Position numbers and translations under genes: made by a program | In this document: positions 1 to 64,000 of the stretch, piece by piece | How positions within the stretch are numbered: position 1 is the first letter of the stretch | Layout of the letters: each line of letters begins with the position of its first letter | Notes under the pieces: generated by a model | Databases searched by the model: none | The model's input: only the letters and a program-made list of their open reading frames with translations | What the model was told of the DNA's origin: nothing | Source: Candidatus Daviesbacteria bacterium | GTDB lineage: Bacteria; Patescibacteriota; Microgenomatia; Daviesbacterales; UBA10151 | Direction: 5' to 3' | DNA length: 64,000 nt | Assembly: GCA_016186955.1 (NCBI GenBank) | Contig: JACPKP010000011.1 | Coordinates: forward strand, 12,477 to 76,476

Positions 1-595
1 GATGGGTTACAACGAGTACATTTCTCTTTACAAATTCCCTGACTAACATATCATTAAAACGACTGACTCTTGCCCTAACATCAGGTATGTTTTCACCCTG
101 CGGAAACCTGTACCAATAGCCCCCCATAAGTTTTTCAAGTAGTTTTTGCTCAGGGTGGAATACATAGAAAATTTTCCTGTCATTATAAAGCAGGCACAAA
201 CCATGCTCCCTTTCCCTCATCCTCTCTTCCTCTTTTATTTCAACTTTCGCCAGATCAGGCCAACCCCTTTTCATATGTTCAAAAGTGTCTTTGGTTCTTC
301 TATACGGAGACACAAAAATGATATCAGGCAACTTTATTAATGTTGAAAGCTTTTTTGCCATTTCCTCTGCCTGCCAACCGGCGCCCGGCGCCAAAGGGGT
401 ATTGTGGTCACTGACTTTTATTGAAAGCTCTTCCCTGACTTTTTCTGCAAAAAACCTTGTTGCTTTTGAAAGATGATTTTCTTCATAAGCTTTTAAAAAC
501 CTCTGGTATAAGGGATTATCCTTTTTATTTTTCTTAAACTCATTGTATGCTGAGATATCATGCCTTACCAGGGTTAGTGTTTCAGGCCATTTCAT
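1..595 (-). CDS. Histidine phosphatase superfamily protein (phosphoglycerate-mutase-like), 3' end truncated by window edge
   Basis: Manual translation of the minus strand from the ATG at 595: MKWPETLTLVRHDISAYNE...LVVTH. This carries an N-terminal RHG-type motif (VRHD) and a C-terminal VVTH motif typical of branch-1 histidine phosphatases. It is absent from the ORF track because its stop lies outside the window. Confidence 0.45.
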   Translation of the reverse strand, partial: MKWPETLTLVRHDISAYNEFKKNKKDNPLYQRFLKAYEENHLSKATRFFAEKVREELSIKVSDHNTPLAPGAGWQAEEMAKKLSTLIKLPDIIFVSPYRRTKDTFEHMKRGWPDLAKVEIKEEERMREREHGLCLLYNDRKIFYVFHPEQKLLEKLMGGYWYRFPQGENIPDVRARVSRFNDMLVREFVKRNVLVVTH

Positions 596-660
596 ATATC
601 TTAGGGATTTTAGCACAAATACCCACTTTAACCAAATTTTTTGTCTGGTATAATGCGGCT

Positions 661-1986
661 ATGGTGCAGATAAAAGTTATCATCATGGGGGCAGCCGGAC
701 GGGATTTCCATAATTTTAATTTACTATATAGGGATAACCCTCGTTATCAGGTCATCGCATTTACAGCCTGCCAGATTCCCAACATCTCAGATAGAATTTA
801 CCCTGCCAGTTTAGCCGGCAAATTATACCCCAACGGCATCCCCATCTATCCTGAAGAGAAATTGAATGATCTCATCAGAAAACATAATATAGACGAGGTG
901 GTTTTTGCCTACTCGGATGTCTCCCATGAATATGTGATGGATAAATCTTCACTTGTTAATGCAGCCGGCGCCAACTTTACCTTATTAGGGACAAAACAAA
1001 CTATGCTGGAATCCAAAAAACCTGTTGTGGCGGTTTGTGCAGTCAGAACCGGCTCCGGCAAAAGCCAGGCTGCAAGAAAAGTCACCAGATACCTGCTTAA
1101 AAAAGGGCTTAAAGTTGTGGCAGTCAGGCACCCCATGCCTTACGGGGATCTTGCCAAACAGGAGACCCAAAGGTTTGCCTCATATGAAGACTTGGATAAA
1201 AATGAATGCACCATTGAAGAGCGGGAAGAATACGAACCATATGTTGAGCAGGGCATGGTGGTTTTTGCCGGGGTGGATTACGGAAAGATTTTAGAGCTGG
1301 CTGAAAAAGAGGCTGATGTCATAATCTGGGACGGGGGAAACAACGACACCCCTTTTTATAAACCTGACCTGCATATTGTGATTGCCGACCCGCACAGAAG
1401 TGGGAGTGAAAGTTCATATTATCCGGGGGAAACCAATGCCAGAATGGCTGATGTGTTGATTGTAAATAAAGTAAATACCGCAAAGGCGGAAAATGTCAGG
1501 GCTGTTATGGAAAACCTGGCCAAACTCAACCCTAAAGCAACTCTTATCAAATCAGACTCGGTCATAACAGTCAGCAATCCGGAGACAGTAAGGGGCAAAA
1601 AAGTCCTGGTTGTAGAAGATGGGCCAACCGTCACCCACGGCAACATGGCTTACGGCGCGGGATTTTTTGCTGCCAAAAAATACCATGCTCAAATTATTGA
1701 CCCCAGAAAGTTTGCCATCGGATCAATTAAGAAAACATTTGCCAAGTTTCCCCACTTAAAAGAGGTACTCCCTGCCATGGGTTACGGGGGAAAACAGATC
1801 CATGAGCTGCAAAGAACAATCAACTCCTCCAGCGCGCAGGCTGTTATTGTAGGGACACCGATAGACCTGGCCAAACTGCTCAAATTAACTAAGCCTTCCG
1901 CCAGAATAACTTATGATATAAAAGAGCATGGCACAGTGACTATAGAAAGTATCATGGCAAAATTTGTTAAAAAACACCAATTATGA
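661..1986 (+). CDS. COG2403-like P-loop GTPase (cyclic 2,3-diphosphoglycerate synthetase-like family)
   Basis: Internal start MVQIKVIIMGAAGRDFHNFN chosen over the 547 start. Walker A AVRTGSGKSQ and an NKxD-like IVNKVNTA motif. The domain order resembles archaeal cDPG synthetase and COG2403. Overlaps the next gene by 4 nt (ATGA). Confidence 0.4.
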   Translation: MVQIKVIIMGAAGRDFHNFNLLYRDNPRYQVIAFTACQIPNISDRIYPASLAGKLYPNGIPIYPEEKLNDLIRKHNIDEVVFAYSDVSHEYVMDKSSLVNAAGANFTLLGTKQTMLESKKPVVAVCAVRTGSGKSQAARKVTRYLLKKGLKVVAVRHPMPYGDLAKQETQRFASYEDLDKNECTIEEREEYEPYVEQGMVVFAGVDYGKILELAEKEADVIIWDGGNNDTPFYKPDLHIVIADPHRSGSESSYYPGETNARMADVLIVNKVNTAKAENVRAVMENLAKLNPKATLIKSDSVITVSNPETVRGKKVLVVEDGPTVTHGNMAYGAGFFAAKKYHAQIIDPRKFAIGSIKKTFAKFPHLKEVLPAMGYGGKQIHELQRTINSSSAQAVIVGTPIDLAKLLKLTKPSARITYDIKEHGTVTIESIMAKFVKKHQL

Positions 1987-2924
1987 CATACCCTGAGAAA
2001 CAGACCACCTCTTCTGTGCTGATGGTCAGGCCTGCCAATTTCGGCTTTAATGAAGAGACTTTTGAAACCTGCCCATTCCAGACTAAAACCGATATGCCTG
2101 CTCCAATACTACAACAAAAAGCCCTTTTTGAGTTTGACCTGTTGGTGAAATATCTTAAACATGCCGGTGTCAATGCATTAGTTTTTGAAGATACCCCCTA
2201 TCCTGTAAAACCTGATGCAATCTTTCCTAACAACTGGATAACATTCCATGAAGGCGGAGATGTCATACTTTACCCGATGCTGGCCCCAAACAGAAGGCTT
2301 GAGAGGAGAATGGATATCTTAAACAGTTTGAGAAGGGACCACGGCTATCCCACCTCAACAATATTGGACCTTAGGCCTTTTGAGGAAAACAACCAGTTTC
2401 TGGAAGGGACAGGCAGTATGGTTTTAGACAGGGCCAGTAAAATTGTTTATGCCTGTATCTCGCCAAGAACCCATATTGAACCTTTGGAAAAATTCGCCAA
2501 AAATATGGGGTATGAAATTTTTACTTTCCATACCCGCGACAAGCTGGCAAAACCTGTTTACCATACCAATGTTGTTATGTCAGTAGGCGAAAAATACGCC
2601 GTAGCTTGTCTGGAGGCTGTGGCAGACAAAACAGAAGCAAGGAAGCTTGCAAAAAAATTAAAAGACACCAACCATAAGCTGATAAATATCTCCCTTGACC
2701 AGCTTTATGCTTTCTGCGGGAATATTTTAGAAGTCAAAAATACCAAAGGCGAGCCAATCACAATTATGTCTACCCAAGCATATAAAGCCTTCAATCCAAA
2801 ACAGTTATCTGTAATAGATAAGTATTCTGAAAGGATCACCTCGCCTGCATACACAATTGAGGCTACTAGCGGCGGGAGTGTCAGGTGCATGCTGGCAGAG
2901 ATCTTCCCTCCTGTTGATTCTTAA
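1983..2924 (+). CDS. Amidinotransferase-superfamily hydrolase (arginine deiminase-related/CtlX-like)
   Basis: N-terminal VLMVRPANFGFNEET and C-terminal GGSVRCM catalytic-Cys motif typical of the arginine deiminase/DDAH/amidinotransferase fold. Translationally coupled to the upstream gene. Confidence 0.45.
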   Translation: MTYPEKQTTSSVLMVRPANFGFNEETFETCPFQTKTDMPAPILQQKALFEFDLLVKYLKHAGVNALVFEDTPYPVKPDAIFPNNWITFHEGGDVILYPMLAPNRRLERRMDILNSLRRDHGYPTSTILDLRPFEENNQFLEGTGSMVLDRASKIVYACISPRTHIEPLEKFAKNMGYEIFTFHTRDKLAKPVYHTNVVMSVGEKYAVACLEAVADKTEARKLAKKLKDTNHKLINISLDQLYAFCGNILEVKNTKGEPITIMSTQAYKAFNPKQLSVIDKYSERITSPAYTIEATSGGSVRCMLAEIFPPVDS

Positions 2925-2937
2925 AGTATAGTTTCCT

Positions 2938-3348
2938 TCATAATTCTGAAGCTAATTTAAAACCTTTACTTTTATAAAACTTGTCAAAACTGAATATTGC
3001 ATCAGCCTGATATTTTTGGGCAATTGCAGCCACAACTGCATCAAAAAGAGTATTATGTTTGCTTTTTTTGAAATCCATAAACAGACTTGCTTTTTGAATG
3101 ATTTCAATATCTACCGGCTCTATAGTAAGCTGGCCATCGTTCACCAACCGGATAACTTGGTTCGCCAATTCTGGTGAATTTAGTCTGCCTTGTAAAAAGG
3201 TTACAGTCTCAACTATGACGGTCGCTGGATAAATTAATGTAGCCCCATTTTTGACTAATCGGGTTGATATTTTCTGTGTATTCGAATGGTGCATATCTTG
3301 GGGGTCAAGATTGCCAATAAACCCATCGCTATCAACAATAATTATCAT
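2938..3348 (-). CDS. vapC: PIN-domain toxin (VapC)
   Basis: N-terminal IIVDSDGFIG acidic motif. The 136-aa length and the layout match a PIN domain. A 4-nt overlap with the upstream RHH gene indicates an operon. Confidence 0.65.
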   Translation of the reverse strand: MIIIVDSDGFIGNLDPQDMHHSNTQKISTRLVKNGATLIYPATVIVETVTFLQGRLNSPELANQVIRLVNDGQLTIEPVDIEIIQKASLFMDFKKSKHNTLFDAVVAAIAQKYQADAIFSFDKFYKSKGFKLASEL

Positions 3349-3620
3349 GGCTTAATCTTAGGATTTCTCTTAGGCAGTCCCCACAAATAGTAATCGTGGT
3401 TTGAAGAAGCGTCTCTCGGACCCTTTATATTATGTTTTTTAGCAAATTCAGCTAGTTTTAATAGTACTTCCGCACCGCCTGGTTTTTGCTTCTCCATAAC
3501 TCCAAAACCAGCCTTTAAAGCATTTCTTATCACTTCTGCTTTACTGGTTTTCTGGGCTTTAGCGGCCAGGCTAATCTTTTGGTCAAGATCATCAGGAATA
3601 TATAGATAAGTTTTTAGCAT
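3345..3620 (-). CDS. vapB: Ribbon-helix-helix antitoxin (VapB/CopG-like)
   Basis: N-terminal YIPDDLDQKISLAAKAQKTSKAEVIRNALKAG is RHH-like. Overlaps the vapC start. Confidence 0.55.
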   Translation of the reverse strand: MLKTYLYIPDDLDQKISLAAKAQKTSKAEVIRNALKAGFGVMEKQKPGGAEVLLKLAEFAKKHNIKGPRDASSNHDYYLWGLPKRNPKIKP

Positions 3621-3678
3621 ATAACTGAATTATACCATATCTTGCAACATGTTGTACAATATGTTGTCATCTGACTTT

Positions 3679-5547
3679 TCACCCCGGGGTTTTAAAATAC
3701 AGCCCGCTGTGGGAGATTGGGAGAGAAAAGGAAAAAGTAGACCCAACTCCTTGTTTGGATTCAACCCAAATTTTTCCATGATGCGCTTCTATAATAGTTT
3801 TGCAATAATAAAGCCCCAACCCCACACCCGGGTAATTGTACTGCAAATAATCCGTACCCCGGTGGAATTTTTCAAACAGTGTTGGTAAAACAGCGCTATC
3901 AATGCCTATACCATGATCGGTCACACTTGTCACTAAACTATCTCCTTCAATCTTGATCCTCAATTCAATAATACCACCTTCGGATGAAAATTTAATTGCA
4001 TTATCTAAAAGGTTAACAACCACATCATGGATCCTGTTTTTATTTGCAGACGCCAAAGGCAAGTTTGGGGGGCAATTTAAAATTACTTTTAAACCTTTAG
4101 GTTTAATTAAAATGTCCAATACCTCAATAACATCTTGAATCAGCCGGCAGATGTCTGTTGGCTCAGTCTCAACCCTCATCCCCCCTGCACCCATAGAACT
4201 GATATATAACATCTCATCTACCAACCGGTTAAGATTGTCTACATTCTGATCTATTTTAAAAATGTAATCCTTACCTTTACTGTCTGAGATAATCTTATTC
4301 CTTATTACTGAAAGATATCCTTTAATAATAGTCAAAGGCGTCCTGAGATTATGGGATACTAAAACTATAAATTCATCCTTTAATTTATCCGTTTTTTTTA
4401 ATTCTTCTATCTGATTTTTGATAAGTCCCGCCATTGAGTTAAACTGCATCGCCAAATCTTCAATCTCATCTCCTGTAGCTACCAAAACACGGTAATCCAA
4501 ATTACCCCTCGCTATCGCCTGGGATGCTTTATACAACTGTTCTACCGGCCCTACTATTTTGCCGGTAAAAATAAGCGCTGTAAACACTGCCGCCAAAAGT
4601 ATAAAAATAGTTATTACTGTCGTAAAGATTGTTACCTGGCGGACGGCCTCAAATGCCACTGAGACAGTTTGTTCTGAAACTACCATCCAATCAGTTTTAA
4701 GTTCGTTTTTCCCCTGGTTTTGGAATGACAGGTTAACAGGGACGCCAAAAGCCAAAACTTCACTTCCAAGTTCATTATGAAAACTGCCCATCTGAGTATC
4801 AGCAGGTTTGAAGTTGCGGATTGCCCGGATAACCTCAACTTTTGAAAAATCTTTTTGGACTAACACATCGGATATGTCCGGATGGGCAATTACAATATTA
4901 TTTTCGTCGAGTATATATACCCTTGACAGTTTGGAGGTTTCAGAGATATTTTTGACAACATCCTGCATCACCCTGGCATCAACAATCCCAAAGACGGCTC
5001 CCATAAACTTATCCGCACTGTCAAGCACAGGAACACCAATTTGGAAAAATGGCCTTCCCTCAAACAGGTAGACAGGCCCAAGGTACCTTTTTTTACTTTT
5101 TACAGCTTGAAATTCGGGACTCAGCGACCTGTCAACCAGCTCATCTTTTGTAAATAACTTTAAAGTATTTTCACGCCTTTTTTCCGTGCCTTTATTGTCT
5201 ACTATAGCTATATCATTGAAGTTTATACTTTTGAATAGAACGTGCTCCAATAGGTTATTTTGGATGTCTTGGTCAAAAAGTTGCGGATCAATACTCACAT
5301 ACTCCAATACTCCAAATTGAGCTTCAACAAATGCTTCAACCTGTTCAGCAACATTTAAGGCGATCTGCTGGTTTAAGTTTGAAGCATTAAGTTTTTCTAT
5401 ATTTTGCAGGTTAAAAATTGTAATCGTCATCCCCAAAAGAACCGGCAGCAGGGCGATGCAAAGAAACAAAATCACAAATTTACTTCTTAATTTAATCCTC
5501 AAAAGCAACAACTTCCCCAACATATACCCATCATACACAATTGACAA
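3679..5547 (-). CDS. Sensor histidine kinase (TM-periplasmic-TM, HAMP, HisKA, HATPase_c)
   Basis: Two TM segments, H-box HNLRTPLT, N-box NLLDNAIKFS and G-boxes DHGIGI and GVGLGL. Confidence 0.8.
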   Translation of the reverse strand: MSIVYDGYMLGKLLLLRIKLRSKFVILFLCIALLPVLLGMTITIFNLQNIEKLNASNLNQQIALNVAEQVEAFVEAQFGVLEYVSIDPQLFDQDIQNNLLEHVLFKSINFNDIAIVDNKGTEKRRENTLKLFTKDELVDRSLSPEFQAVKSKKRYLGPVYLFEGRPFFQIGVPVLDSADKFMGAVFGIVDARVMQDVVKNISETSKLSRVYILDENNIVIAHPDISDVLVQKDFSKVEVIRAIRNFKPADTQMGSFHNELGSEVLAFGVPVNLSFQNQGKNELKTDWMVVSEQTVSVAFEAVRQVTIFTTVITIFILLAAVFTALIFTGKIVGPVEQLYKASQAIARGNLDYRVLVATGDEIEDLAMQFNSMAGLIKNQIEELKKTDKLKDEFIVLVSHNLRTPLTIIKGYLSVIRNKIISDSKGKDYIFKIDQNVDNLNRLVDEMLYISSMGAGGMRVETEPTDICRLIQDVIEVLDILIKPKGLKVILNCPPNLPLASANKNRIHDVVVNLLDNAIKFSSEGGIIELRIKIEGDSLVTSVTDHGIGIDSAVLPTLFEKFHRGTDYLQYNYPGVGLGLYYCKTIIEAHHGKIWVESKQGVGSTFSFSLPISHSGLYFKTPG

Positions 5548-5586
5548 AAGAAGTTTTTGTCTGTTAAATTTAAATAGGAACCAATA

Positions 5587-6636
5587 ATGCTGCCTAAAAT
5601 TATCATAGCCCTAGTTTTAGTTGTTGTTGCGTCTGCAGCAGGCCTTTGGGTTTTGAACGGCGCCCCCAAAACAGATCAAATTAAAAAACCTGCCACGGTG
5701 AAAAGGATCGGTATTGTCCAATACCAAAAGATTTTTGAACCATCCATCAAGGGTTTTAAGGACGGTTTGGCGGAATCAGGATACAAAGAAGGGGAAAATG
5801 TAAGTTATGACGTACGGCTTGCCGACGGCAATAAAGATAAGTTAAAAGAAGGCGCTGACTATTTTTTAAACCAGAATGTTGACTTAATCTTTGCGGATTC
5901 TCCAGAATCTGCCTCTAGCGCCTTAAACGAATCTACGAGGTCCGGCAAAACTAACATACCGATAGTTTTTACAAACGGCACCAACCCTGACAAAGTAGGC
6001 ATAATCAAGAGTTTCAAATCATCCGGGAATAATACCACAGGCGTTGCGGTTGATTTTGCTGCTATCACAACAAAAAAACTTGAATTTTTAAAACGCATAA
6101 ACCCCACTATCAAAAAAGTAGGCGTTGTTTATGGCGCCGTATCTGACCCAACCGCTGATTTTAATATGAAGGTCTTAAGGGAAGCTGCAACAAAGTTTGA
6201 TATAAACTTGGTTGAATACAAATTACTTAAACCTCCCGGGCCTCTTTCTGCTCAAGAAGCTCAAAAATTGGTAGACAGCCTAAAACCTGGGGATTTTGAT
6301 GCCTATTTTCATCCTGCCGGCCCTGTTGTCAACTTTCCTGACACAAAAAAAGTTTTGATGGGTATCGGTAAAAAATTAAAAGTGCCTACTGTTTTTACCA
6401 GGGATTTTGACCCAAAAGAGGAAAGCTGGCTGTTATCTTATGGGCATGACTTTTTTGAAACAGGCAAACAGGCTGCAGAAATCGCTGCCAAGGTGCTCGG
6501 CGGTACCAAACCTGCTGATATCCCGATAGAATACCAGAAAAAAATCAGGCTGATTGTTGATTTACGGGCCGCAAAAGAGATTGGCGTCACTATCCCTGAA
6601 TCAATTTTGGCGATTGCTGATAAAAGAATAGAATAA
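5587..6636 (+). CDS. Periplasmic substrate-binding protein (ABC_sub_bind/PF04392-like), divergent from histidine kinase
   Basis: Signal-anchor N-terminus; the length and the IGIVQY...GVVYG segment pattern fit the ABC transporter substrate-binding family that is often paired with sensor kinases. Confidence 0.45.
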   Translation: MLPKIIIALVLVVVASAAGLWVLNGAPKTDQIKKPATVKRIGIVQYQKIFEPSIKGFKDGLAESGYKEGENVSYDVRLADGNKDKLKEGADYFLNQNVDLIFADSPESASSALNESTRSGKTNIPIVFTNGTNPDKVGIIKSFKSSGNNTTGVAVDFAAITTKKLEFLKRINPTIKKVGVVYGAVSDPTADFNMKVLREAATKFDINLVEYKLLKPPGPLSAQEAQKLVDSLKPGDFDAYFHPAGPVVNFPDTKKVLMGIGKKLKVPTVFTRDFDPKEESWLLSYGHDFFETGKQAAEIAAKVLGGTKPADIPIEYQKKIRLIVDLRAAKEIGVTIPESILAIADKRIE

Positions 6637-6663
6637 TCTCCTGTATGATGGATTTGATTGTAA

Positions 6664-7395
6664 TCAGAACTCTTCTTTTTGCTCTGCTAATCCATCTGTT
6701 TCACTAACTACCCGGAGACTATCCACCGGGATCAAATCCCCGCATGCCGTTCCCTTTTGTTTTAACATCCCGGCCCTTTTAACCTGGCCAAGCCCCTGAT
6801 CCACTTTGCATGCCGAAGTTAACTCTATTTCCAAAGTTTCACACTCTTTTGGCTCATTTTTAGTTTGTAAAAAGATAGTAAAACACTGACCCTTTCCGGA
6901 GATATACCCTTTCGGCCAAACAATTCCATCATATGTTTTATCATCGTTATAAATTATTTTGACTGCCCCGTCCCTTTGACCATAGTACTGGTATTGATCA
7001 ACGTTAACTTCCCGTCCAAGCACCTGATTTGCTGAATCATAAGTTACTACTAAGCTATTGAACCGGTAAGTTCCTTCAATATTAGGCGGTTTATCCCCTC
7101 TATAAATTGTCATCCCGGCTGCCTCAACTTTCTCCATATCAATTTTATCCAGAATCGAATTCACCGGGCTTGGAAAATCTTGGCTGGGTTTTGTTACTTC
7201 TGCTTTAGTCTCTGTTTTGGTATTGGTAGTTATATTGGCCGGAGTTTGACTGCTTTGACTTTTCCTGTTGGTAAACAAATATCCAATCGCAGCGACTACC
7301 AATACCCCTATTAAAATTAAGACCACCGGGGGTATAAATCCACGCTCATTATTGGGCATTATCTTTAGAATAGTCCAATGGTTATCTTCCGTCAA
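6664..7395 (-). CDS. Hypothetical membrane-anchored secreted protein
   Basis: N-terminal TM helix, Thr/Pro-rich linker, then a beta-rich domain. No recognisable motif. Confidence 0.4.
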   Translation of the reverse strand: MTEDNHWTILKIMPNNERGFIPPVVLILIGVLVVAAIGYLFTNRKSQSSQTPANITTNTKTETKAEVTKPSQDFPSPVNSILDKIDMEKVEAAGMTIYRGDKPPNIEGTYRFNSLVVTYDSANQVLGREVNVDQYQYYGQRDGAVKIIYNDDKTYDGIVWPKGYISGKGQCFTIFLQTKNEPKECETLEIELTSACKVDQGLGQVKRAGMLKQKGTACGDLIPVDSLRVVSETDGLAEQKEEF

Positions 7396-7488
7396 TCCTT
7401 AGCACTTGACAAACCGGCAAACAGGGCTTGATACCTCCTCTTTGTCGGTTTGAGTTAGACACAAATTGTAGTATTTTGAGTATAGTAT

Positions 7489-8733
7489 ATGAATTCTTTA
7501 GAGAAGATTGTCCAAAAAGCTAAGAAGGTACTGGCTTCCAACAGACAAAAGGGCGTTTCAAAGTGGGGGGGAAGGGAGTATGATTTTGTTTGCCCGTCAG
7601 CTCAAAATTACCCTTTCCAATGGTTTTGGGACAGCGCTTTCCATGCTATTGCTTTGCTCCAAGTTGACCCCGGGCTTGCCAAACAAGAGATCATTTGTTT
7701 ACTCCAAGCTGCCCAACCTGACGGATTTATCCCTCATATGATCCTTTGGGAAAAATCATTACATAAGGCTGCAGAGAATAACTATTCCATTATTTTAGCT
7801 GATGAATTTTATACAGCTACCATCCAACCTCCTGTATTGGCCAGAGCGGTTTTTAGAATCTACCAAACCACTAAGGATAGGGAGTTTCTACTTCAGGTTT
7901 TACCTAAAACAATCAACTTTTTTAACTGGCTCAAAGAATACAGAGACCCTGATAATGATTCCCTGATATCCATTATCCAACCCGATGAGTCCGGATTAGA
8001 CGCTTGTTCAAAATACGACCTTTTATTCAATTTAAGCAGTAAGAAAAAACTTAATAAAGCTATGCGGTTTTTAGTTAAAAGTTATGTTCCTTTCAGAAAA
8101 GATCCTAAAAAATTACCTGCTCTCAATATTTTTAATTGGGAGGATGTCATGGTTAACTCAATCTATGCTGATGGACTGGAATGCTTAGAGTTTCTTTCAA
8201 AAGAAGCGGGATTTTCCGGACAAGCTGCAGAATTAAAGATAGAGTCACAGCAAACCATTAACTCTTTAATGGAAAAGTGTTGGGATAAAAAACGGGGAGT
8301 TTTTTGGGACCTATATGGGGAAGATGAAAAACAGGCTAAAATTCTCACTTTTTCCAGTATCTTCCCGTTAATCCTGAAAAACCTTGATAATTCGATCAAA
8401 GACCGTTTAATCAGTGAACATCTGTTGGATAAAAAGGAGTTCTGGCTGCCTTATCCTATCCCTTCCGTGGCAGCAAATGAACCAAGTTTTGTGCCTGATT
8501 TTACTAATAAAACAATTTGGAGAGGACCTTCATGGGTGAATATAAACTGGTATATTTGGCAAGCGCTCAAAGATGACCCCAGGCGCCAGAATATAGCTAC
8601 TGAGTTAGCCAACCGCACTTTAAAAATGGTTGAAATAGGAGGAATGAGGGAGTTTTTTAACCCATACACAGCCGAAGGTATGGGAGCTATTAACTTTGGT
8701 TGGACAACTCTAATTTTGGATATGATCTCTTAA
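7489..8733 (+). CDS. (alpha/alpha)6-barrel glycoside hydrolase, GH63/mannosylglycerate-hydrolase-like
   Basis: The FQWFWDSAFHAIAL motif and overall length are typical of the GH63/MGH/glycogen-debranching N-glycan glucosidase fold. Confidence 0.45.
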   Translation: MNSLEKIVQKAKKVLASNRQKGVSKWGGREYDFVCPSAQNYPFQWFWDSAFHAIALLQVDPGLAKQEIICLLQAAQPDGFIPHMILWEKSLHKAAENNYSIILADEFYTATIQPPVLARAVFRIYQTTKDREFLLQVLPKTINFFNWLKEYRDPDNDSLISIIQPDESGLDACSKYDLLFNLSSKKKLNKAMRFLVKSYVPFRKDPKKLPALNIFNWEDVMVNSIYADGLECLEFLSKEAGFSGQAAELKIESQQTINSLMEKCWDKKRGVFWDLYGEDEKQAKILTFSSIFPLILKNLDNSIKDRLISEHLLDKKEFWLPYPIPSVAANEPSFVPDFTNKTIWRGPSWVNINWYIWQALKDDPRRQNIATELANRTLKMVEIGGMREFFNPYTAEGMGAINFGWTTLILDMIS

Positions 8734-9003
8734 CTTCTGGCCATCCATAGCCTTATAAGGTCTGCTCTACGGTTTTTGCAGTGCTTTATCAAATGTAAAA
8801 ATCTGAATTTCTTCGATTTCTGATTTGGCTAACAAGAAACAATCAACTAAGCTCAGCTTTTTCTTCCTATAATTTTTTAAACTTTTTTTGAAAATGTCTC
8901 CATCTTGCACAGAGAAATATGACGCTGTAAGTATTGATTCAAGTTTATCAATAATCTGGAACCTGGGAAACTTATAGTATTTAGACAGGGCAAAGTGAAT
9001 CTA

Positions 9004-9130
9004 CACCGCTTTAAAAAGCGGTGCATCTTCCTGTCATTCCCGCGAAGGCCTGCCTTGCCGGCAGGCAGGCGGGAATCCATAATTTCATTCATCCCCAGCT
9101 TTAAAAAGCTGGGGCTTTCTGAAATGACAG
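9004..9130. repeat. Nested GC-rich palindromic element
   Basis: Two gctttaaaaagc hairpins (caccgctttaaaaagcggtg and ccccagctttaaaaagctgggg) flank gcctgccttgccggcaggcaggc. An outer ctgtcattcccgc / gcgggaat / gaaatgacag pairing encloses them. The GC palindrome is related to the repeats at 11430 and 13525. Confidence 0.6.
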
Positions 9131-9179
9131 TAAATCCGTAGTACTCTCGAACAATTATAGAAAGATTATCAGTCTTAAA

Positions 9180-9635
9180 TTAAGATTCTATTGATGACTC
9201 TTCTGGATATCTTTTTCTTGTGTTCATAAATATAGGGCCTAAACCAACAATTAATGCTCCTGCGGCTGCTCCACCCCCAACCATAACTCTAGCCAAACCC
9301 CATGGTCTATCTTTTTGAGCTTGCTCTTCATATTTAGCTATTAACTCACTGGCGGGAACTCCTTGATCAAGTTTGACACAAACTTCTGTTGGATTCTTGA
9401 GGGAATAAACTGGTGGATCTAACCGGGTCAACACTTTCTCGCATTTATTTTTCTCAAAGTTAAATCTATACTCTCCAGAAGTTAAACCATCCGCTCCACC
9501 TGCGACTAACACTCCTCCACCTATCAAACAAATTCCAAACCAATTTAATTTTACCCTCTTAATTTCTTTGCCTAAATTTCTCCCGAATTCGATCATAATG
9601 TTGGGAATTGTATATTGAATTGATTGTCTTGTCAA
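9180..9635 (-). CDS. Hypothetical membrane protein
   Basis: Long ORF with two hydrophobic Gly-rich segments. Confidence 0.35.
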   Translation of the reverse strand: MTRQSIQYTIPNIMIEFGRNLGKEIKRVKLNWFGICLIGGGVLVAGGADGLTSGEYRFNFEKNKCEKVLTRLDPPVYSLKNPTEVCVKLDQGVPASELIAKYEEQAQKDRPWGLARVMVGGGAAAGALIVGLGPIFMNTRKRYPEESSIES

Positions 9636-9688
9636 CTATGAGACTGACGCTTGAATTTTTAGTGTAATTACATAATAATAAAAGAGCT

Positions 9689-10033
9689 ATGGGAGTAATC
9701 ATTTTAGCTGTGATCGTAGGTTTGGGTATTGGCTATTTTGCCACTCAAAATACTAACCAGATTAGTTTATATTTTGGTCCTTATGCTGTCTCAAATACTC
9801 CTCTTTATCTTGTAGTAATAAGCGCCTTGCTTATGGGATTGCTTCTTGCTTGGATCTTTTCTTTAGTCAACTCATTTTCTTCTAAGATTACTCTGCACGG
9901 AAAAGAGAATAAAATTAAAGAAGATGAGAAAACTATTGCAGAGCTTACTAAAGAAATTCACCAGCTCGAGCTTGATAATACTCGTTTGAAAGAAAAGTCA
10001 GGAGAGGGAAAAAACGATGATAAATCTCTATGA
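9689..10033 (+). CDS. Small membrane protein with C-terminal coiled coil (LapA/DUF1049-like)
   Basis: Two TM helices (IILAVIVGLGIGYF, LYLVVISALLMGLLLAWIF) followed by a charged coiled coil. Confidence 0.35.
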   Translation: MGVIILAVIVGLGIGYFATQNTNQISLYFGPYAVSNTPLYLVVISALLMGLLLAWIFSLVNSFSSKITLHGKENKIKEDEKTIAELTKEIHQLELDNTRLKEKSGEGKNDDKSL

Positions 10034-10491
10034 AGAGTCTTTTAGCAAAACTGTGGCGGCTGCTTAAACTCCCCAAACACATTCAACTTAATATCATGAG
10101 ACTTACCCAAGATCAATTCTTAGTTGGAACAACAGGCATTGTCTTCAATAACAAAAATGAGGTTTTACTTTTTAAACATACCTATAGACAACATCAATGG
10201 AGCTTGCCCGGTGGTTATATGAAAGCAACAGAACATCCCTCTGAAGGCCTCGATAGAGAGATCGAAGAAGAGTCTGGACTGATTGTAAGCATTGATAAGG
10301 AAATAAAAATCAGAGCAGACAGGGAAACAGCAAGATTGGATATTGCATACATTGGCGCTTATATTGGTGGAAGGTTTAAATCCAGTAGCGAAGTGTCTGA
10401 CGCCAGATTTTTCTCTTTTGAAAATTTACCCCTTTTGCCTAAAAATCAGCTACTTATGATCAAGGAGGCTCTGCAAATGAAAGTCACTTAA
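10030..10491 (+). CDS. NUDIX hydrolase
   Basis: Nudix box GGYMKATEHPSEGLDREIEEESGL (Gx5Ex7REuxEExGu). Overlaps the upstream gene by 4 nt. Confidence 0.65.
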   Translation: MKSLLAKLWRLLKLPKHIQLNIMRLTQDQFLVGTTGIVFNNKNEVLLFKHTYRQHQWSLPGGYMKATEHPSEGLDREIEEESGLIVSIDKEIKIRADRETARLDIAYIGAYIGGRFKSSSEVSDARFFSFENLPLLPKNQLLMIKEALQMKVT

Positions 10492-10503
10492 CATCTAAAT
10501 GTG

Positions 10504-10827
10504 TCATCTAAACCCGGCTAAATATAATATCAAGCCTACAATTATAGCAATTACCAGCATTGAAGACAGTCCTCCAAAAGCCAATATTCCTAAAACTGAT
10601 AGTACCCATAAAATGAACAATACACCTGCTATTTCTTTAAAAGGACTGGGTAAGACACCAATTACCGATGAAATAACAAGCAGGATTAGAATATTCCATA
10701 GAGTAATTGGTTGACCATTTATGTTAAATAAAATCAAATCAGGGATAGGAAAGGCGCCAACGCTTAAATACCCTACAAACCAAAGAATGATCAAAATGAC
10801 GAGTAAAGCTTCAAGCATTTGAATCAA
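10504..10827 (-). CDS. Hypothetical polytopic membrane protein
   Basis: Three to four hydrophobic helices. Overlaps the next gene on the same strand. Confidence 0.35.
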   Translation of the reverse strand: MIQMLEALLVILIILWFVGYLSVGAFPIPDLILFNINGQPITLWNILILLVISSVIGVLPSPFKEIAGVLFILWVLSVLGILAFGGLSSMLVIAIIVGLILYLAGFR

Positions 10828-11266
10828 CTTTTTTATTTACTTCGTCTGGGGTAACCGGTTTAATAAATTGCAAAAGATTAACTAACCCATATGCCAAAAG
10901 TAAATATACCATCATGGCCACAAAAGTTGACCACTCAATTACAGGACCTTCATCAACAGATGTTTTAATAATTCCCCTGAAAGGGAGTGCAAGGGGAGCG
11001 CTTAAAGAATAAATTAAATTAACAAACCCGCTGGGATACGCTCCAGACATCCTCAGAAATATTCTAAATGCCAGCAAAAATTCAATAACACCTAAGATAT
11101 ACCAAATAACCTGATAGGTACGAAAAATTATTTTTTTCTTTTCAAATACTTTTTGAGGATGCTCAGTTTGTATAGGGGGAGGAGTTATGGTTTTTGTTGT
11201 TTGTGTAACTTGAACCGGAGCAGACTTTGATACTGTTGTTACTTCTTGAGCTTCTAATTGTGCCAT
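10811..11266 (-). CDS. Hypothetical membrane protein (YGGT-like?)
   Basis: Two TM helices flank a FLRMSGAYP loop. Family assignment is weak. Confidence 0.3.
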   Translation of the reverse strand: MAQLEAQEVTTVSKSAPVQVTQTTKTITPPPIQTEHPQKVFEKKKIIFRTYQVIWYILGVIEFLLAFRIFLRMSGAYPSGFVNLIYSLSAPLALPFRGIIKTSVDEGPVIEWSTFVAMMVYLLLAYGLVNLLQFIKPVTPDEVNKKVDSNA

Positions 11267-11429
11267 GTTTTTAATATAACATAAGAACCCAACCAGACCA
11301 AATACTGTTTAAAAATCTTTATTTATGGTGTGATAGTAGGAGTAGGCAAAGCAGTTGGATTTATAATAACATTAATGTTGTTCCAGAACTGGCAGATGGG
11401 TTGGGTGTTGGAGTAGAGCTAGGGGTGCA

Positions 11430-11576
11430 AAAACCCATACACCCTCCGGGTGTATTACCTGCCTGCCCTGCCCTGCCGGCAGGCGGGCGGCAGGCAGGAC
11501 TTGACACCTGCTCTTTTTCGGCTCCGTATTCCTAGTCTTAATCGAACTTGAAGTATCAATTCGAACCTATCTTGCT
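11430..11576. repeat. Repeat copy A: GC-palindrome element plus decayed tRNA-Asn 3'-end remnant
   Basis: aaacccatacaccctccgggtgtattacctgcctgcc...ggcaggcaggacttgacacctgctcttttt is near-identical to 13525-13611. It is followed by ggctcc...aatcgaacttgaag, which resembles the tRNA-Asn 3' region ggctcctcggccaagattcgaacttggaa. Confidence 0.55.
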
Positions 11577-12040
11577 AATCTAGGACTACTTTTTTCTCCC
11601 CTTTTATATATTGACGAATTAATAAACCGATTAAAGTTTGATAGGCTATACCATTTCTCTTGGCTTTAGCTTTAACCTTAATCAAATCCTCAGTATTAAC
11701 CCTGAGTGTAATACTTTTTGTTTGTTGTAACTACCTAAAGTTTCTAGCCGCTTCCTGAAACATTTGTTTAGTAACTTCTAGATTAGGGCTATTTTCAAAT
11801 TCGCCCTTTTCTAAAGCATTTTCTAAATCTTTCTCGTATTTATCAAGTATTACTTTCATTTTTGGCGCCTCCTTTCAGATATTTATCAGCCAACACCCTA
11901 CTTGGGTAGACTGTTTTTAAAAAAACTACTTTTCTTTTTTTATCTATTACGTAAGGCGTTGCATACACATATTCTTTTATCTTTATTACTAGTATTTTCT
12001 TCTCTTCAATATAAGTGCCACTTGGCTCCACTGTGTTGAT

Positions 12041-12910
12041 TCATTTAACCCCTATCTTCCATACCCCTTTTTCCCGAAAAGCAGGAATTGTTTGACGTTT
12101 TGCCGCATTTAAAATTACTGGAGCTGGTTTACCAATTTTTACCGCATACTCAGTTGCTTCGATAATTTTATTCCCTTTAAGATAGGCTACTCTTTTATGT
12201 AAAGCCTCCAGCAGCGCAAGCGATATTAACTTGTCCATATTTTTGGTCATTTTATCATCCCTATATTCCTTAAAAGAGTTATAATAGGCTTGCTTTTCTT
12301 TATCACGGATAATTACTCCAGGAAACCCCAATCTATATAGTTGATAATTTATAATAACTCTGCCAATTCTGCCATTGCCATCATTAAAAGGGTGAATTGT
12401 TTCAAATTGCAAGTGAAATTTAGAAATTTTATCTATAAAGTAATCTATATTATCGCTTGAGTATTCAATTAAAGCCTCTTCCAGTAAACGTTCTATATGT
12501 TCTGGAGCAGTAGCAATAAAAGTCCCTATGCGCACATATTCTGTTTTTTTGCGAAATCTCCCGGCAATACTTTCATCAATATTTCCTATTAACATCTGGT
12601 GAAGGAGTAATACAATCTCTTTAGAAAGCTCTCCAGCTTTATCACGGATATATTCCATGACCCGAGCCAAATTCTTAGCTTCAAAAACTTCACGCAGGCT
12701 GACATTTTTAGATACCTCCATCTCTAAGAGTATCTTCTCTGTTTCTTTTAAAGTTAAAGTAGAATTTTCTATAGCATTTGAGTTATAAACACTCTCGGGA
12801 ATTTCAGCTTCATCAATAATTTTAAGCAGAGACTCTTTGCCTGTCTTAAGATGATCATATTCTTTTTTAAGGATTTCTATCCTTTTTTGAAGGGGAAGCG
12901 AGGTTGACAT
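12041..12910 (-). CDS. Fic/Doc family protein (AMPylase-type)
   Basis: Canonical Fic motif HPFNDGNGRIGR. Confidence 0.75.
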   Translation of the reverse strand: MSTSLPLQKRIEILKKEYDHLKTGKESLLKIIDEAEIPESVYNSNAIENSTLTLKETEKILLEMEVSKNVSLREVFEAKNLARVMEYIRDKAGELSKEIVLLLHQMLIGNIDESIAGRFRKKTEYVRIGTFIATAPEHIERLLEEALIEYSSDNIDYFIDKISKFHLQFETIHPFNDGNGRIGRVIINYQLYRLGFPGVIIRDKEKQAYYNSFKEYRDDKMTKNMDKLISLALLEALHKRVAYLKGNKIIEATEYAVKIGKPAPVILNAAKRQTIPAFREKGVWKIGVK

Positions 12911-13107
12911 GATACCCTATTATACCAGATTCACGTTATTTTGTCAATTTGACGTGAATTAAGTGCCATTTACGGCATAAATTCACGCTATTTAGTCGGT
13001 TCGAGTAAAAACTATCTGGCTCCCCTGAGTTGGTGCGCTTAGAACTAGCATTGTTAGAATCTGAGGACGAATTCGAACCTGTATTCGTTTAAATTAGAAG
13101 AGGACTA

Positions 13108-13347
13108 CTAATTTGCTTGCTCTGAGTCCAGAATAGTCCTTTGATGATCTGAATTGAAGATAATTCTCAATCGTTCTATGGCATCTTTAAGTATGTAACC
13201 ACGACTCCCTAAATTTTCGATAGCATGGTTAGTATTCGCCTGGTCAAACATATCTATAACATAGACTGCTCCTTCTAAAATAGGTTGTACTTCTTCTGTA
13301 GGAGATAATTCTCTTTGAGATGATTCATAAAGGACTCGTTCTATCAT
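13108..13347 (-). CDS. Hypothetical small protein
   Basis: ORF only. Confidence 0.25.
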   Translation of the reverse strand: MIERVLYESSQRELSPTEEVQPILEGAVYVIDMFDQANTNHAIENLGSRGYILKDAIERLRIIFNSDHQRTILDSEQAN

Positions 13348-13524
13348 TGGAGGATAATATCATGACATAATTGAGATTGCAAGAATCATTTTATTTGCTC
13401 TTCGAGTAAATTCTGTTATGCTACTAATTTAGCCTGAAGTTCTGTTTTTAGGCTCTCATTATCTTTGAACAGGATTGTTTGAAGCCCTGCTCTATTAGCT
13501 GCTTCTACATTTACTTCACTATCG

Positions 13525-13611
13525 AAACCCATACACCCTCCGGGTGTATTACCTGCCTGCCGGCCTGCCTGACGGCAGTCAGGGCAGGCAGGACTTGACA
13601 CCTGCTCTTTT
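13525..13611. repeat. Repeat copy B: GC-palindrome element abutting attL
   Basis: Same about 90-nt unit as 11430-11520 (acaccctccgggtgt hairpin, cctgcctgcc...ggcaggcagg palindrome, cttgacacctgctctttttt). Confidence 0.6.
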
Positions 13612-13858
13612 TTGGCTCCTCGGCCAAGATAATATACCCTCGCTTCGCTCAAGCGAACAGCTTCCCATTTCATGGGGCGCAGTTCAAATCAGTCTCGAGA
13701 AAAAAATGAAAAATACAGATATGAAACCTCTATTTTTCATTTTGCTCCCCTTATTGGACACATTAAGAACTTTTAATTACCCTCAACTAGGAAACTTTGC
13801 TTACGCTTAGTTATAAAAATGATAATATACTAAATATAGCATCTTTAAAAATTAAGTA

Positions 13859-14575
13859 ATGAACAGTCAACAAAAAACTTTATTGATTATTAGCTTCGTA
13901 TTAGCTTTTGTAATTCCCATTTATGGATTAAGCCAATCATTAGCAGCTGGGTCATATGGTCAAACAAGACTTCCAGGGTTTACAGTATTTGTACTTGAAG
14001 CTGCCCTATTAGCAGCTACGGTTTTTGTTTATAAAATCCTGAAGGAACATCCAAACCTAAAAAGAAGCCTAATTACAGCTTTGATTGTTTTTATTACTCC
14101 TTTTATAGTTGGTGGATTATGTTTTTGGGGTTATGTTTCTTGGGCTAGCCATCAATATACCCCTTCTAACTTTGTCGCCGATCCAGCACCTCTAAAACCT
14201 GGTAAGGATATCTATCAGGTGGCAGAAGATATACCTTATGGTTACATGACATTAAGAATTGAGGCTGTAAAACGGCTGAGCACCAACATGATTGAGGTGG
14301 ATTTATATGAATATAACTCAAAGGACAATCCAAATAAACTGCAAATGTTTAATTCTCAATATTATTTAGAGGCACCAGACAAAACCAGAATAGAGCCAAA
14401 TTTTGATAATGGTGGTTTAAGAGGGGTTGATGTAGAACCAGATGAGGCAAAAAGAGGTAGAGTACTATTCCAAAATGATGCTTTGAAAGCGAATACACCT
14501 TTTATACTAAAGGTTCTACCATTTGAGGGGTCTCCTGCTCTTTCAGTGGATATTAGTAAGTATCTAGTTCAATAA
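13859..14575 (+). CDS. Membrane protein with C-terminal extracytoplasmic beta domain (DUF4352-like?)
   Basis: Three N-terminal TM helices, then a soluble domain. First gene inside the element. Confidence 0.4.
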   Translation: MNSQQKTLLIISFVLAFVIPIYGLSQSLAAGSYGQTRLPGFTVFVLEAALLAATVFVYKILKEHPNLKRSLITALIVFITPFIVGGLCFWGYVSWASHQYTPSNFVADPAPLKPGKDIYQVAEDIPYGYMTLRIEAVKRLSTNMIEVDLYEYNSKDNPNKLQMFNSQYYLEAPDKTRIEPNFDNGGLRGVDVEPDEAKRGRVLFQNDALKANTPFILKVLPFEGSPALSVDISKYLVQ

Positions 14576-14584
14576 GAAGAACCT

Positions 14585-15391
14585 TTACTGCTTCTTTTTC
14601 CCTCCAACACCTTTAATCTCAGTCAGGGTTTTATCAGCATCTTCCATAACTTTTCTCATAGAGTCGGCTTCTTTGCTCTGAAGAAAGTTGTCTCTTGTAA
14701 GTATTCTTAACGGTGTCTCTTTAGATACCACAAACGAACGTCCAGGCTCAGGAAAAAGTTTAGTACCCACCTTTATGTAGACTATATAACCTGCACCTAT
14801 ATAAAAACGGTAGGCATTCAAACCTGCGAACATATCAGTATCATACTCAGGGTGAGGATCAGCCATAAATGACTGTCCAATATCATCAGGAAACCTCGCA
14901 ATGATAAAAGAGAAGTTATTATCACCCCCTGAGTCATTATTCAATATATTTTGTCTAGCTCTTTCTAATTCTTCCTGGCTAAGATTTATTTTCCCAAATT
15001 GAGGTAACTGGCTTGCTCCTGCCCTCCATAACACTGAGATAACAAAAAGTTTTAATTTTTCATAATCAAATTGAGCTATTTCCCACCCTTTTAAATCACC
15101 ATTAACTATTATCTGCCTGTGGTGGTCTTCGTTTTGAAGAAGTAACCTAGGGGAATAATTATCATAAGGAGCAAATCTATTTTCGCACTCCGCACAAACC
15201 AGATCGGAATCGTACCACCCTATTCTCACCTTGCCTATTGGAAATTGATCCTTTGTATTAGTAATCAATTTCATCGATTGGGTTTTGGTCATTTTTGCTT
15301 TGCGCCTTGAGTACTCAAAATAAGCTCTTGGAAGAACATGAGCATTAGCTAATTTCACTACCTTCTCTTTGCAGAACTTACAGGTTTTCAT
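14585..15391 (-). CDS. Hypothetical protein with N-terminal HNH-like Cys/His motif
   Basis: N-terminal CKFCKEK...AHVLP resembles an HNH/zinc-ribbon nuclease signature. Remainder unrecognised. Confidence 0.35.
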   Translation of the reverse strand: MKTCKFCKEKVVKLANAHVLPRAYFEYSRRKAKMTKTQSMKLITNTKDQFPIGKVRIGWYDSDLVCAECENRFAPYDNYSPRLLLQNEDHHRQIIVNGDLKGWEIAQFDYEKLKLFVISVLWRAGASQLPQFGKINLSQEELERARQNILNNDSGGDNNFSFIIARFPDDIGQSFMADPHPEYDTDMFAGLNAYRFYIGAGYIVYIKVGTKLFPEPGRSFVVSKETPLRILTRDNFLQSKEADSMRKVMEDADKTLTEIKGVGGKKKQ

Positions 15392-15460
15392 AACCCCAAA
15401 ATTTTACCATTAAGGCTGGTATAATAACTAAAGTGACTGCCCTAAAAGAAGTAATGACTT

Positions 15461-16459
15461 ATGATAAAACGAGATGCAAATGGCAAATGGACGGCTTCTA
15501 ATGTCCCCAAGGATGTTAACCCTGTGTATGCAAGGGCTTTAGTAGATTTTTTTAATTCTCTTGACCCTCTCTTCACTAAAGCACAAGAGAAATCTGATTT
15601 TGAGTTTATTTTTGCGTTACTCAATGTTCAAGGAATGCAAGATGCTGGATGGGATGCTTTTGAAACTACCAAAGATATTTTTGAGACTTTTAATAAACTG
15701 AAGTCAAAAATTAAATACAATGATGAACAGCTACACCTTTTTTTAGTTTTATACGGCTTAATACTAGAAGCATCCTATCCATATGACCTTCTCTATAACT
15801 TGCTAAGAATAATTTCAGGCGAAAGATATTCAGTTATTTGCTTCCCAGACATAAAAATGGGTAGTAGTGGCAAGACCAGACCAATGTTTGCATCAGAAAA
15901 AATTAACAAAATAAAAGAACTGGCAAAAAAATTAGGTCTGGAATTAAATATACAACCTCTTGTGAACATTTTTGATAAAGAATTGCGAAATGCTATCTTC
16001 CATTCAGATTATTGCCTTTACGATAACGAATTACGACTACCAAAGTCTTCAACTATCTATAAAGTGGATAATGTAATGGCAATACTAAATAAAACAGTTG
16101 CTTATTACGAGGTGATTGTCAGGCTGGTAAAAATGTATAAGGCATCATATGAGAGACCTGAACTAATTGACCCTCCCCCTAGTTTTAATGCTGACCCAGA
16201 AGAAAAAATGGTAGTAATGGTGCGTAAAGGCACAGGAGCCATTGGAATTAAGAGTAATTGGACACAGGAGGAAATTGCTCAGGGAAAGATATCGTTCAGT
16301 ATAAGCCGCTTATTGCCCTACGAACAAAGAATGCTTCAAAAAGACCCTACGCTAGTTGAGTTCCCAGAAAACAAAGTTGAGAAATGGAATAAATTTTTGC
16401 ATATGTTCCCTGTACCAATAAGAAAACATCTCTTACCTATAACAGAACGGTTCTTGTAG
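15461..16459 (+). CDS. HEPN-motif protein, Abi_2 (AbiD/AbiF)-like abortive-infection candidate
   Basis: Contains ELRNAIFHSDY, a match to the Rx4-6H/RNxxxH HEPN motif conserved in AbiD/AbiF-like proteins. Size about 330 aa. Confidence 0.4.
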   Translation: MIKRDANGKWTASNVPKDVNPVYARALVDFFNSLDPLFTKAQEKSDFEFIFALLNVQGMQDAGWDAFETTKDIFETFNKLKSKIKYNDEQLHLFLVLYGLILEASYPYDLLYNLLRIISGERYSVICFPDIKMGSSGKTRPMFASEKINKIKELAKKLGLELNIQPLVNIFDKELRNAIFHSDYCLYDNELRLPKSSTIYKVDNVMAILNKTVAYYEVIVRLVKMYKASYERPELIDPPPSFNADPEEKMVVMVRKGTGAIGIKSNWTQEEIAQGKISFSISRLLPYEQRMLQKDPTLVEFPENKVEKWNKFLHMFPVPIRKHLLPITERFL

Positions 16460-16477
16460 CCTGTTTTTAAAAATGTA

Positions 16478-17209
16478 ATGAATAAGATTAAATCATCAGA
16501 CACAAAAATAACAATTGGTCAGTTAAGCAAGCTCACGGCTGAAGAGCGAACCAAAGTATTAGAACCAATTGTGAAAGCTAACGCAGAACAATTTACCAAA
16601 ATTGCCAGCGCTATAGGTGAAGCCTCTAATTTTGCTAAGACTATTAGCTCTATTGCCAGCTCTTTTAGGCTTCCGATGATTGATATGTTAGAAAACATCA
16701 AGCTCCCAGAACTACCCCAAATTCCTGATGTATACAGTTCTATTGATACTAAGGGAATGAGCTTTGAAAGATATGATCCACCAGTAGTAATTAAAAAATC
16801 AAAGTGGGAAATAGAAAAAGAAGCACGAGAGGCTTATAGAACAGAACTTCAAATTCAAGTGCTGGAACAACAACTGAATCTTTATAAAGGAATGCTCGCA
16901 CCTCAATATGATATAAATACTGGCACTATTACCTTTCTAGGTAAACAGATACAAATACCTCTAAATACAAATTTGGAAATGATCTGTCGCATTGTTCTTA
17001 AAAACTTAACCAATATGAAACGTAAGTGGTCGTGGGAGGAAATTATTGAAGAAAACAGAGAAAGCACTGATAATTTCACCTCAAGACAAATATATACGGC
17101 AGTCAGGTCAATCAATGATAAAGTTGCCGTAGAAACACAAGCAAAAGACCTACTTATTTCAAAACCCTACTCAACCGTTCAGGTAAACCCCAAATACCTG
17201 GCTAAATAG
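16478..17209 (+). CDS. Hypothetical protein (element cargo)
   Basis: ORF only; partly coiled-coil. Confidence 0.35.
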   Translation: MNKIKSSDTKITIGQLSKLTAEERTKVLEPIVKANAEQFTKIASAIGEASNFAKTISSIASSFRLPMIDMLENIKLPELPQIPDVYSSIDTKGMSFERYDPPVVIKKSKWEIEKEAREAYRTELQIQVLEQQLNLYKGMLAPQYDINTGTITFLGKQIQIPLNTNLEMICRIVLKNLTNMKRKWSWEEIIEENRESTDNFTSRQIYTAVRSINDKVAVETQAKDLLISKPYSTVQVNPKYLAK

Positions 17210-17556
17210 TTAGCTACATTTAGCTACTATCCCCTTTGATAAGCTCTGTTCATTATGAAACAAAGTAATGAGCAGCTAAAAATGAGCTTGGAAAAACTCT
17301 ATGGTCGCACCTTGACCACACAGGAACTTTTTTCTATCAAATACAACCTCGTAGGCTTCTTTGAAACCTTAATTAAGTTAGATAAACAGATGCAGAAAGG
17401 AGCACTTTATGGGAGCTCGTGAAGAAATGCAAAAAGAATATGAGCAGAACCTAGACAATCTCTTTGTTGAGGATTTTAAAGACTTGCTGATGAGTCTTTA
17501 TAAAAAACACCTAAGTTTAAATATAAAAAGAGGTATAGCAGCAAAAAGGAGAAAAA

Positions 17557-17826
17557 ATGCTCAAAGTAAGTGAGGTTCAGATAAGAGTCATTAAGCCCAA
17601 GGATGGGCTCGTAGGCTTTGCTAGCTGTGTCTTAGATGGTGTCCTCTACCTAAGTTCTATTGGCATATTTAGCAGACTGGATGGGACTGGCTACAGAATA
17701 ACTTTCCCAACTAAAAAAGTTGGCGATACTGACCTACAAATCTTTCATCCAATTAGCAGAGAGCTCGGTCAAGAAATAGAACAGGCAATTATTGATAAAG
17801 CTAGAAAGGTTTTTGAGGCTATATGA
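17557..17826 (+). CDS. spoVG: SpoVG family protein
   Basis: MLKVSEVQIRVIKP...GFASCVLDGVLYLSSIGIF...FPTKK...IFHPISRELGQEIEQAI matches the SpoVG pattern V.IR.I/ASI.FD..F.I..I.V/P...DI.HPI..E.R..I. Confidence 0.6.
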   Translation: MLKVSEVQIRVIKPKDGLVGFASCVLDGVLYLSSIGIFSRLDGTGYRITFPTKKVGDTDLQIFHPISRELGQEIEQAIIDKARKVFEAI

Positions 17827-17873
17827 GCTGAAAATCACTGACAGCTTATGTCGCTGAAGTAATGAGGTAAGTA

Positions 17874-19025
17874 ATGATTGACACAGTAATCCTAACTATG
17901 CAACTAGATAAAACACTTGTTACCGACCCTGATAAGTTCACACCTTCGCTAAGATGGCTTAAAGAAAGCGATAGGGGTTTTGGTGCTCGTTTGTTTACAA
18001 AGTACACTCAAAATATAAATCAAAAGTATGGTTATTACCCTCGTTTGACGGTTACTCCTAGATGGAAAGGGTATCTTGAAATACCTCTGAAAATTGAGTT
18101 TTCAGTCCCTAAATTATTATATGGTAACAACTTGGATGAAGTTAGCGAGGATGACTTTGAAAGAGTAATAGAAGTATTACAAAGCAAGCTAAAAGAAATG
18201 GGTATTAGAGTATTTCCAGAGCAGCTTAGAAATGCTCTGGTTTCCGCTGTGCATTATTCAAAAAATATACCCTTGTCTCATTTTGTTACAGCCTCCTGGG
18301 TAATCAGTGTCCTGAGCAAATTAGATGTAACTAAAAGATTAGAGCTTAACCATAGACATTTTAAGAACCAGGGACACGCTCTCTATTTTGACTGTGGCTC
18401 CTACCAAATAGTTATCTACGACAAACTAAAAGATATAGGTAAAAGTAAGCGGCACGCTGTAGATAAAGAACCTACATCAGAACAGCTAGGATTATTTGAC
18501 TTTATTAAGAAAAATAAGATACCTGCAGAAATTCTTAGAATTGAGATTAGACTTGTTCAGAAAGGAAAACTTAATTCCCTCTTTACCCAATTTGGTTATC
18601 CAGCTAATCCTACTTTTAAACAGATTTTTAATAGTGAAATTGCTAGAAAAGTTCTACACTTTTACTGGGACTTTATTGCTAATGAGAAGAGTTTATTTCT
18701 ACTCAAAGCCACTGACCAGGACACTTTAAAACAAGTAATTGAATTCCAGAGATTGAATAAAAGAAAGTTAAGTACTATTGAAACTTTAGGTATAGCTCAA
18801 ATTATAGAGTATTCTAAGACAAATGGGCTTAGAACATTAAGAGAGTCCCTTAGTAGCTTTTATTCAGACAGAAACTGGTTTAGACAACAAAAGTATTTTG
18901 ATTTAATAGAAAAAATTACTGCAGATAAAAAACCGTATGACTTTGTTACAGATATTGAAAATACCCTTAATACATTGAAGCCATATAGAATTGAGAACGA
19001 CTTAATCAAAGGAGAAGAGTCGTGA
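17874..19025 (+). CDS. Putative replication initiation protein (Rep_trans-like)
   Basis: 383 aa, positioned between a small regulator and the integrase as in phage or ICE replication modules. Family call by architecture only. Confidence 0.3.
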   Translation: MIDTVILTMQLDKTLVTDPDKFTPSLRWLKESDRGFGARLFTKYTQNINQKYGYYPRLTVTPRWKGYLEIPLKIEFSVPKLLYGNNLDEVSEDDFERVIEVLQSKLKEMGIRVFPEQLRNALVSAVHYSKNIPLSHFVTASWVISVLSKLDVTKRLELNHRHFKNQGHALYFDCGSYQIVIYDKLKDIGKSKRHAVDKEPTSEQLGLFDFIKKNKIPAEILRIEIRLVQKGKLNSLFTQFGYPANPTFKQIFNSEIARKVLHFYWDFIANEKSLFLLKATDQDTLKQVIEFQRLNKRKLSTIETLGIAQIIEYSKTNGLRTLRESLSSFYSDRNWFRQQKYFDLIEKITADKKPYDFVTDIENTLNTLKPYRIENDLIKGEES

Positions 19026-19226
19026 TAAAGGGATTTTCAAGGCTTTTGCAAGCCTACCTATATTTTCTAAGGATGGGTTTCTTAATCCTCTTTCAATACC
19101 TGAGATATAGGTTCTATCTAACCCAGTCTCAAAACCTAACTTCTCTTGAGAAAGCCCAATGCTCTTTCTTAATTCAAGAATCCTGGCACCGAACTTTTTC
19201 CTTAGTGGACTTGATTTTGTTACCAT
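19002..19226 (-). CDS. XRE-family HTH transcriptional regulator
   Basis: ILELRKSIGLSQEKLGFETGLDRTYISGIERGLRNPSLENIGRLAKAL is a canonical HTH_3 segment. Confidence 0.65.
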   Translation of the reverse strand: MVTKSSPLRKKFGARILELRKSIGLSQEKLGFETGLDRTYISGIERGLRNPSLENIGRLAKALKIPLSRLFSFD

Positions 19227-19308
19227 CAGCTATCATAATCAGAGATAAGTGGACTATTGGTCTACGGACTATTAGTCACAATCTCTGTCAAAAGGAGGTG
19301 AAAAAGTA

Positions 19309-19992
19309 ATGAAAGAAACAGAAAAAAGTACTTCTAAAATAGGCATTGGTTCTATCTTGAGTTGGGGTTTAGGAGGATTATTAGTAGTTGGTGGTATTAT
19401 TGAGCTTTTTAGCAAGCCAGCGATGGGTATTTTTACTCTCCTTGCAGGTTTGATTATATTTCCACCAGCAGTTAAGTTTATTAAAAACAGAACTCACTTT
19501 GAGCTATCAAAAGCCTTAAAAGTAGTAGCATTTTTAGTCCTGCTCGGTATTGGTGGTGCTCTGGCTGGTACTTCAAGTACTTCCACAGCAAGCACACCTA
19601 GTGCTAGCAACCAACAAAACAAACCTAATAGTGCCTCAAGTAAACCTGAGCCAACAGCGACAAGCGTAAGCAAGCAACCAGATGTACCAACTGAATATAA
19701 ATCTGCTCTCAGCCAAGCTACTTCATATGCCAACACAATGCATATGTCCAAGCAAGGCGTCTATGACCAGCTAGTTTCAGAATATGGTGGTAAGTTTTCG
19801 CCAGCAGCCGCACAGTATGGAATAGACAATGTAAAAGCAGATTGGAACGCTAATGCCCTAGCTAAAGCAAAGAACTATCAAGATTCCATGCATATGTCAC
19901 CAGCTGCCATTCATGACCAGCTAACATCTGCTTATGGGGAAAAGTTCACACAATCAGAGGCAGATTATGCTATTCAGCATCTTAACGACTAA
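19309..19992 (+). CDS. Membrane protein with two Ltp-like (PF07553, phage superinfection-exclusion lipoprotein) repeats
   Basis: Two TM helices and a Ser/Thr/Pro linker, then two roughly 48-aa repeats: YKSALSQATSYANTMHMSKQGVYDQLVSEYGGKFSPAAAQYGIDNV and AKAKNYQDSMHMSPAAIHDQLTSAYGEKFTQSEADYAIQHL. Confidence 0.5.
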   Translation: MKETEKSTSKIGIGSILSWGLGGLLVVGGIIELFSKPAMGIFTLLAGLIIFPPAVKFIKNRTHFELSKALKVVAFLVLLGIGGALAGTSSTSTASTPSASNQQNKPNSASSKPEPTATSVSKQPDVPTEYKSALSQATSYANTMHMSKQGVYDQLVSEYGGKFSPAAAQYGIDNVKADWNANALAKAKNYQDSMHMSPAAIHDQLTSAYGEKFTQSEADYAIQHLND

Positions 19993-20094
19993 TAGTGCTT
20001 ATAAAGTGAGACTATACAAAAGTTGTTCTTTTTAATTCTGGGCAGGAGCAATCCTTCCCAGCCTAAAGAGAAGGTTATACCTAACTATAAAATT

Positions 20095-21609
20095 ATGAAG
20101 GCTCTTGGCATTGCTCGTGTATCAACACCAGAACAAAAAGAAGCAGGAAACTCATTACCTGCTCAGGTAGCTCGTATTGAAAAATACTGTCGTATCAAAA
20201 CCTTTGACCCAGTAGAAACATTCAGCTTTGATGAGACTGCCTATAAAGAGGATAGGGATAAGTTTGACAGCATTCTAGATAGGATTATTGAAGAGAAAGA
20301 TAAGATTGCAGTTTGTTTTGATAAAGTTGACCGCTTATCAAGAAATGTATTTGATAAACGAGTATCTTTATTGTACGAAAAGGCTCTAAGAGATGAGATA
20401 GAGCTTCATTTTGTATCTGATGGTCAAGTAATTAACAGTCAAATATCGGCAGTTGAAAAATTCCAGTTTGGTATCAGCTTAGGCCTTGCTAAATATTACT
20501 CAGATGCCATTAGTGACAATGTAAAAAGAGCAACCGAACAAAAACTACGCAGAGGCGAATGGCCTACTAAAGCACCTATCGGCTACTTAAATATAGACCT
20601 GGAAGATGAAAAGAAATGGATTGAAGTTGACACTCAACGAGCAGATTTGGTTATTAAGATATTTGAATGGTATGCAACCACTGCTTATTCCATGGAAATG
20701 CTTAGAAGGAAAGCTAAAGAAGAAGGGTTAACAAACAATACAGTTTCTGGCACCTATCTAACGAAAAGCCAAATAGAACTTATCCTTAAAAATCCTTTTT
20801 ACTATGGCGAAATGCGATATAGAGACAATATTTACCCTCATAGCTATAAACCACTTATATCAAAAGAGTTGTTTGATAAAGTGCAGCAAGTTAAACAAAA
20901 CTGGCACAAAAAGCCCTTTAAGTACGCTGCTAAGCCATTTATTTATAGAGGTCTACTCTCCTGCTCCAGTTGTGGTTGCAGGATTACTTTTGAAACAGCT
21001 AAAGGCAAATACAATTATGGACACTGTACTAACTATTATAAAAATTGTTCTAATGTAGTTTGGATTAGAGAAGAGGATATAACTGACCAATTTAAAGATT
21101 TATTAAAAGGGTTAACTATAGATAAAGAGGTATTAGAAGAACTGGTTAAAGAACTTAGGGATAACCACACAGCCAAGGTTGAGTATCACGAGCGTACCAT
21201 GTCTAACTTAAAAGCAGAATACGATAAATTGGAAAACCGCTTAACTAAAATGTATGAGGATAAACTAGATGGGAGTATTACAGGCGATAAGTATGACAGC
21301 TTACTCAGTAAGTATAAGGGTATTCAGGCAGACATTCTTTTACAGATGGAAAGACATAGTAAAGCAGATGAGAGTTATTACACTGAAGCGAATAAGTTGC
21401 TAGAGCTTGCCAGTCGTGCTTATGAGATTTTTGAAAGTTCTGAAGCCGATGGTAAAAGGGAACTTTTAAAGTACCTACTTCAGAACTCTGAAATGAAAGG
21501 CAGAAAGGTTATTCCCACGCTCCAAATGCCATTTGATGCTATCCTTCTTGCCAACAAAACAAAAGATTGGCTCCTCGGCCAAGATTCGAACTTGGAACCT
21601 TCTCGTTAA
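20095..21609 (+). CDS. Large serine recombinase (integrase)
   Basis: Start set at MKALGIARVSTPEQ (catalytic Ser) rather than 20023. Has a resolvase N-domain, recombinase domain and zinc ribbon CSSCGCRITF...HCTNYYKNC. The ORF's C-terminal about 40 nt run into the tRNA-Asn 3' end, so the true stop is uncertain. Confidence 0.75.
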   Translation: MKALGIARVSTPEQKEAGNSLPAQVARIEKYCRIKTFDPVETFSFDETAYKEDRDKFDSILDRIIEEKDKIAVCFDKVDRLSRNVFDKRVSLLYEKALRDEIELHFVSDGQVINSQISAVEKFQFGISLGLAKYYSDAISDNVKRATEQKLRRGEWPTKAPIGYLNIDLEDEKKWIEVDTQRADLVIKIFEWYATTAYSMEMLRRKAKEEGLTNNTVSGTYLTKSQIELILKNPFYYGEMRYRDNIYPHSYKPLISKELFDKVQQVKQNWHKKPFKYAAKPFIYRGLLSCSSCGCRITFETAKGKYNYGHCTNYYKNCSNVVWIREEDITDQFKDLLKGLTIDKEVLEELVKELRDNHTAKVEYHERTMSNLKAEYDKLENRLTKMYEDKLDGSITGDKYDSLLSKYKGIQADILLQMERHSKADESYYTEANKLLELASRAYEIFESSEADGKRELLKYLLQNSEMKGRKVIPTLQMPFDAILLANKTKDWLLGQDSNLEPSR

Positions 21610-21642
21610 CAGCGAGCCGCTCTACCATTGAGCTACCGAGGA
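21568..21642 (-). tRNA. tRNA-Asn (anticodon GTT)
   Basis: The reverse-complement folds as a cloverleaf: acceptor TCCTCGG/CCGAGGA, anticodon loop CTGTTAA, T-loop TTCGAAT, encoded CCA. Confidence 0.8.
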
Positions 21643-21740
21643 TTGTTAAGGTACTTTAGCAATTCTACCATCTAGCAGGCTTGAAATCCACCCTAACCAA
21701 AATAGCATGTCTGGGGTATAATTTTATAGTTACATAAAAA

Positions 21741-22448
21741 ATGAGCCCTGCACAAACAGAACCTCACTCATCAAGTAGTGTTGCAAAACTTAATTGGCTG
21801 CGCGCAGCTGTGCTGGGAGCAAATGACGGGATTGTATCTATAGCAGGACTGGTGGTAGGAGTCGCAAGCGTCACAACTTCCCAGTCGATAATTTTAACAG
21901 CCGGAATAGCCGGGATTATTGCAGGCGCTATATCAATGGCTGCCGGTGAGTATATATCTGTCAGCAGCTCCAGGGATACTGAAAAAGCGCTTTTAAAAAA
22001 AGAGCGCCATGAACTGCGTGAATTTCCAAAAGAAGAGCTGGAAGAACTGGCAATTATTTACGAACGGAAAGGCTTATCAAGAAAAACAGCCTTGACTGTG
22101 GCTCAAGAATTAACCAAACATGATGCATTTGCAGCCCACGCTGAGGCAGAGCTTCATATTGACCCACATAACCTAACTAATCCATGGCACGCAGCTTTTG
22201 CATCAGCTGCCGCTTTCCTGGTGGGCGCAGTCATACCATTGGTATTAATCTTGATTCCCCCGGCCGAAATCCGGATCCCCATAGCTTTTGTTTCGGTAAT
22301 CATCGCACTGGCAATCACCGGGGTCTTAAGCGCTTTGGTGAGCGGGGCAGGGGTGCTGCGCGCGATATTTCGGGTTACAACCGGCGGAGCTATTGCCATG
22401 GCAGTAACTTATGGCATAGGCAGGATGTTTAATGTTTCCGGCATATAA
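21741..22448 (+). CDS. VIT1/CCC1 family iron/manganese transporter
   Basis: LNWLRAAVLGANDGIVSIAGLVVGVA N-terminal signature, Glu-rich cytoplasmic loop, five TM helices. Confidence 0.7.
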   Translation: MSPAQTEPHSSSSVAKLNWLRAAVLGANDGIVSIAGLVVGVASVTTSQSIILTAGIAGIIAGAISMAAGEYISVSSSRDTEKALLKKERHELREFPKEELEELAIIYERKGLSRKTALTVAQELTKHDAFAAHAEAELHIDPHNLTNPWHAAFASAAAFLVGAVIPLVLILIPPAEIRIPIAFVSVIIALAITGVLSALVSGAGVLRAIFRVTTGGAIAMAVTYGIGRMFNVSGI

Positions 22449-22449
22449 T

Positions 22450-23544
22450 TTACTCTAAATAATCCCTTAACTTTTTGGCTCTGGTTGGATGCTTGAGTTT
22501 CCTGACTGCTTTAGCCTCAATCTGCCTTATACGCTCCCTGGTTACTCCAAATTCCCTGCCCACTTCCTCTAAAGTCCTCTGTTTGCCATCCTCAAGCCCA
22601 AATCTCAGCTGCAGGACGCGCTTTTCCCTGGGAGATAAGGTATCCAGCACCTCATCAAGTTGGCCTTTTAAAAGCTCCCTGGTAGCCTGTTCATCAGGTT
22701 TCAAGCCAGGAGCTTCAATAAAATCTCCCAACTGGGAATCATCCTCATCACCAACAGGTGTGGCAAGGGATGTGGGTTCTTGCGAAACTTTGACAATCTC
22801 GCGGGCTTTGCCCGGGTCTATCCCCAAAACCTCCGCCACCTCCTCCGGTGAAGGCTCCCTCCCAAGCTCCTGCATAAGCCGCCTTTGGGTCCTGTTAAAA
22901 CGGTTTATTGTCTCAACCATATGGACCGGGATCCTGATAGTCCTGGCCTGGTCTGCAATCGCCCTTGTTATAGCCTGCCTGATCCACCAGGTTGCATAAG
23001 TTGAGAATTTATAACCCCTTCTCCAATCATATTTTTCAACAGCCCTCATCAGCCCGATATTCCCTTCCTCAATCAGGTCAAGCAGGCTCATCCCTCGCCC
23101 CACATATTTTTTGGCAATAGATACAACCAATCTTAAGTTTGCAGAAATCAACCTATGTTTGGCAGGTAGTTCACCTTTTTCTGATTTTTGGGCAAGTTCA
23201 ATCTCCTGGGCTGCAGTAAGCAGTTGGACTTTACCAATATCCCTTAAATATTGTCTGACAGGGTCTGTGACAGAGCCTTCCTCTAGCGCTGCAAGAACTT
23301 CCAGCTCCCGCTCAAGGTCAGTCGCTGATTTTGTATCCTCAGCTACTTCCTCTGAGGTTGTTTCAAATACATCAATCCCAGCCTCTGTCAGTTTCAAGTA
23401 AAAGTTGTCGAGCGCTTCTAGAGTATCTTCCGGCTTTGGAAAAACCTGCAGGATTTCTTCCTGGGTGATAAACCCCCGCTCCTTACCAAATTTTAGCAGT
23501 TTTTTCTCATCTAAATTTGCTAATTTATTGTTCTTTTTAGCCAT
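22450..23544 (-). CDS. rpoD: RNA polymerase sigma factor RpoD (sigma-70)
   Basis: [27 protein letters not shown] (region 2.4/3) and region 4 [13 protein letters not shown]...LTPRE. Confidence 0.85.
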
Positions 23545-23663
23545 TATATTAAATTTTCAATTTTTAGTTTTTAATTTTTAATGAATTTTCAATAATTATT
23601 TTTCTAAACATTGGAACATTTGAATTTGATTTAAAATTTTAAATTTCAAATTAAAAATTATCT

Positions 23664-25436
23664 TCATAGATTCTTAAGTTTTATTGACAAATCCCTAAAC
23701 CGTTTGTTAAGTATACCCAACTGTTCCATATTATCAAATTCCTGTGCACTTTTAATCTGCAAAGATAATTTTTCCAGTGATGTTTTGATCAATGTCTTTT
23801 TAAGCTGGGTTACTACCAGGTTTAATTCTTTCTGCCAGTTTTCCAGATCAGTTAATTTATCATCAATTGGCATTAAATACAACTTGTCTACTTCGGCCAC
23901 CAGACTCTCGGGTACTTTTTTGATAAATTCCGATATCTTAAAGGATTTGGCCTTAAATGAGATTGAGTCTAAAAAGAGGACCAACAGGACATAAATTTGC
24001 CTTAATTCTTCTGATAAAAAAAGTGTCTCCGGAAATGAAGGGACAAAGGTATGTTGCAAAGGGATATGCAACATTAATGCTATTAAATACGCCTCCAGCA
24101 GTTCCCTTCTGCTATAAGGCTCTACCTTTCTAACTTGTGTTTGGTCTTCTCTCAACACCTTAAATTCAGGCTTCAACTTGTCCATCTCCTCTTTGATAAC
24201 ATCATCTTTAATTTGAAGCAGGGCCGCCAGTTTTTGGGTGTAGTGCTCTTTGACTATCGGGTCTGAAATTTTCCTGAATATTGGCATCAACTCCGCAGAA
24301 ATAGCTTTTTTAGAGCTGGCTGATTTAATACCATATCTTTGGTTTGCTGACTGGAGGTAGTAATCATAAATCGGCTCTGCTTTTAAAACATTTTGCAACC
24401 ATTGCTGGGGGTTTTTGAGACAAAGTTCAGCAGGATCCTTGGCGCCTTCAATTTTTATTACCTTGATGTTTAAACCAGCTTTATCAGCTATCTCAATCCC
24501 TCTTCTGGAAGCGCTGTCTCCTGCTAAATCTGTATCAAAACACAGGCTGATGGCATCTGCCTGTTTTTTCAAAGACTCTATCTGCTGTTCTGTCAAAGCA
24601 GTCCCTTTTGAGGCAACTACATTTTTTACCCCAACCTGATACGAAAAAAGCATATCCATCTCCCCTTCCACTAAAATTGCTTCTTTGCTTTTGCGTATGT
24701 CCGGTTTGGAGATATGCAGGCCGAATATAAACTTCCCTTTGTCAAATACCGGAGTTTGCGGGGTATTAATATATTTTGGCTCCCCATGGTCTATAATCCT
24801 TCCTGAAAACCCCACAATCCTGCCTCTTATATCGATTAAAGGAAACGTGATCCGCCCCCTAAACCTGTCATAACAACTGCCTTTAGACGGCACACAAAGC
24901 CCGGAGATTATCAGGTCCTGGATACCAAACCCCCTTTTCTTTAAAAAATTTGTCAGTGATTCCCAATTTTGCGGGGCATAACCTATACCAAACTGTTCAA
25001 TAGTCTCTGCTTTTAAACCTCTTTTTTGAAGATACCCTAGGGGCTTTTTACCCAAGGGGTGTTTTAAGAGGATGTGCTGAAAAAACTGCTGGGCTTTTTG
25101 GTTGACAAGGTAGATCTGCTCATTTGAATCTTTTTTTTTGCCTGTTTTTTGCAATACAACCCCTGCTTTTTGGGCTAAAATTTCCAGGCTTTCAGGGAAA
25201 GTCAACCCTTCCTTCTCCATCACGAATTTGAAGATATCCCCGCCACGGTCGCAGCCAAAACAATGCCAAATCTGGCGTTCCGGGGATACCACAAAAGAAG
25301 GGGTCCGTTCGTTATGGAATGGGCAATTAGCTTTAAAATTTACACCTGCTTTTTTTAGGGGAAGATATTCCGAGATTAAATCTACAACATTAATCTTTTG
25401 CTTGATAAGTTCGGTGTCGTCCATGCCTTTTATCAA
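23664..25436 (-). CDS. dnaG: DNA primase DnaG
   Basis: Zinc-binding CPFHNERTPSFVVSPERQIWHCFGC, TOPRIM segment EGEMDMLS. Sits downstream of rpoD in the classic operon order. Confidence 0.85.
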   Translation of the reverse strand: MIKGMDDTELIKQKINVVDLISEYLPLKKAGVNFKANCPFHNERTPSFVVSPERQIWHCFGCDRGGDIFKFVMEKEGLTFPESLEILAQKAGVVLQKTGKKKDSNEQIYLVNQKAQQFFQHILLKHPLGKKPLGYLQKRGLKAETIEQFGIGYAPQNWESLTNFLKKRGFGIQDLIISGLCVPSKGSCYDRFRGRITFPLIDIRGRIVGFSGRIIDHGEPKYINTPQTPVFDKGKFIFGLHISKPDIRKSKEAILVEGEMDMLFSYQVGVKNVVASKGTALTEQQIESLKKQADAISLCFDTDLAGDSASRRGIEIADKAGLNIKVIKIEGAKDPAELCLKNPQQWLQNVLKAEPIYDYYLQSANQRYGIKSASSKKAISAELMPIFRKISDPIVKEHYTQKLAALLQIKDDVIKEEMDKLKPEFKVLREDQTQVRKVEPYSRRELLEAYLIALMLHIPLQHTFVPSFPETLFLSEELRQIYVLLVLFLDSISFKAKSFKISEFIKKVPESLVAEVDKLYLMPIDDKLTDLENWQKELNLVVTQLKKTLIKTSLEKLSLQIKSAQEFDNMEQLGILNKRFRDLSIKLKNL

Positions 25437-25542
25437 TTATCCAGTCGCCCCTACGTTCAGTTTACATGAACGTAGTTTAGCCACCAGACATTGATGTGGG
25501 CAAATTTTAACCTAAAATAGAAAATAATGCAAGTTTGGGGTC

Positions 25543-25866
25543 TTGCCAAAAAAAATATTATATAGTAAGTTAGTATTGAATATGTTTCCTGAAGCACCAA
25601 AAGAAAATCCCAAAAAAGAATATTCAGTACAAGAATTGATAATAATAAAAGAACAATTTGCAGATGAATTTATGAATGTTCCTGGTGTAAATGGGATTGG
25701 AGTTGGAATAGCTGATGTTTCACACAAAGATGTTGGTGTGGTTTTATTCTTGGAGAGAATGCCTAAAAAAGATTCTGATCTTAACCGTTTAATCAGTGTA
25801 GCTAGAAAATTACCTGAAGATGTTTTATTACACATAAGACAGATCGGAACAATTAGAGCTTTATAA
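25543..25866 (+). CDS. Hypothetical small protein
   Basis: ORF only, divergent from dnaG. Confidence 0.25.
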   Translation: MPKKILYSKLVLNMFPEAPKENPKKEYSVQELIIIKEQFADEFMNVPGVNGIGVGIADVSHKDVGVVLFLERMPKKDSDLNRLISVARKLPEDVLLHIRQIGTIRAL

Positions 25867-25918
25867 TCCTTAATTTAACTTCCCATTTATAATTTTAATC
25901 GCTATAATATGACCATTT

Positions 25919-26010
25919 GGAGGGGTCGCATAGTGGTCTAGTGCGCTTGCTTGGAAAGCAGGTGTCCGATGAACATCGGACCGTGGGTTCAAATCCCACC
26001 CCCTCCGCCA
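25919..26010 (+). tRNA. tRNA-Ser (anticodon GGA)
   Basis: GGAGGGGTCGCATAGTGG...; anticodon loop TTGGAAA; long variable arm TGTCCGATGAACATCGGAC; T-loop TTCAAAT; acceptor CCCCTCC-G-CCA. Confidence 0.8.
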
Positions 26011-26013
26011 AGT

Positions 26014-26625
26014 TCAGATTTCAGAATTCGAATTTCGGACATCAGATATTAAAAGCAGGTATTCCCTGTTTCCTCCGCTTCCCAAAATCGGTGACTCAAT
26101 AGAATTAACAATATTGAATGATAAATTATGAATTTTATCTTTAACACTGTTTACAACCTCTTCCAATTCCTCATCTTTTACAACTCCTTTTACTCTTTGC
26201 TGTTCAAAAGCCTCATATTGGGGCTTAAGTAAGGCAATAATGATTCCGTCTTTTTTCAAAAACTTTCTCACAACCGGAAGCACTAATTCCAACTTAGTCC
26301 ACCCCGCATCAATGGTAATAAGATCCACTTTATCCACCTCGCCACCATCTAAGGTGTTTTCAGACCCACCCTCCAGGTGAGGCAAATGCAATATGTTTGT
26401 GCGTTCCATCACCACCACCCTGGGATCATTCCTCAGCTTCCATGCCAACTCACCATAAGAGGTATCCACTGAATAAATTTTTGCTGCCCCATTTTGCAAA
26501 AGACAGTCCACAAACCCGCCAGTTGAAGACCCAACATCCAAACAACTGAAATTTTTAATTTTTAATTTGAAATTTTCAATTGCATGCTGGAGTTTAATCC
26601 CACCGCGGGAAACAAATTGATTCAT
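26014..26625 (-). CDS. tlyA: TlyA-family rRNA 2'-O-methyltransferase (FtsJ fold, no S4 domain)
   Basis: VSRGGIKLQHAIENF and SAM motif CLDVGSSTGGFVDCLLQNGAAKIYSVD. Confidence 0.6.
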   Translation of the reverse strand: MNQFVSRGGIKLQHAIENFKLKIKNFSCLDVGSSTGGFVDCLLQNGAAKIYSVDTSYGELAWKLRNDPRVVVMERTNILHLPHLEGGSENTLDGGEVDKVDLITIDAGWTKLELVLPVVRKFLKKDGIIIALLKPQYEAFEQQRVKGVVKDEELEEVVNSVKDKIHNLSFNIVNSIESPILGSGGNREYLLLISDVRNSNSEI

Positions 26626-26713
26626 AATCTTAAAACGAAAATCGTAAAACTCAAATCTACATTTAAAAATTTAAAGTTTGAAAGATTTTAAATTTTAGAT
26701 GTAATTTTGACAT

Positions 26714-27139
26714 TTAGGATTTGAGATTTAACATTTTTAAGGCTTTTTCTAAAAGTTTCTTGTCATTTTGGAAACTGAGCATTTTCATGGCTTCCTTGGG
26801 CTCAACCCATTTTGCATCAAGAAGTTCTGAAGGCTGGTGTTTCAACTCACCACCCGTATATTTCATCAAGTAAATAATCACAATCTTAAAAATCCTTTCT
26901 TCGCCTTTGCCAAAGACATATTTTGAATCCCCAACCTTATCCACTATCTCCACTTCTACCCCGGTTTCCTCGCTTACTTCCCTTAAGGCTGCTTCTTTAC
27001 TTGATTCTTTACCCTCAATATGGCCTTTGGGAAACCCCCAATATACTGTCCTGGCATCCCTAATGGATGAGTTTTGTATGAGTAAAGCTTCCCCCTTATT
27101 ATTAAACACTATCCCTCCTGCAGAAAATTCTCGCTTCAC
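26714..27139 (-). CDS. NUDIX hydrolase
   Basis: Nudix box GFPKGHIEGKESSKEAALREVSEETGV. Confidence 0.65.
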   Translation of the reverse strand: MKREFSAGGIVFNNKGEALLIQNSSIRDARTVYWGFPKGHIEGKESSKEAALREVSEETGVEVEIVDKVGDSKYVFGKGEERIFKIVIIYLMKYTGGELKHQPSELLDAKWVEPKEAMKMLSFQNDKKLLEKALKMLNLKS

Positions 27140-27390
27140 CTATAAATATCCTTTCTATGGTCAACAATATGAATAACCAAATTTTTGTCCTCTACATCAA
27201 AAGCTACACGATAATTACCTATTCTAAATCTATACTTTCCCATCTGTATATTATTTAAGGTTTCTGCAAATTCAATAGGGTTTTGCTGGCTGCAAAAAAA
27301 ATCCAGTTTCTCAATAATTCTTTGTTGGATTTCTTTTGGTAATTTTCTGAAGTGCTTAAATGAAGATTTGGTAAATTGATAATCAAACAT
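27136..27390 (-). CDS. RelE/ParE-family toxin
   Basis: 84 aa, basic, ...YRVAFDVEDKNLVIHIVDHRKDIYR C-terminus typical of RelE/ParE. Overlaps the upstream antitoxin by 4 nt. Confidence 0.5.
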   Translation of the reverse strand: MFDYQFTKSSFKHFRKLPKEIQQRIIEKLDFFCSQQNPIEFAETLNNIQMGKYRFRIGNYRVAFDVEDKNLVIHIVDHRKDIYR

Positions 27391-27675
27391 TTATACTAAA
27401 CCTAACATTTTTTTAACCTGAACGGATGAATAACGGACTTTATCTGCTCTTGATTTCGCAATTCTTTTTAAATAATTTTCAGAAGATAAAGCTTCTAAAT
27501 CTTCCAGGAAAGATTCCCAAACATTATCAGGGACCAGTACACCTAAAGGTTTATTATTGCGCATTACCCTAATAAACTTACCTTTTTTTTCTGCAGTTTT
27601 AAAGATTTTAGTCAAACCTGCCTGGGCTTTTTGGACGCTGGTGAATTCTTCATCGTTAATCAGTTGTCTTTGCAT
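27391..27675 (-). CDS. Antitoxin (Phd/YefM-like)
   Basis: Small acidic protein immediately upstream of the toxin, on the same strand. Confidence 0.4.
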   Translation of the reverse strand: MQRQLINDEEFTSVQKAQAGLTKIFKTAEKKGKFIRVMRNNKPLGVLVPDNVWESFLEDLEALSSENYLKRIAKSRADKVRYSSVQVKKMLGLV

Positions 27676-27728
27676 ATGTAATAATTATTACAGAATTATG
27701 ACAGATTGTCAACACTGCGCAAAACTTT

Positions 27729-27800
27729 GCGCCCCCGGCGGGAATCGAACCCACATATCAGGATCCGGAATCCTGTGGTCTATCCGTTAGCCTACGGGGG
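27729..27800 (-). tRNA. tRNA-Arg (anticodon CCG)
   Basis: Reverse-complement GCCCCCGTAGGCTAACGGATAGACCACAGGATTCCGGATCCTGATATGTGGGTTCGATTCCCGCCGGGGGCG; anticodon loop TTCCGGA; no encoded CCA. Confidence 0.75.
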
Positions 27801-27950
27801 CATCCAATGCTCTAAGATAACAAAGTCTGTTATTAAAACAACGATTTTAATAACAAGCGACGTTATCGCAAACTTTGTTTATCCATTAAGCTACAGGTGC
27901 AAAACGAAATCCTGCGGTCTAAAATATCGTAGTGTTTTTGTATTTTACCA

Positions 27951-28235
27951 TCAAGGATAGACTTTTATATGCCCGCCGATTGCTAAAAAGCTTACCGTAT
28001 TTTTACCTGCTATCTTGTAAACAATTCTTACATCATCATTGATACTAAAAGCCCACAAACCTTTCATTTTTTTTCTAAGAGGATGGTTGTGTAATCTTGT
28101 ATCGTCTGGGTTCCGCTCAAACAACCTGACTTTCTCATTAATAACTGCTTCAAGACCCGGAGATTCTTTTAGTAGGGTCTTTAAAAATGGGACGTAGTCT
28201 CTGGCATATTTAATCTTAACCATGCTTCTGCTCAC
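27951..28235 (-). CDS. RelE/YoeB-like toxin
   Basis: 94 aa; overlaps the RHH partner. RelE-like ...DDVRIVYKIAGKNTVSFLAIGGHIKVY C-terminus. Confidence 0.45.
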   Translation of the reverse strand: MSRSMVKIKYARDYVPFLKTLLKESPGLEAVINEKVRLFERNPDDTRLHNHPLRKKMKGLWAFSINDDVRIVYKIAGKNTVSFLAIGGHIKVYP

Positions 28236-28506
28236 GATGGTTCTTTAAAGGATAGTTCATCACAAACTGAGAGAAAGGCGTTTTGCCATCCCACTCGATA
28301 TATTCCTGGTTGGAATCATTGGCTATTTGTAGCACTTCTTCTTCAAACTCTGAGGTGAATCCATTTTCAGTCAATTCGGGGTACAAAAACCGCCGCAAAG
28401 CATCACGAAAGAGCTCACTGATTGATGTATAACCCTTACCGGCTACCGCTTTCTTAGCGTCGGCATGGAGAGATTTTGGGAGTGAGATGTTAATCGTAGT
28501 TGTCAT
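28216..28506 (-). CDS. RHH/ParD-like antitoxin
   Basis: INISLPKSLHADAKKAVAGKGYTSISELFRDALRRF is RHH-like. Confidence 0.45.
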   Translation of the reverse strand: MTTTINISLPKSLHADAKKAVAGKGYTSISELFRDALRRFLYPELTENGFTSEFEEEVLQIANDSNQEYIEWDGKTPFSQFVMNYPLKNHREQKHG

Positions 28507-28558
28507 AGTATCATTGTATGGTTTTCATACAAACTTTGTCAACTATTACTATCTCCTG

Positions 28559-28645
28559 CGGTGGGGGTGGGATTTGAACCCACGAAGGACTTTCGCCCTT
28601 TCCGGTTTTCGAAACCAGTGCACTCGGCCACTATGCGACCCCACC
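28559..28645 (-). tRNA. tRNA-Ser (anticodon CGA)
   Basis: Reverse-complement GGTGGGGTCGCATAGTGGCCGAGT...; anticodon loop TTCGAAA; long variable arm; T-loop TTCAAAT. Confidence 0.75.
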
Positions 28646-28654
28646 ATGTGCACC

Positions 28655-28765
28655 CCCGAAAGGATAATATACCCACCGACTAAAGTCGGTGAGCGAACCT
28701 TCGAGGATAGCGCGCCCGGCGGGACAACATACCACTCGCCTCCGGCGAGTAGCGAACCTGCCAGG
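28655..28765. repeat. Duplicated tRNA-Arg 3'-end fragment plus two hairpin-agcgaacct units
   Basis: gcacccccgaaaggat at 28654-28669 repeats the tRNA-Arg 3' end at 28766-28781. Between the copies: ccaccgactaaagtcggtgagcgaaccttcgagg and ccactcgcctccggcgagtagcgaacctgccagg (hairpin followed by agcgaacct, twice). Confidence 0.55.
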
Positions 28766-28839
28766 CACCCCCGAAAGGATTCGAACCTTCGACCTCAACG
28801 TCCGCAACGTTGCGCTCTAATCCACTGAGCTACGGGGGT
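28766..28839 (-). tRNA. tRNA-Arg (anticodon GCG as read)
   Basis: Reverse-complement ACCCCCGTAGCTCAGTGGATTAGAGCGCAACGTTGCGGACGTTGAGGTCGAAGGTTCGAATCCTTTCGGGGGTG; anticodon loop TTGCGGA. GCG is an unusual Arg anticodon, so the isoacceptor call is tentative. Confidence 0.6.
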
Positions 28840-28899
28840 ACTGTGTGTATTTTACCTTATTGACTTATAAAAATCATAAGTTTAATATCTTAAATTGTA

Positions 28900-29220
28900 A
28901 TGTCTCCTGAACAGAGGGAAATAGTAGGTAAACCATTTGAGGAGGTTTGCGGAATTAAAGATATTTTTGTTGAAAAATATTTGCGACCATTCTTTTATGA
29001 TTATGAATACCCCTTGAATGGTGCAGGAGTTGGCCTGTCTAACTACAATAGGGGCCGTGCACGCTTTGTGATAAGTGTTAATACCCTCCAAAAACCTACC
29101 TCAGAATTTTTAAAGTCTCTAAGTTTACCAAGGAAATCATTCAAAGGAGTGCCTGTAAAATACCAACTTTTTGCTGGGTTTAGGGCTGCCGCGGACAGCA
29201 GAAACCAACTGTTTGAATGA
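28900..29220 (+). CDS. Hypothetical protein
   Basis: ORF only. Confidence 0.2.
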   Translation: MSPEQREIVGKPFEEVCGIKDIFVEKYLRPFFYDYEYPLNGAGVGLSNYNRGRARFVISVNTLQKPTSEFLKSLSLPRKSFKGVPVKYQLFAGFRAAADSRNQLFE

Positions 29221-29353
29221 GCAAAGAAAATTTAGATCCGAACAGGGCATATTTTGAGTAGAGTCACAGCTTTGGATAACGGACCTGTGTATAGCTATGG
29301 TGGACCGGAAGAAGAGTTCTATCCAAAGGGCAAAAAACGGTTTTGTTAAGATT

Positions 29354-29995
29354 TCATCTGTGGGGGTTCTCCAGCGGAAAATGTTTCTGCAGGCTGTCTG
29401 ACCATTTTTCCATCATAGTTTTTGGCGCGATCTCATGAAAAGGCAGGTATCTTGCGCAGGTATTCCTGACCTCCTCTTCACTGACATCTGAACCCAAAAC
29501 AAGGATCAACACACCGGGAAAATTTATCCTTGTCAAAACATGTAGGAGTTTATGCCCGTCTTTTTCGGAAAACCAGAAAGAGTCAAGTTCCTGCCAGTGG
29601 TAAAAATGGTCTCCTATGGTAACACCCTGTGTAGATATTTTATAGCCAACATCTTCAGGGGAGATAAAATTTAAAACATAAACCAGAAAACCCAAGGCTA
29701 ATATCGCCCCTACCAGAATCTTTTCCCCTGCTAAAAAGACTATCATTGAGGTTAAAACGATTAATACTGCAACTGTAGTATAAAAAGAGCGGTCTTTTTT
29801 CCTGAATGGCCGGGACGGGGCTTTCCAAGATAGCAGAGTCCTGACAGGATCATAATCAAAAAAAGGGTCGCTTTGCTGAACATCTTCGGCAGGGAGCTCC
29901 TCCGCAGGTTTTATGGGATTTGGGAGTTCCTTTTCAGGGTCAATCGAACTGGGCAACTCCGGTGTAAGCAGGTCTTTTTCGAAATATTCGGGCAT
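29354..29995 (-). CDS. Hypothetical membrane protein (two TM helices)
   Basis: MPEYFEKDLLTPELP... acidic N-terminus, two TM helices. The heptamer repeat begins 8 nt upstream of the start codon. Confidence 0.4.
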   Translation of the reverse strand: MPEYFEKDLLTPELPSSIDPEKELPNPIKPAEELPAEDVQQSDPFFDYDPVRTLLSWKAPSRPFRKKDRSFYTTVAVLIVLTSMIVFLAGEKILVGAILALGFLVYVLNFISPEDVGYKISTQGVTIGDHFYHWQELDSFWFSEKDGHKLLHVLTRINFPGVLILVLGSDVSEEEVRNTCARYLPFHEIAPKTMMEKWSDSLQKHFPLENPHR

Positions 29996-30003
29996 TAGGG
30001 ATA

Positions 30004-30031
30004 GTGTAAAGTGTAAAGTGTAAAGTGTAAA
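30004..30031. repeat. Heptanucleotide tandem repeat (GTGTAAA)x4
   Basis: gtgtaaagtgtaaagtgtaaagtgtaaa, 8 nt upstream of the ATG of 29354..29995 (minus strand). Confidence 0.8.
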
Positions 30032-30040
30032 GTAGTAACC

Positions 30041-30595
30041 CTAACTTAATTGGGCCCTAATAGCGCTGATAATCAGCGGATAATAGTTATGGGGGACGAA
30101 TTTTTTGCTCAAAATAGGATCAGTAACCTCTTTTTCAAACCGGTCAACAGGCTCAAACTTCACCTTCCCCACCTCCCCATCCTTAAAATCCAGTTCTTTC
30201 ACAGCACCGTCAAACTGAAACAAATAAAGATGGTTCAGTTCATTGTTTTGGAACCCTGGTTTACCAGAAATCCTGTATTTCTGTTTTTGGATCTTCACTT
30301 TTTTTAACAGCTTGGGGTCTATTTTTATACCAAGCTCCTCTGATAACTCCCTTATTGCAGCGCCATCAGGGGTTTGCCCTGCAGAAATATGCCCTGCGCA
30401 GGATATATCCCAAAGCCCGGGGTAAACATATAGGTTATCTGCCCGCTTTTGCAGAAGCACTTCACCTTTTTTGTTGTACATCCAGATGTGGACTGTGGCA
30501 TGCCAGGAACCGTCGCTGTGCGCCAGGTTTCTGGATTTCACCCTGCCTGTTTTATTGCCTTTTGCATCAAGGATATCCAAAAGTTCATCAGGCAT
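30041..30595 (-). CDS. NUDIX hydrolase (IPP-isomerase-like subtype)
   Basis: Start set at MPDELLD. Nudix box GLWDISCAGHISAGQTPDGAAIRELSEELGI. Confidence 0.6.
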   Translation of the reverse strand: MPDELLDILDAKGNKTGRVKSRNLAHSDGSWHATVHIWMYNKKGEVLLQKRADNLYVYPGLWDISCAGHISAGQTPDGAAIRELSEELGIKIDPKLLKKVKIQKQKYRISGKPGFQNNELNHLYLFQFDGAVKELDFKDGEVGKVKFEPVDRFEKEVTDPILSKKFVPHNYYPLIISAIRAQLS

Positions 30596-30678
30596 GTTAC
30601 GGTAGTACATTATACCAAGTTTTGCAAACAATATCACATTGTGATATTGACATATGATATAATAGTAAATATAATTCA

Positions 30679-30960
30679 ATGATGCTAAACGCCAATATTG
30701 TGCCCGCCAGAAATCTTCAAAAATCTTACAAATCCATTATTGAAGAAGTAAAGAAAAAAAAGAAGGCAGTGGTTTTAACAACCAATAACCAGCCGCAAGC
30801 CGCCATTGTGAGTCTTGAGGATTTAGAAAAACTACAACAGACTAAAGCACAACAAGGGACTGCTGAAATGCTAAATTTTGTGGAGGAACACAAAGAAGAA
30901 CTGAAAGAACTACCAGCAAATTTACGCGAAATTGCAGATGATATCCTATATAGCAAATGA
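30679..30960 (+). CDS. Phd/YefM-type antitoxin
   Basis: Beta-strand KAVVLTTNNQPQAAIVSLEDLEKLQ typical of Phd/YefM. 4-nt overlap with the PIN gene. Confidence 0.55.
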   Translation: MMLNANIVPARNLQKSYKSIIEEVKKKKKAVVLTTNNQPQAAIVSLEDLEKLQQTKAQQGTAEMLNFVEEHKEELKELPANLREIADDILYSK

Positions 30961-31400
30961 TTAAAAAAGTGGTTATAGATTCTGATGCTATATATGCAAT
31001 TTATAACCATAATGATCCTTTACATAGTAAGGCAATTAAAACTTTACAGCTGTTGAATAAAACCCAAGTTCAATTAATTTATCCTACTTCGGTTATTTTT
31101 GAAGTCATGTCTTTATTCCAAAGAGTTCTCTCAGCACCTTCAGTAACAATAAAGATGGTAGATTTAATTAGCAGAGATCTTTTAATAATCTATGCAATAG
31201 ACAATGAGCTGCTTAAAGAAGCTACGAATATCTTTAAACCAGCTGGAAGTGAGCAAGCTCCTTCCTTCGGAAGTAAAAAGAATACCTTAGTGGATTGCTC
31301 AGTAGTGGCTGTGGCTAAAAAAATAAAAGCAGATGGTGTATTTTCTTATGATGAGTTTTATAAAAAACAAGGTCTAAAATTAGCTGAAGATTTAATTTAG
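30957..31400 (+). CDS. vapC: PIN-domain toxin (VapC), paralog of 2938..3348
   Basis: IKKVVIDSDAIYAIY; C-terminus FSYDEFYKKQGLKLAEDLI resembles 2938..3348 (FSFDKFYKSKGFKLASEL). Confidence 0.65.
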   Translation: MIKKVVIDSDAIYAIYNHNDPLHSKAIKTLQLLNKTQVQLIYPTSVIFEVMSLFQRVLSAPSVTIKMVDLISRDLLIIYAIDNELLKEATNIFKPAGSEQAPSFGSKKNTLVDCSVVAVAKKIKADGVFSYDEFYKKQGLKLAEDLI

Positions 31401-31555
31401 CCTTCTAAATTCTTCCAAAATCTCCCTCGGCGGTACCTGGTTGCCTGCCATCCATAGCTTTAGCAAGGGATGGACTATGTTGGAACCTTTTATCAAATCT
31501 CAACACAGCAAAAGGCCTTTGTTAACACATTAATTGTACGATAAAATTAGTTTTA

Positions 31556-32065
31556 GTGACCAATAATGATTTCCTCAACTATCTATTCAATCTACAACCT
31601 ACTTGGGTAGCATTGCTTATCTTTTTATGGGGAGTTGGGTCGTTATTGATTGTTGCCGCAAAAACTAAAACAATAAAAACTGTCCTTTTTAAAAATCCCG
31701 GAATTGTAGTAGGAGACTTTTTTCTCTTGCCCATAGCAGGAGGTTTGATAACTTTCTTCTATCAACAGGTTACTAACCCCGTACCCGTAAATAATCCTTT
31801 GTGGACCCTTTCTATAATGTTTATTAGCCTACTTTTAACTATATTCTCGGCATTAAGATTTAAACTGCTCAACATTTTATGGCTACCTCATGGACTGTTT
31901 TATTTATTCATGAGTTATATTGTCTTAACTTTTATAAGTAAAGGACTGTGGCAACTCATACATGGTGGTACCCCACTATTATGGTTAATATGGATATTAG
32001 TCGTATTTGCTGTTACAACTCACCAACTCTTAGGTATTTTATGGTCAAAAAAGTTTCCTCTGTAA
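31556..32065 (+). CDS. Hypothetical polytopic membrane protein
   Basis: Five hydrophobic helices. Confidence 0.4.
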   Translation: MTNNDFLNYLFNLQPTWVALLIFLWGVGSLLIVAAKTKTIKTVLFKNPGIVVGDFFLLPIAGGLITFFYQQVTNPVPVNNPLWTLSIMFISLLLTIFSALRFKLLNILWLPHGLFYLFMSYIVLTFISKGLWQLIHGGTPLLWLIWILVVFAVTTHQLLGILWSKKFPL

Positions 32066-32223
32066 AAAAGTTTTGGTTGGAACCTGTTAAAAACTGCCTT
32101 TTTAGGCACAAATTGATGATATTGATAAAAAATGCCCTAAAAAATGATTGGGTTGGTTGGAACTTACCCTTAAGGGAAATATAGCCTGGTAAAACTGACT
32201 AGCTAAGGTTATTGTTAATCTTT

Positions 32224-32460
32224 TCATATAAATCTCTTTTTTAAAAATGCTCTTCCAGAACCAGACTTTAGATATTTCTCAAAACCATAAGCCTTATATT
32301 TATCTGTAAAAACTAAATAAGTTATCAATTTGACAGGTAATCTACTCTTGGTTGCTGGTACCCATCCGGACTCATGCCGTTTTAAGCGTTCATCTAAATT
32401 ATCTGTACATCCAACATAAGTCTTTTCATCATTACAAGTTAATATGTAAACATACCACAT
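32224..32460 (-). CDS. GIY-YIG nuclease domain protein (UPF0213/Slx1-like)
   Basis: Start set at MWYVYILTC: WYVYILTCNDEKTYVGCTDNLDERLKRHE is a textbook GIY-YIG. The longer ORF N-terminus is read from the repeat sequence. Confidence 0.6.
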   Translation of the reverse strand: MWYVYILTCNDEKTYVGCTDNLDERLKRHESGWVPATKSRLPVKLITYLVFTDKYKAYGFEKYLKSGSGRAFLKKRFI

Positions 32461-32464
32461 ATCA

Positions 32465-32820
32465 TTTATCTTAGCGGACTTTGTCCGTGCGCCGACGCTG
32501 AAGCTCTGGCGCAAGCGTCCGAAGCTCGCCATACAATCTCGCCGTCGCTAAAGCTATGGCGAGCGAATTCCTCTTTCGCGTACTTGGCGGATTTTATCCG
32601 CCGAAGTCCGCTTCAGCGGACGAAGGCGGAGGGGGTGAGATTCGAACTCACGGAGAGCTTGCGCCCTCAGAAGTTTTCAAAACTTCCGCACTAGGCCACT
32701 ATGCGACCCCTCCATCAAACTTTAATCTTTGAGGTCGCATAGGTACATTAGATAGTAAAGCACCGCTTGACGGTGCGGCTATCGCAAGAAACGAAGTTTC
32801 TTATGCGACCTCTCCATTCC
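32465..32820. repeat. Segmental duplication unit 1 (tRNA-Ser flanked by conserved 60-nt and 100-nt blocks)
   Basis: gcggactttgtccgtgcgccgacgctgaagctctggcgcaa (32465-32524) and atcaaactttaatctttgaggtcgcatag...cttatgcgacctctcca (32714-32815) recur at 32916-32975 and 33098-33199. Confidence 0.7.
32627..32713 (-). tRNA. tRNA-Ser (anticodon TGA)
   Basis: Reverse-complement GGAGGGGTCGCATAGTGGCCTAGTGCGGAAGTTTTGAAAACTTCT...; anticodon loop TTTGAAA; long variable arm. Confidence 0.75.
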
Positions 32821-32915
32821 GGATGTCAGATGTCAAAAATCGGATTTCGGATCAGTACAATTTTATCCGATTTATCCGAGATCTGATTTCCGATATCCGA
32901 AATCCGAACTTGGCG

Positions 32916-33199
<284 letters not shown>

Positions 33200-33232
33200 A
33201 GACAGGCTTAATTGTATCAAAACATTGTACTG

Positions 33233-33925
33233 TTATCTAGCCAACGTCAGCGACCAGACTTTTTTTGCCCCATTTCTTTTTAAGACATAGCAACATTCTT
33301 TTAGGGTTGAGCCGGTAGTCCAGACATCATCTACCAAAATAGTGTTATTAGTTATTAGTTCATGGTTCATAGTAAGGGAAAAAGTATTTTTAATATTTTG
33401 CCTGCGTTTTTGGGAATCCAAACCTACCTGAGAGCTGGTCATTTTATGACGCTTCAAGGCCTCCGAATAGTCCAAACCAAGCCTGTCTGCAAAAACTTTT
33501 GCAAACAGGGATGATTGGTTAAAACCTCTTGAATTTTTTCTGGTCCAGTGCAACGGTACAGGCACAACTACCCAATCTTTCCCATAATTTTTTTTAATTT
33601 CATCCAACAAAAATGTCCCGCTTTTCGCCCAATATTCCAAAGTTATATCCACTAAATCTTCAGCCAACTCTTTGATGTATCTGTACTTAATTTTTTGGAT
33701 TGCTGATCTTAAGGAACCGGAGTAGACCCCTAAACTCCAAAGCCCGTCCAGCCCAAACTTTCTTCGGCAGACAGGATGGGTCACACCCCCTATTGAGGGG
33801 CGTTCACAGCCCGGACAGACAAGTTCAGCCTGAAGGATATTTGAAATACAACCAGGACAAAAATATGCACCCAGCTTATTACATCCTACGCATTTTTTGG
33901 GAAATAAAAGATCCAAAATATTCAT
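33233..33925 (-). CDS. comFC: ComF-family protein (ComFC, zinc finger plus phosphoribosyltransferase domain)
   Basis: CVGCNKLGAYFCPGC...CPGCERP zinc ribbon; C-terminal PRTase motif ILVDDVWTTGSTL. Confidence 0.65.
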   Translation of the reverse strand: MNILDLLFPKKCVGCNKLGAYFCPGCISNILQAELVCPGCERPSIGGVTHPVCRRKFGLDGLWSLGVYSGSLRSAIQKIKYRYIKELAEDLVDITLEYWAKSGTFLLDEIKKNYGKDWVVVPVPLHWTRKNSRGFNQSSLFAKVFADRLGLDYSEALKRHKMTSSQVGLDSQKRRQNIKNTFSLTMNHELITNNTILVDDVWTTGSTLKECCYVLKRNGAKKVWSLTLAR

Positions 33926-34076
33926 AATCCATCATTGCGAGACCACGAAGTGGCGAAGCAATCTCTTAAAAATAAGTCAAAAACTCTATAAATTAGATTG
34001 CCACGTCGTTTCACTCCTCGCAATGACAAAATAGAAATTTGCATTTAGGCTCAGGTTGTGGTAGTATACTACTTAC

Positions 34077-34443
34077 GGGGATGTATAGTTTCGACAAGTC
34101 GGCACTTTAAAAACTGCAAGCCGTTTAGGGAACATTAAACGTTAAATACTGTTTCAAAACGTAAACGCCAATTTATTTGGTCGTTCCAGTGACCGCGTAG
34201 CATACGCTTACGCCTAACCGGTGCTTTAGAAATTCTTCCTCCTGATGGGAATCTAAGGTATATACACAGTCGGGATGCAAAATTTAAAGGTGCAGGTTGA
34301 TCCTTAAATTTTAAAGACAACTCAATCTGGTATCAGTTTTCCTGCTAATTGGTTACAATTGATATCTAAATATTAATTAGCTAAGCTTGTAGAAGTTTTT
34401 GAATAACTTACTTGGACGAGGGGTCACACCCTCCATCTCCACC
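34077..34443 (+). ncRNA. ssrA: tmRNA (SsrA)
   Basis: 5' GGGGATGTATAGTTTCGACAAG (tRNA-like acceptor and TTCGAC D-loop analogue). 3' GGACGAGGGGTCACACCCTCCATCTCCACC compares with the E. coli 3' end GGACGGGGGTTCAAATCCCCCCGGCTCCACCA. Internal tag ORF ...gca tac gct tac gcc taa (…AYAYA*). smpB lies 0.9 kb away. Confidence 0.7.
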
Positions 34444-34517
34444 CGATAATCCCATACTTTGAGTATGGGATTTTTGAAGATTGACATTTCCCAAATAAAA
34501 AAGTATATTCCCTAACA

Positions 34518-35318
34518 ATGGCTGTAGAAAGTTTATTTAATGGGGAATTTGTGGTTAAACAGGATGGTATTTATACCTTTGTACACTATTACACCCATCC
34601 TGAAACTGAACTCCAGGTAGTTTTAGCAGGTATGAATCATGGAGGAGACAAAAAATATTTTGATAGAATCGGCAAGATACTCAACAAACAAGATAAAGTA
34701 ATATTTGAAGCTATTTCCTCTGATGACAGACCCCGGGAAGAAAAACGGCAGGAGGAGGAGAAAGAATTACAGAACGTATACAGCGCAGATCCGAATGAAG
34801 CTTTTTTCCCCGCAGTCGGAGTTTATTTTCAAAAAACAGACCAATATCTAAATCTTGTTTGTGAGGAGGATGCTTTTGACTTTACAAATCCAAACTGGGT
34901 CTGTGGTGACATGGAGTTTTTTATGTCGCTTGAGAATAAAGACAGACAACTGGCTCTTGAAGAGGAAATGCAAAAAAAGTTAAATTATATCCCAACCGAG
35001 CGTAAAAAAGAGGTAGTTGAATACATTAAAAGGTCTTTTGGAAAAATAGAAAGTAAGCAGTTTACCAAGAGAGATTTTGGTGAAAGCTTTGTATTTTTAT
35101 ATTCTGATCCTAATATAGTCAAATTATTTTCAGAAATTTTGTGTACAGAAAGGGAAGAGATGATAATGAACTGTTTTGATAAAATCGTTGTTGAGGATAA
35201 TCCCAGATCAATTGGTTTAAAATACGGAGCAGCACATATTCCTAATTTGAGATCCTTATGTGAACAGAGAGGGTATCTACTCAACAGGTCAACAGAGTTT
35301 AGAAATTTGAAATTTTAA
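34518..35318 (+). CDS. TraB/GumN/PrgY/Tiki-family protein
   Basis: N-terminal VVLAGMNHGG and C-terminal GLKYGAAHIPNLRSLCEQRGYLL match the two GxxH motifs of the TraB/GumN fold. Confidence 0.4.
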   Translation: MAVESLFNGEFVVKQDGIYTFVHYYTHPETELQVVLAGMNHGGDKKYFDRIGKILNKQDKVIFEAISSDDRPREEKRQEEEKELQNVYSADPNEAFFPAVGVYFQKTDQYLNLVCEEDAFDFTNPNWVCGDMEFFMSLENKDRQLALEEEMQKKLNYIPTERKKEVVEYIKRSFGKIESKQFTKRDFGESFVFLYSDPNIVKLFSEILCTEREEMIMNCFDKIVVEDNPRSIGLKYGAAHIPNLRSLCEQRGYLLNRSTEFRNLKF

Positions 35319-35762
35319 TCATTCTTTAAGCCCTCTTAGCTCCTGTTCAATCCTGCGCTGGTGGTCTTTTTCCTTCAACACTTTTCTTTTATCAAATTCC
35401 CTTTTTGACTTGGCCAAGCCCACATCAACCTTAAAATTGTTGTTTTTTTCATAGATTGAAACCGGCACCAAAGTTATACCTTTACCTGAAGTTTTACCCA
35501 TTAAATTTTGGATCTGACTCTTGTGCAGCAAAAGCTTCCTTGGCCTGAAAGGGTCATAGGTTTTTGATCCTGTTTGGACTAATTTCGGGATATTGGCATT
35601 GATTAAAAATGCCTCTTCATTTAAAACCCTGATAAAACTCTCATTAAGATCCAACCTACCCGCCCTGATTGACTTGACTTCAGAGCCCAACAAAGCCACT
35701 CCTGCCTCCAGGCGCTCCAGGATGTGATAGTTACGCAAAGCTTTTTTGTTAACAATTCTCAT
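35319..35762 (-). CDS. smpB: SsrA-binding protein SmpB
   Basis: KALRNYHILERLEAGVALLGSEVKSIRAGRLDLNESFI matches the SmpB N-terminal region; about 150 aa. Confidence 0.8.
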   Translation of the reverse strand: MRIVNKKALRNYHILERLEAGVALLGSEVKSIRAGRLDLNESFIRVLNEEAFLINANIPKLVQTGSKTYDPFRPRKLLLHKSQIQNLMGKTSGKGITLVPVSIYEKNNNFKVDVGLAKSKREFDKRKVLKEKDHQRRIEQELRGLKE

Positions 35763-35785
35763 ATTTTAATATTATCATTTTAAGC

Positions 35786-35820
35786 TTAAAAAAGAGGGGT
35801 CCGATGTAACATCGGACCCC
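35786..35820 (-). terminator. Rho-independent terminator for minus-strand transcript
   Basis: ggggtccgatg-taa-catcggacccc hairpin, followed on the minus strand by TCTTTTTT. Confidence 0.6.
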
Positions 35821-35828
35821 ATAGCACG

Positions 35829-36026
35829 TCATGAATCAGAACCGTCAGTCTCCTCAAGATACTGCAGAACAGGACAATCTTCTGCATTTTTGTCCCCACA
35901 AGGACAAATTCTGCAGCATGCCCCGCAGCTGTGTTCCTCATGAACACCGCATCCTGGCGGAAAGACAAATTTTTCCGCTGCATCCGCCAGGCTTACAACC
36001 TCAACTCTCGGATCTCTGCAACCCAT
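35829..36026 (-). CDS. Small Cys-rich protein (8 Cys in 65 aa), putative metal-binding
   Basis: CGACCRICPCGD cluster. Lies between the upstream 596-aa gene and the terminator. Competing overlapping ORFs exist, so confidence is low. Confidence 0.25.
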   Translation of the reverse strand: MGCRDPRVEVVSLADAAEKFVFPPGCGVHEEHSCGACCRICPCGDKNAEDCPVLQYLEETDGSDS

Positions 36027-36093
36027 TCATTCTCCCTTTCAACGTACTGTCTTTTGCAAGACACCGGAATTTTAACTCATTATGGGATTCTTG

Positions 36094-37884
36094 TCAATGC
36101 AGGTCCAGCTGGTATATTTTGTTCCCTTCCAGAAGATACAACTTTTTCCCTCCAGAATCCACTGCAAAATCATCCGCGTCTTTAAACTTATCCCCGGTAA
36201 TTTGTGACTGGTACTGCCCGTTTTTCTTCAGGACAACCACTCTGTTGTTGGGCCTGTCTAACACATACATACTGTCAATGTCTTCGGGGACAACAAAACC
36301 GGACACTTCACTAATAGGTTTGTCCAACCCGCCCACTGAGAAAAAATCACCGGCTCCGGCGGTAAATTTGAGGATTTGGCTTTCCTTCAATACCCAAACG
36401 GAATAATCTATATTTAACTTTTTAGCGCCTGCAAGGTCAACTTTTTGGCCTGGCTTCAAATAAGCAAATTTGTTTGAATACCCGGTTTCTGTAGGCACAT
36501 ATTTCCAGATTTGGCTTTTGATTGAATCAAGCAGATAAATATTGCCTGCAAACCCAAAAATATCAGATATCTCTCCCCAAGTATCGTCAGGTTTGACTAC
36601 CGGCGTAGATTTTGAATTTATCAGGTCAACCTTCACCACTCCTTTATCCTTGGAATAAACAAAAGCAGAATTGGCATTCAGTGAAGCAAAAGAAGCATCC
36701 CCAAGCTGGGTTTGGCCTGCCAATATCTGATTGGTCTTTTTACTGGTATCGACCACCACCAATGTTTTTTGTTTTTCATCTAGTAATAAAAGCTTTCCAA
36801 GTGAAAATGAGAATTTTTTAACAAACAGGTCGCTTTTAATAAGGTCAAGGCTTAAATAAAGCGGCCAATCACGGATCTCCACCACCTTTAGGATTTCATT
36901 ACTGCCACTATCAAGCTCTTTTTTAAGTTCCTGTGCTTTAATATCTTTTGGTTTAATTTTAAGCGCTTCGGTCATATTTTTTTTTGCTTCATCAAGACTT
37001 TGTTTTGCACCTTGGGGATCCGAATCCTTTAAATTTTGTGCTTTGGAATATTGTTCCCGGGCAGCAGAATAGGCTTTGGAAAACCTGGTTTCTTTTTGTG
37101 TATTTTGGGTGTTTAAATAGGACAATCCAATCCAAACCAATAATAAACATCCTAAAAACACCCCAAATAAAACTTTAATCTTTTTACTCAAAAAAATAGT
37201 ATGGTTGCTTTGTATTAACCTTAATCTTTCTAATAACCTCTTTTTTAATAGCGCTGTCATCTGCCCATGGCCCACAGTAATTTGCGGAGCCGGATTTATG
37301 GTATTAGGTTCCAAAATAGTTTTTTCGGGTTGGTTGTCTATTAATACAGCAGCCACCGGAGGATGATTCTCGGCCTTTAACAGGTACATACCCAACTCTT
37401 CTTCGAATGAACAAGTTTTTGACTCCGCCAATAAATCAACCGACTGATAAATCAGCTCCTGCAAACCCTGGTCGGTTGCCAATAGCACCTTATCGTAATC
37501 TTTAACAAAACCTGAGATTAACTGCCCTTTTCCGTCCGGAGGTATAAGCTCGGAAACCTTCCCTTCCCTAAGTAAATAAGCCTTGAACTCCCCTGTAGAA
37601 TACAGGTACAAAACATCACCCTGCCAAAAACCCAAAAGAACCTGAAGGTTTACGACAGCAGAGAGTTGGGTGTTTATCTTTTCAATTATTTGTGGAATCC
37701 TGGTGGCATACGGCTCCTGAGAACTAAAAAACTCCTCTTCTAAATCCAGGCCTGTTTGTCTGATTTTAATAAAAACATCATCGCCTTCGCCGGATAAAAG
37801 AACAGCCAAAGAAGACTGGTATATAAAAGCTTGGGCAGTCAGCAAATCGGTATTTGCGCCAATTGCCTTGGCAAATTTCAACAT
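36094..37884 (-). CDS. Hypothetical bitopic membrane protein (cytoplasmic N-domain, TM, coiled coil, C-terminal beta-rich domain)
   Basis: Single TM helix near aa 230; no recognisable catalytic motif. Confidence 0.45.
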   Translation of the reverse strand: MLKFAKAIGANTDLLTAQAFIYQSSLAVLLSGEGDDVFIKIRQTGLDLEEEFFSSQEPYATRIPQIIEKINTQLSAVVNLQVLLGFWQGDVLYLYSTGEFKAYLLREGKVSELIPPDGKGQLISGFVKDYDKVLLATDQGLQELIYQSVDLLAESKTCSFEEELGMYLLKAENHPPVAAVLIDNQPEKTILEPNTINPAPQITVGHGQMTALLKKRLLERLRLIQSNHTIFLSKKIKVLFGVFLGCLLLVWIGLSYLNTQNTQKETRFSKAYSAAREQYSKAQNLKDSDPQGAKQSLDEAKKNMTEALKIKPKDIKAQELKKELDSGSNEILKVVEIRDWPLYLSLDLIKSDLFVKKFSFSLGKLLLLDEKQKTLVVVDTSKKTNQILAGQTQLGDASFASLNANSAFVYSKDKGVVKVDLINSKSTPVVKPDDTWGEISDIFGFAGNIYLLDSIKSQIWKYVPTETGYSNKFAYLKPGQKVDLAGAKKLNIDYSVWVLKESQILKFTAGAGDFFSVGGLDKPISEVSGFVVPEDIDSMYVLDRPNNRVVVLKKNGQYQSQITGDKFKDADDFAVDSGGKKLYLLEGNKIYQLDLH

Positions 37885-37962
37885 CAGTTAGAGTCCAGTT
37901 GCCAGAATCCAGAATCTAGAAAAAATATTCCTGGACTCTTGACTCTGGACTCTTGTCGCTAA

Positions 37963-38190
37963 TTAAAGAAACCCCACAAACAAGATGATTATACCTAAAG
38001 CCAACCCTGAATGCAAAATGCTCACCGCCCGGAGGACCGGGCCTGTTTGAGTCATAATAGTTTCTGTCATTAAATATACTTGCCTGATTATAATTAAACT
38101 AAATAAAAAATAAAGGCAGGCAAACGCAATAAAGCTCAACTTAAATACCAAGCCAATATTACCATTAAAAATAGCGGTTATGTCCGGCAT
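37963..38190 (-). CDS. Small two-TM membrane protein
   Basis: 75 aa, two hydrophobic helices, directly downstream of 38191..38757. Confidence 0.3.
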   Translation of the reverse strand: MPDITAIFNGNIGLVFKLSFIAFACLYFLFSLIIIRQVYLMTETIMTQTGPVLRAVSILHSGLALGIIILFVGFL

Positions 38191-38757
38191 TTAAACCCTC
38201 TTTAAATCTTCAATTCGGTCTGCCACTAAATCCGGTTTGGGTACATTTAAAAACCCTATGTTGTGGGTTTCCGCTGCAGTTTGGATTATGATATCCCCAA
38301 AGTAAAAAAGGGACCCAAAAACCCCTTTTACCGACGAGGATATTGTCTCAATATTTTTAAGGTCAATGGTCAAAATATCCCTTGAGGTCAGGTTATAAAA
38401 ATTAACATCTATAACATGCAGGTTGGTGACTATATAGATATTAAAATACCAGAATAAAAACTTCTCAATTGTGTAGGCTACAACAAGCATATACCAGATG
38501 ACCAAACCCCCAACAAAAACCTGAATTGGTATTGCACTGATAATATTTAGATTGAAAATCTCTTCCAGTCTGATGGTAATCACTGGCAGTGTAAATGCTG
38601 CCAGTGAAGCTAAAATCCACGGTAGATTGACAATTCCATGCTCCCTTAAAAAAAGCTCTACAACTTCATCTTTCTCTTGTTCAATAAACTGAATTTTTTG
38701 GGGCTTGTCAAAAAAGGAGGGGAAAAATTTAAGGTCCATATGAGTGGATAATAGCAC
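38191..38757 (-). CDS. Membrane protein with bacterial PH-like (DUF304/bPH_2-like) domain
   Basis: Two TM helices followed by a beta-rich domain of about 90 aa; assignment by architecture only. Confidence 0.3.
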   Translation of the reverse strand: MLLSTHMDLKFFPSFFDKPQKIQFIEQEKDEVVELFLREHGIVNLPWILASLAAFTLPVITIRLEEIFNLNIISAIPIQVFVGGLVIWYMLVVAYTIEKFLFWYFNIYIVTNLHVIDVNFYNLTSRDILTIDLKNIETISSSVKGVFGSLFYFGDIIIQTAAETHNIGFLNVPKPDLVADRIEDLKRV

Positions 38758-38856
38758 AGGTAATTTTCAATTTACAATTAATTTTTAAACTGTTTAAAAA
38801 TTAAAACATTGATTATTGATTGAAAATTAGAAATTAAAAATTGAAAATTAAATTAA

Positions 38857-40518
38857 TTATTTTTTCTCAATATTATAGAGTGGGGACTTAATTGAGACAT
38901 ACCCCGGGGCCCGCAGGTTAAAGATGGTTTTAAAATCAGCCCCTGAAATGGTGATTGAACCTGTTTGGGTTGCAAAAGTCACGCTAGCTGTGCTTCCTCC
39001 CTCTGAATACACCACCGATGCACTGCTGACAGAGGTGACTGCCCCACCATGCTGGTTGGCTTTATCCCTCATCTCTGATATGGAAAACGGGTTTCCGCTC
39101 CAGCAGGATGTATCTACCGGGGAAATCCTATCCCGCGAGTCCCCGGACTGATAAACAATCCAGGAATTTAATATATCCGACATCTCTTCGTTATTCAACC
39201 AGGGATGGGACTTGCCGCAGGACGCTCCCAAACGGTCCTTATACCAACCTTTATAAAACCAGGGTGAACCGGCGATTTTTTCAAAAGCATCACCTGTCCA
39301 GCAATTCTTTGAACCGCATTTTGTATCCCAACCGCCATTGTTGGTATAACCTCCTGTTGTGGAAGAATACTGGGCGTTTGGCCCGCCTTCCAAAACCCAC
39401 CCTTTTGTCTCATTTACAGCCTCTTCCCAAGCTCCGCCTTTGTTTGAGTCTTTATAAACCTGGCACGACTCAGTCGGGCAGATTGAACCGCCCTGGCGCA
39501 CAGCATAAGTCCTGGCTGCCACAGCCTGGGCTTTGAGGGCTTCTTTGGGAAACGAGTTGGGCATTTCATAAATCCTTTTCATATACTCATCTTCAAAATT
39601 CCTACTCCCGTACCCTGATACATTGATGGTTGCAGGCACATTATAGCTTTTATTAAGTGAGGCCCCGGGATAATAGGCTGCCAAAATCTGCTCCGCATTT
39701 TGCCCTGAATCAGCCCTGCCTTTGGCGCCGTATTGGCTCATCCCGTTGCGGTGGGTATAAGCGCCAAACGAAAACATGGCAAAAGCAGGTGAAAAACCAG
39801 GGTTGAAATCAGGCCTGGCATTACTATCATCTGCCAACGGGACATCACCAACAGAGGTGGTAAAGGTGCCTGATTTGGCAGCTAATATCGCCTGTTGCCT
39901 GGCGGAGAGTTCCGCAATTTTACCGGAGAGATCTGCCTGATAATCTTTGGCTTTTTTTATTTCCCCACCTAAAAACACGGCGTTTTTATCTACCTGAGCC
40001 TGCAGGGAAGCAAGGGAAGCCTTGTCTTTTTCCAGTTTTTCTTTCTGGCTGAGCAGATCAACAATCTCGTCCGTAATAGAAGTTATTACTTTCTGGTCCT
40101 CCCTGGTTGCTGCAAGGCGGTAGGAGAGTTCCCGGAAAATACTGGCTGAGGATTGTGAGGAAAATAAAACAGTTAAGGGGTTGGTGTGGTAAGAGCGGAT
40201 GTAATATGAGCGAACCCGCTGTTCAAGCAAAACCTGCTGAAAGGCTATTTTTTCTGTCCTGGCTTCAAGGTCTTTTTCCTTCCGGGAGATTTTATAAGAA
40301 AGGCTGTAAAGGGAAGCCTGGATTTGGGCAAGCTGGCGCTTCAAAGAATCCAGCTGGCCTTCCAAAGGTTTGGTGGCATCAACGGACATCTTTTTAGCCT
40401 TCTCAAGCTCATTTATCTGTTTTTGCAGGTCCTCTACCTCATCAGCATGAATGGGAAAAGTAACAAGTAACAAGTAACAAGTAACAAGTAACAAAAATGG
40501 AAGAATAGTTTTTCTCAT
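38857..40518 (-). CDS. SpoIID/LytB-domain cell-wall protein with N-terminal coiled coil (EnvC-like)
   Basis: Signal peptide, long coiled coil, SpoIID signature EALKAQAVAARTYAVRQ. Confidence 0.6.
   Translation of the reverse strand: MRKTILPFLLLVTCYLLLVTFPIHADEVEDLQKQINELEKAKKMSVDATKPLEGQLDSLKRQLAQIQASLYSLSYKISRKEKDLEARTEKIAFQQVLLEQRVRSYYIRSYHTNPLTVLFSSQSSASIFRELSYRLAATREDQKVITSITDEIVDLLSQKEKLEKDKASLASLQAQVDKNAVFLGGEIKKAKDYQADLSGKIAELSARQQAILAAKSGTFTTSVGDVPLADDSNARPDFNPGFSPAFAMFSFGAYTHRNGMSQYGAKGRADSGQNAEQILAAYYPGASLNKSYNVPATINVSGYGSRNFEDEYMKRIYEMPNSFPKEALKAQAVAARTYAVRQGGSICPTESCQVYKDSNKGGAWEEAVNETKGWVLEGGPNAQYSSTTGGYTNNGGWDTKCGSKNCWTGDAFEKIAGSPWFYKGWYKDRLGASCGKSHPWLNNEEMSDILNSWIVYQSGDSRDRISPVDTSCWSGNPFSISEMRDKANQHGGAVTSVSSASVVYSEGGSTASVTFATQTGSITISGADFKTIFNLRAPGYVSIKSPLYNIEKK
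40460..40494. repeat. Heptanucleotide tandem repeat (GTAACAA)x5, coding-strand TTGTTAC, inside signal-peptide codons of 38857..40518
   Basis: gtaacaagtaacaagtaacaagtaacaagtaacaa encodes LLVTCYLLLVT. Confidence 0.85.
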
Positions 40519-40579
40519 ACGAGCTCTTTAAGCCATTTTACCACGTTGACAATGATTACAAAAGTAATATAATTGTATT

Positions 40580-40876
40580 ATGCATAGAACTATACTGCAG
40601 GTTCCACTACCTAAAGATCTTAAAGAAGGGGCTGAAAAAGCAGCCTTGGATGCAGGGTTCTCTTCTTTACAAGAAGTTTTGAGGGTGTTTATGAAAAAAT
40701 TTGCAAACAAAAAAATAGATCTATCATTTGAAGAAGAAAAAGTTGTTTACCTTTCTGAAAAAGCTGAAAAAAGATATACTAAGGCTATGGAAGATTTCAG
40801 AAAAGGTAAAAATGTCTATGAAGCAAAAGATGTAGATGATCTTTTAAAACAACTGCATAGCTACAGTGAAAATTAA
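40580..40876 (+). CDS. Putative antitoxin
   Basis: 98-aa acidic protein overlapping the RelE-like gene start. Confidence 0.35.
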   Translation: MHRTILQVPLPKDLKEGAEKAALDAGFSSLQEVLRVFMKKFANKKIDLSFEEEKVVYLSEKAEKRYTKAMEDFRKGKNVYEAKDVDDLLKQLHSYSEN

Positions 40877-41129
40877 ATTCTACAAACAATTCGTTAAACA
40901 TCTTACCCAAAGAGTTAAACCCAACCCAAGTTTACTGAAAAAGTGTGATGAAAGAATCGCTTTATTTATTAAAAACCCCAAAGATCCATTACTAAAAGAC
41001 CATAAGTTAATAGGGAGGAAAGAAGACTTTAGGGCATTTTCAATTACAGGCGATATTAGAATTATCTACCGACAAGGAGAGGATTACATCTATTTTATTG
41101 ATATCGGCTCCCATAACCAAGTATATTGA
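40866..41129 (+). CDS. RelE/ParE-family toxin
   Basis: ...DHKLIGRKEDFRAFSITGDIRIIYRQGEDYIYFIDIGSHNQVY matches the RelE/StbE C-terminal pattern. Confidence 0.55.
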   Translation: MKIKFYKQFVKHLTQRVKPNPSLLKKCDERIALFIKNPKDPLLKDHKLIGRKEDFRAFSITGDIRIIYRQGEDYIYFIDIGSHNQVY

Positions 41130-41173
41130 AATTTTACCCCAAACCCTAATTTTAAGTTATATTAATCAAATCC

Positions 41174-42973
41174 TTGCCCCTCTTCAAAATGCATGGTAAG
41201 CAAAGCTTGCCATTTCATGGTAAGCTGGGGTTAATGTCCAAACTGATATCAATTTTAGCAATACAATTGTTTGGTTTATGTATTATTTTAACTCCTACTA
41301 TAATTTTTGCTGATGAATCTTGCAATGTAAGTGGTGGGGGGCAACAAGGTACGGTTACAATTACCACTAAATTACTAAACCCAGTTATACCTCCTAATTA
41401 TGAAATAACATTCGAGCTTGATCCAAACGCTTTAGATATATTACGAGACCACAATATTGGTTTAGAAACCGGAGGTGGTTTTGGTGGAAGTTCAGTATAC
41501 ACAAACCCTATATCTGTAACCACAAGTAATATTGCTTTTGTAATAAGAGCTGGAAACATCAACCCTGATAACAACGATTCTTTAAGTAAATTCACTGACC
41601 CTGGAAAACATCAAATATCTATATACGAAGCTGCAGGAGGAAGTTCCGGAAGTACCGGGCGATCCAACATATGTTTAGCTTCAGCTGTTTTTGATTATGA
41701 AATTACAAACCCGAGGGTTTTAGAATGCAGTGGACAAATCACGGATAGCTCTACTTCTCAGGGGATTAATGGTGTAGTAATTGAAGTTTATGACGGAGCT
41801 GCTGCCAGCCCAACCCGTACATATAACGTCACCTCTGATGATGGTAAGTATGCTTTCAGACCATCTTCCGGTGGTTTTGGACCTGGCTCCCAACAAACAC
41901 ATAAGGTCATTTTTAAAAACAACGATTACCAAGATTATATTGTTGATTATCTATTACCTGTTACCCCACAAGCCTGTCCAGGAAATATTTCTCTAAAATC
42001 AGTGGCTTTAAAAGGATATGTTTGTGATAAAGGAACTTGCAGAGAATCAAACCCCGGAGAATCATCTAAATACCTGGACAATAATATGTGTAGTAAAGAT
42101 TGTGGTTTATATATTTATGATACGGGGAGATTATATTGTAGACCTGCTTTACCCAATGAAACAACAGGAATAATTTACAGTAAATCAGAATGCGAGGCAA
42201 AAACTCCCCTCGCAGGTACAGATAATTGTGTATATAACAAAACAGTAAATAAATGCGTATGCAACCCTAACTCTGTATCAGGTGGACAACCTCTTACAGA
42301 ATGCCTTAAAAAAGTAACTTCTTCAATTTATTCAGGCATAGACTGTTCAAAGCCTGAAAATAAAGACAAGTGCTCAACTTCTGCAGGACAGACATGTAAT
42401 ATCAATACCAATGAGGTTATAAAAATAGAAAATATTACCGCTAAAAAAGAAGACATGCCTAACACCAGGACCAACCCCATCTCAACATGCAGCGACGGAA
42501 CAGACCTGCGGGAAGTAGACAAAAGAACTGATAACCCTAACAGTTGTAACCCTGAAGCATCCTGCTACAAGGCTGTGACAGGTACAGGAGGTTTTGCTGC
42601 ATATTTTTGCTACAGGGAGCAAAAGACAGTAGCTGCTAAAACTACATATAGTGACAAAAATGGTAATCCGATAGATATGGACTCTAAGAATTTAGGTGTT
42701 TATACTGCCATTGGGTGTATCCCCACTGAGCCCTCAGCTCTAATTACTAAGCTTTTGACATTTGCTGCGGGAGGGGCTGGGGGGATTGCCCTTTTGCTTA
42801 TGATCTTTGGGGCTTTCAGGATGACGACCTCGGCCGGCAACCCGGAGAGCTTAAAAGCAGGCCAGGAACAATTTTCCTCCGCGGTAATAGGGCTGTTGTT
42901 TATTATTTTTGCAGTGTTGTTGCTGCAGATTATCGGGGTTGATATACTGGGATTGCCTGGTTTCACCAAATAA
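41174..42973 (+). CDS. Large secreted Cys-rich protein ending in a VirB2/TrbC-like pilin module (adhesin-pilin fusion)
   Basis: Signal peptide, then about 480 aa with more than 30 Cys. The C-terminal roughly 90 aa (TFAAGGAGGIALLLMIFGAFRMTTSAGNPESLKAGQEQFSSAVIGLLFIIFAVLLLQIIG) are homologous to the five downstream small TM-loop-TM proteins. Confidence 0.45.
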   Translation: MPLFKMHGKQSLPFHGKLGLMSKLISILAIQLFGLCIILTPTIIFADESCNVSGGGQQGTVTITTKLLNPVIPPNYEITFELDPNALDILRDHNIGLETGGGFGGSSVYTNPISVTTSNIAFVIRAGNINPDNNDSLSKFTDPGKHQISIYEAAGGSSGSTGRSNICLASAVFDYEITNPRVLECSGQITDSSTSQGINGVVIEVYDGAAASPTRTYNVTSDDGKYAFRPSSGGFGPGSQQTHKVIFKNNDYQDYIVDYLLPVTPQACPGNISLKSVALKGYVCDKGTCRESNPGESSKYLDNNMCSKDCGLYIYDTGRLYCRPALPNETTGIIYSKSECEAKTPLAGTDNCVYNKTVNKCVCNPNSVSGGQPLTECLKKVTSSIYSGIDCSKPENKDKCSTSAGQTCNINTNEVIKIENITAKKEDMPNTRTNPISTCSDGTDLREVDKRTDNPNSCNPEASCYKAVTGTGGFAAYFCYREQKTVAAKTTYSDKNGNPIDMDSKNLGVYTAIGCIPTEPSALITKLLTFAAGGAGGIALLLMIFGAFRMTTSAGNPESLKAGQEQFSSAVIGLLFIIFAVLLLQIIGVDILGLPGFTK

Positions 42974-43095
42974 TCTCAAAACTCAAATATCAAATGATAA
43001 ATCTACATCTTAAATTTTAAATCTTCGCAACCTTAAGATTTTAGATTTTAATTGTAGTTTTGACATTTGAGATCTCAGATTTGAGATTTAATATT

Positions 43096-43440
43096 ATGAA
43101 CAAGCTTGCTTTGACAATTGACAACAAAACTATTTCTCCCCCAACTAGCTTTAAACCTGAATTTACTGACCTTGGCTCTGTTATTACAGCTTCATTAAAC
43201 TTAATTTTTTATATTTCAGGGATGCTTTTGTTTATCTGGTTGGCCTGGGGGATCATGCAATATATCTTTGCAGGAGGGAATAAAGAAGCCCTGGCCAAAG
43301 CCCGGACCAGGATTATCTATGCCTTGGTCGGATTCATTATAGTAGTCCTGTCTTTCACCCTCAGTGAATACATCAAAGCTGTACTTAGCCCAACCAGTTC
43401 AATCCCGCAACCGCCAATCACACCAATCACACCACCATGA
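43096..43440 (+). CDS. VirB2/TrbC-like pilin paralog 1
   Basis: Start set at MNKLAL. TM - FAGGNKEALAKARTRI - TM. Confidence 0.45.
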   Translation: MNKLALTIDNKTISPPTSFKPEFTDLGSVITASLNLIFYISGMLLFIWLAWGIMQYIFAGGNKEALAKARTRIIYALVGFIIVVLSFTLSEYIKAVLSPTSSIPQPPITPITPP

Positions 43441-43805
43441 TTAAAAAGTTAGCCTTCATTAGTATAACGGTTATAACGTTTATAAATATTATATTTACAC
43501 ACCCTGTCTATGCTGAAGACCTTAAAAAACAATATGGTTTTGGCTGGATCACCAGTTTGGGGGATGTTATCAGCCGTAACATTGTCCCGGCCGGTTTTGA
43601 GATTGCCGGGATTGCACTCCTTTTTTATATAGTCATAGCAGCCATAAAGTACATGACCTCAGGCGGTGATAAAGAAGCTGTAGCTTCTGCCCGTGGCATG
43701 ATTACCCATTCTGTGATAGGATTTTTAATGCTGATATTTTTATTTTTATTTTTGCAGTACATCCTGCCCGCAATCGGGCTTAAAAATTTTATTATTGTAA
43801 GATAA
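43437..43805 (+). CDS. VirB2/TrbC-like pilin paralog 2
   Basis: Signal peptide (…THPVYA), then TM - MTSGGDKEAVASARGMIT - TM. Confidence 0.5.
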   Translation: MIKKLAFISITVITFINIIFTHPVYAEDLKKQYGFGWITSLGDVISRNIVPAGFEIAGIALLFYIVIAAIKYMTSGGDKEAVASARGMITHSVIGFLMLIFLFLFLQYILPAIGLKNFIIVR

Positions 43806-44125
43806 TGGCATACCTGGCAAAAAGTTTTCAAGATATTATCGGACAGATTACCCCTCCTGACCCTATCCAGGACATAGGCCGGGGAGGCCGGGGAATAAAT
43901 ACTGTCTTAAGCAATATCCTGACCATAATTTATATATTCGGGACAATCATTTTCCTATTTATGATTGTCATAAGTGCGGTTCAGTGGATTGTCTCAGGCG
44001 GTGATAAAGAAGTTGTCCAAAAAGCCCGCTCAAGGATAACTAATGCTATAATAGGTATAGTGCTTTTAGCGCTGGCAAGGTTTATTGTTTCGCTGATAGG
44101 CTCAATCACAGGGTTTAAAATCTAA
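43805..44125 (+). CDS. VirB2/TrbC-like pilin paralog 3
   Basis: TM - WIVSGGDKEVVQKARSRIT - TM. Confidence 0.5.
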   Translation: MAYLAKSFQDIIGQITPPDPIQDIGRGGRGINTVLSNILTIIYIFGTIIFLFMIVISAVQWIVSGGDKEVVQKARSRITNAIIGIVLLALARFIVSLIGSITGFKI

Positions 44126-44158
44126 ACAGTATATTGACAAACCTTAAATAACCTGCAT

Positions 44159-44587
44159 ATGATAATATTAATGAGATCAAAAGTTCTTAGTGTATTAGCT
44201 GTCGGTGCTGCTGTATTGCTAAATCCTATCTCTGTCTTTGCGCAGGATGATGTTAGAAATATTGGTTCTATAGCGCCATCTGCCAGCGGTCTTACGGGAA
44301 TTAATCCATCAACTACCTCTTTAGGTGATTTAATCAGAAATGCCCTTGTTATTATTTATATACTTGCAGCAGTAGCAGTTTTAGCTATGCTGGTTTTTGG
44401 TGCCTTCCAATGGATCACATCAGGAGGAGACAAGGAAGCTGTACAAAAAGCCAGAAGCAGGATAACTGCTGCTTTAGTCGGTATGGGTATTTTGGCTTTA
44501 GCATTATTTATCACTGTACTCATGGGACAAATATTGAATATCAATGTCTTAAATCTTCCAACCTTACCAACACTCGGTAATCCATAA
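44159..44587 (+). CDS. VirB2/TrbC-like pilin paralog 4
   Basis: Signal peptide (…VFAQ), then TM - WITSGGDKEAVQKARSRIT - TM. Confidence 0.5.
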   Translation: MIILMRSKVLSVLAVGAAVLLNPISVFAQDDVRNIGSIAPSASGLTGINPSTTSLGDLIRNALVIIYILAAVAVLAMLVFGAFQWITSGGDKEAVQKARSRITAALVGMGILALALFITVLMGQILNINVLNLPTLPTLGNP

Positions 44588-44629
44588 ACTCATTTGCCTA
44601 TTTCACTTATTCTGTAGTAATCTTAAGTT

Positions 44630-44932
44630 ATGGATGGGCCTGCCGGAATAAAACAGATACAAGAACTTATTTTGCGGGTAATAAACCTGTCTGTGGGGTT
44701 AGTGTTTTTTGTTTTGGTAATAGTCCTGGCCATAGGCGGGATTAAATTTTTAACCTCCGGGGGTGAGCAGAAAGCTGTCCAATCCGCCAAAAGCATGATT
44801 ACCTGGGGTATCCTGGGAGTTGTTTTTATGGGGCTGGCCTGGTTGATTTTAAGCCTGGTTGAAGCTTTTACAGGAGTCAAGGTAACCCAGTTTAACCTTT
44901 GTGTGTTGTTTCCAGGCGGTGTCTGCCCATGA
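44630..44932 (+). CDS. VirB2/TrbC-like pilin paralog 5
   Basis: TM - FLTSGGEQKAVQSAKSMIT - TM. Confidence 0.5.
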   Translation: MDGPAGIKQIQELILRVINLSVGLVFFVLVIVLAIGGIKFLTSGGEQKAVQSAKSMITWGILGVVFMGLAWLILSLVEAFTGVKVTQFNLCVLFPGGVCP

Positions 44933-45843
44933 TTAGTAAATTTCAAATTTCAAATTTCAAATTTCAAATTTCTTTATTTTTCCTTTTTACTTTTTCCTTT
45001 TTACTTTTTCCTTTACATGCTTTTGCCAGCCATTGTGATGCCTCAGGTAATTTTACCTCACTAAACAGCTACTGCGACCCCTCCACCAACACCATCTGGC
45101 AAGATGAGGTTGACTGCACCCATGCTGACACTGGCACAGCCTGCGCTATCCCCGCACCTGCAACCTGTCTGTACAATGAAACCTGTGACGCAGGACCGGG
45201 CCCTGCCAGCGGGGAACACACTTGCACAGGCACTAACCCAAATGAAGCCGGGCAACCCCAGTGCGGATATAACAGTGCAGTTGACCCTGCCTGCACAGCC
45301 TGCACAGCCAAAACACCTCCTGCGCCACCTGTTCCACCTCCAGCCCCGCCAGCTCCACCTGCTGGCGCCACCCCAACAGCAGCCATAGCTACAGAAAGCG
45401 CTGAGGAAGCAGCCATCAGGCATATGGATACAGGGTTAAAACCTGAGGAATTACCACAAGAAGCAGACGAGAAACCAGGGATCATCCAAATCATAGGGGA
45501 TTTTTTTAGCAATATAGGGAGGTTATTAAACAGAATGGTATCTTTTTTCCAAAATTCTCAGGGTTTGCAAACAGCCGAGCTTCCTGAACAAAATTGTAAA
45601 TCAAGCGATCCTGATAGTGCAGTAAGTAACTTTTTAGGGGATAGTGATTGTAAAGGAATCTATAACAGCACAACACCTGATGAACAAATTTTACCGAATG
45701 GAATAAAAGTCAGGGTTGGTAATATTGATATCCCAAAAACTGAACAGGCGAATGCTAAAGAGGAGGGTTTTGAGGATGCGTTTTTACCTGAAGGATGTAA
45801 TAAAATAACTACCGGTGATTGTAATATACCTATTAGCCCATAG
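44929..45843 (+). CDS. Secreted Cys-rich, Pro-rich protein
   Basis: Start set at MISKF. Signal peptide, Cys-rich module, PAPPVPPPAPPAPPA linker, second Cys-containing module. Confidence 0.4.
   Translation: MISKFQISNFKFQISLFFLFTFSFLLFPLHAFASHCDASGNFTSLNSYCDPSTNTIWQDEVDCTHADTGTACAIPAPATCLYNETCDAGPGPASGEHTCTGTNPNEAGQPQCGYNSAVDPACTACTAKTPPAPPVPPPAPPAPPAGATPTAAIATESAEEAAIRHMDTGLKPEELPQEADEKPGIIQIIGDFFSNIGRLLNRMVSFFQNSQGLQTAELPEQNCKSSDPDSAVSNFLGDSDCKGIYNSTTPDEQILPNGIKVRVGNIDIPKTEQANAKEEGFEDAFLPEGCNKITTGDCNIPISP
44938..44972. repeat. Heptanucleotide tandem repeat (TTTCAAA)x4 inside the first codons of 44929..45843
   Basis: aaatttcaaatttcaaatttcaaatttcaaatttc encodes SKFQISNFKFQIS. Confidence 0.85.
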
Positions 45844-45883
45844 TTGACAGCTTGTATACTTTGTGTTATAATTTATTAGTTTT

Positions 45884-46441
45884 ATGGCTACTGAAACTTC
45901 ACCTGAAATCAGGCAAACTAAAAGATATTTGCCAAGAGCCGGACGCAGAAATTTTTTGAAGCTTCTTGGAGGAGTATCTTTAGCATCTCTTGTTGCTGCA
46001 TGCGCACCTCAACCTGTAGCACAAATAGCATCTGTGCCTGTTGAATCTAAACCTATAATCAATCCTCCAGCTAAACCCGAAATAAGATTGCAAAACATGG
46101 AAACTCCAGAAAATAGGGCTAAAGAGTGGTTTAATTCAGTATCAACAGGGAATAAAGACCTTTACAAGGCTCAATTTCCTGCAAATGATCCTCCGCTGCC
46201 ACTTCCTGAAGGATTAAGAAATCGTTACACAGAGTGTGATATTAATTCAAACTCAACAAAAATATTGCCTCCTATTAATTTATCTGATGGGACAACTAAG
46301 TTGGTTGTTGATTTTAATAAAAATTGTATTAAAAATGGAGCTGGAGTAGGTGAATATAGATATATTATCTTTAAAATGAAAAAAGATCAAAATGGACATA
46401 TCACTGTTATATCTGCCAATCCTGATATTACTCCAAACTAA
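45884..46441 (+). CDS. Putative Tat-signal lipoprotein
   Basis: RRNFLKLLGGVSLASLVAAC is a twin-arginine motif followed by a lipobox-like LVAAC. Confidence 0.4.
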   Translation: MATETSPEIRQTKRYLPRAGRRNFLKLLGGVSLASLVAACAPQPVAQIASVPVESKPIINPPAKPEIRLQNMETPENRAKEWFNSVSTGNKDLYKAQFPANDPPLPLPEGLRNRYTECDINSNSTKILPPINLSDGTTKLVVDFNKNCIKNGAGVGEYRYIIFKMKKDQNGHITVISANPDITPN

Positions 46442-46504
46442 ATTTACTGCCCTAAGCCATAAGTGCACTTGCAAAAATCCTTGGGTTTGAGGTAGTCTTA
46501 AAGT

Positions 46505-48316
46505 ATGGCTGCCCGGGAGTTGGTTATTAGTTCATGGTTTGTAGTTTATAGAAAAATTTTTCTCTTTTTTGTTTTACTTGTTACTTGTTACTTGTTACTT
46601 GTTACTTATCTTCCGCCCGCTTTTGCCCAGGGAACACCTCCTGCAGCAGGTACAACTTCTGCAGCCGGTACAACCCCTGCAGCTGCCCCCTGGAACGCCC
46701 AAAACCAGTCCAATTTCACCTCTCAAACCCTCCAACATGCAATCCTTTGCGACCTGGTATTTATGAGCCCATTGGGCAGGTGTGTCGGCTTTGAAAAAGA
46801 CCCGTCCAAAAAAGACGGTGTTAAAGTAAGCCTGTACGGACCGCAGTTCGGGGGAGCGCTGGGAAGTTTGACTAATATGGCGGTTGCCCTTTACCAACCC
46901 CCAACCTCCACAGTTTATTACCTGGCTGATGTGGCCAAAGGGTTTGGGATTATCACCCCAGCCTATGCCCAGGTTACCGGCTCAGGAGCAGGGATTATAG
47001 AACCTGTTAAAAAACTGTGGGAGGTGATGCGCAATTTTGCTTATCTGGCATTTATTATTATCTTTTTGGCGATCGGTTTTATGATCATGTTCAGGCAAAA
47101 ATTAAACGCCCAGACGGTTTTGACAGTCCAGGCAGCATTACCGGGGCTGGTACTGAGCCTAATCCTGGTATTTTTAAGTTATTTTATTGCAGCTTTTTTA
47201 ATTGACCTGGCTTTTTTAAGCGTCCAGATCCTGGCTTGGCTTTTTATACAAAACGGGCTGGCAAACTCTTTTGGTGATGCAGCGGGAATACAAAGCCTGG
47301 CCCAAAATTCTAATATCCTGGAACTATTTAAAAACAGCTTCCGGTTTGAAGCATTTGGAGAGGTTACGGGTGGAGTATCCGGTACTGTAAATTCAGTGTT
47401 TGGCGGGTCTGCTGCAGGACCAAATGCTTTGGCTATTATCATACCTGCAATTATCGGTTCAGTTATTGCATTTTTTATTTTTCCACCTGGAGGTTTGGTC
47501 GCACTTGGTGTTACTGCTGGTGGTGGAGCTGCTGCCGGCCTTTTGGCGCCTCTTATAATAGGCCTGCTCGTGCCTTTAATATTAATTATTGCCTTGGCTA
47601 TCCAGTTTTTTAAACTGCTTTTTAAGCTGATCATGGCTTATGTCATGTTGCTGGTGACAACAATCCTCGGCCCGCTGCTGATTTTAGTCAGCGCAGTACC
47701 CGGTAAAGGAACGTCATTGTCTTTTTGGTGGAAAAACCTGCTGGGTAATGCCCTGGTTTTTCCTGCTGTATTCGGGACTTTTTTATTTGCAGGGATGATC
47801 CTGGCCACAGACCCTTCAGCTTGGAAAGCCAGCCCCCCGCTTTTTGGCGGGCTCTCCACCGAACTTTTGAGGCTGATCATCGCTTACGGGATAATACTGG
47901 GCACACCAGCTGTACCTGATATGGTAAAAAAGATGATAGGAGCAGGGGATCTTGGAGAGATAGGCAAAACAGGCGCAGCCGGGTTCTTTGCAGGGTTTGG
48001 GGTAGGCAAGGGTGCAGGGACAGCTGGAGTTAATAGATTACTGGCGCCAACTATGCAACTTAGAAATGAGCGCAGAACCTTGCAAGAACAGGCCGCTCTT
48101 GGTAAGTTAGGTCCATTGGGTGAGGCAAGGCTTGCGGCGCTTCAAAGAGGCGCTTATAATGTTTATCCAACAGGGAAAAAGAACAAACAGGGTGAATATG
48201 AGAGGGATACCGAAGGTAACCTGGAAACCGAATCAAGGGGTAGAACATGGTGGCCAAGCAAGATCCAAAGATGGCTGGTTGAAACCGGAAATAAAGCCTG
48301 GTCAGGAAAAAAATAA
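46505..48316 (+). CDS. Polytopic Gly-rich membrane protein, VirB6/TrbL-like candidate
   Basis: Signal peptide, at least six TM helices and Gly-rich loops. Position within the T4SS-like locus. Family call by topology only. Confidence 0.35.
   Translation: MAARELVISSWFVVYRKIFLFFVLLVTCYLLLVTYLPPAFAQGTPPAAGTTSAAGTTPAAAPWNAQNQSNFTSQTLQHAILCDLVFMSPLGRCVGFEKDPSKKDGVKVSLYGPQFGGALGSLTNMAVALYQPPTSTVYYLADVAKGFGIITPAYAQVTGSGAGIIEPVKKLWEVMRNFAYLAFIIIFLAIGFMIMFRQKLNAQTVLTVQAALPGLVLSLILVFLSYFIAAFLIDLAFLSVQILAWLFIQNGLANSFGDAAGIQSLAQNSNILELFKNSFRFEAFGEVTGGVSGTVNSVFGGSAAGPNALAIIIPAIIGSVIAFFIFPPGGLVALGVTAGGGAAAGLLAPLIIGLLVPLILIIALAIQFFKLLFKLIMAYVMLLVTTILGPLLILVSAVPGKGTSLSFWWKNLLGNALVFPAVFGTFLFAGMILATDPSAWKASPPLFGGLSTELLRLIIAYGIILGTPAVPDMVKKMIGAGDLGEIGKTGAAGFFAGFGVGKGAGTAGVNRLLAPTMQLRNERRTLQEQAALGKLGPLGEARLAALQRGAYNVYPTGKKNKQGEYERDTEGNLETESRGRTWWPSKIQRWLVETGNKAWSGKK
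46574..46608. repeat. Heptanucleotide tandem repeat (TTACTTG)x4.9 (same unit as 40460-40494) in signal-peptide codons of 46505..48316
   Basis: ttacttgttacttgttacttgttacttgttactta encodes LLVTCYLLLVTY. Confidence 0.85.
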
Positions 48317-48444
48317 TTTACTGTTATCCTTTTTGGCTTAAACCTTGCTGAATAATTCCCTTGATAACTTCCCATATAAAAATCCCAAAAGCCTGGTCTG
48401 GTTTGAAAAAATCTTTAATCACGAGTAATTGGTTTATTAAAGAT

Positions 48445-50274
48445 TTACCCTTTCTTTCTTCCTTCACCCTTCCAGACATATTCAGCAAAATTCCTGATTA
48501 GTTTGCCTTTTTCGGTCCATTGGTCGGAATCCAAATGTTCCCACATATCCTTTACTTGAGCCAATGCTTCACTGGTAGGCACTTTTAAAAAGGTGCTCTT
48601 TAATTTATCCCTTAAATCTTCTGCATTCATTAGATTATAGATAGACCATTGGAGCATTGGGGAGATAGGGTCAAACACCCTGAAATCGATTTCCTGCCAA
48701 TCTACATTGCTTAAATCAACCAGTCTTGTATATTTAGGATCAGGAATACCATATTCGTCTACTCTAATATTTCCTGCTTCATCCCTCATATATATTTTGC
48801 CAGACCAATCATATTCATAAATACCCTTCTTTTTATCAAATTTCTTTTGCTCGGGCTTAAAACCATTAAATACTTTTTCTACCCTTTCCAGAGCTGTTTT
48901 ATCTGCTTTTACATTTAATTCTTTATCTTTTTCTGCCTCTTCTTCGGCATCTTCCCTGGTCTTCCCTTTTTCCACAAGCTCTTCTATCTTAGCCTGTTTT
49001 ATCTTGTTGAATTCAATGTCATAGATTTTCTTTGGCAGTTTCGAGGTTAAGAAATCCTGGTTGCCGATATCCACGTCTGCCATAAGCTCAGGGTGAAGAT
49101 GGTAATGGTCTTTATTTTTGATCAACCACCGCTGGAAATTAAACAACCTTCTGGCAAAAAAAACACCGCCTGTGAATTTTCCCTCAATTTTTTTATCCTG
49201 TGCAGACAGCCTGCCTGTAACCATCCAAAACCTTTCCCCAAGCCTACGCGCCCATTCCAACTCTGCATTTTCATTATAATCTGTGTTTTCTTCTTTCTTT
49301 TTTCTAAGTCTTTCAGAAAATTCAGGATCACTTTCCTTTTTTCTCTTAATTATCTTTTCTACTATCTTTTTTTGAAAATCCTCCAGGGTATCTGTTTTTG
49401 AAGCCTGGATATATTCCTGCGCCCGCAGATCATATTCAACGAAAAACTCCATCACCTCCGGAATATGGATCAAGGTGTTTAAGTATTCTGCCCTGAATTG
49501 TTGAACCAGACTGGCAACAGCTTTTACATCCTGAACACTTTCAAACCTCAAAAACATCTCCCTGAATTTTTTTCTGGCCTGCAATTCATTATTTAATCTA
49601 ATTCCTATGTCATAATTTGGATCTTTCTCGTCCGTATGATTCCTCCTATATTCAGGCTCCCTCAACGCTTCTATCATACTGTCAGCACGTCTTACTGCCC
49701 TATCCGCAGCCGGATCTCCGGCTTCAGAAGAAGCCGCTTCAGATAAAGCAAGCGCATCCCTTAGGTATTTGAATTTATTTTCTCTGCTTTCAGGAACATA
49801 AACTTTTCTCTGATACCCTGAATAAGATTCAATATAGGCTATTTCAACCGGATCCTTAAATTGGTGTGGTTTGGGGTTTTCAAGACCCGGCGGATTTGTT
49901 TCTAAATGAAAGTAGTTTTCCGCCTCGCTGCTACCCCTTAGCTCTTTATGTAGTTTTTCTAAACGGTGCCATGTTTTTTTATCATCTTCCTTAATCTTCA
50001 TAGAAGACAGTGAATTTCTATCTATACCAAATGATTTTAAACCCTCTAATAAATCCTCAAGATAATCTTTTTCTGTATCTGATATCTCTGGTTTTGTTGG
50101 ATCATATCCTATTTTAATATTTTTTGGTTCTTCTAATTGGGCCAATTGCGCACTCAATGCAGCTACCTGTTGTTCAAGGGATATAATTCTTTTATCTTTT
50201 TCTGAATCATTCTCCAGATCCGGGGAAGTTGTTGATGTTTCTAATTCTTCATCCATATATCTTTCTCTGCTCAT
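48445..50274 (-). CDS. Hypothetical large soluble protein (acidic, coiled-coil N-terminus)
   Basis: 609 aa, no TM helix, no recognisable motif. Confidence 0.45.
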   Translation of the reverse strand: MSRERYMDEELETSTTSPDLENDSEKDKRIISLEQQVAALSAQLAQLEEPKNIKIGYDPTKPEISDTEKDYLEDLLEGLKSFGIDRNSLSSMKIKEDDKKTWHRLEKLHKELRGSSEAENYFHLETNPPGLENPKPHQFKDPVEIAYIESYSGYQRKVYVPESRENKFKYLRDALALSEAASSEAGDPAADRAVRRADSMIEALREPEYRRNHTDEKDPNYDIGIRLNNELQARKKFREMFLRFESVQDVKAVASLVQQFRAEYLNTLIHIPEVMEFFVEYDLRAQEYIQASKTDTLEDFQKKIVEKIIKRKKESDPEFSERLRKKKEENTDYNENAELEWARRLGERFWMVTGRLSAQDKKIEGKFTGGVFFARRLFNFQRWLIKNKDHYHLHPELMADVDIGNQDFLTSKLPKKIYDIEFNKIKQAKIEELVEKGKTREDAEEEAEKDKELNVKADKTALERVEKVFNGFKPEQKKFDKKKGIYEYDWSGKIYMRDEAGNIRVDEYGIPDPKYTRLVDLSNVDWQEIDFRVFDPISPMLQWSIYNLMNAEDLRDKLKSTFLKVPTSEALAQVKDMWEHLDSDQWTEKGKLIRNFAEYVWKGEGRKKG

Positions 50275-50369
50275 AATAGTCTCCTTTCTAACTTATAGTG
50301 ATTATACCACAGATCTGAGCATGAGCCGACTTTAGTGTAGCTTTAAAGGAGTAATTTTGTCAAATTATT

Positions 50370-50792
50370 TCAATCCAATCCCAATCTTGTATATCCGTTT
50401 TTGGCAAATATCTCATCAAACCCAAAAATATCCTTTGTCTCAAAATGGTCGGCAAAAGCCATCACTATACAATCTGTGAAACTGGTAGAATTTACTTCCG
50501 TTTTAAACTTTTTAAAAGATGCCTTCCGGATTTGGTCATTTATCTCCTCCATAATAAACAAGTTCGAATCTAAAATCAGGTTACCTGTTGAAATGGCTAA
50601 ATTATGGCCAAATTTTTTCCCGATAACATTCATTGTTTCCGTAAAAATATCACCTGGGGTTATTATAGTGGTGTTGTATTCATCCAGGTGTTCCGCTGTT
50701 TTAACAGCAATTTTATGGTTATTATCTGTTGGAAAGAATAAAGATATTAAAGCACTTGAGTCAGCCACTACAAAAGCCTGCTTACTCCTCAT
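50370..50792 (-). CDS. vapC: PIN-domain toxin (VapC)
   Basis: AFVVADSSALISLFF N-terminal PIN signature; 140 aa. Confidence 0.65.
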   Translation of the reverse strand: MRSKQAFVVADSSALISLFFPTDNNHKIAVKTAEHLDEYNTTIITPGDIFTETMNVIGKKFGHNLAISTGNLILDSNLFIMEEINDQIRKASFKKFKTEVNSTSFTDCIVMAFADHFETKDIFGFDEIFAKNGYTRLGLD

Positions 50793-51030
50793 AAAGGTAT
50801 TTATCTATATTTGCAGACAGGTCTGGTGGACCCTTAATTTTTAATTTTTCCCCTAACTCTGCTAAAGCCAGCAACCCCTTTTTTGTGTTTGGTTTACGGG
50901 GGGATATAATCTTTAATCCTTTAGATAAAGCCTCTCTTATAACCTCCGCCTTTGGTTTATTGTTACTTTGCGCCAAAATCTGGATATCCCTATTGAGTTC
51001 TTGAGTGAGATAAACCTGTGTCCTGATCAT
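50782..51030 (-). CDS. vapB: RHH antitoxin (VapB/CopG-like)
   Basis: TQVYLTQELNRDIQILAQSNNKPKAEVIREAL is RHH-like; overlaps the vapC start. Confidence 0.55.
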   Translation of the reverse strand: MIRTQVYLTQELNRDIQILAQSNNKPKAEVIREALSKGLKIISPRKPNTKKGLLALAELGEKLKIKGPPDLSANIDKYLYEE

Positions 51031-51065
51031 ATATGTCTAATGTATAACATATGTCTGCTGGTTTG

Positions 51066-52073
51066 TCAAAGATATGATGACTTTTTATAAGTTAAGGTGC
51101 CTTTACATTTATAGCAGATGGATGTGCAGCAGTTTTCTACCTGGCAACTTGAACACCAGTTTTTTTTACTCTCGCTTAAAGTGACTGGCGGAAAATAGTA
51201 ATCCATACCAAGCATGGGTTGCATAAACATACCCCCAAAGTCAAAAACCGAGCAATTTGTCCTGATCTCCATGGGAGCAAACATAAACTCCATAGGATTT
51301 GGGCCGAAAAAGGCGCCAAAAAGCAGCCCGGAGTGGTATTTTTTTAAGGATTCCCCGCTCATGCCAACCTTAATCGCTTCCAGATACCTTCCGGCATTGA
51401 CTGAAGATAATCTGTTTGTTTCTTCCTCTATGTAGTTAAAGTTTAACCCTGGCCTTTCTTTGGATAACCCCAAAATCAGGGTTTGCACCTCGGCGTCCTT
51501 GATCTTGCCATTTCTCCCTCCTACAGATGTAATAATCAGGTCAGGTTCAGATTCAGGATCAACAACTTTCTTTGAAGACAATAAGTTCATCAGGACTGCT
51601 GCATCATGGCTGTCTAGCGCACCAGACTGGAACTGCCTGAAACTTACATAACCCTCGTTTACTTTTTCAGCCAAATTTATCTGTGTATCCATATACCCGT
51701 CGCCTTTAGGGGAAACCCAAATAACAGATTCCCCAATCCCGGCGTCAAATATCCTTTGCCGGTAATTTATGGCTGACCGGTATTCAGCGCCCCTTCTGAA
51801 CTCTTTATCAATACCCTCCAAAATATCTTTACCGCTGTACCTGTCTGAAGAATGCACCAACCTTTTTTCACCAAAAACCTCCTCTATAAAATACGCATCG
51901 TTATATGGCTTTAGGGTTTTTGAGGCTTCCCAGGTCTGGGAACGGAAGTTGTCTTTAAAAACATCAAGGGCTATTTTTTCCCCTACCCCAACCCCGTACA
52001 CCCTAAGGGTCTGGTGGTAAAAATTAACGTCTTTGTTGACGTCAAAAGTGTGGCTTACCGGGGAAAATTCCAT
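51066..52073 (-). CDS. Hypothetical protein with C-terminal Cys cluster
   Basis: 335 aa; C-terminus CSSCQVENCCTSICYKCKG; no family recognised. Confidence 0.45.
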   Translation of the reverse strand: MEFSPVSHTFDVNKDVNFYHQTLRVYGVGVGEKIALDVFKDNFRSQTWEASKTLKPYNDAYFIEEVFGEKRLVHSSDRYSGKDILEGIDKEFRRGAEYRSAINYRQRIFDAGIGESVIWVSPKGDGYMDTQINLAEKVNEGYVSFRQFQSGALDSHDAAVLMNLLSSKKVVDPESEPDLIITSVGGRNGKIKDAEVQTLILGLSKERPGLNFNYIEEETNRLSSVNAGRYLEAIKVGMSGESLKKYHSGLLFGAFFGPNPMEFMFAPMEIRTNCSVFDFGGMFMQPMLGMDYYFPPVTLSESKKNWCSSCQVENCCTSICYKCKGTLTYKKSSYL

Positions 52074-52297
52074 GGAAAATATAATCTATATTGATCTTTA
52101 CGCTTTGTCAATACGCTGTATATTGTGGTAGAGGAATGTGACTTTCTGATCCAGTTTGAGTGTCTAGACTATAAAATTTTCACGCAGTATAAAAAAAGCT
52201 GCTAGATAGATAGGTTCTAGTTTCTAGTAGAAATATGTGGATAAAGTCATATGATCGGTAAACTAGCACCTAGAAGCTAGTAACTAAAAGCTAATTT

Positions 52298-53377
52298 ATG
52301 GAAGCACATCCTGTCCCGCAAAATATAACCAATTTTGAATTCCACCTGGTTGGGGATATGACCTTAAAACAATTCGGGTATCTGGCTGGAGGTTTGGGGT
52401 TTGCATATATGATCTTTTTCCTTTTTGCCACCTCATTCCCGTTTGTTGCCTGGCCAATTGTCATAATTTCAGTAATCATCGGAATATCGTTTGCTTTTTT
52501 ACCCATCCAGGAACGCCCTCTTGACCATTGGGTTAGCGCTTTTTTTAAAGCTATTTTTAGGCCGACAAAATTTAATTATAAATCTGACATCGTTATAAAA
52601 GAGGACCCTTTTTTTAAAAAAAGGTTAGAATTTTTTCTCTCACAATTATCTGCAACCCCTGTAATTGGGCTTTCATGGGGGGATACACCTACTATAACTC
52701 CGCCTCCCCAACCTAAACCTGTTATAAAACCCGCCGTACAAGAGGTTAAAAAGGAAGCTGTCTCTCCGGCTGAACCTGTCAAACTCCCTGCCCCTGCTGA
52801 CTCTAAACTTCCAACCCAGGAAGACCTGAAAGCAACAGTCGAGCTGGCTGATAAAGCCCAAATAATCCGTAAAAAAATTACAGAAACAGAAGAGCAGTTA
52901 AGCCGGGTAAAAGCAAGGGCGATAGCGCCCGGAGAAGATAAAGAACTATTTGCTAAAGATTTCCAGGTTATTTTAAACAACCTGCAAAAATTAAACAGTG
53001 AAGCCGGCGAAATATCAAAAAAACTGGCAGTGCTTTCCAAAACGCCTATCAAAACACCAGCCATTGCCACCCCGGCAAAAAGCATGCCAACAATCAGTTT
53101 AACTGCTGTCCCTAATATCTTAAACGGGATTGTGACAGACCTTCAGGGAAATTATATAGAGGGTGCAATCCTGGTAGCCCATGACAAACAAAATTTACCT
53201 GTCCGGGCTTTAAAAACCAATAAGCTTGGCCAATTTATTGCCGCCACCCCCCTGCCCAACGGCGACTATGTTGTCACCTGCGAAAAAGATAATTTAATTT
53301 TTGACGTTATAAAAATAGAATTTTCAGGACAGGTGCTGCAACCTGTGATAATTTCAGCTAAAAAAGGAGCGCTCTGA
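52298..53377 (+). CDS. PrgI/VirB3-like two-TM protein fused to coiled coil and carboxypeptidase-regulatory-like beta-sandwich
   Basis: N-terminal GDMTLKQFGYLAGG, two TM helices and IQERPLDHWVSAFFKAIFRPTKFNY resemble the PrgI-family GLTxRQ...G.P.E.W...lrf signature. C-terminal GIVTDLQGNYIEGAIL...LPNGDYVVTCEKDN is CarboxypepD_reg-like. Confidence 0.35.
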   Translation: MEAHPVPQNITNFEFHLVGDMTLKQFGYLAGGLGFAYMIFFLFATSFPFVAWPIVIISVIIGISFAFLPIQERPLDHWVSAFFKAIFRPTKFNYKSDIVIKEDPFFKKRLEFFLSQLSATPVIGLSWGDTPTITPPPQPKPVIKPAVQEVKKEAVSPAEPVKLPAPADSKLPTQEDLKATVELADKAQIIRKKITETEEQLSRVKARAIAPGEDKELFAKDFQVILNNLQKLNSEAGEISKKLAVLSKTPIKTPAIATPAKSMPTISLTAVPNILNGIVTDLQGNYIEGAILVAHDKQNLPVRALKTNKLGQFIAATPLPNGDYVVTCEKDNLIFDVIKIEFSGQVLQPVIISAKKGAL

Positions 53378-54183
53378 TGGATACCACACAAAATTACCTG
53401 CCAATCAAAGATATTTTAAATGATTTAATTATTTTAAAAGACGGTAGTGTTTCTTGTGTGATTAAAACTTCCGCAGTCAACTTCGGTCTGATTTCAGAAA
53501 ATGAGCAGCTGGCGATTATATCCTCCTTTGCAGGACTTTTAAATTCATTGTCTTTTTCTATACAGCTGGTGATACGTTCAAAAAGGCTTGATATATCAAG
53601 CTATCTGAAACTGCTTGATGAATCAAGGAATAAACAAAACAACCCGCTGCTGCGTGATATGATGGGGCGTTACCGTACTTTTATTGAAAGTGTGATCAGG
53701 GAAAATGAGGTTTTAGATAAACAGTTTTATGTGGTGATCTCTGTTTCATACCTGGAGTTGGGGGTTATCAATAATATAGAAAAGCATTTCTCTAAAGCTA
53801 TAACAATACTCCTGCCAAGAAGGGATCATGTAATAAGGCAGCTTGAAAGAATCGGCCTTAAGGCAACTCAACTCAACACAGAAGCTCTAACCAGGCTTTT
53901 TTTTGATATTTTCAACGGGGACGGGCAACAACAACCAGACCGGAAACTTCAGGTTGAACCACTAATCACACAACCACAAACATCAGTACCAAAGGCTGCT
54001 GTGTTACTAAAACCACAAGTACAACCGCAGGCACAAACCCAACCAAAAAATCCACCGCCACAGCCGCAAACCATCAAAACACAATTTTCCCCGCCTGTCA
54101 TAAATGACCAACCAAAACCTGTCACCAGGTCATCCATGCCTTTTGTTGTAGAAGAACTGCCTGATGAATACAGCAGTGTATAA
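53377..54183 (+). CDS. VirB4 N-terminal-domain-like protein (split virB4, part 1)
   Basis: DGSVSCVIKTSAVNFGLISENEQLAIISSFAGLLNSLSFSIQLVI resembles the N-terminal domain of VirB4/TrbE. Overlaps the upstream gene (TGATGG). Ends in a Pro/Gln-rich tail 50 nt before the ATPase ORF, which is in a different frame. Confidence 0.35.
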   Translation: MDTTQNYLPIKDILNDLIILKDGSVSCVIKTSAVNFGLISENEQLAIISSFAGLLNSLSFSIQLVIRSKRLDISSYLKLLDESRNKQNNPLLRDMMGRYRTFIESVIRENEVLDKQFYVVISVSYLELGVINNIEKHFSKAITILLPRRDHVIRQLERIGLKATQLNTEALTRLFFDIFNGDGQQQPDRKLQVEPLITQPQTSVPKAAVLLKPQVQPQAQTQPKNPPPQPQTIKTQFSPPVINDQPKPVTRSSMPFVVEELPDEYSSV

Positions 54184-54232
54184 TAATTTTAAGCTGTTGT
54201 TTTACAATTTACGTTTTTAGTTTTTCGTTATT

Positions 54233-56020
54233 ATGGACATATCTTTTGTCACACCACCTAAGCCAAAAACACCCAAACAGGATTGGCCGCCTGGGGGAAA
54301 AACAGGCGGCAAACTCTCTATTGCTGATGTGCTGGCGCCGGCAGAGGTAGAGGTTGATTTTTCTTTTCTCAGGATCAACAACTCACTTTACAGGTCTTTC
54401 TTTGTTTCAGCTTACCCCCGGTACGCTGAACCAAATTGGCTTGAGCCTTTGATTGATTTTGACCATTCACTGGATATTTCAATGTTTATCTATCCCTCAA
54501 CCTCAAAAACAGTCCTGGATGACTTAAAAAGAAAGATAGCTGAGATGGAAGCCACCATCCAAACGGATATCGAAAGAGGGAGGGCTATAAATCCATCAGT
54601 GCAGGTAGCGCTTGATGATGCCAGGGCATTGCAAGACCAACTCGTAAAAGGGTCTGAAAGGTTTTTTAGGCTGGGGCTTTATATAACAGTGCCTGTGCAA
54701 AAAAAGCCCGCAGCTGATGAAGATTTAAACAATATCTCTGAGCTGGTAGAATCTACACTGGGATCCATCTCTATAACCGCCAAAAAAACCACACTCCAGA
54801 TGGAAGATGCTTTTATCTCCACTATACCTTTGGGTATAGATAGGTTGAACCTAAACCATAATATGGATACCACCTCACTTGCCACCACATTCCCTTTTAC
54901 TACATCGGAACTGACTGCAAATGAAGGGATTATGTACGGAATTAATGAACACAACGGGTCTTTGGTGGTGTTTGACAGGTTTTCCCTGGAAAACTATAAC
55001 TCTGTAGTTTTTGCAAAAGCCGGCGCCGGTAAGTCTTATTTTGTCAAGTTGGAAATTTTAAGATCCCTTATGTTTAATACACAGGTGATTGTAATTGACC
55101 CTGAGCATGAATATATTAAGCTTAGTGAGGCTGTCGGGGGAGAGTATATAAATTTCACATCAGAATCACCTGTTAAAATAAACCCTTTTGACCTCTCTAA
55201 TGTTTTAGAAAGCGGTGAAAATGAACTGGGCAGAAAAATATTAACCTTAACCGGTTTTTTAAAGCTGGTTTTAGGGGAATTAACTTCTTCACAATCCGCT
55301 GTCTTAGATAGGGCGTTATCTAACACTTACCGTCTTAAAGGGATTACCGCTGACCCCCAAACACAAAAACTGGCGCCTCCTTTAATGGAAGATTTGTATA
55401 AAGTTTTAATCGGGATGGAGGACCCTAATGCTAAAGAACTGGCATTCAGGCTGGAAAGGTTTATTAAGGGGTCGTTGGCAGGAATATTTTCTGCACCCTC
55501 AAATATTAACCTTAATAACCAAATGGTGGTTTTTTCAGTCAGGGACCTGGCTGACCAGCTCCGCCCTTTAGCTATGTACTTAATACTTGATTATATCTGG
55601 ACAAAAATCAGGGCAAACCTGCAAAAAAGGCTACTGGTTGTTGATGAAGCCTGGTATATGATGAAAAACCCTGATAGCGCGCAGTTTTTAGTAGAGATGG
55701 CCAAAAGGGCCAGGAAATATTATCTCGGGGTCACCACTATTACCCAGGATGTTGAGGATTTCCTGGCAGAAGACAGGGGTAAAGAAATTATTTCTAATTC
55801 ATCAATACAAACCCTGTTAAAACAAAGTCCTTCTTCAATTGATAAAATAGGACAAGTTTTTAACCTGTCAGAAGGGGAAAAACACCTGCTTTTATCTGCA
55901 GGTGTAGGCCAAGGCCTTTTCTTTGCCGGCCCTTCGCATGTAGCCATCCAGATAGTGGCCTCACCTGAAGAACACCAGCTGATCACCTCCAACCCTGCTG
56001 AACTTATAGCTAAAAACTAA
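54233..56020 (+). CDS. virB4: VirB4/TrbE/PrgJ-family T4SS ATPase (ATPase domains)
   Basis: YRSFFVSAYPRY...WL...ISMFIYP region, Walker A VFAKAGAGKSYFVK, Walker B LLVVDEAWYMM, C motif VTTITQDVEDF. Confidence 0.75.
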   Translation: MDISFVTPPKPKTPKQDWPPGGKTGGKLSIADVLAPAEVEVDFSFLRINNSLYRSFFVSAYPRYAEPNWLEPLIDFDHSLDISMFIYPSTSKTVLDDLKRKIAEMEATIQTDIERGRAINPSVQVALDDARALQDQLVKGSERFFRLGLYITVPVQKKPAADEDLNNISELVESTLGSISITAKKTTLQMEDAFISTIPLGIDRLNLNHNMDTTSLATTFPFTTSELTANEGIMYGINEHNGSLVVFDRFSLENYNSVVFAKAGAGKSYFVKLEILRSLMFNTQVIVIDPEHEYIKLSEAVGGEYINFTSESPVKINPFDLSNVLESGENELGRKILTLTGFLKLVLGELTSSQSAVLDRALSNTYRLKGITADPQTQKLAPPLMEDLYKVLIGMEDPNAKELAFRLERFIKGSLAGIFSAPSNINLNNQMVVFSVRDLADQLRPLAMYLILDYIWTKIRANLQKRLLVVDEAWYMMKNPDSAQFLVEMAKRARKYYLGVTTITQDVEDFLAEDRGKEIISNSSIQTLLKQSPSSIDKIGQVFNLSEGEKHLLLSAGVGQGLFFAGPSHVAIQIVASPEEHQLITSNPAELIAKN

Positions 56021-56025
56021 CTAAA

Positions 56026-57969
56026 ATGGCTGTCCCAAATGAGCAAAACTTAAACCCCGAGCATATCAGCCTCTATAAGGAAGCCCGGAATTTTATATTT
56101 GATTACACCACCCATAACTACAGTTATCAAAAAAGTTTAATTGACCGCCTGATTAAACCCGGAGAAATTTATGTACTCTACCCTATTAAAACTATTGTCT
56201 ATTACCTGGTTAAATTATCCCCTCCGCCTAACCTGCTTTTTGGCGCTAAACCTCCTTTTTCCTATGAAAAGATCCATCCTTTTTTAAGGTATTTTGGGAG
56301 TAAAGATGTATACAACAGGTTAAATGATATTGCCGCCGGTAAATTTAAAGCCTTGCCGGATAAGGAAGAGGTGGAGATAGCAAGTTTTAATAAGCTTCCG
56401 GAGGACCAGAAAGATAAAAAAATAAACCGGGAGATTTCCAAAAAGACAGGAGGTAAAATTTTTGGCTTTGTATCAATTCCTACATTAAAACCACCGCAAC
56501 AATACCCCAAGGTAAATATAAAACCGTTAGCCGTACCCTCTTTTATAAAAAACCTGGGGGTCTGGTCACTTATAAAAGTAAGTAATTTAATAAACAGGCA
56601 CCCTAAAATATCAGTCCCTTTGTCTGTTGGTATGATAGTGGGTTTTATACAATATGTTGTGACAGGCAACCCGGCTGTGGGGTGGATTTCCGGGATACTA
56701 ACTTCTGCCGGGGTTCATATAGCTTCACAATATCTGTCTGCGCCAAGACAGCCCCAGCAGATCGGTGATGAGGATAAACAATACAATAGTGGTGGTTGGA
56801 CTGGTGGTGGGGGTGTGGGTGGGGGCAGTTTCCAGCCGCCATGGCGGTCAAAGACTTCAAGGGCTTTAGGAAGGGGTTTGGGTAAAGCAGGAGCCAGAGC
56901 TGCAGGAGGACTGGCCAAAGCAGCTGTACCGCTTTTGGCAAATCCAATCACCTGGGTGGTAATAGGGATAATATTTTTTATCCTGCTTTTCTTCTTTTTG
57001 ATATTTAATAAAAATACCTCACTGTTTAACCCTGTTGAAGAAGATGCTGTCCCCACAGCTACATCAAGCGCCCAGTTAAAAATCAGTAAAACAGCCCCCG
57101 GAGCTGTCCCAAACGGTTCCCCAATCCCCTATGAAATTACTGTTACATATATAGGTACTGGAACTGCGGATATCACTGTCACGGATAAATTACCCGATAA
57201 CACAGATTTTACCAGTAGTAATCCTGCAGCAACCCCTGATGCCAACAGAATTCTGACATGGAACTTTCCTAAAATCCAGCCAAACCAGCCTCAAAAAGTA
57301 AGTTTTGTGATCCAACCTAATAAAAATGATATTTATGTCCAAAATACCGATTATGGTGCCAAAATAACAGGTGTTACCGGGGGAGGAGGTGGCGAGATAG
57401 CTGCCTGCACCTTCTTCAGGGAAGGAGATACTACTGTAACCGGCGGAGTATCAGGATTAAAATTTAATATACCTGAGTGGCCTGCTTTGATAAATGAAGT
57501 TACTTTAAAAGTCGGTGTCCCTGCTTCTTTCATCGCTGGTTTTCTCAGGGTAGAGTGCCCTGATTGTTTCGCAACTTCAGATCCGAGTTATATCATAAAC
57601 GACTACGATGGGCATTCTTCAGGTGTAGCTTATGGTGCTATGCAATTTACTCCCGGTACTTTTGAAGAGGTTTTTAAAAACCACAAAGACGAACTGAGGG
57701 ATAAATTCGGGAAAACATCATTTACTTTAAATATTGATCCGGGAGACCGAAATAATCCTAATAGTTCGGTGTTTAGAATGTATAGTGTTAAGGATTCTGT
57801 GGTCGCTGCCTCATTTAAAGCCAGAGATGACAGCGGTGGGGTATTTGATGAAGCTGGGGTCAGAAAAGCTGTGAAAGCCTATTATGGCAGCTGTATTTAC
57901 GATCAGGGTGGACAGGAGTGGAATTACTGCAGCGATGTCTGGAATAGTGTTTCCAGCTGCCATCCTTAA
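56026..57969 (+). CDS. Membrane-anchored lytic transglycosylase (SLT domain) with DUF11-like repeat domain, VirB1/PrgK-like
   Basis: TM helices, Gly-rich linker, DUF11-like TAPGAVPNGSPIPYEITVTYIGTGTADITVTDKLPDNTDFT, and SLT motif SGVAYGAMQFTPGTFEE. Confidence 0.5.
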   Translation: MAVPNEQNLNPEHISLYKEARNFIFDYTTHNYSYQKSLIDRLIKPGEIYVLYPIKTIVYYLVKLSPPPNLLFGAKPPFSYEKIHPFLRYFGSKDVYNRLNDIAAGKFKALPDKEEVEIASFNKLPEDQKDKKINREISKKTGGKIFGFVSIPTLKPPQQYPKVNIKPLAVPSFIKNLGVWSLIKVSNLINRHPKISVPLSVGMIVGFIQYVVTGNPAVGWISGILTSAGVHIASQYLSAPRQPQQIGDEDKQYNSGGWTGGGGVGGGSFQPPWRSKTSRALGRGLGKAGARAAGGLAKAAVPLLANPITWVVIGIIFFILLFFFLIFNKNTSLFNPVEEDAVPTATSSAQLKISKTAPGAVPNGSPIPYEITVTYIGTGTADITVTDKLPDNTDFTSSNPAATPDANRILTWNFPKIQPNQPQKVSFVIQPNKNDIYVQNTDYGAKITGVTGGGGGEIAACTFFREGDTTVTGGVSGLKFNIPEWPALINEVTLKVGVPASFIAGFLRVECPDCFATSDPSYIINDYDGHSSGVAYGAMQFTPGTFEEVFKNHKDELRDKFGKTSFTLNIDPGDRNNPNSSVFRMYSVKDSVVAASFKARDDSGGVFDEAGVRKAVKAYYGSCIYDQGGQEWNYCSDVWNSVSSCHP

Positions 57970-57986
57970 TCTGATACAATTTAAAA

Positions 57987-58685
57987 ATGAAAAAATATTC
58001 AATTTACATTTTATCTGTTCTTATATCTCTTACTTTGTTATATGGTAAAAATGCCTTAGTTTTTGCCCAAACTGTGGTCAAAGGCCTACCTGTCACTACT
58101 AAAGTGGGCAACCCAACTGAAGGAGCACCTGGAGGAGGTATATTACCTGGACCTACAGGTTTTGTTTACTATTGCCAGGGTAATACTGCCTGGGCGAGTA
58201 CTTGTAGTTTAGGTGTTGCCGGGTGTGGACCAACCTCAATGGCTATGGTACTGAGTAGTTTTGGGGTGGTAAAAACCCCACCAGAAGTTGACCGGGAGTG
58301 GGGGTTTAGGGTATGCGGAGACGTTGGAAGTAGTATGGAAGATGCACTGGGAAGTAGTTGGCTGGCAAATTTAGGTTTTGATAAGGGCCCTAATATCGGA
58401 CAAGGAAGCTTGAATGAAAACCTTGCTAAAATATTTTTAGAACAAGGAAGTTTAATTATTGGATCATCACATGCTTTCCCGTGCGCAAATTGTAAACCTG
58501 GAACTACAACAGTTGACCATATTTTTGTTGTAGATGGGATAGATGTAGCCGCAGGAACTGTTAGTATCAGGGATCCCAACAACTGTAGTTACGCCGACGG
58601 AAACGATGAAAACCCCGCAAAAGTAATCCACAAAATCAACGAATTTACCTGGGCATATGCATATCCAATAAAAAAAGTGAGATAA
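57987..58685 (+). CDS. Secreted papain-like cysteine peptidase (Peptidase_C39-like/CHAP-like), cell-wall hydrolase
   Basis: Signal peptide. CQGNTAWASTCSLGVAGCGPTSMAMVLSSFG holds the catalytic Cys as in C39-like domains; a downstream His lies in DHIFVVDGID. Confidence 0.45.
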   Translation: MKKYSIYILSVLISLTLLYGKNALVFAQTVVKGLPVTTKVGNPTEGAPGGGILPGPTGFVYYCQGNTAWASTCSLGVAGCGPTSMAMVLSSFGVVKTPPEVDREWGFRVCGDVGSSMEDALGSSWLANLGFDKGPNIGQGSLNENLAKIFLEQGSLIIGSSHAFPCANCKPGTTTVDHIFVVDGIDVAAGTVSIRDPNNCSYADGNDENPAKVIHKINEFTWAYAYPIKKVR

Positions 58686-58692
58686 TAATTTT

Positions 58693-59103
58693 ATGGAATT
58701 TGTCAAAAAAAATATTTTACTTATAATAGTTTTTGGTTTAATTGTTTTAATAATCATTTCTATAGTTGTATTGGGACTGGGCAAAAAAAAACCTTTACCA
58801 TCCGGCAGTCCAATACCTTCAGCTTCGGCAGTAATCCAAAAACCTGAAACAGGAAAAAAATATCAGATTATTACTGGCGCGGACCAAAAACAAATAGATC
58901 AAGATTCTCTTGTAGGAAATCTGCTGACAAAATTACCATATAAGGGAACTAATTTTTCTTTAGATTATTCTTATAATTCCCTCCAATTTATACTTACTTT
59001 AAATACTCAAAATAAAGATCTCGGCAATAAAGAGTTTGACCAGTTTTTACTTCAAAACCAGATACTAGACAGATCATGGCTTAAATATTTAACAATTAAG
59101 TAA
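58693..59103 (+). CDS. Small N-terminally anchored protein (possible VirB8-like component)
   Basis: TM helix plus a soluble domain of about 100 aa. Call from position and topology only. Confidence 0.25.
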   Translation: MEFVKKNILLIIVFGLIVLIIISIVVLGLGKKKPLPSGSPIPSASAVIQKPETGKKYQIITGADQKQIDQDSLVGNLLTKLPYKGTNFSLDYSYNSLQFILTLNTQNKDLGNKEFDQFLLQNQILDRSWLKYLTIK

Positions 59104-59104
59104 T

Positions 59105-59590
59105 ATGAGTCTGAAACAAAAAATTATCGGGATTATTGTGGTTTTAGGGATAGCGTTGATTGCTGTTTTTCAAACTGGGTTGGGTGGAAATTTATCAGGA
59201 AGGATGGATTCCCTCCGCCAGCTGGCGGATCGCGGGAATGACAGTGTGAAGGGTGTGAATAATACCAAAGATCAGGAAATTAAAATAATCTCAACCAACC
59301 CGTCACCACTAGAGGAAACTACAATCCTTCCCATGCAAGCTATTGAAATAACCTTTAACCAGACTCTTGAAAGCGCCCCGGAGTTTAAAACCAGTATGGA
59401 GCCTAAGGCTGATTATAAAACCGAACTATCCGAAGACAGGAAAACCGCAAAAATCATTCCAATTAAACCATACACCCTAGGAGGAGGTTATACACTTCAT
59501 ATTTTAGGCAATACTAAATTTGACGGCAAAAAAGAACTAAACAGGGAAGAAATTTTCCATTTCAAAACCATAAATTACACTGGGGTATAG
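59105..59590 (+). CDS. N-terminally anchored Ig-like (Big_5/SbsA-like) domain protein
   Basis: ISTNPSPLEETTILPMQAIEITFNQTL matches the bacterial Ig-like Big_5 start pattern. Confidence 0.35.
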   Translation: MSLKQKIIGIIVVLGIALIAVFQTGLGGNLSGRMDSLRQLADRGNDSVKGVNNTKDQEIKIISTNPSPLEETTILPMQAIEITFNQTLESAPEFKTSMEPKADYKTELSEDRKTAKIIPIKPYTLGGGYTLHILGNTKFDGKKELNREEIFHFKTINYTGV

Positions 59591-59601
59591 TACTTATATT
59601 T

Positions 59602-60735
59602 TTAGCTTAATCTGATTGGCATTATCACATATTCAAGCCCCTCTTCACCGATAGGTTTAACTAAAGCCGGAGACAGGTTGCCTGAAAATTCAATAGAAAC
59701 CTGTAAACAGGCAAGTACTGAAAGTATGTCAATTAAATACTTACTATTAAAAGCAATGGAAATTTCCGAACCTTCAGTATCAGCCTCAAGTTGGGTTTCC
59801 TGGCCACCCACCTCTTTTGCCTCAGAAGATAAAACAATCTTTTTTTCAAAAGCGCTAATTTTTATTATATTAGCTTCCGACCTGGAAAAAACAGCGGCTA
59901 ATTTACATGCTTTTAGTAACTCAACCCTGTCTATAATTGTCCTGTTTTCAAACTTTTGAGGAACAATCTTTTCCCAAACAGGAAACTGACCCTCTATTAG
60001 GCGTGATGAAAGCTGGGTATCACCTATTTTAAAAACCATCTGGTTTTGGTTTTCCGATGTAGAAATCTCTATATTTTCTTCCCCAGATGAATCTTCACTA
60101 ATCAGCCTGGCAACCTCTTCAAATGTCCTTCTGGGAATAAGTACCCTTAAATTATTTTTTTCCTTCAAGTCAACTTTTGTAGTATCGGGATTAATTTTAG
60201 TGTGTTTATGTGCAAGCCTGAAACCATCTGTTGCCACAAATTCTAAACTATCTTTTTTAATCTCAGTTAAAATTCCTGTTAAGACAGGTCTTCCATCATC
60301 TGATGCAGCAGAAAAAGTGATTAAAGGAAGTGTATTTAAAAGGACTGTGCTGTTTACTAAAATAGGCTTATCGGAAGATATAGGTATAACAGGGAATTCA
60401 CTGGCCGGTATGCAATTTAAGGTAGCGTTAAATTTTTGAGTTGATATCTTAAGTTGCTCTGACTTTGATTCAATCTCTAGGGTTTCCCCTGTAAGTGATG
60501 CAATAATATCCAGGAATGTTTTAGCCGGCACTGTCAATTCTCCTTCTTCATAAACTTCCGTATTTACAGTTTTTATAATACCTACCTCTAAATTTGTGGC
60601 TGATAATTTAAGCCTATTATTTTCAGTCCTAATTAAGATATTAGCCAAAACAGGTAAGGTTGACCTGACCCCGACAGACCTTGATACAGCCTGTAATACC
60701 GGCAGTAAATCCTGCTGTAAAATTTTTATTTTCAT
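59602..60735 (-). CDS. dnaN: DNA polymerase III beta sliding clamp DnaN
   Basis: MKIKILQQDLLPVLQAVSRSVGVRSTLPVLANILI; 377 aa; lies downstream of dnaA. Confidence 0.85.
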   Translation of the reverse strand: MKIKILQQDLLPVLQAVSRSVGVRSTLPVLANILIRTENNRLKLSATNLEVGIIKTVNTEVYEEGELTVPAKTFLDIIASLTGETLEIESKSEQLKISTQKFNATLNCIPASEFPVIPISSDKPILVNSTVLLNTLPLITFSAASDDGRPVLTGILTEIKKDSLEFVATDGFRLAHKHTKINPDTTKVDLKEKNNLRVLIPRRTFEEVARLISEDSSGEENIEISTSENQNQMVFKIGDTQLSSRLIEGQFPVWEKIVPQKFENRTIIDRVELLKACKLAAVFSRSEANIIKISAFEKKIVLSSEAKEVGGQETQLEADTEGSEISIAFNSKYLIDILSVLACLQVSIEFSGNLSPALVKPIGEEGLEYVIMPIRLS

Positions 60736-60746
60736 CTTTGTGTTTT

Positions 60747-61205
60747 TTAATCCCTCCTTTTTATTGAAACAAACTTTTGTATTTCATCTTCTGTTACTTT
60801 AATCAACCTGAAATTTACCAACCCTGCTGTAATCAGATTTTTAATATGTTTTTCTTCCTCGGTTAAAATATGGTTTTGGCCGGATTTAACTTCTATAAAA
60901 TCAATCCGCTCATTGTTTTTAATACCTATAAAATCAATAGGCCACCCTAAGGGGATTATTCTATCATAATCATAACGGAGCTCGGCATAAGTCAAAAGTT
61001 CCGCCATCCTACCTTTTTGGGGATTAATTGAACCTTGTATTGTCTGGAGTATTTTAATAGGTAAATGTTCTATTTGTTTGTAAATATCAATAAAATCCTG
61101 GGGGATTTCAGAAGTTTTCCTTGAATGAAGCCTGCCAATAAGATAGGTTATTACCAAAGTAAGAATAATGATAATAAAAAAAATTAAATCTATTTTTATA
61201 GTCAT
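60747..61205 (-). CDS. Membrane-anchored PD-(D/E)xK nuclease-fold protein (Hjc-like)
   Basis: N-terminal TM helix; GRMAELLTYAEL...GWPIDFIGI...IDFIEVKSGQ gives a D...E-V-K motif with Hjc/VRR-NUC-like spacing. Confidence 0.4.
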   Translation of the reverse strand: MTIKIDLIFFIIIILTLVITYLIGRLHSRKTSEIPQDFIDIYKQIEHLPIKILQTIQGSINPQKGRMAELLTYAELRYDYDRIIPLGWPIDFIGIKNNERIDFIEVKSGQNHILTEEEKHIKNLITAGLVNFRLIKVTEDEIQKFVSIKRRD

Positions 61206-61390
61206 ATTAATTTATCCACATTTTATTAGGTTAACTTTAAATATTTATTATAGTAACCGTAGTTATAGATATTGTCTATATGTTAAAAACAATCTTATTT
61301 GAGCACTAAATTCGTAATATTTTCGTGTTGAAAACTCTTTTAAAAATGTGGATAAGTCAGTGGATAACTGTGTATTTATATGTTGATAAC
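61206..61390. promoter_or_regulatory. oriC-like region with DnaA boxes (dnaA-dnaN intergenic)
   Basis: Perfect TTATCCACA at 61212-61220 and perfect TGTGGATAA at 61347-61355. One-mismatch boxes at 61359-61367 (AGTGGATAA) and 61381-61389 (TGTTGATAA). AT-rich. Confidence 0.65.
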
Positions 61391-62758
61391 TCATGATATT
61401 AAACCCTGCCTTACTTCTAATACCAGCCTTTGTAATTCCCTATCCCTTTGGGATAATTGCCTGATTTTTTCTATTCCATGCAAAATTGTGGTATGGTCCC
61501 TTCCTCCCAGTATCTGGCCTATCCTTTCCATTGGCAGATTGCATTCTTCATACATTAAAAACATCGCTATTTGTCTGGGTATTACCAGCTCTTTTTGCCT
61601 CCTCGGGCCTGTCAAATCAGCCATCCTGATATTAAAATACTGGTTTATTTCCGCTAAAACTTTTTTATGGTCTAAAAACTGGGTGTTGGTATGGGGTTTT
61701 CCCATTAATTTCTTAATATAATCCAACTCAGGTTTATTACCTGTTGTTTTTATCAGCTGAATTATCTGGATCAGTTTTCCTTCCAACTCCCTGGTATTTG
61801 ATTCAACAGTTTCAGCAATTATTTTAATATATTCTTCATCTAAAAATTCCCCCCGCTCCTTAATTTTTGCCTTAAGTATTGCCACCCTGGTATCAAAATC
61901 AGGGAGTTGTATATCTACCATCAACCCGCCTTGAAAACGGGATTGCAGCCTTGGCTCAAGTTTTACAATCTCATTTGGAGGTCTATCAGAGGTGAAGACC
62001 AGCTGGCTATTTTTATTTTGCAATTCGTTAAACAGGTGGAAAAATTCCTGCTGTGTGGAATCCTTACCGGAGATAAATTGGATATCATCTATCAGTAAAA
62101 TATCACAGGAGCGGTATTTTTGACGGAAATCACCGGTTTTTTTTGTCTGTATTGAATCAACAAAATCGTTCATAAATTTTTCTGAAGGGGCGTAAACAAC
62201 TTTATAATATGGTTTTTTAGAAAGAAGGGCATTGCCAATACCCAACATCAGATGAGTTTTACCTACGCCGGATTGGCCGTATATAAAAAGCGGATTATAA
62301 GATACACCGGGATTTTGGACAACTGCCTGGGCTGCTGCAAATGCCAGATTATTGGTAAACCCAACCATAAAATTTTCCAAAGTAAATTTAGGGTTTAGGG
62401 GGTTTTGGATATTGGCAGTTTTAATGTTTCCCAGTGGGAATATACCCTCCTCTTTAATAGGTATTTTTTTAGTAAATTTCGAGGAATTTATTAAATATTC
62501 TACAGACAGATGTTTACCGGTAACCTGTTTTGTTGTACTGCTGATTAAATTATCATAACGGCGTATTAACTCCCCTTTTATAAATGCAGACGGGACAGAA
62601 ATTATAAGTCTTTCATCATTTATTTGATGAAGCGATGTTTGGGAGAACCATGTACTGAAGTTTTGGATGTTTATCTGACCCTTTATTATTTTAAGTATCT
62701 TACCCCACTCCTTATTATTATCCATAATGGAAAAGATACTAGTGGATAAGTTATACAT
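61391..62758 (-). CDS. dnaA: Chromosomal replication initiator DnaA
   Basis: Walker A GQSGVGKTHLM, LLIDDIQF, sensor motifs, and C-terminal DNA-binding helix VIPRQIAMFLMYE. Confidence 0.9.
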   Translation of the reverse strand: MYNLSTSIFSIMDNNKEWGKILKIIKGQINIQNFSTWFSQTSLHQINDERLIISVPSAFIKGELIRRYDNLISSTTKQVTGKHLSVEYLINSSKFTKKIPIKEEGIFPLGNIKTANIQNPLNPKFTLENFMVGFTNNLAFAAAQAVVQNPGVSYNPLFIYGQSGVGKTHLMLGIGNALLSKKPYYKVVYAPSEKFMNDFVDSIQTKKTGDFRQKYRSCDILLIDDIQFISGKDSTQQEFFHLFNELQNKNSQLVFTSDRPPNEIVKLEPRLQSRFQGGLMVDIQLPDFDTRVAILKAKIKERGEFLDEEYIKIIAETVESNTRELEGKLIQIIQLIKTTGNKPELDYIKKLMGKPHTNTQFLDHKKVLAEINQYFNIRMADLTGPRRQKELVIPRQIAMFLMYEECNLPMERIGQILGGRDHTTILHGIEKIRQLSQRDRELQRLVLEVRQGLIS

Positions 62759-62845
62759 AAGTAAAGATAGTGAAACTGTTTAAAAATAGATCAGCTTTTA
62801 AATTTAAGTTTTGCAATTTAGATGAAGCGCTGGTATACTAAACAA

Positions 62846-62986
62846 ATGTCCACTAAAAGAACCTATCAGCCCAAAAAAATAAAAAGAGCCAGGAAACATG
62901 GTTTTAGGGCTAGGATGGAAACAAGTGGTGGTAAAAAAGTCCTCAAAAGAAGAAGAATAGAAGGAAGAGTAAGACTGGCTGTTTAA
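62846..62986 (+). CDS. rpmH: 50S ribosomal protein L34
   Basis: Manual translation [46 protein letters not shown] (46 aa). Not in the ORF track because it is under 60 aa. Confidence 0.8.
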
Positions 62987-62987
62987 A

Positions 62988-63317
62988 ATGCTTCCAAAAT
63001 CCCAAAGACTGAATCTTAAGGAAAAATTTAAATGGGTAACTTCAGGTAAAAGAATAGAAACGCACTCATTTAAACTTTATTTAAAATTAGGAGATAATAG
63101 TAAACCCTTGATAGGAATAGCGGTCCCAAAACATATTATAAAAAAAGCCCACGATAGGAATAAAACAAAAAGGGTAATTTCAGATACGATAAACCAATTT
63201 TATACCAGCTTGCCAAATAACCTAAATTTAGTTATCATTCCCAAAGGGGATATTTTTAAAGAAAATAAGGAACAACTAAAAGATGAGCTCAGCATTACTC
63301 AAAACATTAATCATTAA
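62988..63317 (+). CDS. rnpA: RNase P protein component RnpA
   Basis: LPKSQRLNLKEKFKWV...FKLYL...IGIAVPKHIIKKAHDRNKTKR; classic position after rpmH. Confidence 0.75.
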   Translation: MLPKSQRLNLKEKFKWVTSGKRIETHSFKLYLKLGDNSKPLIGIAVPKHIIKKAHDRNKTKRVISDTINQFYTSLPNNLNLVIIPKGDIFKENKEQLKDELSITQNINH

Positions 63318-63498
63318 TATAATTGGTTTTTACCAGAAATACCTTTCATTTGACCGGGGATTATTGATGTTTTTAGCGCCAAGCGGAAGCTGTAAATATT
63401 CCATAACATGCTCTGAATATACAAAGCTGATGATTTTAGAAGAAGGTGTTTTAAAAGGAATTTTTAAAGGATTAAGGAGGATTATTTCATGCAGGTGA
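63283..63498 (+). CDS. yidD: Membrane protein insertion efficiency factor YidD
   Basis: IIGFYQKYLSFDRG...CKYSITCSEYTKLMILEEGVLKGIFKGLRRIISC matches PF01809. Confidence 0.65.
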   Translation: MSSALLKTLIINIIGFYQKYLSFDRGLLMFLAPSGSCKYSITCSEYTKLMILEEGVLKGIFKGLRRIISCR

Positions 63499-64000
63499 TT
63501 GGAGACCTTTTTAATGCACTTTTTCTGGCGCCAATTATAAATCTTCTGGTATTAATATTAAGAATTCTTCAGGCAATAAATATTCCAGGGGCTTTAGGTT
63601 TTGCAATAATTATTTTAACAGTCATTATCCGGGTAATAATCTGGCCTTTTATGGCAACCCAACTTAAATCAGCTAAAAAAATGGCAGATTTAAAACCCCA
63701 CCTTGATGAATTAAAAAAGAAGCACGGTAAGGATAAACAGTCTTTTGTAAAAGCCCAGATGGATTTATATAAAGAACACGGTGTTAATCCTGCCGGGGGT
63801 TGTCTGCCATCAATTATACAAATTCCAATAATTTTGGCGTTATACCAGGTGATACTTTCTTTATTTGATAAATCCGGGTTGGAAAAAATCAACCATTTTC
63901 TTTATACAAACTCCTGGCACATAAACACTCCTCCCGACCCGCAATTTTTTGGTGTTAGCCTGGCTGATAAACCGTCTGATTTTGCCAAGATAGGTGTATT
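63489..64000 (+). CDS. yidC: Membrane protein insertase YidC (5' part; continues beyond window)
   Basis: Manual translation MQVIGDLFNALFLAPIINLLVLIL...VNPAGGCLPSIIQIPIILALYQVIL (short Gram-positive-type YidC motif NP..GCLP.L.Q.PI..ALY). No stop within the window. Confidence 0.6.
   Translation, partial: MQVIGDLFNALFLAPIINLLVLILRILQAINIPGALGFAIIILTVIIRVIIWPFMATQLKSAKKMADLKPHLDELKKKHGKDKQSFVKAQMDLYKEHGVNPAGGCLPSIIQIPIILALYQVILSLFDKSGLEKINHFLYTNSWHINTPPDPQFFGVSLADKPSDFAKIGV

What the first reader, a model, noticed from the sequence alone, without database searches (positions are those of the whole stretch)
44938..44972. (TTTCAAA)4 heptamer repeat in the first codons of a secreted Cys- and Pro-rich protein
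A 28-35-nt tract of 7-mers encodes SKFQISNFKFQIS directly after the start codon of ORF 44929..45843. This gene follows the pilin array immediately. It is a third frameshift-prone 7-mer tract in a secreted-protein gene of the same locus, but with a different repeat unit. That argues for selection for switchability rather than a single duplicated sequence.
Basis: seen in the sequence. Interest (0 to 1): 0.7.

Follow-up and report, generated by a model that had tools for sequence, protein, structure and literature searches.

The report
Seven-base repeat switch in secreted protein
A perfect five-copy 7-base repeat lies in the first codons of a secreted-protein gene beside the pilin genes of an uncultured Candidatus Daviesbacteria bacterium; gaining or losing one copy breaks the reading frame, so it most likely acts as a mutational on/off switch like those of Neisseria and E. 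coli K1, and relatives carry similar repeats in the same genes.

Summary
(AAATTTC)x5.0, perfect, lies at 44938-44972 in codons 4-15 of ORF 44929-45843 (NCBI HYW46_06770, Candidatus Daviesbacteria). These codons encode the n-region of a signal peptide. The ATG overlaps the stop codon of the last of five T4SS_pilin genes. Only 2, 5 or 8 copies keep the frame; other copy numbers end after 24-49 residues. The nearest ortholog differs in this region by exactly 21 nt, 2 copies against 5. Orthologs in three further species carry heptamer tracts with other units in the same signal peptide.

Across Daviesbacteria-like loci, 18 of 21 coding period-7 runs lie in the first ~40 codons. Periods 5, 6 and 8 are almost absent. 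k=31 assemblies of several sequencing runs break inside the tract, although a clonal 35-nt tract should assemble through. That suggests length heterogeneity.

Best reading: a slipped-strand, translational phase-variation tract, mechanistically like Neisseria opa (CTCTT in the leader peptide) and E. coli K1 neuO (a heptanucleotide repeat after the start codon). The setting is a Patescibacteria type IV secretion/pilin locus.

Caveats: no reads were examined, five copies is short, and every assembled ortholog is ON. A tolerated slippage by-product remains a serious rival.

Verdict: new member of a known kind.

The parts
44938..44972 (+). Perfect heptanucleotide tract (AAATTTC)x5.0. It covers codons 4-15 (KFQISNFKFQIS), the n-region of the signal peptide. 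The frame stays open only with 2, 5 or 8 copies.
44929..45843 (+). Gene for a 304-aa secreted Cys/Pro-rich protein (NCBI HYW46_06770, hypothetical). It belongs to a small family with a conserved C-terminal half (GLLPEE...GVYS..PE...YEQANFPEGCNPITG) and always lies directly after the last pilin gene.
   Evidence: No Pfam, NCBIfam or PDB match.
44929..45027 (+). Signal-peptide coding segment (33 codons). It comprises the n-region MISKFQISNFKFQIS, the hydrophobic core LFFLFTFSFLLFPL, and HAFA|S. This reading is by inspection; no predictor was run.
   Evidence: searches (hydropathy; N-terminal helix 4-26), and sequence inspection.
44977..45014 (+). Second, imperfect heptamer tract (TTTTTCC/TTTTTAC)x5.4, equivalent to a 14-mer x3. 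It encodes the hydrophobic core of the same signal peptide. The order of unit variants differs from the ortholog (C-A-C-A-C here, A-A-C-C-C in L008).
44630..44932 (+). Last T4SS_pilin gene. Its TGA overlaps the ATG of the tract-bearing ORF (ATGA), which implies co-transcription and translational coupling.
43060..44932 (+). Array of five VirB2-like T4SS_pilin genes (PF18895). It is preceded by 41174-42973, a 599-aa protein with a near-threshold pilin-like C-terminus (26.5 bits, cut-off 26.6).
46574..46607 (+). Companion tract (TTACTTG)x4.9 in the signal peptide (LLVTCYLLLVT) of the 603-aa multi-pass membrane protein 46505-48316, inferred to be the VirB6-like subunit.
   Evidence: Orthologs carry other units.
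40458..40494 (-). Companion tract (GTTACTT)x5.3 in codons 9-20 of the SpoIID-domain protein 38857-40518. It has the same unit and reading phase as 46574-46607.
30003..30033 (-). Non-coding heptamer tract ((TTACACT)x4.4 on the gene strand), about 8 nt upstream of the ATG of membrane-protein gene 29354-29995.

Best explanation
The tract is a slippage-prone heptanucleotide simple-sequence repeat in the first codons of a secreted protein encoded with the pilins of a Patescibacteria type IV secretion locus.

During replication, slipped-strand mispairing adds or removes 7-nt units. Because 7 is not a multiple of 3, each single-unit change shifts the frame. Translation then ends after 24-49 residues (OFF). 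Alleles with 2, 5 or 8 copies make the full protein, with an n-region that is 7 residues shorter or longer (ON).

The repeat itself has no stop codon in any sense frame and encodes the same cyclic peptide (KFQISNF) in each. The tract is therefore always translatable, and only the downstream frame changes. The outcome would be heritable, reversible ON/OFF variation of one surface or secreted component. The tract is one of several such tracts in this locus, and relatives have them in the same gene families.

Shown: the tract, its position, the in-silico frame consequences, a 3-unit difference from an ortholog, the recurrence of heptamer tracts in orthologous signal peptides, and the 5'-end bias.

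Inferred: that the copy number varies within the population at a useful rate, and that this variation is selected.
For: (1) The array is perfect, 5.0 copies. The chance expectation is 0 in 200 simulations, and period 7 is the only period with long perfect arrays in the window.

(2) Frames: only n = 2, 5 or 8 give the 297-, 304- or 311-aa protein. All other n from 0 to 9 give 24-49 aa.

(3) The start codon is upstream of the tract and conserved. It overlaps the pilin stop as ATGA in the window, L008 and L061, and the two also overlap in L010.

(4) The ortholog L008 differs by exactly 21 nt inside the tract. This is the only indel in ~160 nt of ~90% identical DNA. The adjacent second tract has reshuffled unit variants.

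(5) The same gene family carries (CTACCAG)x4.0 in L061, (ATACCCT)x3.1 in L063 and (TTACTAC)x>=4.1 in L012, all in the signal peptide. The neighbouring 603-aa family carries (GTTACTT)4.9, (AGTTCAG)4.1, (AGTTACC)3.3 and (GTTCATN)2.7-2.9 in different species.

(6) In 294 kb of Daviesbacteria-like loci there are 30 perfect period-7 runs of at least 17 nt, against 2, 3 and 0 for periods 5, 6 and 8. Non-redundantly, 18 of 21 coding runs lie in the first ~40 codons (binomial P = 2e-12). In 1.46 Mb of other Patescibacteria loci only 1 run lies there. In-frame periods (6, 9) would be better tolerated in a signal peptide, yet they are not the ones found.

(7) Logan k=31 contigs, all 100% identical to the window, end inside the tract. 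L001 and L003 stop after agt+(AAATTTC)4, where a 4-copy allele would branch from a longer one. L002 stops after 30 nt of repeat, as expected if an allele of 6 or more copies, or another source of pure-repeat k-mers, is present. L004 starts inside the tract. A clonal 35-nt tract shares no 30-mers with itself and should assemble through. The unique 31-nt AGTGTAA tract also terminates a contig.

(8) Known precedents use the same design: opa CTCTT repeats in the leader-peptide region (PMC3960869) and the neuO heptanucleotide repeat just after the start codon (PMC3046976).
Against: - No reads were available, so copy-number heterogeneity is indirect. L004's first k-mer, c(AAATTTC)4tt, fits neither simple branch model exactly. 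Foreign k-mers from other community members could also break the graph.
- Five copies is short beside opa or neuO tracts, so switching may be slow.
- All orthologs found in nine loci (about seven distinct genomes), and all tract-bearing genes examined, are in the ON frame. If the OFF state were often favoured, some consensus assemblies should be OFF.
- Near-identical assemblies (L010/L062; L064/L067/L048; at least 99.7% identity) show no tract-length differences.
- The Patescibacteria T4SS cluster was reported essential for epibiotic growth in one Saccharimonadia strain (PMC12102498). This makes OFF states of the companion VirB6-like gene look costly.
Confidence: 0.6

Rival explanations
1. Tolerated by-product. 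A lineage-specific tendency to generate and expand 7-nt tandem duplications acts all over the genome. Tracts survive only where they do little harm, namely in intergenic DNA and in signal peptides, which tolerate net 21-nt (7-aa) length changes and low-complexity sequence. Frameshifted variants arise but are simply deleterious. No switching is selected.
For: - Every assembled ortholog and every tract-bearing gene is ON.
- Copy numbers are low, 2.4-5.3.
- Period-7 arrays also fill intergenic regions of this genome: 23548-23660, 26640-26736, 38761-38853, 42972-43089 and 30003-30033.
- Degenerate, apparently decaying tracts exist, for example SSWFVVYR in the 603-aa protein, derived from GTTCATG units.
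- Units within one genome resemble each other. In L061 three genes encode LLATSYQ. This suggests concerted mutational turnover rather than locus-specific design.
Against: - If tolerance alone shaped the pattern, in-frame periods (3, 6, 9) should dominate in signal peptides. Instead, the first 40 codons hold 21 period-7 runs, 0 of period 6 and 1 of period 9.
- A tract can grow from 2 copies only through out-of-frame intermediates, so OFF states must at least be survivable.
- The contig breaks suggest that several lengths coexist.
- The affected genes are the class that is classically phase-variable: secreted or surface proteins of a pilus/secretion locus.
Confidence: 0.3
2. The tract is a cis-acting nucleic-acid element at the translation-initiation region. 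It would be a binding array for an RNA- or DNA-binding regulator, like the TAACTGA heptamer direct repeats just upstream of start codons in Beggiatoaceae. Its coding capacity would be incidental.
For: - Heptamer direct repeats close to start codons are proposed as post-transcriptional regulator sites in PMC4679880.
- One tract in this window (30003-30033) is indeed non-coding and lies about 8 nt upstream of a start codon.
Against: - Units differ between genes and between species: AAATTTC, GTTACTT, AGTTCAG, CTACCAG, ATACCCT, TTACTAC. No single binding specificity could be conserved.
- Positions range from codon 5 to codon 27, inside n- or h-regions.
- The tract shows no significant single-strand structure (z = -0.5).
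- TAACTGA contains stop codons and is never coding; these units are stop-free in the sense strand.
Confidence: 0.05
3. The tract drives programmed -1 ribosomal frameshifting. A_AAT_TTC fits the X_XXY_YYZ slippery-heptamer rule and falls in the zero frame at codons 9-11.
For: The formal motif match is read directly from the sequence.
Against: - Both shifted frames terminate within 23-30 codons after the tract and encode only short hydrophobic peptides.
- No downstream structure is predicted.
- None of the other heptamer units in this locus or in orthologs is slippery.
Confidence: 0.02

Closest known systems
Neisseria opa genes: CTCTT pentameric coding repeats in the leader-peptide region (PMC3960869)
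   Same: - A tandem repeat whose unit length is not a multiple of 3.
- It lies inside the signal-peptide coding region of a surface or secreted protein.
- It is translatable in every frame.
- A change in copy number shifts the downstream frame ON or OFF.
- Several loci per genome carry such tracts.
   Different: - The unit here is 7 nt rather than 5.
- Only 5 copies are present here.
- The unit differs from gene to gene and from species to species.
- The host is an uncultured groundwater Patescibacterium, not a mucosal pathogen.
- Switching has not been measured.
E. coli K1 prophage gene neuO: heptanucleotide AAGACTC repeat just after the start codon (PMC3046976)
   Same: - A heptanucleotide unit placed within the first codons.
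- The gene is ON only in one residue class of copy number modulo 3.
- In-frame alleles add 7-residue heptads to the N-terminus.
- The tract has no stop codon in the sense frames.
   Different: - neuO is a cytoplasmic acetyltransferase, and its heptads are part of the mature enzyme. Here the heptads lie in a cleaved signal peptide.
- neuO copy numbers are 2-93, against 2 and 5 observed here.
- neuO is a single mobile contingency locus. Here there is a lineage-wide set of tracts in chromosomal T4SS-locus genes.
Beggiatoaceae/cyanobacterial intergenic TAACTGA heptamer direct repeats (PMC4679880)
   Same: Heptamer direct repeats, 2-6 copies per set, concentrated at gene 5' ends and abundant in one lineage.
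   Different: - TAACTGA is one fixed unit. It contains stop codons, is intergenic, and is proposed as a regulator-binding site.
- The present tract is coding, its unit is not shared with the other tracts, and its obvious consequence is frameshifting.
- Only the 30003-30033 tract of this window resembles that class in position.
Patescibacteria MPF-FATA-like type IV secretion clusters with VirB2-like pilin arrays near oriC (PMC12102498)
   Same: The genomic setting matches: a T4SS_pilin array, PrgI/VirB3, TrsD-like and VirB4 ATPase genes, all within 20 kb of dnaA/dnaN.
   Different: That description does not contain the terms 'phase varia', 'tandem repeat' or 'frameshift'. The tract-bearing 304-aa family is not among the components it defines.

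Membership tests
SSR-mediated translational phase-variation (contingency) locus | Perfect tandem repeat, with a unit length that is not a multiple of 3, inside the reading frame near the 5' end | tested here: met
   (AAATTTC)x5.0 with 100% matches in codons 4-15. The start codon is upstream and conserved.
SSR-mediated translational phase-variation (contingency) locus | Gain or loss of one unit abolishes the full-length product; specific copy numbers restore it | tested here: met
   In-silico alleles from n = 0 to 9: full length only at n = 2, 5 and 8; otherwise 24-49 aa.
SSR-mediated translational phase-variation (contingency) locus | Copy number differs between strains or relatives | tested here: met
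   The ortholog L008 has 2 copies against 5, an exact 21-nt indel. This is an inter-species comparison only; the proteins are 47% identical.
SSR-mediated translational phase-variation (contingency) locus | Copy-number heterogeneity within one population (mixed ON/OFF cells) | tested here: inconclusive
   k=31 contigs from three runs (SRR12113422, -24, -30) break inside the tract, at positions expected for 4-copy and 6-or-more-copy alleles. One break position does not fit either model, and no reads were seen. Near-identical assemblies of other species show no tract differences.
SSR-mediated translational phase-variation (contingency) locus | Measured high-frequency reversible switching of the phenotype | not testable with these tools
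SSR-mediated translational phase-variation (contingency) locus | The product is surface-exposed or secreted, or modifies the surface | tested here: met
   N-terminal K-containing n-region, 14-residue hydrophobic core and AFA|S motif. The gene lies in a pilin/T4SS locus. This rests on inspection; no signal-peptide predictor was available.
neuO-type heptanucleotide 5' coding repeat | 7-nt unit within the first codons, ON in one class of copy number modulo 3, stop-free unit | tested here: met
   The tract codons AAA TTT CAA ATT TCA AAT TTC contain no stop. Compared with PMC3046976. This shows the same design, not homology.
TAACTGA-type intergenic heptamer direct repeats | One conserved unit repeated at many loci, non-coding, immediately upstream of start codons | tested here: not met
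   The tract is coding, and its unit is unique in the window. Units differ among loci and species.
-1 programmed ribosomal frameshift site | Slippery X_XXY_YYZ in the zero frame, plus a productive -1 frame ORF and a downstream stimulator | tested here: not met
   The motif is present formally. The shifted frames end within 23-30 codons, and there is no structure.

The most novel reading that the evidence does not exclude
Candidatus Daviesbacteria (Microgenomatia, Patescibacteria) may possess a lineage-wide 'phasome' built specifically from heptanucleotide repeats. These repeats lie in the signal-peptide codons of proteins of the pilin/type IV secretion locus: the post-pilin secreted protein, the VirB6-like membrane protein, a SpoIID-like wall enzyme, and some pilins.

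The units appear to evolve in concert within a genome and to turn over between species. This would give these episymbionts combinatorial ON/OFF control of the apparatus thought to mediate host contact. It would be the first contingency-locus system described in the Candidate Phyla Radiation.
Probability: 0.35. Interest if true: 0.75.

Novelty: new member of a known kind. Interest (0 to 1): 0.58.

Why it matters
Phase variation by simple-sequence repeats is known almost entirely from host-adapted pathogens. In the literature library searched, no paper combines Patescibacteria with 'phase-variable', none combines Daviesbacteria with 'tandem repeat', and the listed hits of a search on phase variation, Candidate Phyla Radiation and simple sequence repeats include none on CPR.

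If the heptamer tracts switch, ultra-small episymbiotic bacteria would diversify the secreted and membrane components of the pilin/T4SS locus stochastically. That locus was reported essential for epibiotic growth in a cultivated relative (PMC12102498). The switching could bear on host range, attachment versus dispersal, or escape from pilus-targeting phages.

It is directly testable with existing reads.

There is also a practical consequence. These tracts fragment short-k assemblies at exactly these genes, and frameshifted alleles would be annotated as pseudogenes.

Tried and rejected
- Exact-protein look-ups. The ORF, the 213-aa gene, the 609-aa gene and the 87-aa gene had no contigs on record. 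Neighbouring genes had to be used instead.
- Exact DNA scan of JGI metagenome contigs for ATGATTAGTAAATTTCAAATTTC gave 0 hits, so no strain-level alleles were found there.
- Cluster look-up of the four tract-associated proteins showed all to be singletons, so there were no in-frame length variants to compare.
- Near-identical assembly pairs (L010/L062; L064/L067/L048) were compared for tract-length differences. None was found, but at 99.7% identity or more they are essentially the same populations.
- Function of the protein. Pfam, NCBIfam and a PDB profile search gave nothing. The AlphaFold2 model, built on a 17-sequence alignment, had pLDDT 65 and pTM 0.26, too poor for a fold search.
- Single-strand DNA folding of three tracts gave no significant structure.
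- Programmed -1 frameshifting was considered because AAATTTC fits X_XXY_YYZ. It was rejected because the shifted frames are dead ends and the other units are not slippery.
- Derivation of the tract from the AT-rich intergenic period-7 palindromes was considered (77-87% similarity). It was judged uninformative because both are low-complexity sequences, and the 2-copy seed is conserved in L008.
- A search for OFF-state (frameshifted) orthologs of the family among all fetched loci found none.
Full report
**1. The observation**

The window has 39% G+C. Tandem Repeats Finder reports 44938-44972 as period 7, 5.0 copies, 100% matches, unit AAATTTC. An exact-run scan gives the same result. It also shows that period 7 is the only period from 4 to 15 with long perfect arrays in the 64 kb. 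The four arrays are 30003-30033 (AGTGTAA x4.4), 40458-40494 (AAGTAAC x5.3), 44938-44972 and 46574-46607 (TTACTTG x4.9). In 200 first-order Markov simulations of the window, no heptamer run of 3 or more copies appeared. The tract is therefore real and not a chance feature.

**2. Position in the gene**

The sequence reads ccc ATG ATT AGT AAA TTT CAA ATT TCA AAT TTC AAA TTT CAA ATT TCT TTA. The ATG at 44929 overlaps the TGA of the preceding gene (ATGA).

The product is MISKFQISNFKFQIS-LFFLFTFSFLLFPL-HAFA|SHCD..., 304 aa. It has a Lys-containing n-region, a 14-residue hydrophobic core and an AXA motif. The tract supplies residues 4-15.

There is no in-frame ATG, GTG or TTG between the tract and the hydrophobic core. 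A secreted product must therefore start upstream of the tract. The only alternative start is TTG 44899, which is also upstream.

The mature part has 14 Cys and 31 Pro in 271 residues. NCBI annotates the same 304-aa protein as HYW46_06770 of a Candidatus Daviesbacteria MAG.

**3. Context**

Five upstream ORFs (43060-44932) match Pfam PF18895 T4SS_pilin; 41174-42973 has a near-threshold match at its C-terminus (26.5 bits, cut-off 26.6). The ORF at 38857-40518 has a SpoIID domain.

Downstream lie, in order:
- a 603-aa multi-pass membrane protein (inferred to be VirB6-like),
- PrgI/VirB3 (52298-53377),
- a TrsD-like protein (53377-54183),
- a VirB4/TraG P-loop ATPase (54233-56020),
- a C39-like peptidase,
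- dnaN and dnaA.

This is the monoderm-type T4SS cluster with a VirB2-like pilin array near oriC that has been described for Patescibacteria. It was reported essential for epibiotic growth in one cultivated Saccharimonadia strain (PMC12102498). That paper does not contain the terms 'phase varia', 'tandem repeat' or 'frameshift'.

**4. Consequence of copy-number change**

I built alleles with 0-9 copies. Only n = 2, 5 and 8 give the full protein (297, 304 and 311 aa). All others stop after 24-49 residues.

The unit has no stop codon in any sense frame. Three units encode the heptad KFQISNF, so the tract is always translatable and only the downstream frame changes.

**5. Orthologs**

The family is small: 2 proteins in the 5.8-billion set and 19 cluster representatives in the 1.84-billion set.

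The closest relative is P0002 on L008, a GTDB species representative, 47% identical. It starts MISKFQISLF.... The DNA alignment shows a single indel of exactly 21 nt (three units) inside the tract, in otherwise ~90% identical sequence with the same ATGA overlap. The second, imperfect heptamer tract that encodes the hydrophobic core (44977-45014, TTTTTCC/TTTTTAC) has five units in both genomes. The order of the unit variants differs: C-A-C-A-C here and A-A-C-C-C in L008.

To obtain more loci I used the conserved 603-aa neighbour as a probe. The gene directly after the last pilin belongs to the same family in all of them, with a conserved C-terminal half (alignment A1). Its signal peptide carries:
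- (CTACCAG)x4.0 in L061,
- (ATACCCT)x3.1 plus one imperfect copy in L063,
- (TTACTAC)x>=4.1 in L012, where the contig ends inside the tract.

The 603-aa family shows (GTTACTT)4.9 here, (AGTTCAG)4.1 in L010/L062, (AGTTACC)3.3 in L061 and (GTTCATN)2.7-2.9 in L064/L067/L068. It shows none in L008. The SpoIID-domain family shows the pattern too.

**6. Systematic count**

In 294 kb of Daviesbacteria-like loci, perfect runs with at least 10 matched positions number 30 for period 7, against 2, 3, 0 and 4 for periods 5, 6, 8 and 9. Of the 24 period-7 runs that lie inside ORFs, 21 fall in the first 40 codons.

After duplicate assemblies are removed, 18 of 21 coding runs fall there, where 15% would be expected (binomial P = 2e-12).

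In 1.46 Mb of loci from other Patescibacteria there are 16 period-7 runs, and only one is in the first 40 codons.

The key point is that in-frame periods would be better tolerated in a signal peptide than period 7. Yet period 7 is what accumulates.

**7. Indirect evidence for heterogeneity**

Logan contigs (k = 31) from several runs of one project are 100% identical to the window, but they begin and end at the heptamer tracts:

| Contig | Window coordinates |
|---|---|
| L001 | 40465-44965 |
| L002 | 43879-44967 |
| L003 | 44014-44965 |
| L004 | 44944-46603 |
| L005 | 44979-46603 |
| L006 | 45030-46603 |
| L127 | 30004-31486 |

Breaks at the GTTACTT tracts are expected, because two loci share that unit and one tract is 37 nt long.

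The AAATTTC tract is different. It is 35 nt and unique in the window, so it shares no 30-mer with itself and should be a linear path in the graph.
- L001 and L003 end exactly at agt(AAATTTC)4. That is the node where a 4-copy allele would diverge from a longer one.
- L002 ends after 30 nt of repeat. That is the signature of pure-repeat k-mers with a second predecessor, meaning an allele of 6 or more copies or another source.
- L004 starts at c(AAATTTC)4tt. This proves that an allele of at least 5 copies is present in that run. However, it is one node away from either simple prediction, so the graph is not fully explained.

The unique 31-nt AGTGTAA tract also starts a contig, with exactly 30 nt of repeat.

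This suggests length heterogeneity but does not prove it. k-mers from other community members could produce the same breaks.

**8. Evidence on the other side**

- Every ortholog of the family found in the fetched loci (nine loci, about seven distinct genomes) is in the ON frame and has a signal peptide. So is every tract-bearing gene examined.
- Assemblies that are at least 99.7% identical (L010/L062; L064/L067/L048) have identical tract lengths.
- Copy numbers of 2.4-5.3 are low beside the 2-93 copies of neuO.
- Period-7 arrays also occur in intergenic DNA of this genome.

A lineage-specific heptamer-slippage process whose products are merely tolerated in signal peptides therefore remains a serious rival (confidence 0.3).

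**9. Other rivals**

- A regulator-binding array like the Beggiatoaceae TAACTGA repeats (PMC4679880) is unlikely. The units differ between genes and species, and positions range from codon 5 to codon 27.
- Programmed -1 frameshifting is formally suggested by A_AAT_TTC. It is rejected because both shifted frames are dead ends and the other units are not slippery.
- No single-strand structure is predicted.

**10. Comparison with known systems**

The design matches two well-studied cases.
- Neisseria opa genes carry CTCTT coding repeats in the region that encodes the leader peptide. They switch by slipped-strand mispairing at about 1e-3 per cell per generation (PMC3960869).
- E. coli K1 neuO carries the heptanucleotide AAGACTC two nucleotides after the start codon. 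It is ON only when the copy number is a multiple of three, and in-frame alleles add heptads to the N-terminus (PMC3046976).

The present tract combines the unit length of neuO with the leader-peptide position of opa.

I file it as a candidate member of the class 'SSR-mediated translational phase-variation locus'. The structural criteria and the inter-species length difference are met. Within-population variation is inconclusive, and the switching rate is untestable here.

**11. Novelty and score**

The mechanism is classical. The lineage and the system are new: Patescibacteria, and the pilin/T4SS locus. So is the lineage-wide preference for heptamer tracts in signal-peptide codons. The library holds no paper combining Patescibacteria with 'phase-variable', none combining Daviesbacteria with 'tandem repeat', and none of the listed hits of a search on phase variation, Candidate Phyla Radiation and simple sequence repeats is on CPR.

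I rate it a new member of a known kind, with interest 0.58. The most novel reading not excluded is a Daviesbacteria heptanucleotide 'phasome' that controls T4SS-locus surface components. I give that reading a probability of 0.35.

Noticed in passing
window 40455-40515 and 46550-46610: A 61-nt inverted repeat, 85% complementary, with a perfect (GTTACTT)n core of 34-37 nt. It lies in the 5' ends of two divergent genes, the SpoIID-domain gene and the 603-aa VirB6-like gene, in the same reading phase (LLVTCYLLLVT). Recombination between the arms would invert the 6-kb pilin segment and swap promoters and N-termini in frame.
   Followed up: no
window 23548-23660, 26640-26736, 38761-38853, 42972-43089: A family of AT-rich, imperfectly palindromic intergenic elements (~90-120 nt) built from period-7 units. 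26682-26736 and 43035-43089 are 82% identical. 23548-23639 and 38762-38853 are 73% complementary. The ortholog locus L008 has only a 6-nt spacer where the window has 42972-43089.
   Followed up: partly
window 30003-30033: Perfect (AGTGTAA)x4.4, which is TTACACT on the gene strand. It lies in the 45-nt spacer about 8 nt upstream of the ATG of membrane-protein gene 29354-29995. It is non-coding, because no start codon lies upstream in the open frame. A Logan contig (L127) begins with exactly 30 nt of it.
   Followed up: partly
L061 2286-3956 (-), 9160-9693, 9725-11599: In this relative, three different genes (SpoIID-like, the post-pilin family, VirB6-like) have signal peptides with related heptamer units that all encode LLATSYQ-type heptads. 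Units are similar within a genome but differ between genomes. This suggests concerted evolution or gene conversion of signal-peptide tracts.
   Followed up: partly
window 46520-46560; L064 2265-2297; L068 4080-4099; L010 6057-6130: The n-region motif SSWFVV(Y/H)R recurs in different secreted proteins of different species. It appears to be a decayed (GTTCATG)n heptamer tract, and more perfect versions (2.7-2.9 copies) survive in L064, L067 and L068.
   Followed up: partly
window 33348-33398 vs 46520-46570: A 51-nt stretch, 71% identical with a 17-nt exact core (GTTATTAGTTCATGGTT), is shared between the antisense strand of an unannotated 230-aa ORF (33233-33925, minus strand) and the 5' end of the 603-aa gene. 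This may be chance.
   Followed up: no
window 53377-54183 and 54233-56020: The VirB4-like function is encoded as two ORFs. One is a TrsD-like N-terminal protein and the other is the P-loop ATPase, consistent with the TrsD + VirB4 arrangement described for Patescibacteria.
   Followed up: partly
window 45314-45372 and 46640-46683: In-frame repeats of period 21 and period 18 encode Pro/Ala/Thr-rich linkers in the same two proteins. Repeats with periods that are multiples of 3 therefore occupy linkers, while period 7 occupies signal peptides.
   Followed up: no
L010 7128-7130 vs L062 9724-9857: Two assemblies that are 99.8% identical differ by a 132-nt insertion/replacement just after the signal peptide of the VirB6-like ortholog. 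The insertion changes the first extracellular segment.
   Followed up: no

What the first reader, a model, noticed from the sequence alone, without database searches (positions are those of the whole stretch)
46574..46608. Second copy of the (TTGTTAC)n signal-peptide cassette, in the VirB6-like gene
See the previous finding. This is recorded separately because this copy sits in the putative T4SS channel subunit, so slippage would switch the whole secretion or pilus apparatus on or off. Alternative-frame small ORFs starting inside the repeat (46569.., 46585..) show that other frames are open for some distance.
Basis: seen in the sequence. Interest (0 to 1): 0.7.

Follow-up and report, generated by a model that had tools for sequence, protein, structure and literature searches.

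The report
Seven-base repeat inside a signal peptide
A perfect five-copy 7-base repeat encodes the greasy core of the export signal of a secretion-channel protein in an uncultured Daviesbacteria genome; it is one example of a lineage-wide habit of building export signals from such repeats, and it could switch the gene off by slippage, although no switched-off copy was found.

Summary
Window 46574-46607 is a perfect heptanucleotide array, (TTACTTG) x4.86. The same unit lies at 40458-40494 on the minus strand. Both encode LLVTCYLLLVT in the hydrophobic core of an N-terminal signal peptide.

The host gene (46505-48316) comes from a Candidatus Daviesbacteria MAG. It sits in a type IV secretion (T4SS) locus, and its model's best fold matches are DotA and TrwI/VirB6.

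"Cassette" is not supported, because the two copies share no flanking homology. This is a simple-sequence repeat of a class that dominates this lineage:
- All 20 perfect repeats of at least 21 nt in 544 kb of related loci, bar two of period 8, have period 7.
- About 15 of the 20 lie in signal-peptide coding regions, and all of these are in frame.

Copy number does change between close relatives, but only in 3-unit (21-nt) steps in the two cases seen. In silico, changes of 1 or 2 units truncate the protein to 84-98 aa. No out-of-frame allele appeared in 90 orthologue loci, and read-level variation could not be tested.

Best reading: a slippage-born, self-renewing repeat tolerated as signal-peptide core. 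Tuned ON/OFF phase variation is a live but unproven rival.

The parts
46574..46607 (+). Perfect heptanucleotide array, (TTACTTG) x4.86, equivalent to TTAC + (TTGTTAC)x4 + TT. It encodes LLVTCYLLLVT, the core of the signal-peptide h-region.
   Evidence: TRF, periodicity scan, pattern search against shuffles, translation.
46517..46551 (+). Probable degenerate heptamer array (GAGTTGG TTATTAG TTCATGG TTTGTAG TTTATAG) encoding ELVISSWFVVYR. It corresponds in position to the (GTTCATR)x5 array of orthologue P0137.
   Evidence: Read from the sequence and compared with L129-L134. TRF did not report it. This part is inference.
46505..46627 (+). Signal-peptide coding region (41 codons). The predicted cleavage is after AFA (A41|Q42).
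   Evidence: Translation. M1 and A41 are conserved in at least 90% of 77 orthologues. N-termini of 120 orthologues. AF2 gives helix 4-34 followed by a disordered linker.
46505..48316 (+). VirB6-like polytopic T4SS membrane protein, 603 aa (NCBI HYW46_06780, Candidatus Daviesbacteria).
46469..46504 (+). Promoter-like motif conserved among orthologues: TTGCAA (46469-46474), 18-nt spacer, TAGTCT (46493-46498), 6 nt, then ATG. It suggests a leaderless or near-leaderless mRNA.
   Evidence: Alignment with L125 and L126 and upstream sequences of L127 and L128. The simple sigma-70 scan did not call it. This part is inference.
40458..40494 (-). Sister array, (TTGTTAC) x5.29, in the signal peptide of a SpoIID-domain protein (38857-40518, minus strand). 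No flank homology with the focal array.
44938..45014 (+). Two adjacent heptamer arrays, (AAATTTC)x5 and a TTTTTCC-type array x5.4, forming the n- and h-regions of the signal peptide of the secreted Cys-rich protein 44929-45843.
   Evidence: There is a 3-unit difference from the orthologue in L125.
30003..30038 (-). Heptamer array, (CTTTACA) x5, ending 7 nt upstream of ATG 29995. The array itself supplies -35 TTTACA, a 17-nt spacer and -10 TACACT.

Best explanation
The feature is a genuine heptanucleotide simple-sequence repeat that forms the hydrophobic core of the cleavable Sec signal peptide of a VirB6-like T4SS membrane protein.

Why a repeat can be a signal peptide (shown):
- Seven is coprime to three, so three units are read in all three frames at once. 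TTG TTA CTT GTT ACT TGT TAC gives L L L V T C Y, so the array yields the same hydrophobic heptad whichever frame enters it.
- The antisense strand contains TAA, so the array can be coding only in this orientation.

Origin and turnover (inferred):
- Such arrays arise and are renewed by replication slippage. In Daviesbacteria this process overwhelmingly produces period-7 repeats.
- They persist where sequence constraint is lowest, namely signal-peptide coding 5' ends and promoter regions.
- Repeated contraction and expansion keeps some arrays perfect while others decay into merely heptad-periodic peptides.
- Selection keeps the gene in frame. The two copy-number differences seen between close relatives are both exactly 3 units (21 nt, 7 aa).

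Consequence:
- Slips of 1 or 2 units would give an 84-98 aa truncated product and no VirB6-like protein (shown in silico).
- I judge these to be mostly transient, counter-selected mutations at a short 5-unit tract, not a tuned switch (inferred).
For: - The repeat is perfect and non-random.
- Period 7 is the only long repeat class. In 544 kb (window plus 92 related loci) there are 20 perfect arrays of at least 3 units and 21 nt at period 7, 2 at period 8, and 0 at periods 4-6 and 9-12. In the window there are 7 near-perfect lag-7 segments and none at other lags. Four are signal-peptide coding and three lie just upstream of gene starts.
- About 15 of the 20 arrays lie in the first ~50 codons, on the sense strand, in frame with an upstream ATG.
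- Signal peptides of both gene families are hypervariable and often heptad-periodic while the mature parts are conserved. SpoIID-like mature regions are 71-82% identical. Lag-7 amino-acid periodicity in the first 55 residues occurs in 37 of 120 and 19 of 120 proteins, against 0-13 for other lags.
- Copy-number change in exact 3-unit steps with conserved flanks: (AAATTTC)5 in the window against 2 in L125, and (AGTCGTC)4 against 1 in P0147 and P0114.
- Stability: six independent assemblies of one population carry an identical (GTTCATR)x5 array. None of 90 orthologue loci has the signal peptide out of frame.
- TTGTTAC ranks 46th of 1608 stop-free heptamer classes for hydropathy. It is a widespread repeat unit, with more than 120 hits in species-representative genomes.
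- Heptameric repeats are known to be over-represented in bacteria, and polymerase slippage has been suggested as the cause (PMC4692102). N-terminal tolerance of repeats is documented (PMC3315296).
Against: - Perfect arrays of the same unit, at the same site and in the same codon phase, occur in a 28%-identical orthologue (L040). Degenerate versions occur in several others. That persistence would also fit selection for mutability.
- Three perfect ~5-unit arrays cluster within 8 kb of T4SS and cell-surface genes.
- All 7 arrays in the window lie close to gene 5' ends, the distribution typical of contingency loci.
- Assemblies report majority alleles only, so minority OFF cells would be invisible in the data I could reach.
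Confidence: 0.55

Rival explanations
1. Tuned contingency locus. The array is maintained because slipped-strand mispairing reversibly frameshifts the VirB6-like gene, switching the T4SS or pilus apparatus ON and OFF in a fraction of cells. This would mirror the Neisseria opa CTCTT repeats or the H. pylori oipA CT repeats in their signal-peptide regions. The sister arrays in the SpoIID-like and Cys-rich secreted proteins would belong to the same set of phase-variable genes.
For: - The unit length is not a multiple of 3, the tract is perfect, and changes of 1 or 2 units give 84-98 aa products.
- Rescue from an alternative start is unlikely.
- All window arrays sit at gene 5' ends or in promoters.
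- Three perfect arrays cluster in one surface or T4SS gene cluster.
- The same perfect array sits at the same position in a very distant orthologue.
- 3-unit differences between relatives could be the sum of single-unit steps passing through OFF states.
- N-terminal repeat enrichment is a recognised signature of phase variation (PMC3315296).
Against: - No OFF allele was seen: 0 of about 15 signal-peptide arrays and 0 of 90 orthologue loci. Genomes with classical contingency loci usually show many OFF alleles (my own knowledge).
- Six independent assemblies carry an identical array.
- The tract has only 5 units, and known switching tracts are usually longer (my own knowledge).
- The two closest orthologues do without the array.
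- A cleaved signal peptide offers no antigenic benefit, and period-7 arrays also fill non-coding spacers.
Confidence: 0.3
2. Shared or mobile signal-peptide module. The two TTGTTAC copies are homologous segments copied between genes by gene conversion or recombination, which is the first reader's 'cassette'.
For: - The same unit, the same 3' phase and an identical 11-residue peptide (LLVTCYLLLVT) occur in two genes 6 kb apart.
- With roughly 150 heptamer classes suitable for an h-region, sharing a unit by chance has a probability of about 1% if all were equally likely.
- The signal peptide of P0048 is 19 of 26 residues identical to the window's, although the mature parts are only 44% identical.
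Against: - There is no sequence similarity beyond the array on either side.
- The same unit recurs in unrelated genes and phyla.
- Related units (LLVTSY, LLTTNY, LLITCY) recur across both protein families, which points to a favoured repertoire rather than copying.
- Recombination within a 34-nt tract cannot be distinguished from slippage.
Confidence: 0.07
3. Nucleic-acid-level element. The array works as DNA or RNA, for example as an unstructured U-rich 5' coding region that helps translation of a leaderless mRNA, or as a protein-binding or promoter-proximal element. Its coding of a hydrophobic peptide would be secondary.
For: - A conserved promoter-like motif ends 6 nt before the ATG.
- The 30003 array itself makes a -35/-10 pair.
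- Inverted heptamer arrays form a stable hairpin between two pilin genes, with z = -5.3.
Against: - Arrays in different signal peptides use many unrelated units, so there is no common motif.
- Orthologues function with degenerate arrays or none.
- The simple promoter scan does not call the site upstream of this gene.
- Nothing here tests RNA function.
Confidence: 0.05
4. Chance similarity or assembly artefact.
For: Short tandem arrays can be mis-assembled, and k-mer assemblies break here.
Against: - 0 of 100 shuffles reproduce the pattern.
- Three other assemblies agree over the first 30 nt.
- The reading frame is intact and the signal peptide is orthodox.
- The same phenomenon appears in dozens of independent contigs.
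Confidence: 0.01

Closest known systems
Neisseria opa genes: CTCTT pentanucleotide coding repeat in the signal-peptide region (slipped-strand phase variation)
   Same: The repeat unit is not a multiple of 3. It sits in the hydrophobic core of the leader peptide and is translated as hydrophobic residues in every frame. A one-unit change frameshifts the mature protein (my own knowledge; in-silico result here).
   Different: - The unit is 7 nt, not 5.
- There are only about 5 copies, against roughly 7-28 in opa.
- No length polymorphism or OFF allele was seen here.
- The organism is an uncultured CPR bacterium, and the target is a T4SS membrane component, not an adhesin.
Helicobacter pylori oipA, hopZ and sabA: CT dinucleotide repeats in the 5' signal-sequence coding region
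   Same: A 5' coding repeat in the signal-sequence region gives translational ON/OFF switching (abstract of PMC10564699, listed).
   Different: These are dinucleotide tracts in outer-membrane proteins of a pathogen, and ON and OFF status is documented in isolates. Here no OFF state is documented.
Cyanobacterial STRR (short tandemly repeated repetitive) heptanucleotide arrays, and the general over-representation of heptameric repeats in bacteria (Mrazek 2007, as cited in PMC4692102)
   Same: Both are period-7 tandem arrays as the dominant long repeat class. The very same unit, TTGTTAC, forms arrays in Symploca, Caldora, Pleurocapsa, Richelia and Microcoleus genomes. Inverted array pairs occur in both.
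   Different: In cyanobacteria and Xanthomonas the arrays are mostly intergenic, often much longer, and of unknown function. Here most are recruited into signal-peptide coding sequence.
Haemophilus influenzae hmw1A/hmw2A 7-bp promoter repeats
   Same: A heptanucleotide repeat near a promoter modulates expression (PMC8262952 and PMC2651432, listed). This is relevant to the window's 30003-30038 array, which itself forms a -35/-10 pair.
   Different: Those tracts are longer and lie between promoter and gene, and they grade expression (my own knowledge). The focal array here is inside the coding region.
VirB6/TrbL/DotA family of T4SS inner-membrane channel or stalk proteins
   Different: - There is no Pfam TrbL match and no sequence-level PDB match.
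- TM-scores are low, 0.36-0.42 on the target.
- The protein is 603 aa, with a cleavable signal peptide and an extra N-terminal extracytoplasmic domain.

Membership tests
Repeat-driven phase-variable contingency locus | Perfect simple-sequence repeat tract inside the 5' part of an ORF or in its promoter | tested here: met
   34-nt perfect array at codons 24-34 of the ORF.
Repeat-driven phase-variable contingency locus | A unit gain or loss shifts the reading frame and abolishes the full-length product | tested here: met
   Changes of 1 or 2 units give 84-98 aa products, and changes of 3 units stay in frame. The only possible rescue starts are TTG codons in the array, with no Shine-Dalgarno-like sequence.
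Repeat-driven phase-variable contingency locus | Tract-length polymorphism within a population or between close strains, including out-of-frame alleles | tested here: not met
   - No variant of this tract was found. L001-L003 show at least 30 nt of array in 3 further samples.
- Arrays at the homologous 5' region differ between relatives only by exact 3-unit steps.
- Six assemblies carry an identical array.
- 0 of 90 orthologue loci are out of frame.
Repeat-driven phase-variable contingency locus | Measured high-frequency reversible switching | not testable with these tools
   This needs reads, cultures or a reporter assay.
Sec-type (signal peptidase I) signal peptide | Positively charged n-region, a 10-20 residue hydrophobic h-region, and a c-region with small residues at -3 and -1 (AXA) | tested here: met
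   R4, R16 and K17, then IFLFFVLLVTCYLLLVTYL, then PPAFA|Q. A41 is conserved in at least 90% of 77 orthologues. Orthologues end in xFAQ, VHAE or VQAA. No dedicated signal-peptide predictor was available, and cleavage is not shown.
VirB6/TrbL family | Sequence-profile match to the family (Pfam TrbL or a solved VirB6) | tested here: not met
   No Pfam family even at E up to 1. A profile of 77 orthologues finds no VirB6 among PDB sequences.
VirB6/TrbL family | Fold similarity to VirB6-type proteins | tested here: met
VirB6/TrbL family | Location in a T4SS gene cluster with a VirB4 ATPase, VirB3/PrgI and pilins | tested here: met
   - Five PF18895 T4SS_pilin genes at 41174-44587.
- PrgI at 52298-53377 and a TraG/AAA_10 ATPase at 54233-56020.
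- The same gene order in L125, L127 and L128.
STRR-like heptanucleotide repeat class | Tandem 7-nt units recurring at many loci of a genome as the dominant long repeat class | tested here: met
   7 lag-7 segments and none at other lags in 64 kb. 20 period-7 arrays against 2 of other periods in 544 kb.
STRR-like heptanucleotide repeat class | Predominantly intergenic location (as described for cyanobacteria and Xanthomonas) | tested here: not met
   4 of 7 arrays in the window and about 15 of 20 overall lie inside signal-peptide coding sequence.

The most novel reading that the evidence does not exclude
Daviesbacteria, and probably other Microgenomates, carry a previously undescribed set of heptanucleotide repeats placed at the 5' ends and promoters of secretome and T4SS genes.
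- These repeats would both generate new signal peptides, because any hydrophobic stop-free heptamer gives a frame-independent h-region.
- They would also act as contingency switches that let an episymbiont population vary its surface and secretion apparatus, with the VirB6-like gene as one switchable node.
- The persistence of the same perfect TTGTTAC array at the same position in a 28%-identical orthologue would then reflect selection for mutability.
Probability: 0.25. Interest if true: 0.75.

Novelty: new variant of a known kind. Interest (0 to 1): 0.5.

Why it matters
CPR bacteria are uncultured episymbionts, and their pili and T4SS-like systems are thought to mediate host contact and DNA uptake. 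Stochastic switching has, as far as my literature searches show, not been described in them.

If the array switches, it is a directly testable handle, by read counting, on heterogeneity of the T4SS in natural populations.

Even if it does not switch, the finding shows a simple mutational route by which signal peptides are built and renewed from 7-base repeats. That route explains why signal peptides in this lineage diverge far faster than the mature proteins. It also warns annotators that start-codon calls and assembly breaks will cluster at these sites.

Tried and rejected
- **Logan contigs as a test of length variation.** Contigs of the same population (L001-L004) end exactly where a 31-mer becomes pure repeat. 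That is explained by k-mers shared with the second locus. Their left ends differ between samples without a pattern. They are not informative about copy number beyond showing at least 30 nt of array.
- **Six assemblies of the P0108/P0137 population.** Apparent N-terminal length differences (490-522 aa) are only start-codon calling differences. The DNA is identical.
- **Exact look-up of the 609-aa downstream neighbour**, to obtain contigs entering the array from the right: not on record.
- **Homologue search for OFF alleles.** I searched with the N-terminal 120 residues plus both out-of-frame tails. It returned nothing, not even the parent protein, so it is uninformative rather than negative.
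- **Pfam and PDB sequence searches for VirB6:** no hit. Fold comparison was needed instead.
- **Pfam on the neighbours of L040:** nothing, so I could not confirm whether that bin, labelled Gammaproteobacteria, is really a CPR contig.
- **Simple promoter scan upstream of the gene:** no call. The leaderless-promoter idea rests only on conservation among orthologues.
- **Rejected readings:** mobile 'cassette' (no flank homology) and assembly artefact.
Full report
**1. Observation**

Window 46574-46607 is a perfect tandem array of a 7-nt unit, TTACTTG x4.86, which equals TTAC + (TTGTTAC)x4 + TT (TRF; periodicity scan; sequence).

(TTGTTAC)2 with at most 1 mismatch matches 7 times in the window. 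All matches fall in this array or in 40458-40494 on the minus strand. Dinucleotide-preserving shuffles give a mean of 0.05, and 0 of 100 reach 7.

Both arrays are translated in the TTGTTAC sense and give the same peptide, LLVTCYLLLVT, near the N-terminus of a long ORF. They are simply the two other frames, open for 65-69 codons after the array.

Three other assemblies of the same population reproduce the left flank and the first 30 nt of the array exactly.

**2. The gene**

The 603-aa product is identical to HYW46_06780 of a Candidatus Daviesbacteria MAG. Evidence on what it is:
- No Pfam family matches, even at E up to 1, and a profile of 77 orthologues finds no solved relative by sequence.
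- The neighbourhood is a Gram-positive-type T4SS locus: five PF18895 T4SS_pilin genes (41174-44587), a PrgI/VirB3-like gene (52298-53377) and a TraG/AAA_10 VirB4-like ATPase (54233-56020). The gene order is conserved in orthologous contigs.
- An AlphaFold model (pLDDT 75.6) has TrwI/VirB6 chains of plasmid R388 as its four best Foldseek matches in the PDB (probability 0.97-1.0, but TM only 0.36-0.42).
- One source names an orthologue TrbL/VirB6.

"VirB6-like" is therefore reasonable at the level of fold and synteny, but not at the level of sequence family.

**3. The N-terminus is a signal peptide**

The sequence MAARELVISSWFVVYRKIFLFFVLLVTCYLLLVTYLPPAFA|QG has basic residues, a 19-residue hydrophobic core and an AXA c-region. 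M1 and A41, the -1 position, are conserved in at least 90% of 77 orthologues. Orthologues end their leaders with xFAQ, VHAE, VQAA and similar.

Upstream, the motif TTGCAA, 18 nt, TAnnCT, 6 nt, ATG is conserved in the window, L125, L126 and L127. This supports ATG 46505 as the start and suggests a leaderless transcript. That is inference, because a simple sigma-70 scan does not call the site.

**4. Not a cassette but a repeat class**

The two TTGTTAC arrays share no flanking similarity. Period 7 is the only long tandem-repeat class here:
- In the window, 7 near-perfect segments occur at lag 7 and none at lags 4-6 or 8-12.
- In 544 kb (the window plus 92 related CPR loci) there are 20 perfect arrays of at least 3 units and 21 nt at period 7, 2 at period 8 and none at other periods.
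- Four of the 7 window arrays are signal-peptide coding (40453, 44934, 44977, 46570). The other three lie just upstream of gene starts (23552, 29998, 38824).
- About 15 of the 20 perfect arrays lie in the first ~50 codons of a gene, on the sense strand, in frame with a nearby ATG.

The focal gene itself seems to carry a second, degenerate array (46517-46551) ahead of the perfect one. The same two-array layout appears in ORF 44929, in P0008 ((AATTTTC)x4.1 plus a degenerate GTTAC-type array) and in P0048 ((CAGAGKT)x5 plus a degenerate TTGTTAC array).

**5. Why a heptamer works as a signal peptide**

Three units are read in all three frames. TTG TTA CTT GTT ACT TGT TAC gives LLLVTCY, so the peptide is the same whatever frame enters the array. 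The antisense strand contains TAA.

Of 2340 cyclic heptamer classes, 1608 are stop-free and about 150 are uncharged with mean hydropathy of at least 1.5. TTGTTAC ranks 46th.

The unit is a widespread repeat. It serves as a signal-peptide core in a few unrelated proteins (L077, L080).

One of those hits, L040, turned out to be a full-length orthologue of the VirB6-like protein (hhalign probability 100%, E 9e-46, 28% identity). It carries a perfect x4.3 array at the same position and in the same codon phase.

**6. Evolutionary behaviour**

- In the SpoIID-like family the mature part is 71-82% identical, while the leaders are hypervariable in length and sequence. Many are visibly heptad-periodic (LYPIPYTLYP, LLTTNYQLPTT, LLITHHSSLIT, SLFTIHYSLFT). 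One, P0178, again has LLLITCYLLLV.
- Lag-7 amino-acid periodicity in the first 55 residues occurs in 37 of 120 (SpoIID-like) and 19 of 120 (VirB6-like) proteins, against 0-13 for other lags. It is absent from the two internal windows of the SpoIID-like proteins and from one of the two in the VirB6-like proteins.
- The two closest VirB6-like orthologues (77-80% identity) lack the TTGTTAC array. The window has a 45-nt in-frame insertion relative to them.
- The leader of the more distant P0048 is 19 of 26 residues identical to the window's.

Direct copy-number changes were found twice, each with conserved flanks and each exactly three units (21 nt):
- (AAATTTC)5 in the window against 2 in L125, in the neighbouring gene of this same cluster.
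- (AGTCGTC)4 against 1 between P0147 and P0114.

Conversely, six independent assemblies of one population have an identical (GTTCATR)x5 array.

**7. Switch potential**

In silico, changes of 1 or 2 units give 84-98 aa products for the VirB6-like gene, 20-32 aa for the SpoIID-like gene and 31-49 aa for ORF 44929. Changes of 3 units stay in frame, with a leader 7 residues shorter or longer.

In shifted alleles the mature frame has no ATG or GTG upstream. It has only TTG codons in or at the edge of the array, preceded by T-rich sequence without a Shine-Dalgarno motif. Rescue by an alternative N-terminus is therefore unlikely.

I found no evidence that it operates:
- None of 90 orthologue loci has the leader out of frame. 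The one flagged locus, L170, has an in-frame leader with a non-ATG start.
- All signal-peptide arrays are ON.
- The tract is short at 5 units.

**8. Interpretation**

I favour (0.55) a slippage-born, self-renewing heptamer repeat that is tolerated, and repeatedly recruited, as signal-peptide sequence. Selection filters copy-number change to multiples of three units.

This fits several known or observed points:
- Heptamer repeats are over-represented in bacteria, and this has been attributed to polymerase slippage (PMC4692102).
- Protein termini tolerate repeats (PMC3315296).
- The same period occurs in non-coding spacers.
- No OFF alleles were seen.

The main rival (0.30) is a tuned contingency locus like opa or oipA. 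In its favour are the 5'-end and promoter placement of all arrays, the cluster of three perfect arrays in T4SS or surface genes, and the persistence of a perfect TTGTTAC array in a very distant orthologue.

Minor rivals are gene conversion of a shared module (0.07), a DNA- or RNA-level role (0.05) and artefact (0.01).

**9. Novelty**

Repeats in signal-peptide coding regions that frameshift a gene are a known kind (opa, oipA). What differs here is a heptanucleotide version in a CPR T4SS gene, and above all the lineage-wide construction of signal peptides from heptamer arrays.

I found no paper combining "heptanucleotide" with "Candidate Phyla Radiation". None of the top-ranked papers in a search combining Patescibacteria with phase variation mentioned Patescibacteria. 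This is absence of evidence within the searchable library only.

Noticed in passing
window 30003-30038 (minus strand), upstream of ORF 29354-29995: A (CTTTACA)x5 array ends 7 nt before the ATG. Because of its period it contains -35 TTTACA, a 17-nt spacer and -10 TACACT entirely within the repeat. The repeat may therefore be the promoter of a leaderless gene, and contraction below about 4.2 units would remove it.
   Followed up: partly
window 42972-43089, between pilin-domain gene 41174-42973 and the next pilin gene (ATG about 43096): Two imperfect heptamer arrays of complementary units, (AATCTCA)n and (AGATTTG)n, form a long imperfect hairpin. The RNA fold is -30.4 kcal/mol, z = -5.3, and 0 of 200 shuffles do as well. 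It could be a terminator, an attenuator or a processing site.
   Followed up: partly
window 44929-45843 and L125 6734-7462: A secreted Cys-rich protein has a leader made of two consecutive arrays, (AAATTTC)x5 then a TTTTTCC-type array x5.4. The orthologue in the closest relative has exactly 3 fewer AAATTTC units, with conserved flanks.
   Followed up: yes
L040 5629-5658 (minus strand); GTDB bin labelled uncultured Gammaproteobacteria: A 590-aa full-length orthologue of the VirB6-like protein (28% identity, hhalign E 9e-46) carries a perfect (TTGTTAC)x4.3 array at the same signal-peptide position and in the same codon phase. Its neighbours have no Pfam hits, and the taxonomic label of the bin may be wrong.
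   Followed up: partly
window 46469-46504; L125, L126, L127 and L128 upstream regions: A conserved motif, TTGCAA, 18 nt, TA..CT, 6 nt, ATG, lies upstream of VirB6-like genes and suggests leaderless transcription. Some gene callers extend orthologues through it, giving spurious 'MCKNGGM...' N-termini.
   Followed up: partly
window 46640-46683 and 45314-45372: In-frame tandem repeats of 18 nt (x2.4, encoding the AAGTT[SP] repeat within PAAGTTSAAGTTPAAA) and 21 nt (x2.8, proline-rich) lie just after the signal peptides of the VirB6-like and Cys-rich proteins. They encode variable low-complexity linkers that differ in the closest orthologues.
   Followed up: no
window 23552-23582 and 38824-38852: AT-rich, near-perfect heptamer arrays lie in short spacers immediately upstream of the starts of minus-strand genes 22450-23544 and 38191-38757. 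All seven lag-7 arrays of the window lie close to a gene 5' end.
   Followed up: partly
proteins P0148-P0267 (SpoIID-like family of window gene 38857-40518): The mature domains are 71-82% identical, but the signal peptides are almost unalignable. They reuse a small repertoire of heptad peptides (YPIPYTL, LLTTNYQ, LITHHSS, IHYSLFT, LLVTCY), which implies rapid, repeat-driven turnover of signal peptides.
   Followed up: partly
L001-L003 ends (window 44944, 44979, 45030 and 46603): k=31 Logan contigs of this population break at or near the heptamer arrays. The right-hand break is explained by 31-mers shared between the two TTGTTAC loci. The left-hand breaks differ between samples and remain unexplained; low coverage of T-rich sequence is one possibility.
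   Followed up: partly
window 34077-34444 and 21568-33097: A tmRNA gene (Rfam 102.6 bits) and seven tRNA genes (Asn, 4 Ser, 2 Arg) lie upstream of the T4SS locus. This is ordinary chromosomal context and argues that the T4SS cluster is chromosomal rather than plasmid-borne.
   Followed up: no

What the first reader, a model, noticed from the sequence alone, without database searches (positions are those of the whole stretch)
52298..58685. T4SS-like core (PrgI/VirB3-like, split VirB4, SLT hydrolase, C39-like peptidase) without coupling protein or relaxase in the window
The gene order is a 2-TM PrgI-like protein, a VirB4 N-domain-like ORF, a VirB4 ATPase ORF, a membrane SLT transglycosylase and a secreted papain-like peptidase. 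This mirrors Gram-positive-type T4SS (PrgI-PrgJ-PrgK). The VirB6-like channel protein and pilins lie just upstream. No VirD4-like coupling ATPase, relaxase or oriT-like repeat is visible in 64 kb. The locus sits next to the chromosomal origin, not in an obvious mobile element. That favours a chromosomal pilus, DNA-uptake or host-interaction apparatus over a conjugative one.
Basis: partly seen in the sequence, partly recalled or inferred. Interest (0 to 1): 0.6.

Follow-up and report, generated by a model that had tools for sequence, protein, structure and literature searches.

The report
Chromosomal type IV secretion locus, Patescibacteria

Summary
The five ORFs at 52298-58685 are real. They are a PrgI/VirB3-like 2-TM protein, a TrsD-like protein, a VirB4 ATPase, a membrane-anchored SLT/goose-lysozyme-like hydrolase and a secreted C39-like cysteine peptidase. 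The TrsD-like protein is a free-standing VirB4 N-terminal domain. Upstream lie seven VirB2-like pilin domains and a 7-TM candidate VirB6. Downstream lie dnaN, a DnaA-box cluster (oriC), dnaA and rpmH-rnpA-yidD-yidC.

VirB4 and DnaA are the only canonical Walker-A ORFs of at least 150 aa in the 64 kb. I found no coupling protein (T4CP), relaxase, flanking att repeats or compositional anomaly.

The genome is a Candidatus Daviesbacteria MAG (Microgenomates, CPR). The PrgI-TrsD-VirB4 trio occurs in the same order in 73-75 of 80 related loci. In 51 of 54 loci with enough flank, dnaN/dnaA follow VirB4. VirB4 is better conserved than DnaA (median 60% against 39% identity).

However, Wang et al. 2023 and Quinonero-Coronel et al. 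2025 already describe this system: TrsD, PrgI, pilin arrays, no relaxase, T4CP elsewhere, dnaA proximity, and essentiality in Saccharibacteria. Novelty and interest are low. A T4CP or relaxase elsewhere in this genome could not be checked.

The parts
41174..42973 (+). 599-aa secreted Cys-rich protein ending in a VirB2-like pilin domain (a pilin fusion; a possible minor or tip pilin or adhesin)
   Evidence: Pfam T4SS_pilin PF18895 at aa 524-587, E=7e-6. Hydrophobic helices at 27-45, 523-541 and 571-589. Aligns with the small pilins.
43060..44932 (+). Tandem array of six small VirB2-like pilin paralogues: 43060-43440, 43437-43805, 43805-44125, 44159-44587 and 44630-44932 (the last overlaps the next ORF's predicted start)
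   Evidence: Four ORFs hit Pfam T4SS_pilin at E=3e-12 to 7e-7. The ORF at 44630-44932 aligns with them and shares the SGG(D/E)..A motif and two TM helices. Pairwise identity is 20-33%. Homologous arrays occur in 11 related loci.
44899..46441 (+). Two exported proteins of unknown role: a 314-aa Cys/Pro-rich protein and a 185-aa protein with a TAT-like signal
   Evidence: No Pfam hits. Weak TAT-signal hits only. One N-terminal hydrophobic segment each. No homologues in the 80 loci.
46505..48316 (+). 603-aa polytopic membrane protein, a candidate VirB6-like channel subunit (unproven)
   Evidence: Seven predicted TM helices. Homologues sit at the same position, after the pilin array, in 27 loci. 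Only 1 of 18 homologues gives a weak TrbL/VirB6 hit, E=0.0015. No PDB or plasmid hit. The single-sequence AF2 model is unusable, pLDDT 45.8.
48445..52073 (-). Three opposite-strand genes between the two T4SS blocks: a 609-aa highly charged soluble protein, a PIN-domain protein (50370-50792) and a 335-aa unknown protein. Membership in the system is uncertain.
   Evidence: No Pfam, NCBIfam or PDB hits for the 609- and 335-aa proteins. PIN domain E=1.6e-5. In related loci the same position holds a large, fast-evolving minus-strand protein, and in one subgroup a T4CP-like ATPase as well.
52298..53377 (+). PrgI/VirB3-like 2-TM protein with a long C-terminal extension: Pro-rich linker, helical segment and a CarboxypepD_reg-like beta domain
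   Evidence: Pfam PrgI E=8.6e-9; CarboxypepD_reg E=4.6e-5, below the cutoff. TM helices at 26-44 and 50-68. Present upstream of VirB4 in 73-74 of 80 loci.
53377..54183 (+). TrsD-like protein, a free-standing VirB4 N-terminal domain (aa 1-183), followed by a disordered P/Q-rich tail and a conserved acidic C-terminal motif FVVEELPDEY
   Evidence: NCBIfam hits to VirB4 models (N-terminal positions only) and to TrsD. TraC_F_IV hit in 22 of 33 homologues. AF2 model and Foldseek search return TrwK/VirB4. Invariant E259, E260 and L261. Present in 75 of 80 loci directly upstream of VirB4.
54233..56020 (+). VirB4-family ATPase covering the rest of the N-domain and the P-loop motor domain
   Evidence: Pfam TraG P-loop E=2e-28. 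NCBIfam CD1110 family, 375 bits, above the cutoff. PDB 4ag5 E=2e-49. Walker A and B motifs intact. 100% identical to an NCBI Candidatus Daviesbacteria protein.
56026..57969 (+). Membrane-anchored wall hydrolase (functional VirB1/PrgK analogue): N-terminal region, 2 TM helices, Gly-rich linker, DUF11 Ig-like domain, and a C-terminal SLT/goose-lysozyme-like domain (aa about 435-647; E510, G537, Q540)
   Evidence: The positional counterparts in 34 loci carry alternative hydrolase domains: M23 in 11, CHAP in 3, C39_2 in 1, NAGPA in 2.
57987..58685 (+). Secreted papain-like cysteine peptidase (Peptidase_C39_2; Cys80, His178), a likely peptidoglycan stem-peptide or cross-link peptidase
   Evidence: Pfam E=7.4e-7, above the cutoff. 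Signal-like N-terminus. Motifs located. The same gene call appears on independent contigs. Not conserved in the 80 related loci.
58693..59590 (+). Two small single-pass membrane proteins (136 aa and 161 aa). The second has a weak Ig-like (Big_5) hit and is conserved in Daviesbacteria loci just before dnaN. Possible accessory subunits.
   Evidence: Homologues of the 161-aa protein occur in 7 loci.
59602..62758 (-). Context: dnaN (59602-60735), a Holliday-resolvase-like gene (60747-61205), a DnaA-box cluster that is the probable oriC (61206-61390), and dnaA (61391-62758)
   Evidence: Pfam. Two perfect and two 1-mismatch DnaA boxes at 61212-61389. rpmH-rnpA-yidD-yidC follow dnaA. The cumulative GC-skew minimum lies here.

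Best explanation
The locus is a typical member of the Patescibacteria-clade type IV secretion system. This is a vertically inherited, chromosomal derivative of the monoderm (MPF_FATA-type) conjugation machine. It has lost its linkage to a relaxase and has gained VirB2-like pilins.

Proposed mechanism:
- The 2-TM PrgI/VirB3-like protein tethers a VirB4 motor to the membrane (inferred from the R388 structure). Here the motor is built from two polypeptides: the TrsD-like N-domain and the 595-aa ATPase.
- The motor works with a polytopic channel protein, for which the 603-aa protein is the candidate. Together they extract the pilin paralogues from the membrane and polymerise them into a surface filament (inferred from what is known of VirB4 in pilus biogenesis).
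- The membrane-anchored SLT-like hydrolase and the secreted C39-like peptidase open peptidoglycan so the structure can cross the wall. They may also attack the wall of a host cell (inferred).
- The apparatus serves the host-dependent (epibiotic) lifestyle rather than conjugation. The substrate (protein, DNA or other macromolecule; export or import) is unknown.

Shown here: gene identities, the split VirB4, conservation, synteny with oriC, and absence of T4CP and relaxase in 64 kb. Inferred: assembly, pilus formation, hydrolase targets and biological role.
For: Identity of the parts.

Taxonomy: the VirB4 ORF is 100% identical to a Candidatus Daviesbacteria protein, and every labelled close homologue is CPR.

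Vertical inheritance and constraint:
- At least 591 stretches in the species-representative genome collection encode a relative.
- PrgI-like, TrsD-like and VirB4 genes occur in the same order and on the same strand in 73-75 of 80 loci.
- dnaN/dnaA lie downstream of VirB4 in 51 of 54 loci with at least 9 kb of flank, and dnaA lies within 10 kb in 53 of 54.
- Across the same loci, median identity is 59.7% for VirB4, 39.2% for DnaA and 33.2% for DnaN.

Not a mobile element:
- No T4CP or relaxase Pfam hits in the main (non-nested) ORFs of at least 100 aa.
- VirB4 and DnaA are the only ORFs of at least 150 aa with a canonical Walker A motif.
- No flanking direct repeats.
- GC 0.417 against 0.407 for housekeeping genes, and codon-usage r=0.90.
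- Housekeeping genes lie on both sides.

Literature: PMC12102498 reports the same architecture phylum-wide (TrsD, PrgI, pilin arrays, no relaxase, T4CP mostly distant, dnaA/dnaN proximity in Microgenomatia and Paceibacteria). PMC10633639 shows that the homologous cluster and its pilin genes (SEML1_0006-0019) are essential for epibiotic growth of Southlakia epibionticum; as relayed by PMC12102498, the peptidase and lysozyme homologues just downstream of virB4 are essential too. It also reports that no coupling or relaxase proteins were recognisable in that cluster.
Against: - No functional data exist for any Microgenomates member, and no host is known for this MAG.
- VirB6 and VirB8 equivalents are not demonstrated.
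- The SLT assignment for the window copy rests on family-level evidence only.
- The remaining roughly 40 kb of the source contig and the rest of the genome could not be inspected. A distant T4CP or relaxase is therefore not excluded, and T4CP homologues are common in the phylum.
- A sublineage of relatives carries a T4CP-like gene inside the cluster, so a DNA- or substrate-coupling function may be ancestral.
Confidence: 0.8

Rival explanations
1. It is the mating-pore module of a conjugative element (ICE or chromosomal transfer system). The coupling protein, relaxase and oriT would lie elsewhere in the genome and act in trans.
For: All core genes derive from conjugation machinery. VirD4-like homologues are reported in most Patescibacteria genomes, usually far from virB4. 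Seven related loci carry a T4CP-like ATPase next to the PrgI-like gene: DUF87, TrwB_AAD_bind E=4.8e-7 and TraG-D_C. The rest of this genome was not visible.
Against: - Conserved synteny with dnaN/dnaA across a whole class and native composition argue against a mobile element.
- There is no integrase and no att repeat at the cluster boundaries. The only recombinase lies 30 kb away, in its own 8-kb element bounded by repeats.
- Relaxases were found in only 103 of 3,035 Patescibacteria genomes.
Confidence: 0.06
2. It is a DNA (or nucleotide-source) import machine. It would be a domesticated T4SS working in reverse, like the Helicobacter pylori ComB system or the archaeal Ced/Ted systems, feeding an organism that cannot make nucleotides.
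For: T4SS-derived importers work without a relaxase, as I recall for ComB and Ced/Ted (not checked here). VirB4 shows a weak similarity to CedB (E=9e-12). A ComFC-like gene is in the window. The authors of PMC12102498 favour import of DNA or other macromolecules as a hypothesis.
Against: - The CedB score of 44 bits is far below that model's 700-bit cutoff, while the CD1110 conjugative model is passed.
- In Southlakia, deleting comEC abolishes competence but not viability, while the T4SS is essential. T4SS essentiality is therefore not explained by ComEC-dependent DNA uptake.
- There is no direct evidence for the direction of transport or for the substrate.
Confidence: 0.13
3. It is a decaying remnant of an old conjugative element, with VirB4 broken in two by a frameshift and no function.
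For: VirB4 is encoded by two ORFs. Several neighbouring genes have no recognisable homologues.
Against: - The two-gene arrangement is conserved in 75 of 80 loci, with intact reading frames.
- About 595 aa is the normal length in more than 100 homologues at 72-86% identity.
- The Walker motifs are intact.
- VirB4 is better conserved than DnaA.
- TrsD-type splitting is also known in the pGO1-type systems.
Confidence: 0.01

Closest known systems
Patescibacteria-clade T4SS (Southlakia epibionticum SEML1_0006-0019, Wang et al. 2023; phylum-wide survey, Quinonero-Coronel et al. 2025)
   Same: - VirB4 with MPF_FATA affinity.
- An adjacent TrsD homologue and a PrgI/VirB3-like gene.
- A tandem array of divergent VirB2-like pilins.
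- Peptidase and lysozyme-type genes right after virB4.
- No relaxase and no nearby T4CP.
- Chromosomal position beside dnaA/dnaN.
   Different: There is no difference in kind. Details specific to this instance:
- The hydrolase pair is SLT-like plus C39-like, whereas relatives use M23, CHAP and other domains.
- One pilin is fused to a 480-aa Cys-rich domain.
- No recognisable VirB6 or VirB8, which the survey also notes for Microgenomatia.
- There is no experimental system.
MPF_FATA conjugative T4SSs of Gram-positive plasmids and ICEs (pGO1 Trs, pIP501 Tra, pCF10 Prg, CTn2 CD1110 family)
   Same: - Gene order VirB3-like (TrsC/PrgI), TrsD, VirB4 (TrsE), wall hydrolase.
- VirB4 passes the curated CD1110-family cutoff.
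- A monoderm-type system with no outer-membrane core genes.
   Different: - No relaxase, T4CP or oriT nearby.
- It has VirB2-like pilins, which Gram-positive systems lack.
- It is chromosomal, vertically inherited and origin-linked.
- The hydrolase activities are spread over two proteins, instead of one SLT+CHAP protein.
T4SSs that work without a coupling protein or relaxase (Bordetella Ptl, Brucella VirB, Helicobacter ComB, archaeal Ced/Ted DNA importers)
   Same: A VirB4-driven envelope machine that is uncoupled from conjugative DNA processing and has been domesticated for a cellular function.
   Different: These are diderm or archaeal architectures. The similarity to CedB is only 44 bits. 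The substrates of those systems are known; the substrate of this one is not.

Membership tests
Patescibacteria-clade T4SS (PMC12102498) | VirB4 ATPase related to the MPF_FATA class | tested here: met
   NCBIfam CD1110 family, 375 bits against a cutoff of 325. PDB 4ag5 (Thermoanaerobacter VirB4), E=2e-49.
Patescibacteria-clade T4SS (PMC12102498) | VirB4 falls inside the monophyletic Patescibacteria clade | tested here: inconclusive
   No tree was built. The 120 best homologues (72-100% identity) and the 80 best genomic loci are, where credibly labelled, all CPR/Microgenomates. This is consistent but is not a phylogeny.
Patescibacteria-clade T4SS (PMC12102498) | TrsD homologue (a VirB4 N-domain-like protein) associated with virB4 | tested here: met
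   It is adjacent to virB4 in 75 of 80 loci.
Patescibacteria-clade T4SS (PMC12102498) | PrgI/VirB3 homologue | tested here: met
   Pfam PrgI E=8.6e-9. Present in 73-74 of 80 loci.
Patescibacteria-clade T4SS (PMC12102498) | Array of VirB2-like pilin genes near virB4 | tested here: met
   Seven pilin domains at 41174-44932.
Patescibacteria-clade T4SS (PMC12102498) | Chromosomal location near dnaA/dnaN, with no relaxase nearby | tested here: met
   dnaN starts 0.9 kb after the C39-like gene. The DnaA-box cluster is at 61206-61390. No relaxase hit in 64 kb.
Patescibacteria-clade T4SS (PMC12102498) | VirB6 homologue | tested here: inconclusive
   A 7-TM candidate at a conserved position, but with only a marginal TrbL/VirB6 signal in 1 of 18 homologues. 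The survey also finds VirB6 scarce in Microgenomatia.
Conjugative T4SS / ICE | Relaxase (any MOB family) associated with the T4SS | tested here: not met
   None among the main (non-nested) ORFs of at least 100 aa in the window. The rest of the genome is not testable with these tools.
Conjugative T4SS / ICE | Type IV coupling protein (VirD4 or TcpA family) | tested here: not met
   No T4SS-DNA_transf, TrwB_AAD_bind, TraG-D_C or FtsK hits. VirB4 and DnaA are the only ORFs of at least 150 aa in the window with a canonical Walker A motif. A jackhmmer search seeded with a relative's T4CP finds nothing in the window.
Conjugative T4SS / ICE | Integrase and att repeats bounding the element; atypical composition | tested here: not met
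   No flanking repeats in 36-64 kb. GC and codon usage resemble the housekeeping genes. The serine recombinase at 20023-21609 belongs to a separate 8-kb element.
Conjugative T4SS / ICE | oriT | not testable with these tools
   There is no general oriT model. No notable repeats were seen near the cluster.
pGO1/pIP501-type MPF_FATA subclass | VirB1-like hydrolase with SLT plus CHAP domains downstream of VirB4 | tested here: inconclusive
   An SLT-like domain supported at family level plus a separate papain-fold C39_2 peptidase. This is an analogous pair of activities, but not the same domain or the same single protein.
pGO1/pIP501-type MPF_FATA subclass | No VirB2-type pilins (adhesin-based mating) | tested here: not met
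   Seven VirB2-like pilin domains are present.
Archaeal Ced DNA importer | CedB-type ATPase | tested here: not met
   CedB model score 44 bits against a cutoff of 700.

The most novel reading that the evidence does not exclude
In Microgenomates the origin-linked T4SS may be an indispensable host-piercing organelle that works with no coupling protein at all. Three observations fit this reading. Its VirB4 motor is under stronger constraint than DnaA. The protein slot right after virB4 is a cassette in which peptidoglycan-hydrolase domains (SLT, M23, CHAP, C39, NAGPA) are exchanged between lineages, possibly to match the wall chemistry of each lineage's host. The divergent pilin paralogues, the pilin-adhesin fusion, and the large fast-evolving opposite-strand protein in the cluster could likewise be host-specificity determinants or cargo. 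The published surveys hint at parts of this but do not show it.
Probability: 0.25. Interest if true: 0.55.

Novelty: already known. Interest (0 to 1): 0.25.

Why it matters
Patescibacteria make up a large share of bacterial diversity, live as obligate epibionts, and are poorly understood. Their T4SS is one of the few machines shown to be essential for growth on a host (Saccharibacteria, Tn-seq). Its substrate and direction of transport remain open.

This window adds a clean, complete Daviesbacteria example. My comparison of 80 Microgenomates loci supports three points:
- The PrgI-TrsD-VirB4 core is almost always intact and origin-linked.
- PrgI/VirB3 is associated with virB4 far more often in this class than HMM-based surveys reported (22.6%).
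- The wall-hydrolase module is swapped between lineages.

These are refinements to a known system, not a discovery.

Tried and rejected
- Viewing beyond the window. Exact-sequence look-ups for DnaA, the first ORF and VirB4 failed. Look-ups that worked returned only 2-5.5 kb Logan contigs. They showed rpmH-rnpA-yidD-yidC to the right of dnaA but nothing further.
- VirB6 test. A profile of 18 homologues against the PDB gave nothing. Pfam gave one marginal TrbL hit. tblastn against 72,556 plasmids gave no match.
- Homologue search for the 647-aa protein. The word-based search returned only 2 hits. The exhaustive search with the C-terminal domain was needed.
- SLT family HMM against the ORFs of the 80 loci: no hits. 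The exact hydrolase domain is therefore not conserved among the relatives.
- A perfect DnaA box at 52236-52244 in the promoter region of the PrgI-like gene suggested DnaA control. It is absent from the equivalent region of all 73 related loci, so it was rejected as probable chance.
- att-like direct repeats around the cluster: only short, imperfect chance matches.
- PDB searches for the 609-aa and 335-aa opposite-strand proteins: nothing.

Full report
**Observation.**
The window is about 39% GC. Independent gene calls on short public contigs give the same boundaries for the last two and for the genes that follow.

**What the five genes are.**
- ORF1 (359 aa) matches Pfam PrgI above its cutoff (E=8.6e-9, aa 5-91) and has two hydrophobic helices at 26-44 and 50-68. 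A long extension follows, ending in a weak CarboxypepD_reg-like beta domain.
- ORF3 (595 aa) is a VirB4.
  - Pfam TraG P-loop, AAA_10 and DUF87.
  - PDB 4ag5 (Thermoanaerobacter VirB4 C-terminal domain), E=2e-49.
  - NCBIfam 'VirB4-like conjugal transfer ATPase, CD1110 family', 375 bits, above the curated 325-bit cutoff.
  - Walker A (AGAGKS, 263-268) and Walker B (VVDEAW, 469-474) are intact.
- ORF2 (268 aa) has no Pfam hit on its own.
  - NCBIfam aligns its residues 3-184 to positions 1-171 of the same CD1110 model, whose positions 184-734 are covered by ORF3. It also matches the TrsD/TraD family (E=5.8e-8).
  - 22 of 33 homologues hit Pfam TraC_F_IV, the N-terminal region of the F-plasmid VirB4.
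  - An AlphaFold model is folded over residues 1-183 (pLDDT 78.6). Its 13 best PDB matches are all TrwK/VirB4 chains of the R388 system.
- 'Split VirB4' is therefore an accurate description, but it is not damage. About 590-600 aa is the standard length of this VirB4 in more than 100 homologues at 72-86% identity. The separate N-domain gene lies directly upstream in 75 of 80 related loci.
- ORF4 (647 aa) has two TM helices, a Gly-rich linker and a DUF11 Ig-like domain.
  - Its C-terminal roughly 200 residues gave no SLT hit by themselves.
  - An exhaustive search found a family of 81 cluster representatives. In it, 22 of 29 members hit Pfam SLT and 12 hit SLT_2.
  - The family profile hits goose-type lysozyme (E=0.002) and lytic transglycosylases across the catalytic-Glu helix and the G-x-M-Q motif.
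  - E510, G537 and Q540 are invariant.
- ORF5 (232 aa) is a signal-bearing Peptidase_C39_2 (E=7.4e-7), with the Cys80 and His178 motifs.

**Surroundings.**
Upstream (41174-44932) are six small VirB2-like pilin paralogues and a 599-aa Cys-rich secreted protein ending in a seventh pilin domain. They are 20-33% identical to one another.

Two exported proteins of unknown role follow. Next is a 603-aa protein with seven predicted TM helices that holds the position expected for VirB6. I could not demonstrate the homology.

Three opposite-strand genes separate this block from ORF1: a 609-aa charged protein, a PIN protein and a 335-aa unknown.

Downstream, in order:
- two small single-pass membrane proteins;
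- dnaN;
- a resolvase-like gene;
- a 185-bp spacer with two perfect and two one-mismatch DnaA boxes;
- dnaA;
- rpmH-rnpA-yidD-yidC.

The cumulative GC skew has its minimum here. The locus therefore abuts oriC.

**No transfer functions in the window.**
- Pfam scans of the main (non-nested) ORFs of at least 100 aa found no VirD4/TraG/TcpA-type coupling protein, no relaxase and no VirB11.
- VirB4 and DnaA are the only ORFs of at least 150 aa with a canonical Walker A motif.
- The rest of the window is housekeeping: rpoD, dnaG, tRNAs, tmRNA, smpB, a ComFC-like gene and a SpoIID-like gene.
- No att-like repeats flank the cluster.
- GC (0.417) and codon usage (r=0.90) match the housekeeping genes.
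- The one mobile element in the window is a separate 8-kb insertion at tRNA-Asn. It is bounded by a 19-nt exact repeat and carries a serine recombinase. It lies 30 kb away and has lower GC.

**Relatives.**
The VirB4 is 100% identical to a protein of a Candidatus Daviesbacteria MAG, in the Patescibacteria/Microgenomates group. A scan of species-representative genomes found at least 591 stretches that encode a relative. The 80 best loci are Microgenomates: Daviesbacteria, Curtissbacteria, Gottesmanbacteria, Woesebacteria, Pacebacteria, Shapirobacteria, Levybacteria, Amesbacteria and Beckwithbacteria. Some are mislabelled co-assembly bins.

In these loci:
- The PrgI-like, TrsD-like and VirB4 genes occur in the same order in 73-75 of 80.
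- dnaN/dnaA follow VirB4 in 51 of 54 loci with at least 9 kb of downstream flank, and dnaA is within 10 kb in 53 of 54.
- 96 of 99 perfect DnaA boxes lie beside dnaA/dnaN.
- Median identity to the window protein is 59.7% for VirB4, against 39.2% for DnaA and 33.2% for DnaN.

This is the signature of an old, vertically inherited and strongly constrained chromosomal system.

The variable parts are informative. The gene right after virB4 is nearly always a large membrane protein. Its enzymatic domain differs between lineages: Peptidase_M23 in 11 of 34, CHAP in 3, C39_2 in 1 and NAGPA in 2. The SLT-like domain of this window is not found in any of the 80 loci.

A large, fast-evolving opposite-strand protein always follows the candidate VirB6. 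In seven loci, one of them partial at a contig end, a roughly 730-aa T4CP-like ATPase is encoded divergently next to the PrgI-like gene. It hits DUF87, TrwB_AAD_bind and TraG-D_C. It has no counterpart in this window or in the Daviesbacteria loci.

**Mechanism (inferred).**
I reason by analogy with the R388 structure and with monoderm systems:
- The VirB3-like protein anchors a VirB4 motor assembled from the TrsD-like and ATPase polypeptides.
- With a polytopic channel protein, the motor extracts pilins from the membrane and builds a filament.
- The SLT-like and C39-like enzymes open peptidoglycan, either the cell's own or possibly the host's.
- Without a nearby relaxase or T4CP, conjugation is unlikely.

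The substrate is unknown. My confidence in the identity is about 0.8. My confidence in the specific role is lower.

**Comparison with the literature.**
This is a known system.
- Wang et al. 2023 (PMC10633639) found that the homologous cluster of Southlakia epibionticum (SEML1_0006-0019) and its pilin genes are essential for epibiotic growth. They noted that it resembles Gram-positive conjugative T4SSs and lacks recognisable coupling and relaxase proteins.
- Quinonero-Coronel et al. 2025 (PMC12102498) surveyed 3,035 Patescibacteria genomes. They report:
  - a monophyletic VirB4 clade nested in MPF_FATA;
  - TrsD (remotely homologous to the VirB4 N-terminus) as the commonest partner;
  - PrgI/VirB3 homologues;
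  - arrays of 2-11 divergent VirB2-like pilins, especially in Microgenomatia and Saccharimonadia;
  - relaxases in only 103 genomes;
  - VirD4-like genes in 2,918 genomes, but rarely near virB4;
  - scarce VirB6 in Microgenomatia;
  - dnaA/dnaN proximity in Paceibacteria and Microgenomatia;
  - essentiality, in Southlakia, of the peptidase and lysozyme homologues just downstream of virB4, citing Wang et al..
- A 2025 review repeats these points. It adds that comEC is dispensable for viability in Southlakia, so T4SS essentiality is not explained by ComEC-dependent DNA uptake.

**Verdict.**
The finding re-derives published knowledge from a single window, so novelty is 'already known' and interest is low (0.25).

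My survey adds small increments:
- near-universal PrgI-TrsD-VirB4 linkage in Microgenomates, where the published survey reported only 22.6% VirB3-virB4 association in that class;
- non-overlapping tiling of one VirB4 model by the two ORFs;
- a candidate for the 'missing' VirB6;
- exchange of hydrolase domains at a fixed slot;
- an in-cluster T4CP in one sublineage.

**Limits.**
I could not inspect the rest of this genome for a T4CP or relaxase. I built no phylogeny. VirB6 and VirB8 equivalents remain unproven.

Noticed in passing
window 13612-21642: An approximately 8-kb integrated element at tRNA-Asn. A 19-nt exact direct repeat (TTGGCTCCTCGGCCAAGAT) occurs at 13612-13630 and at 21567-21585; the second copy is the 3' end of tRNA-Asn (21568-21642, minus strand). 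Inside are a large serine recombinase (20023-21609), an Ltp-type lipoprotein (19309-19992) and several ORFs with no hits. GC is 0.362 against 0.407 for housekeeping genes. It is unrelated to the T4SS, which lies 30 kb away.
   Followed up: partly
window 11431-11525 and 13525-13619: A segment of about 95 nt is duplicated 2,094 bp apart (two 37-nt blocks, 97-100% identical). The second copy abuts the left att repeat of the element above. The interval holds a Fic-domain gene (12041-12910). It may be an older tandem insertion at the same site.
   Followed up: no
window 52236-52244: A perfect DnaA box (TTATCCACA) lies 54 bp upstream of the PrgI-like gene's start. It is the only perfect box in the window outside the oriC spacer. 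No equivalent box occurs within 300 bp upstream in 73 related loci, so it is probably chance.
   Followed up: yes
window 53377-54183 (aa 256-265): The TrsD-like protein ends in a conserved acidic motif, FVVEELPDEY (E259, E260 and L261 invariant in 33 homologues). The motif follows an approximately 70-aa disordered Pro/Gln-rich linker. It could be a docking peptide for VirB4 or another partner.
   Followed up: no
L021, L024-L027, L031, L036 (for example L025:5569-7758, minus strand): In one Microgenomates subgroup (seven loci, one partial at a contig end) a roughly 730-aa T4CP-like ATPase is encoded divergently, immediately upstream of the PrgI-like gene. It hits DUF87, TrwB_AAD_bind (E=4.8e-7) and TraG-D_C. 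It is absent from this window and from the Daviesbacteria loci.
   Followed up: partly
window 48445-50274 (minus strand) and the equivalent position in 26 related loci: A large (570-1365 aa), fast-evolving opposite-strand protein always follows the candidate VirB6 gene. The representatives tested had no Pfam hits. In this window it is a 609-aa highly charged soluble protein with no homologues in the 80 loci. Its role (cargo, regulator or structural) is unknown.
   Followed up: partly
80 related loci (L001-L080): The gene slot directly after virB4 holds a large membrane protein whose peptidoglycan-hydrolase domain differs between lineages: M23, CHAP, C39_2, NAGPA, and SLT-like here. In Pacebacteria-like loci the slot is empty and dnaA follows virB4 within about 100 bp, in the opposite orientation.
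   Followed up: partly
80 related loci: VirB4 is more conserved than the replication proteins encoded next to it. Median identity to the window protein is 59.7% for VirB4, 39.2% for DnaA and 33.2% for DnaN.
   Followed up: partly
record titles (for example L002, L007, L025): Many public MAGs that carry this Microgenomates-type locus are labelled 'uncultured Gammaproteobacteria' or 'Pseudomonadales' (binchicken and co-assembly bins). These labels are almost certainly taxonomic mislabelling.
   Followed up: no
window 34077-34444 and 35319-35762: tmRNA (Rfam, 102.6 bits) and smpB lie close together. ARAGORN did not report the tmRNA.
   Followed up: no
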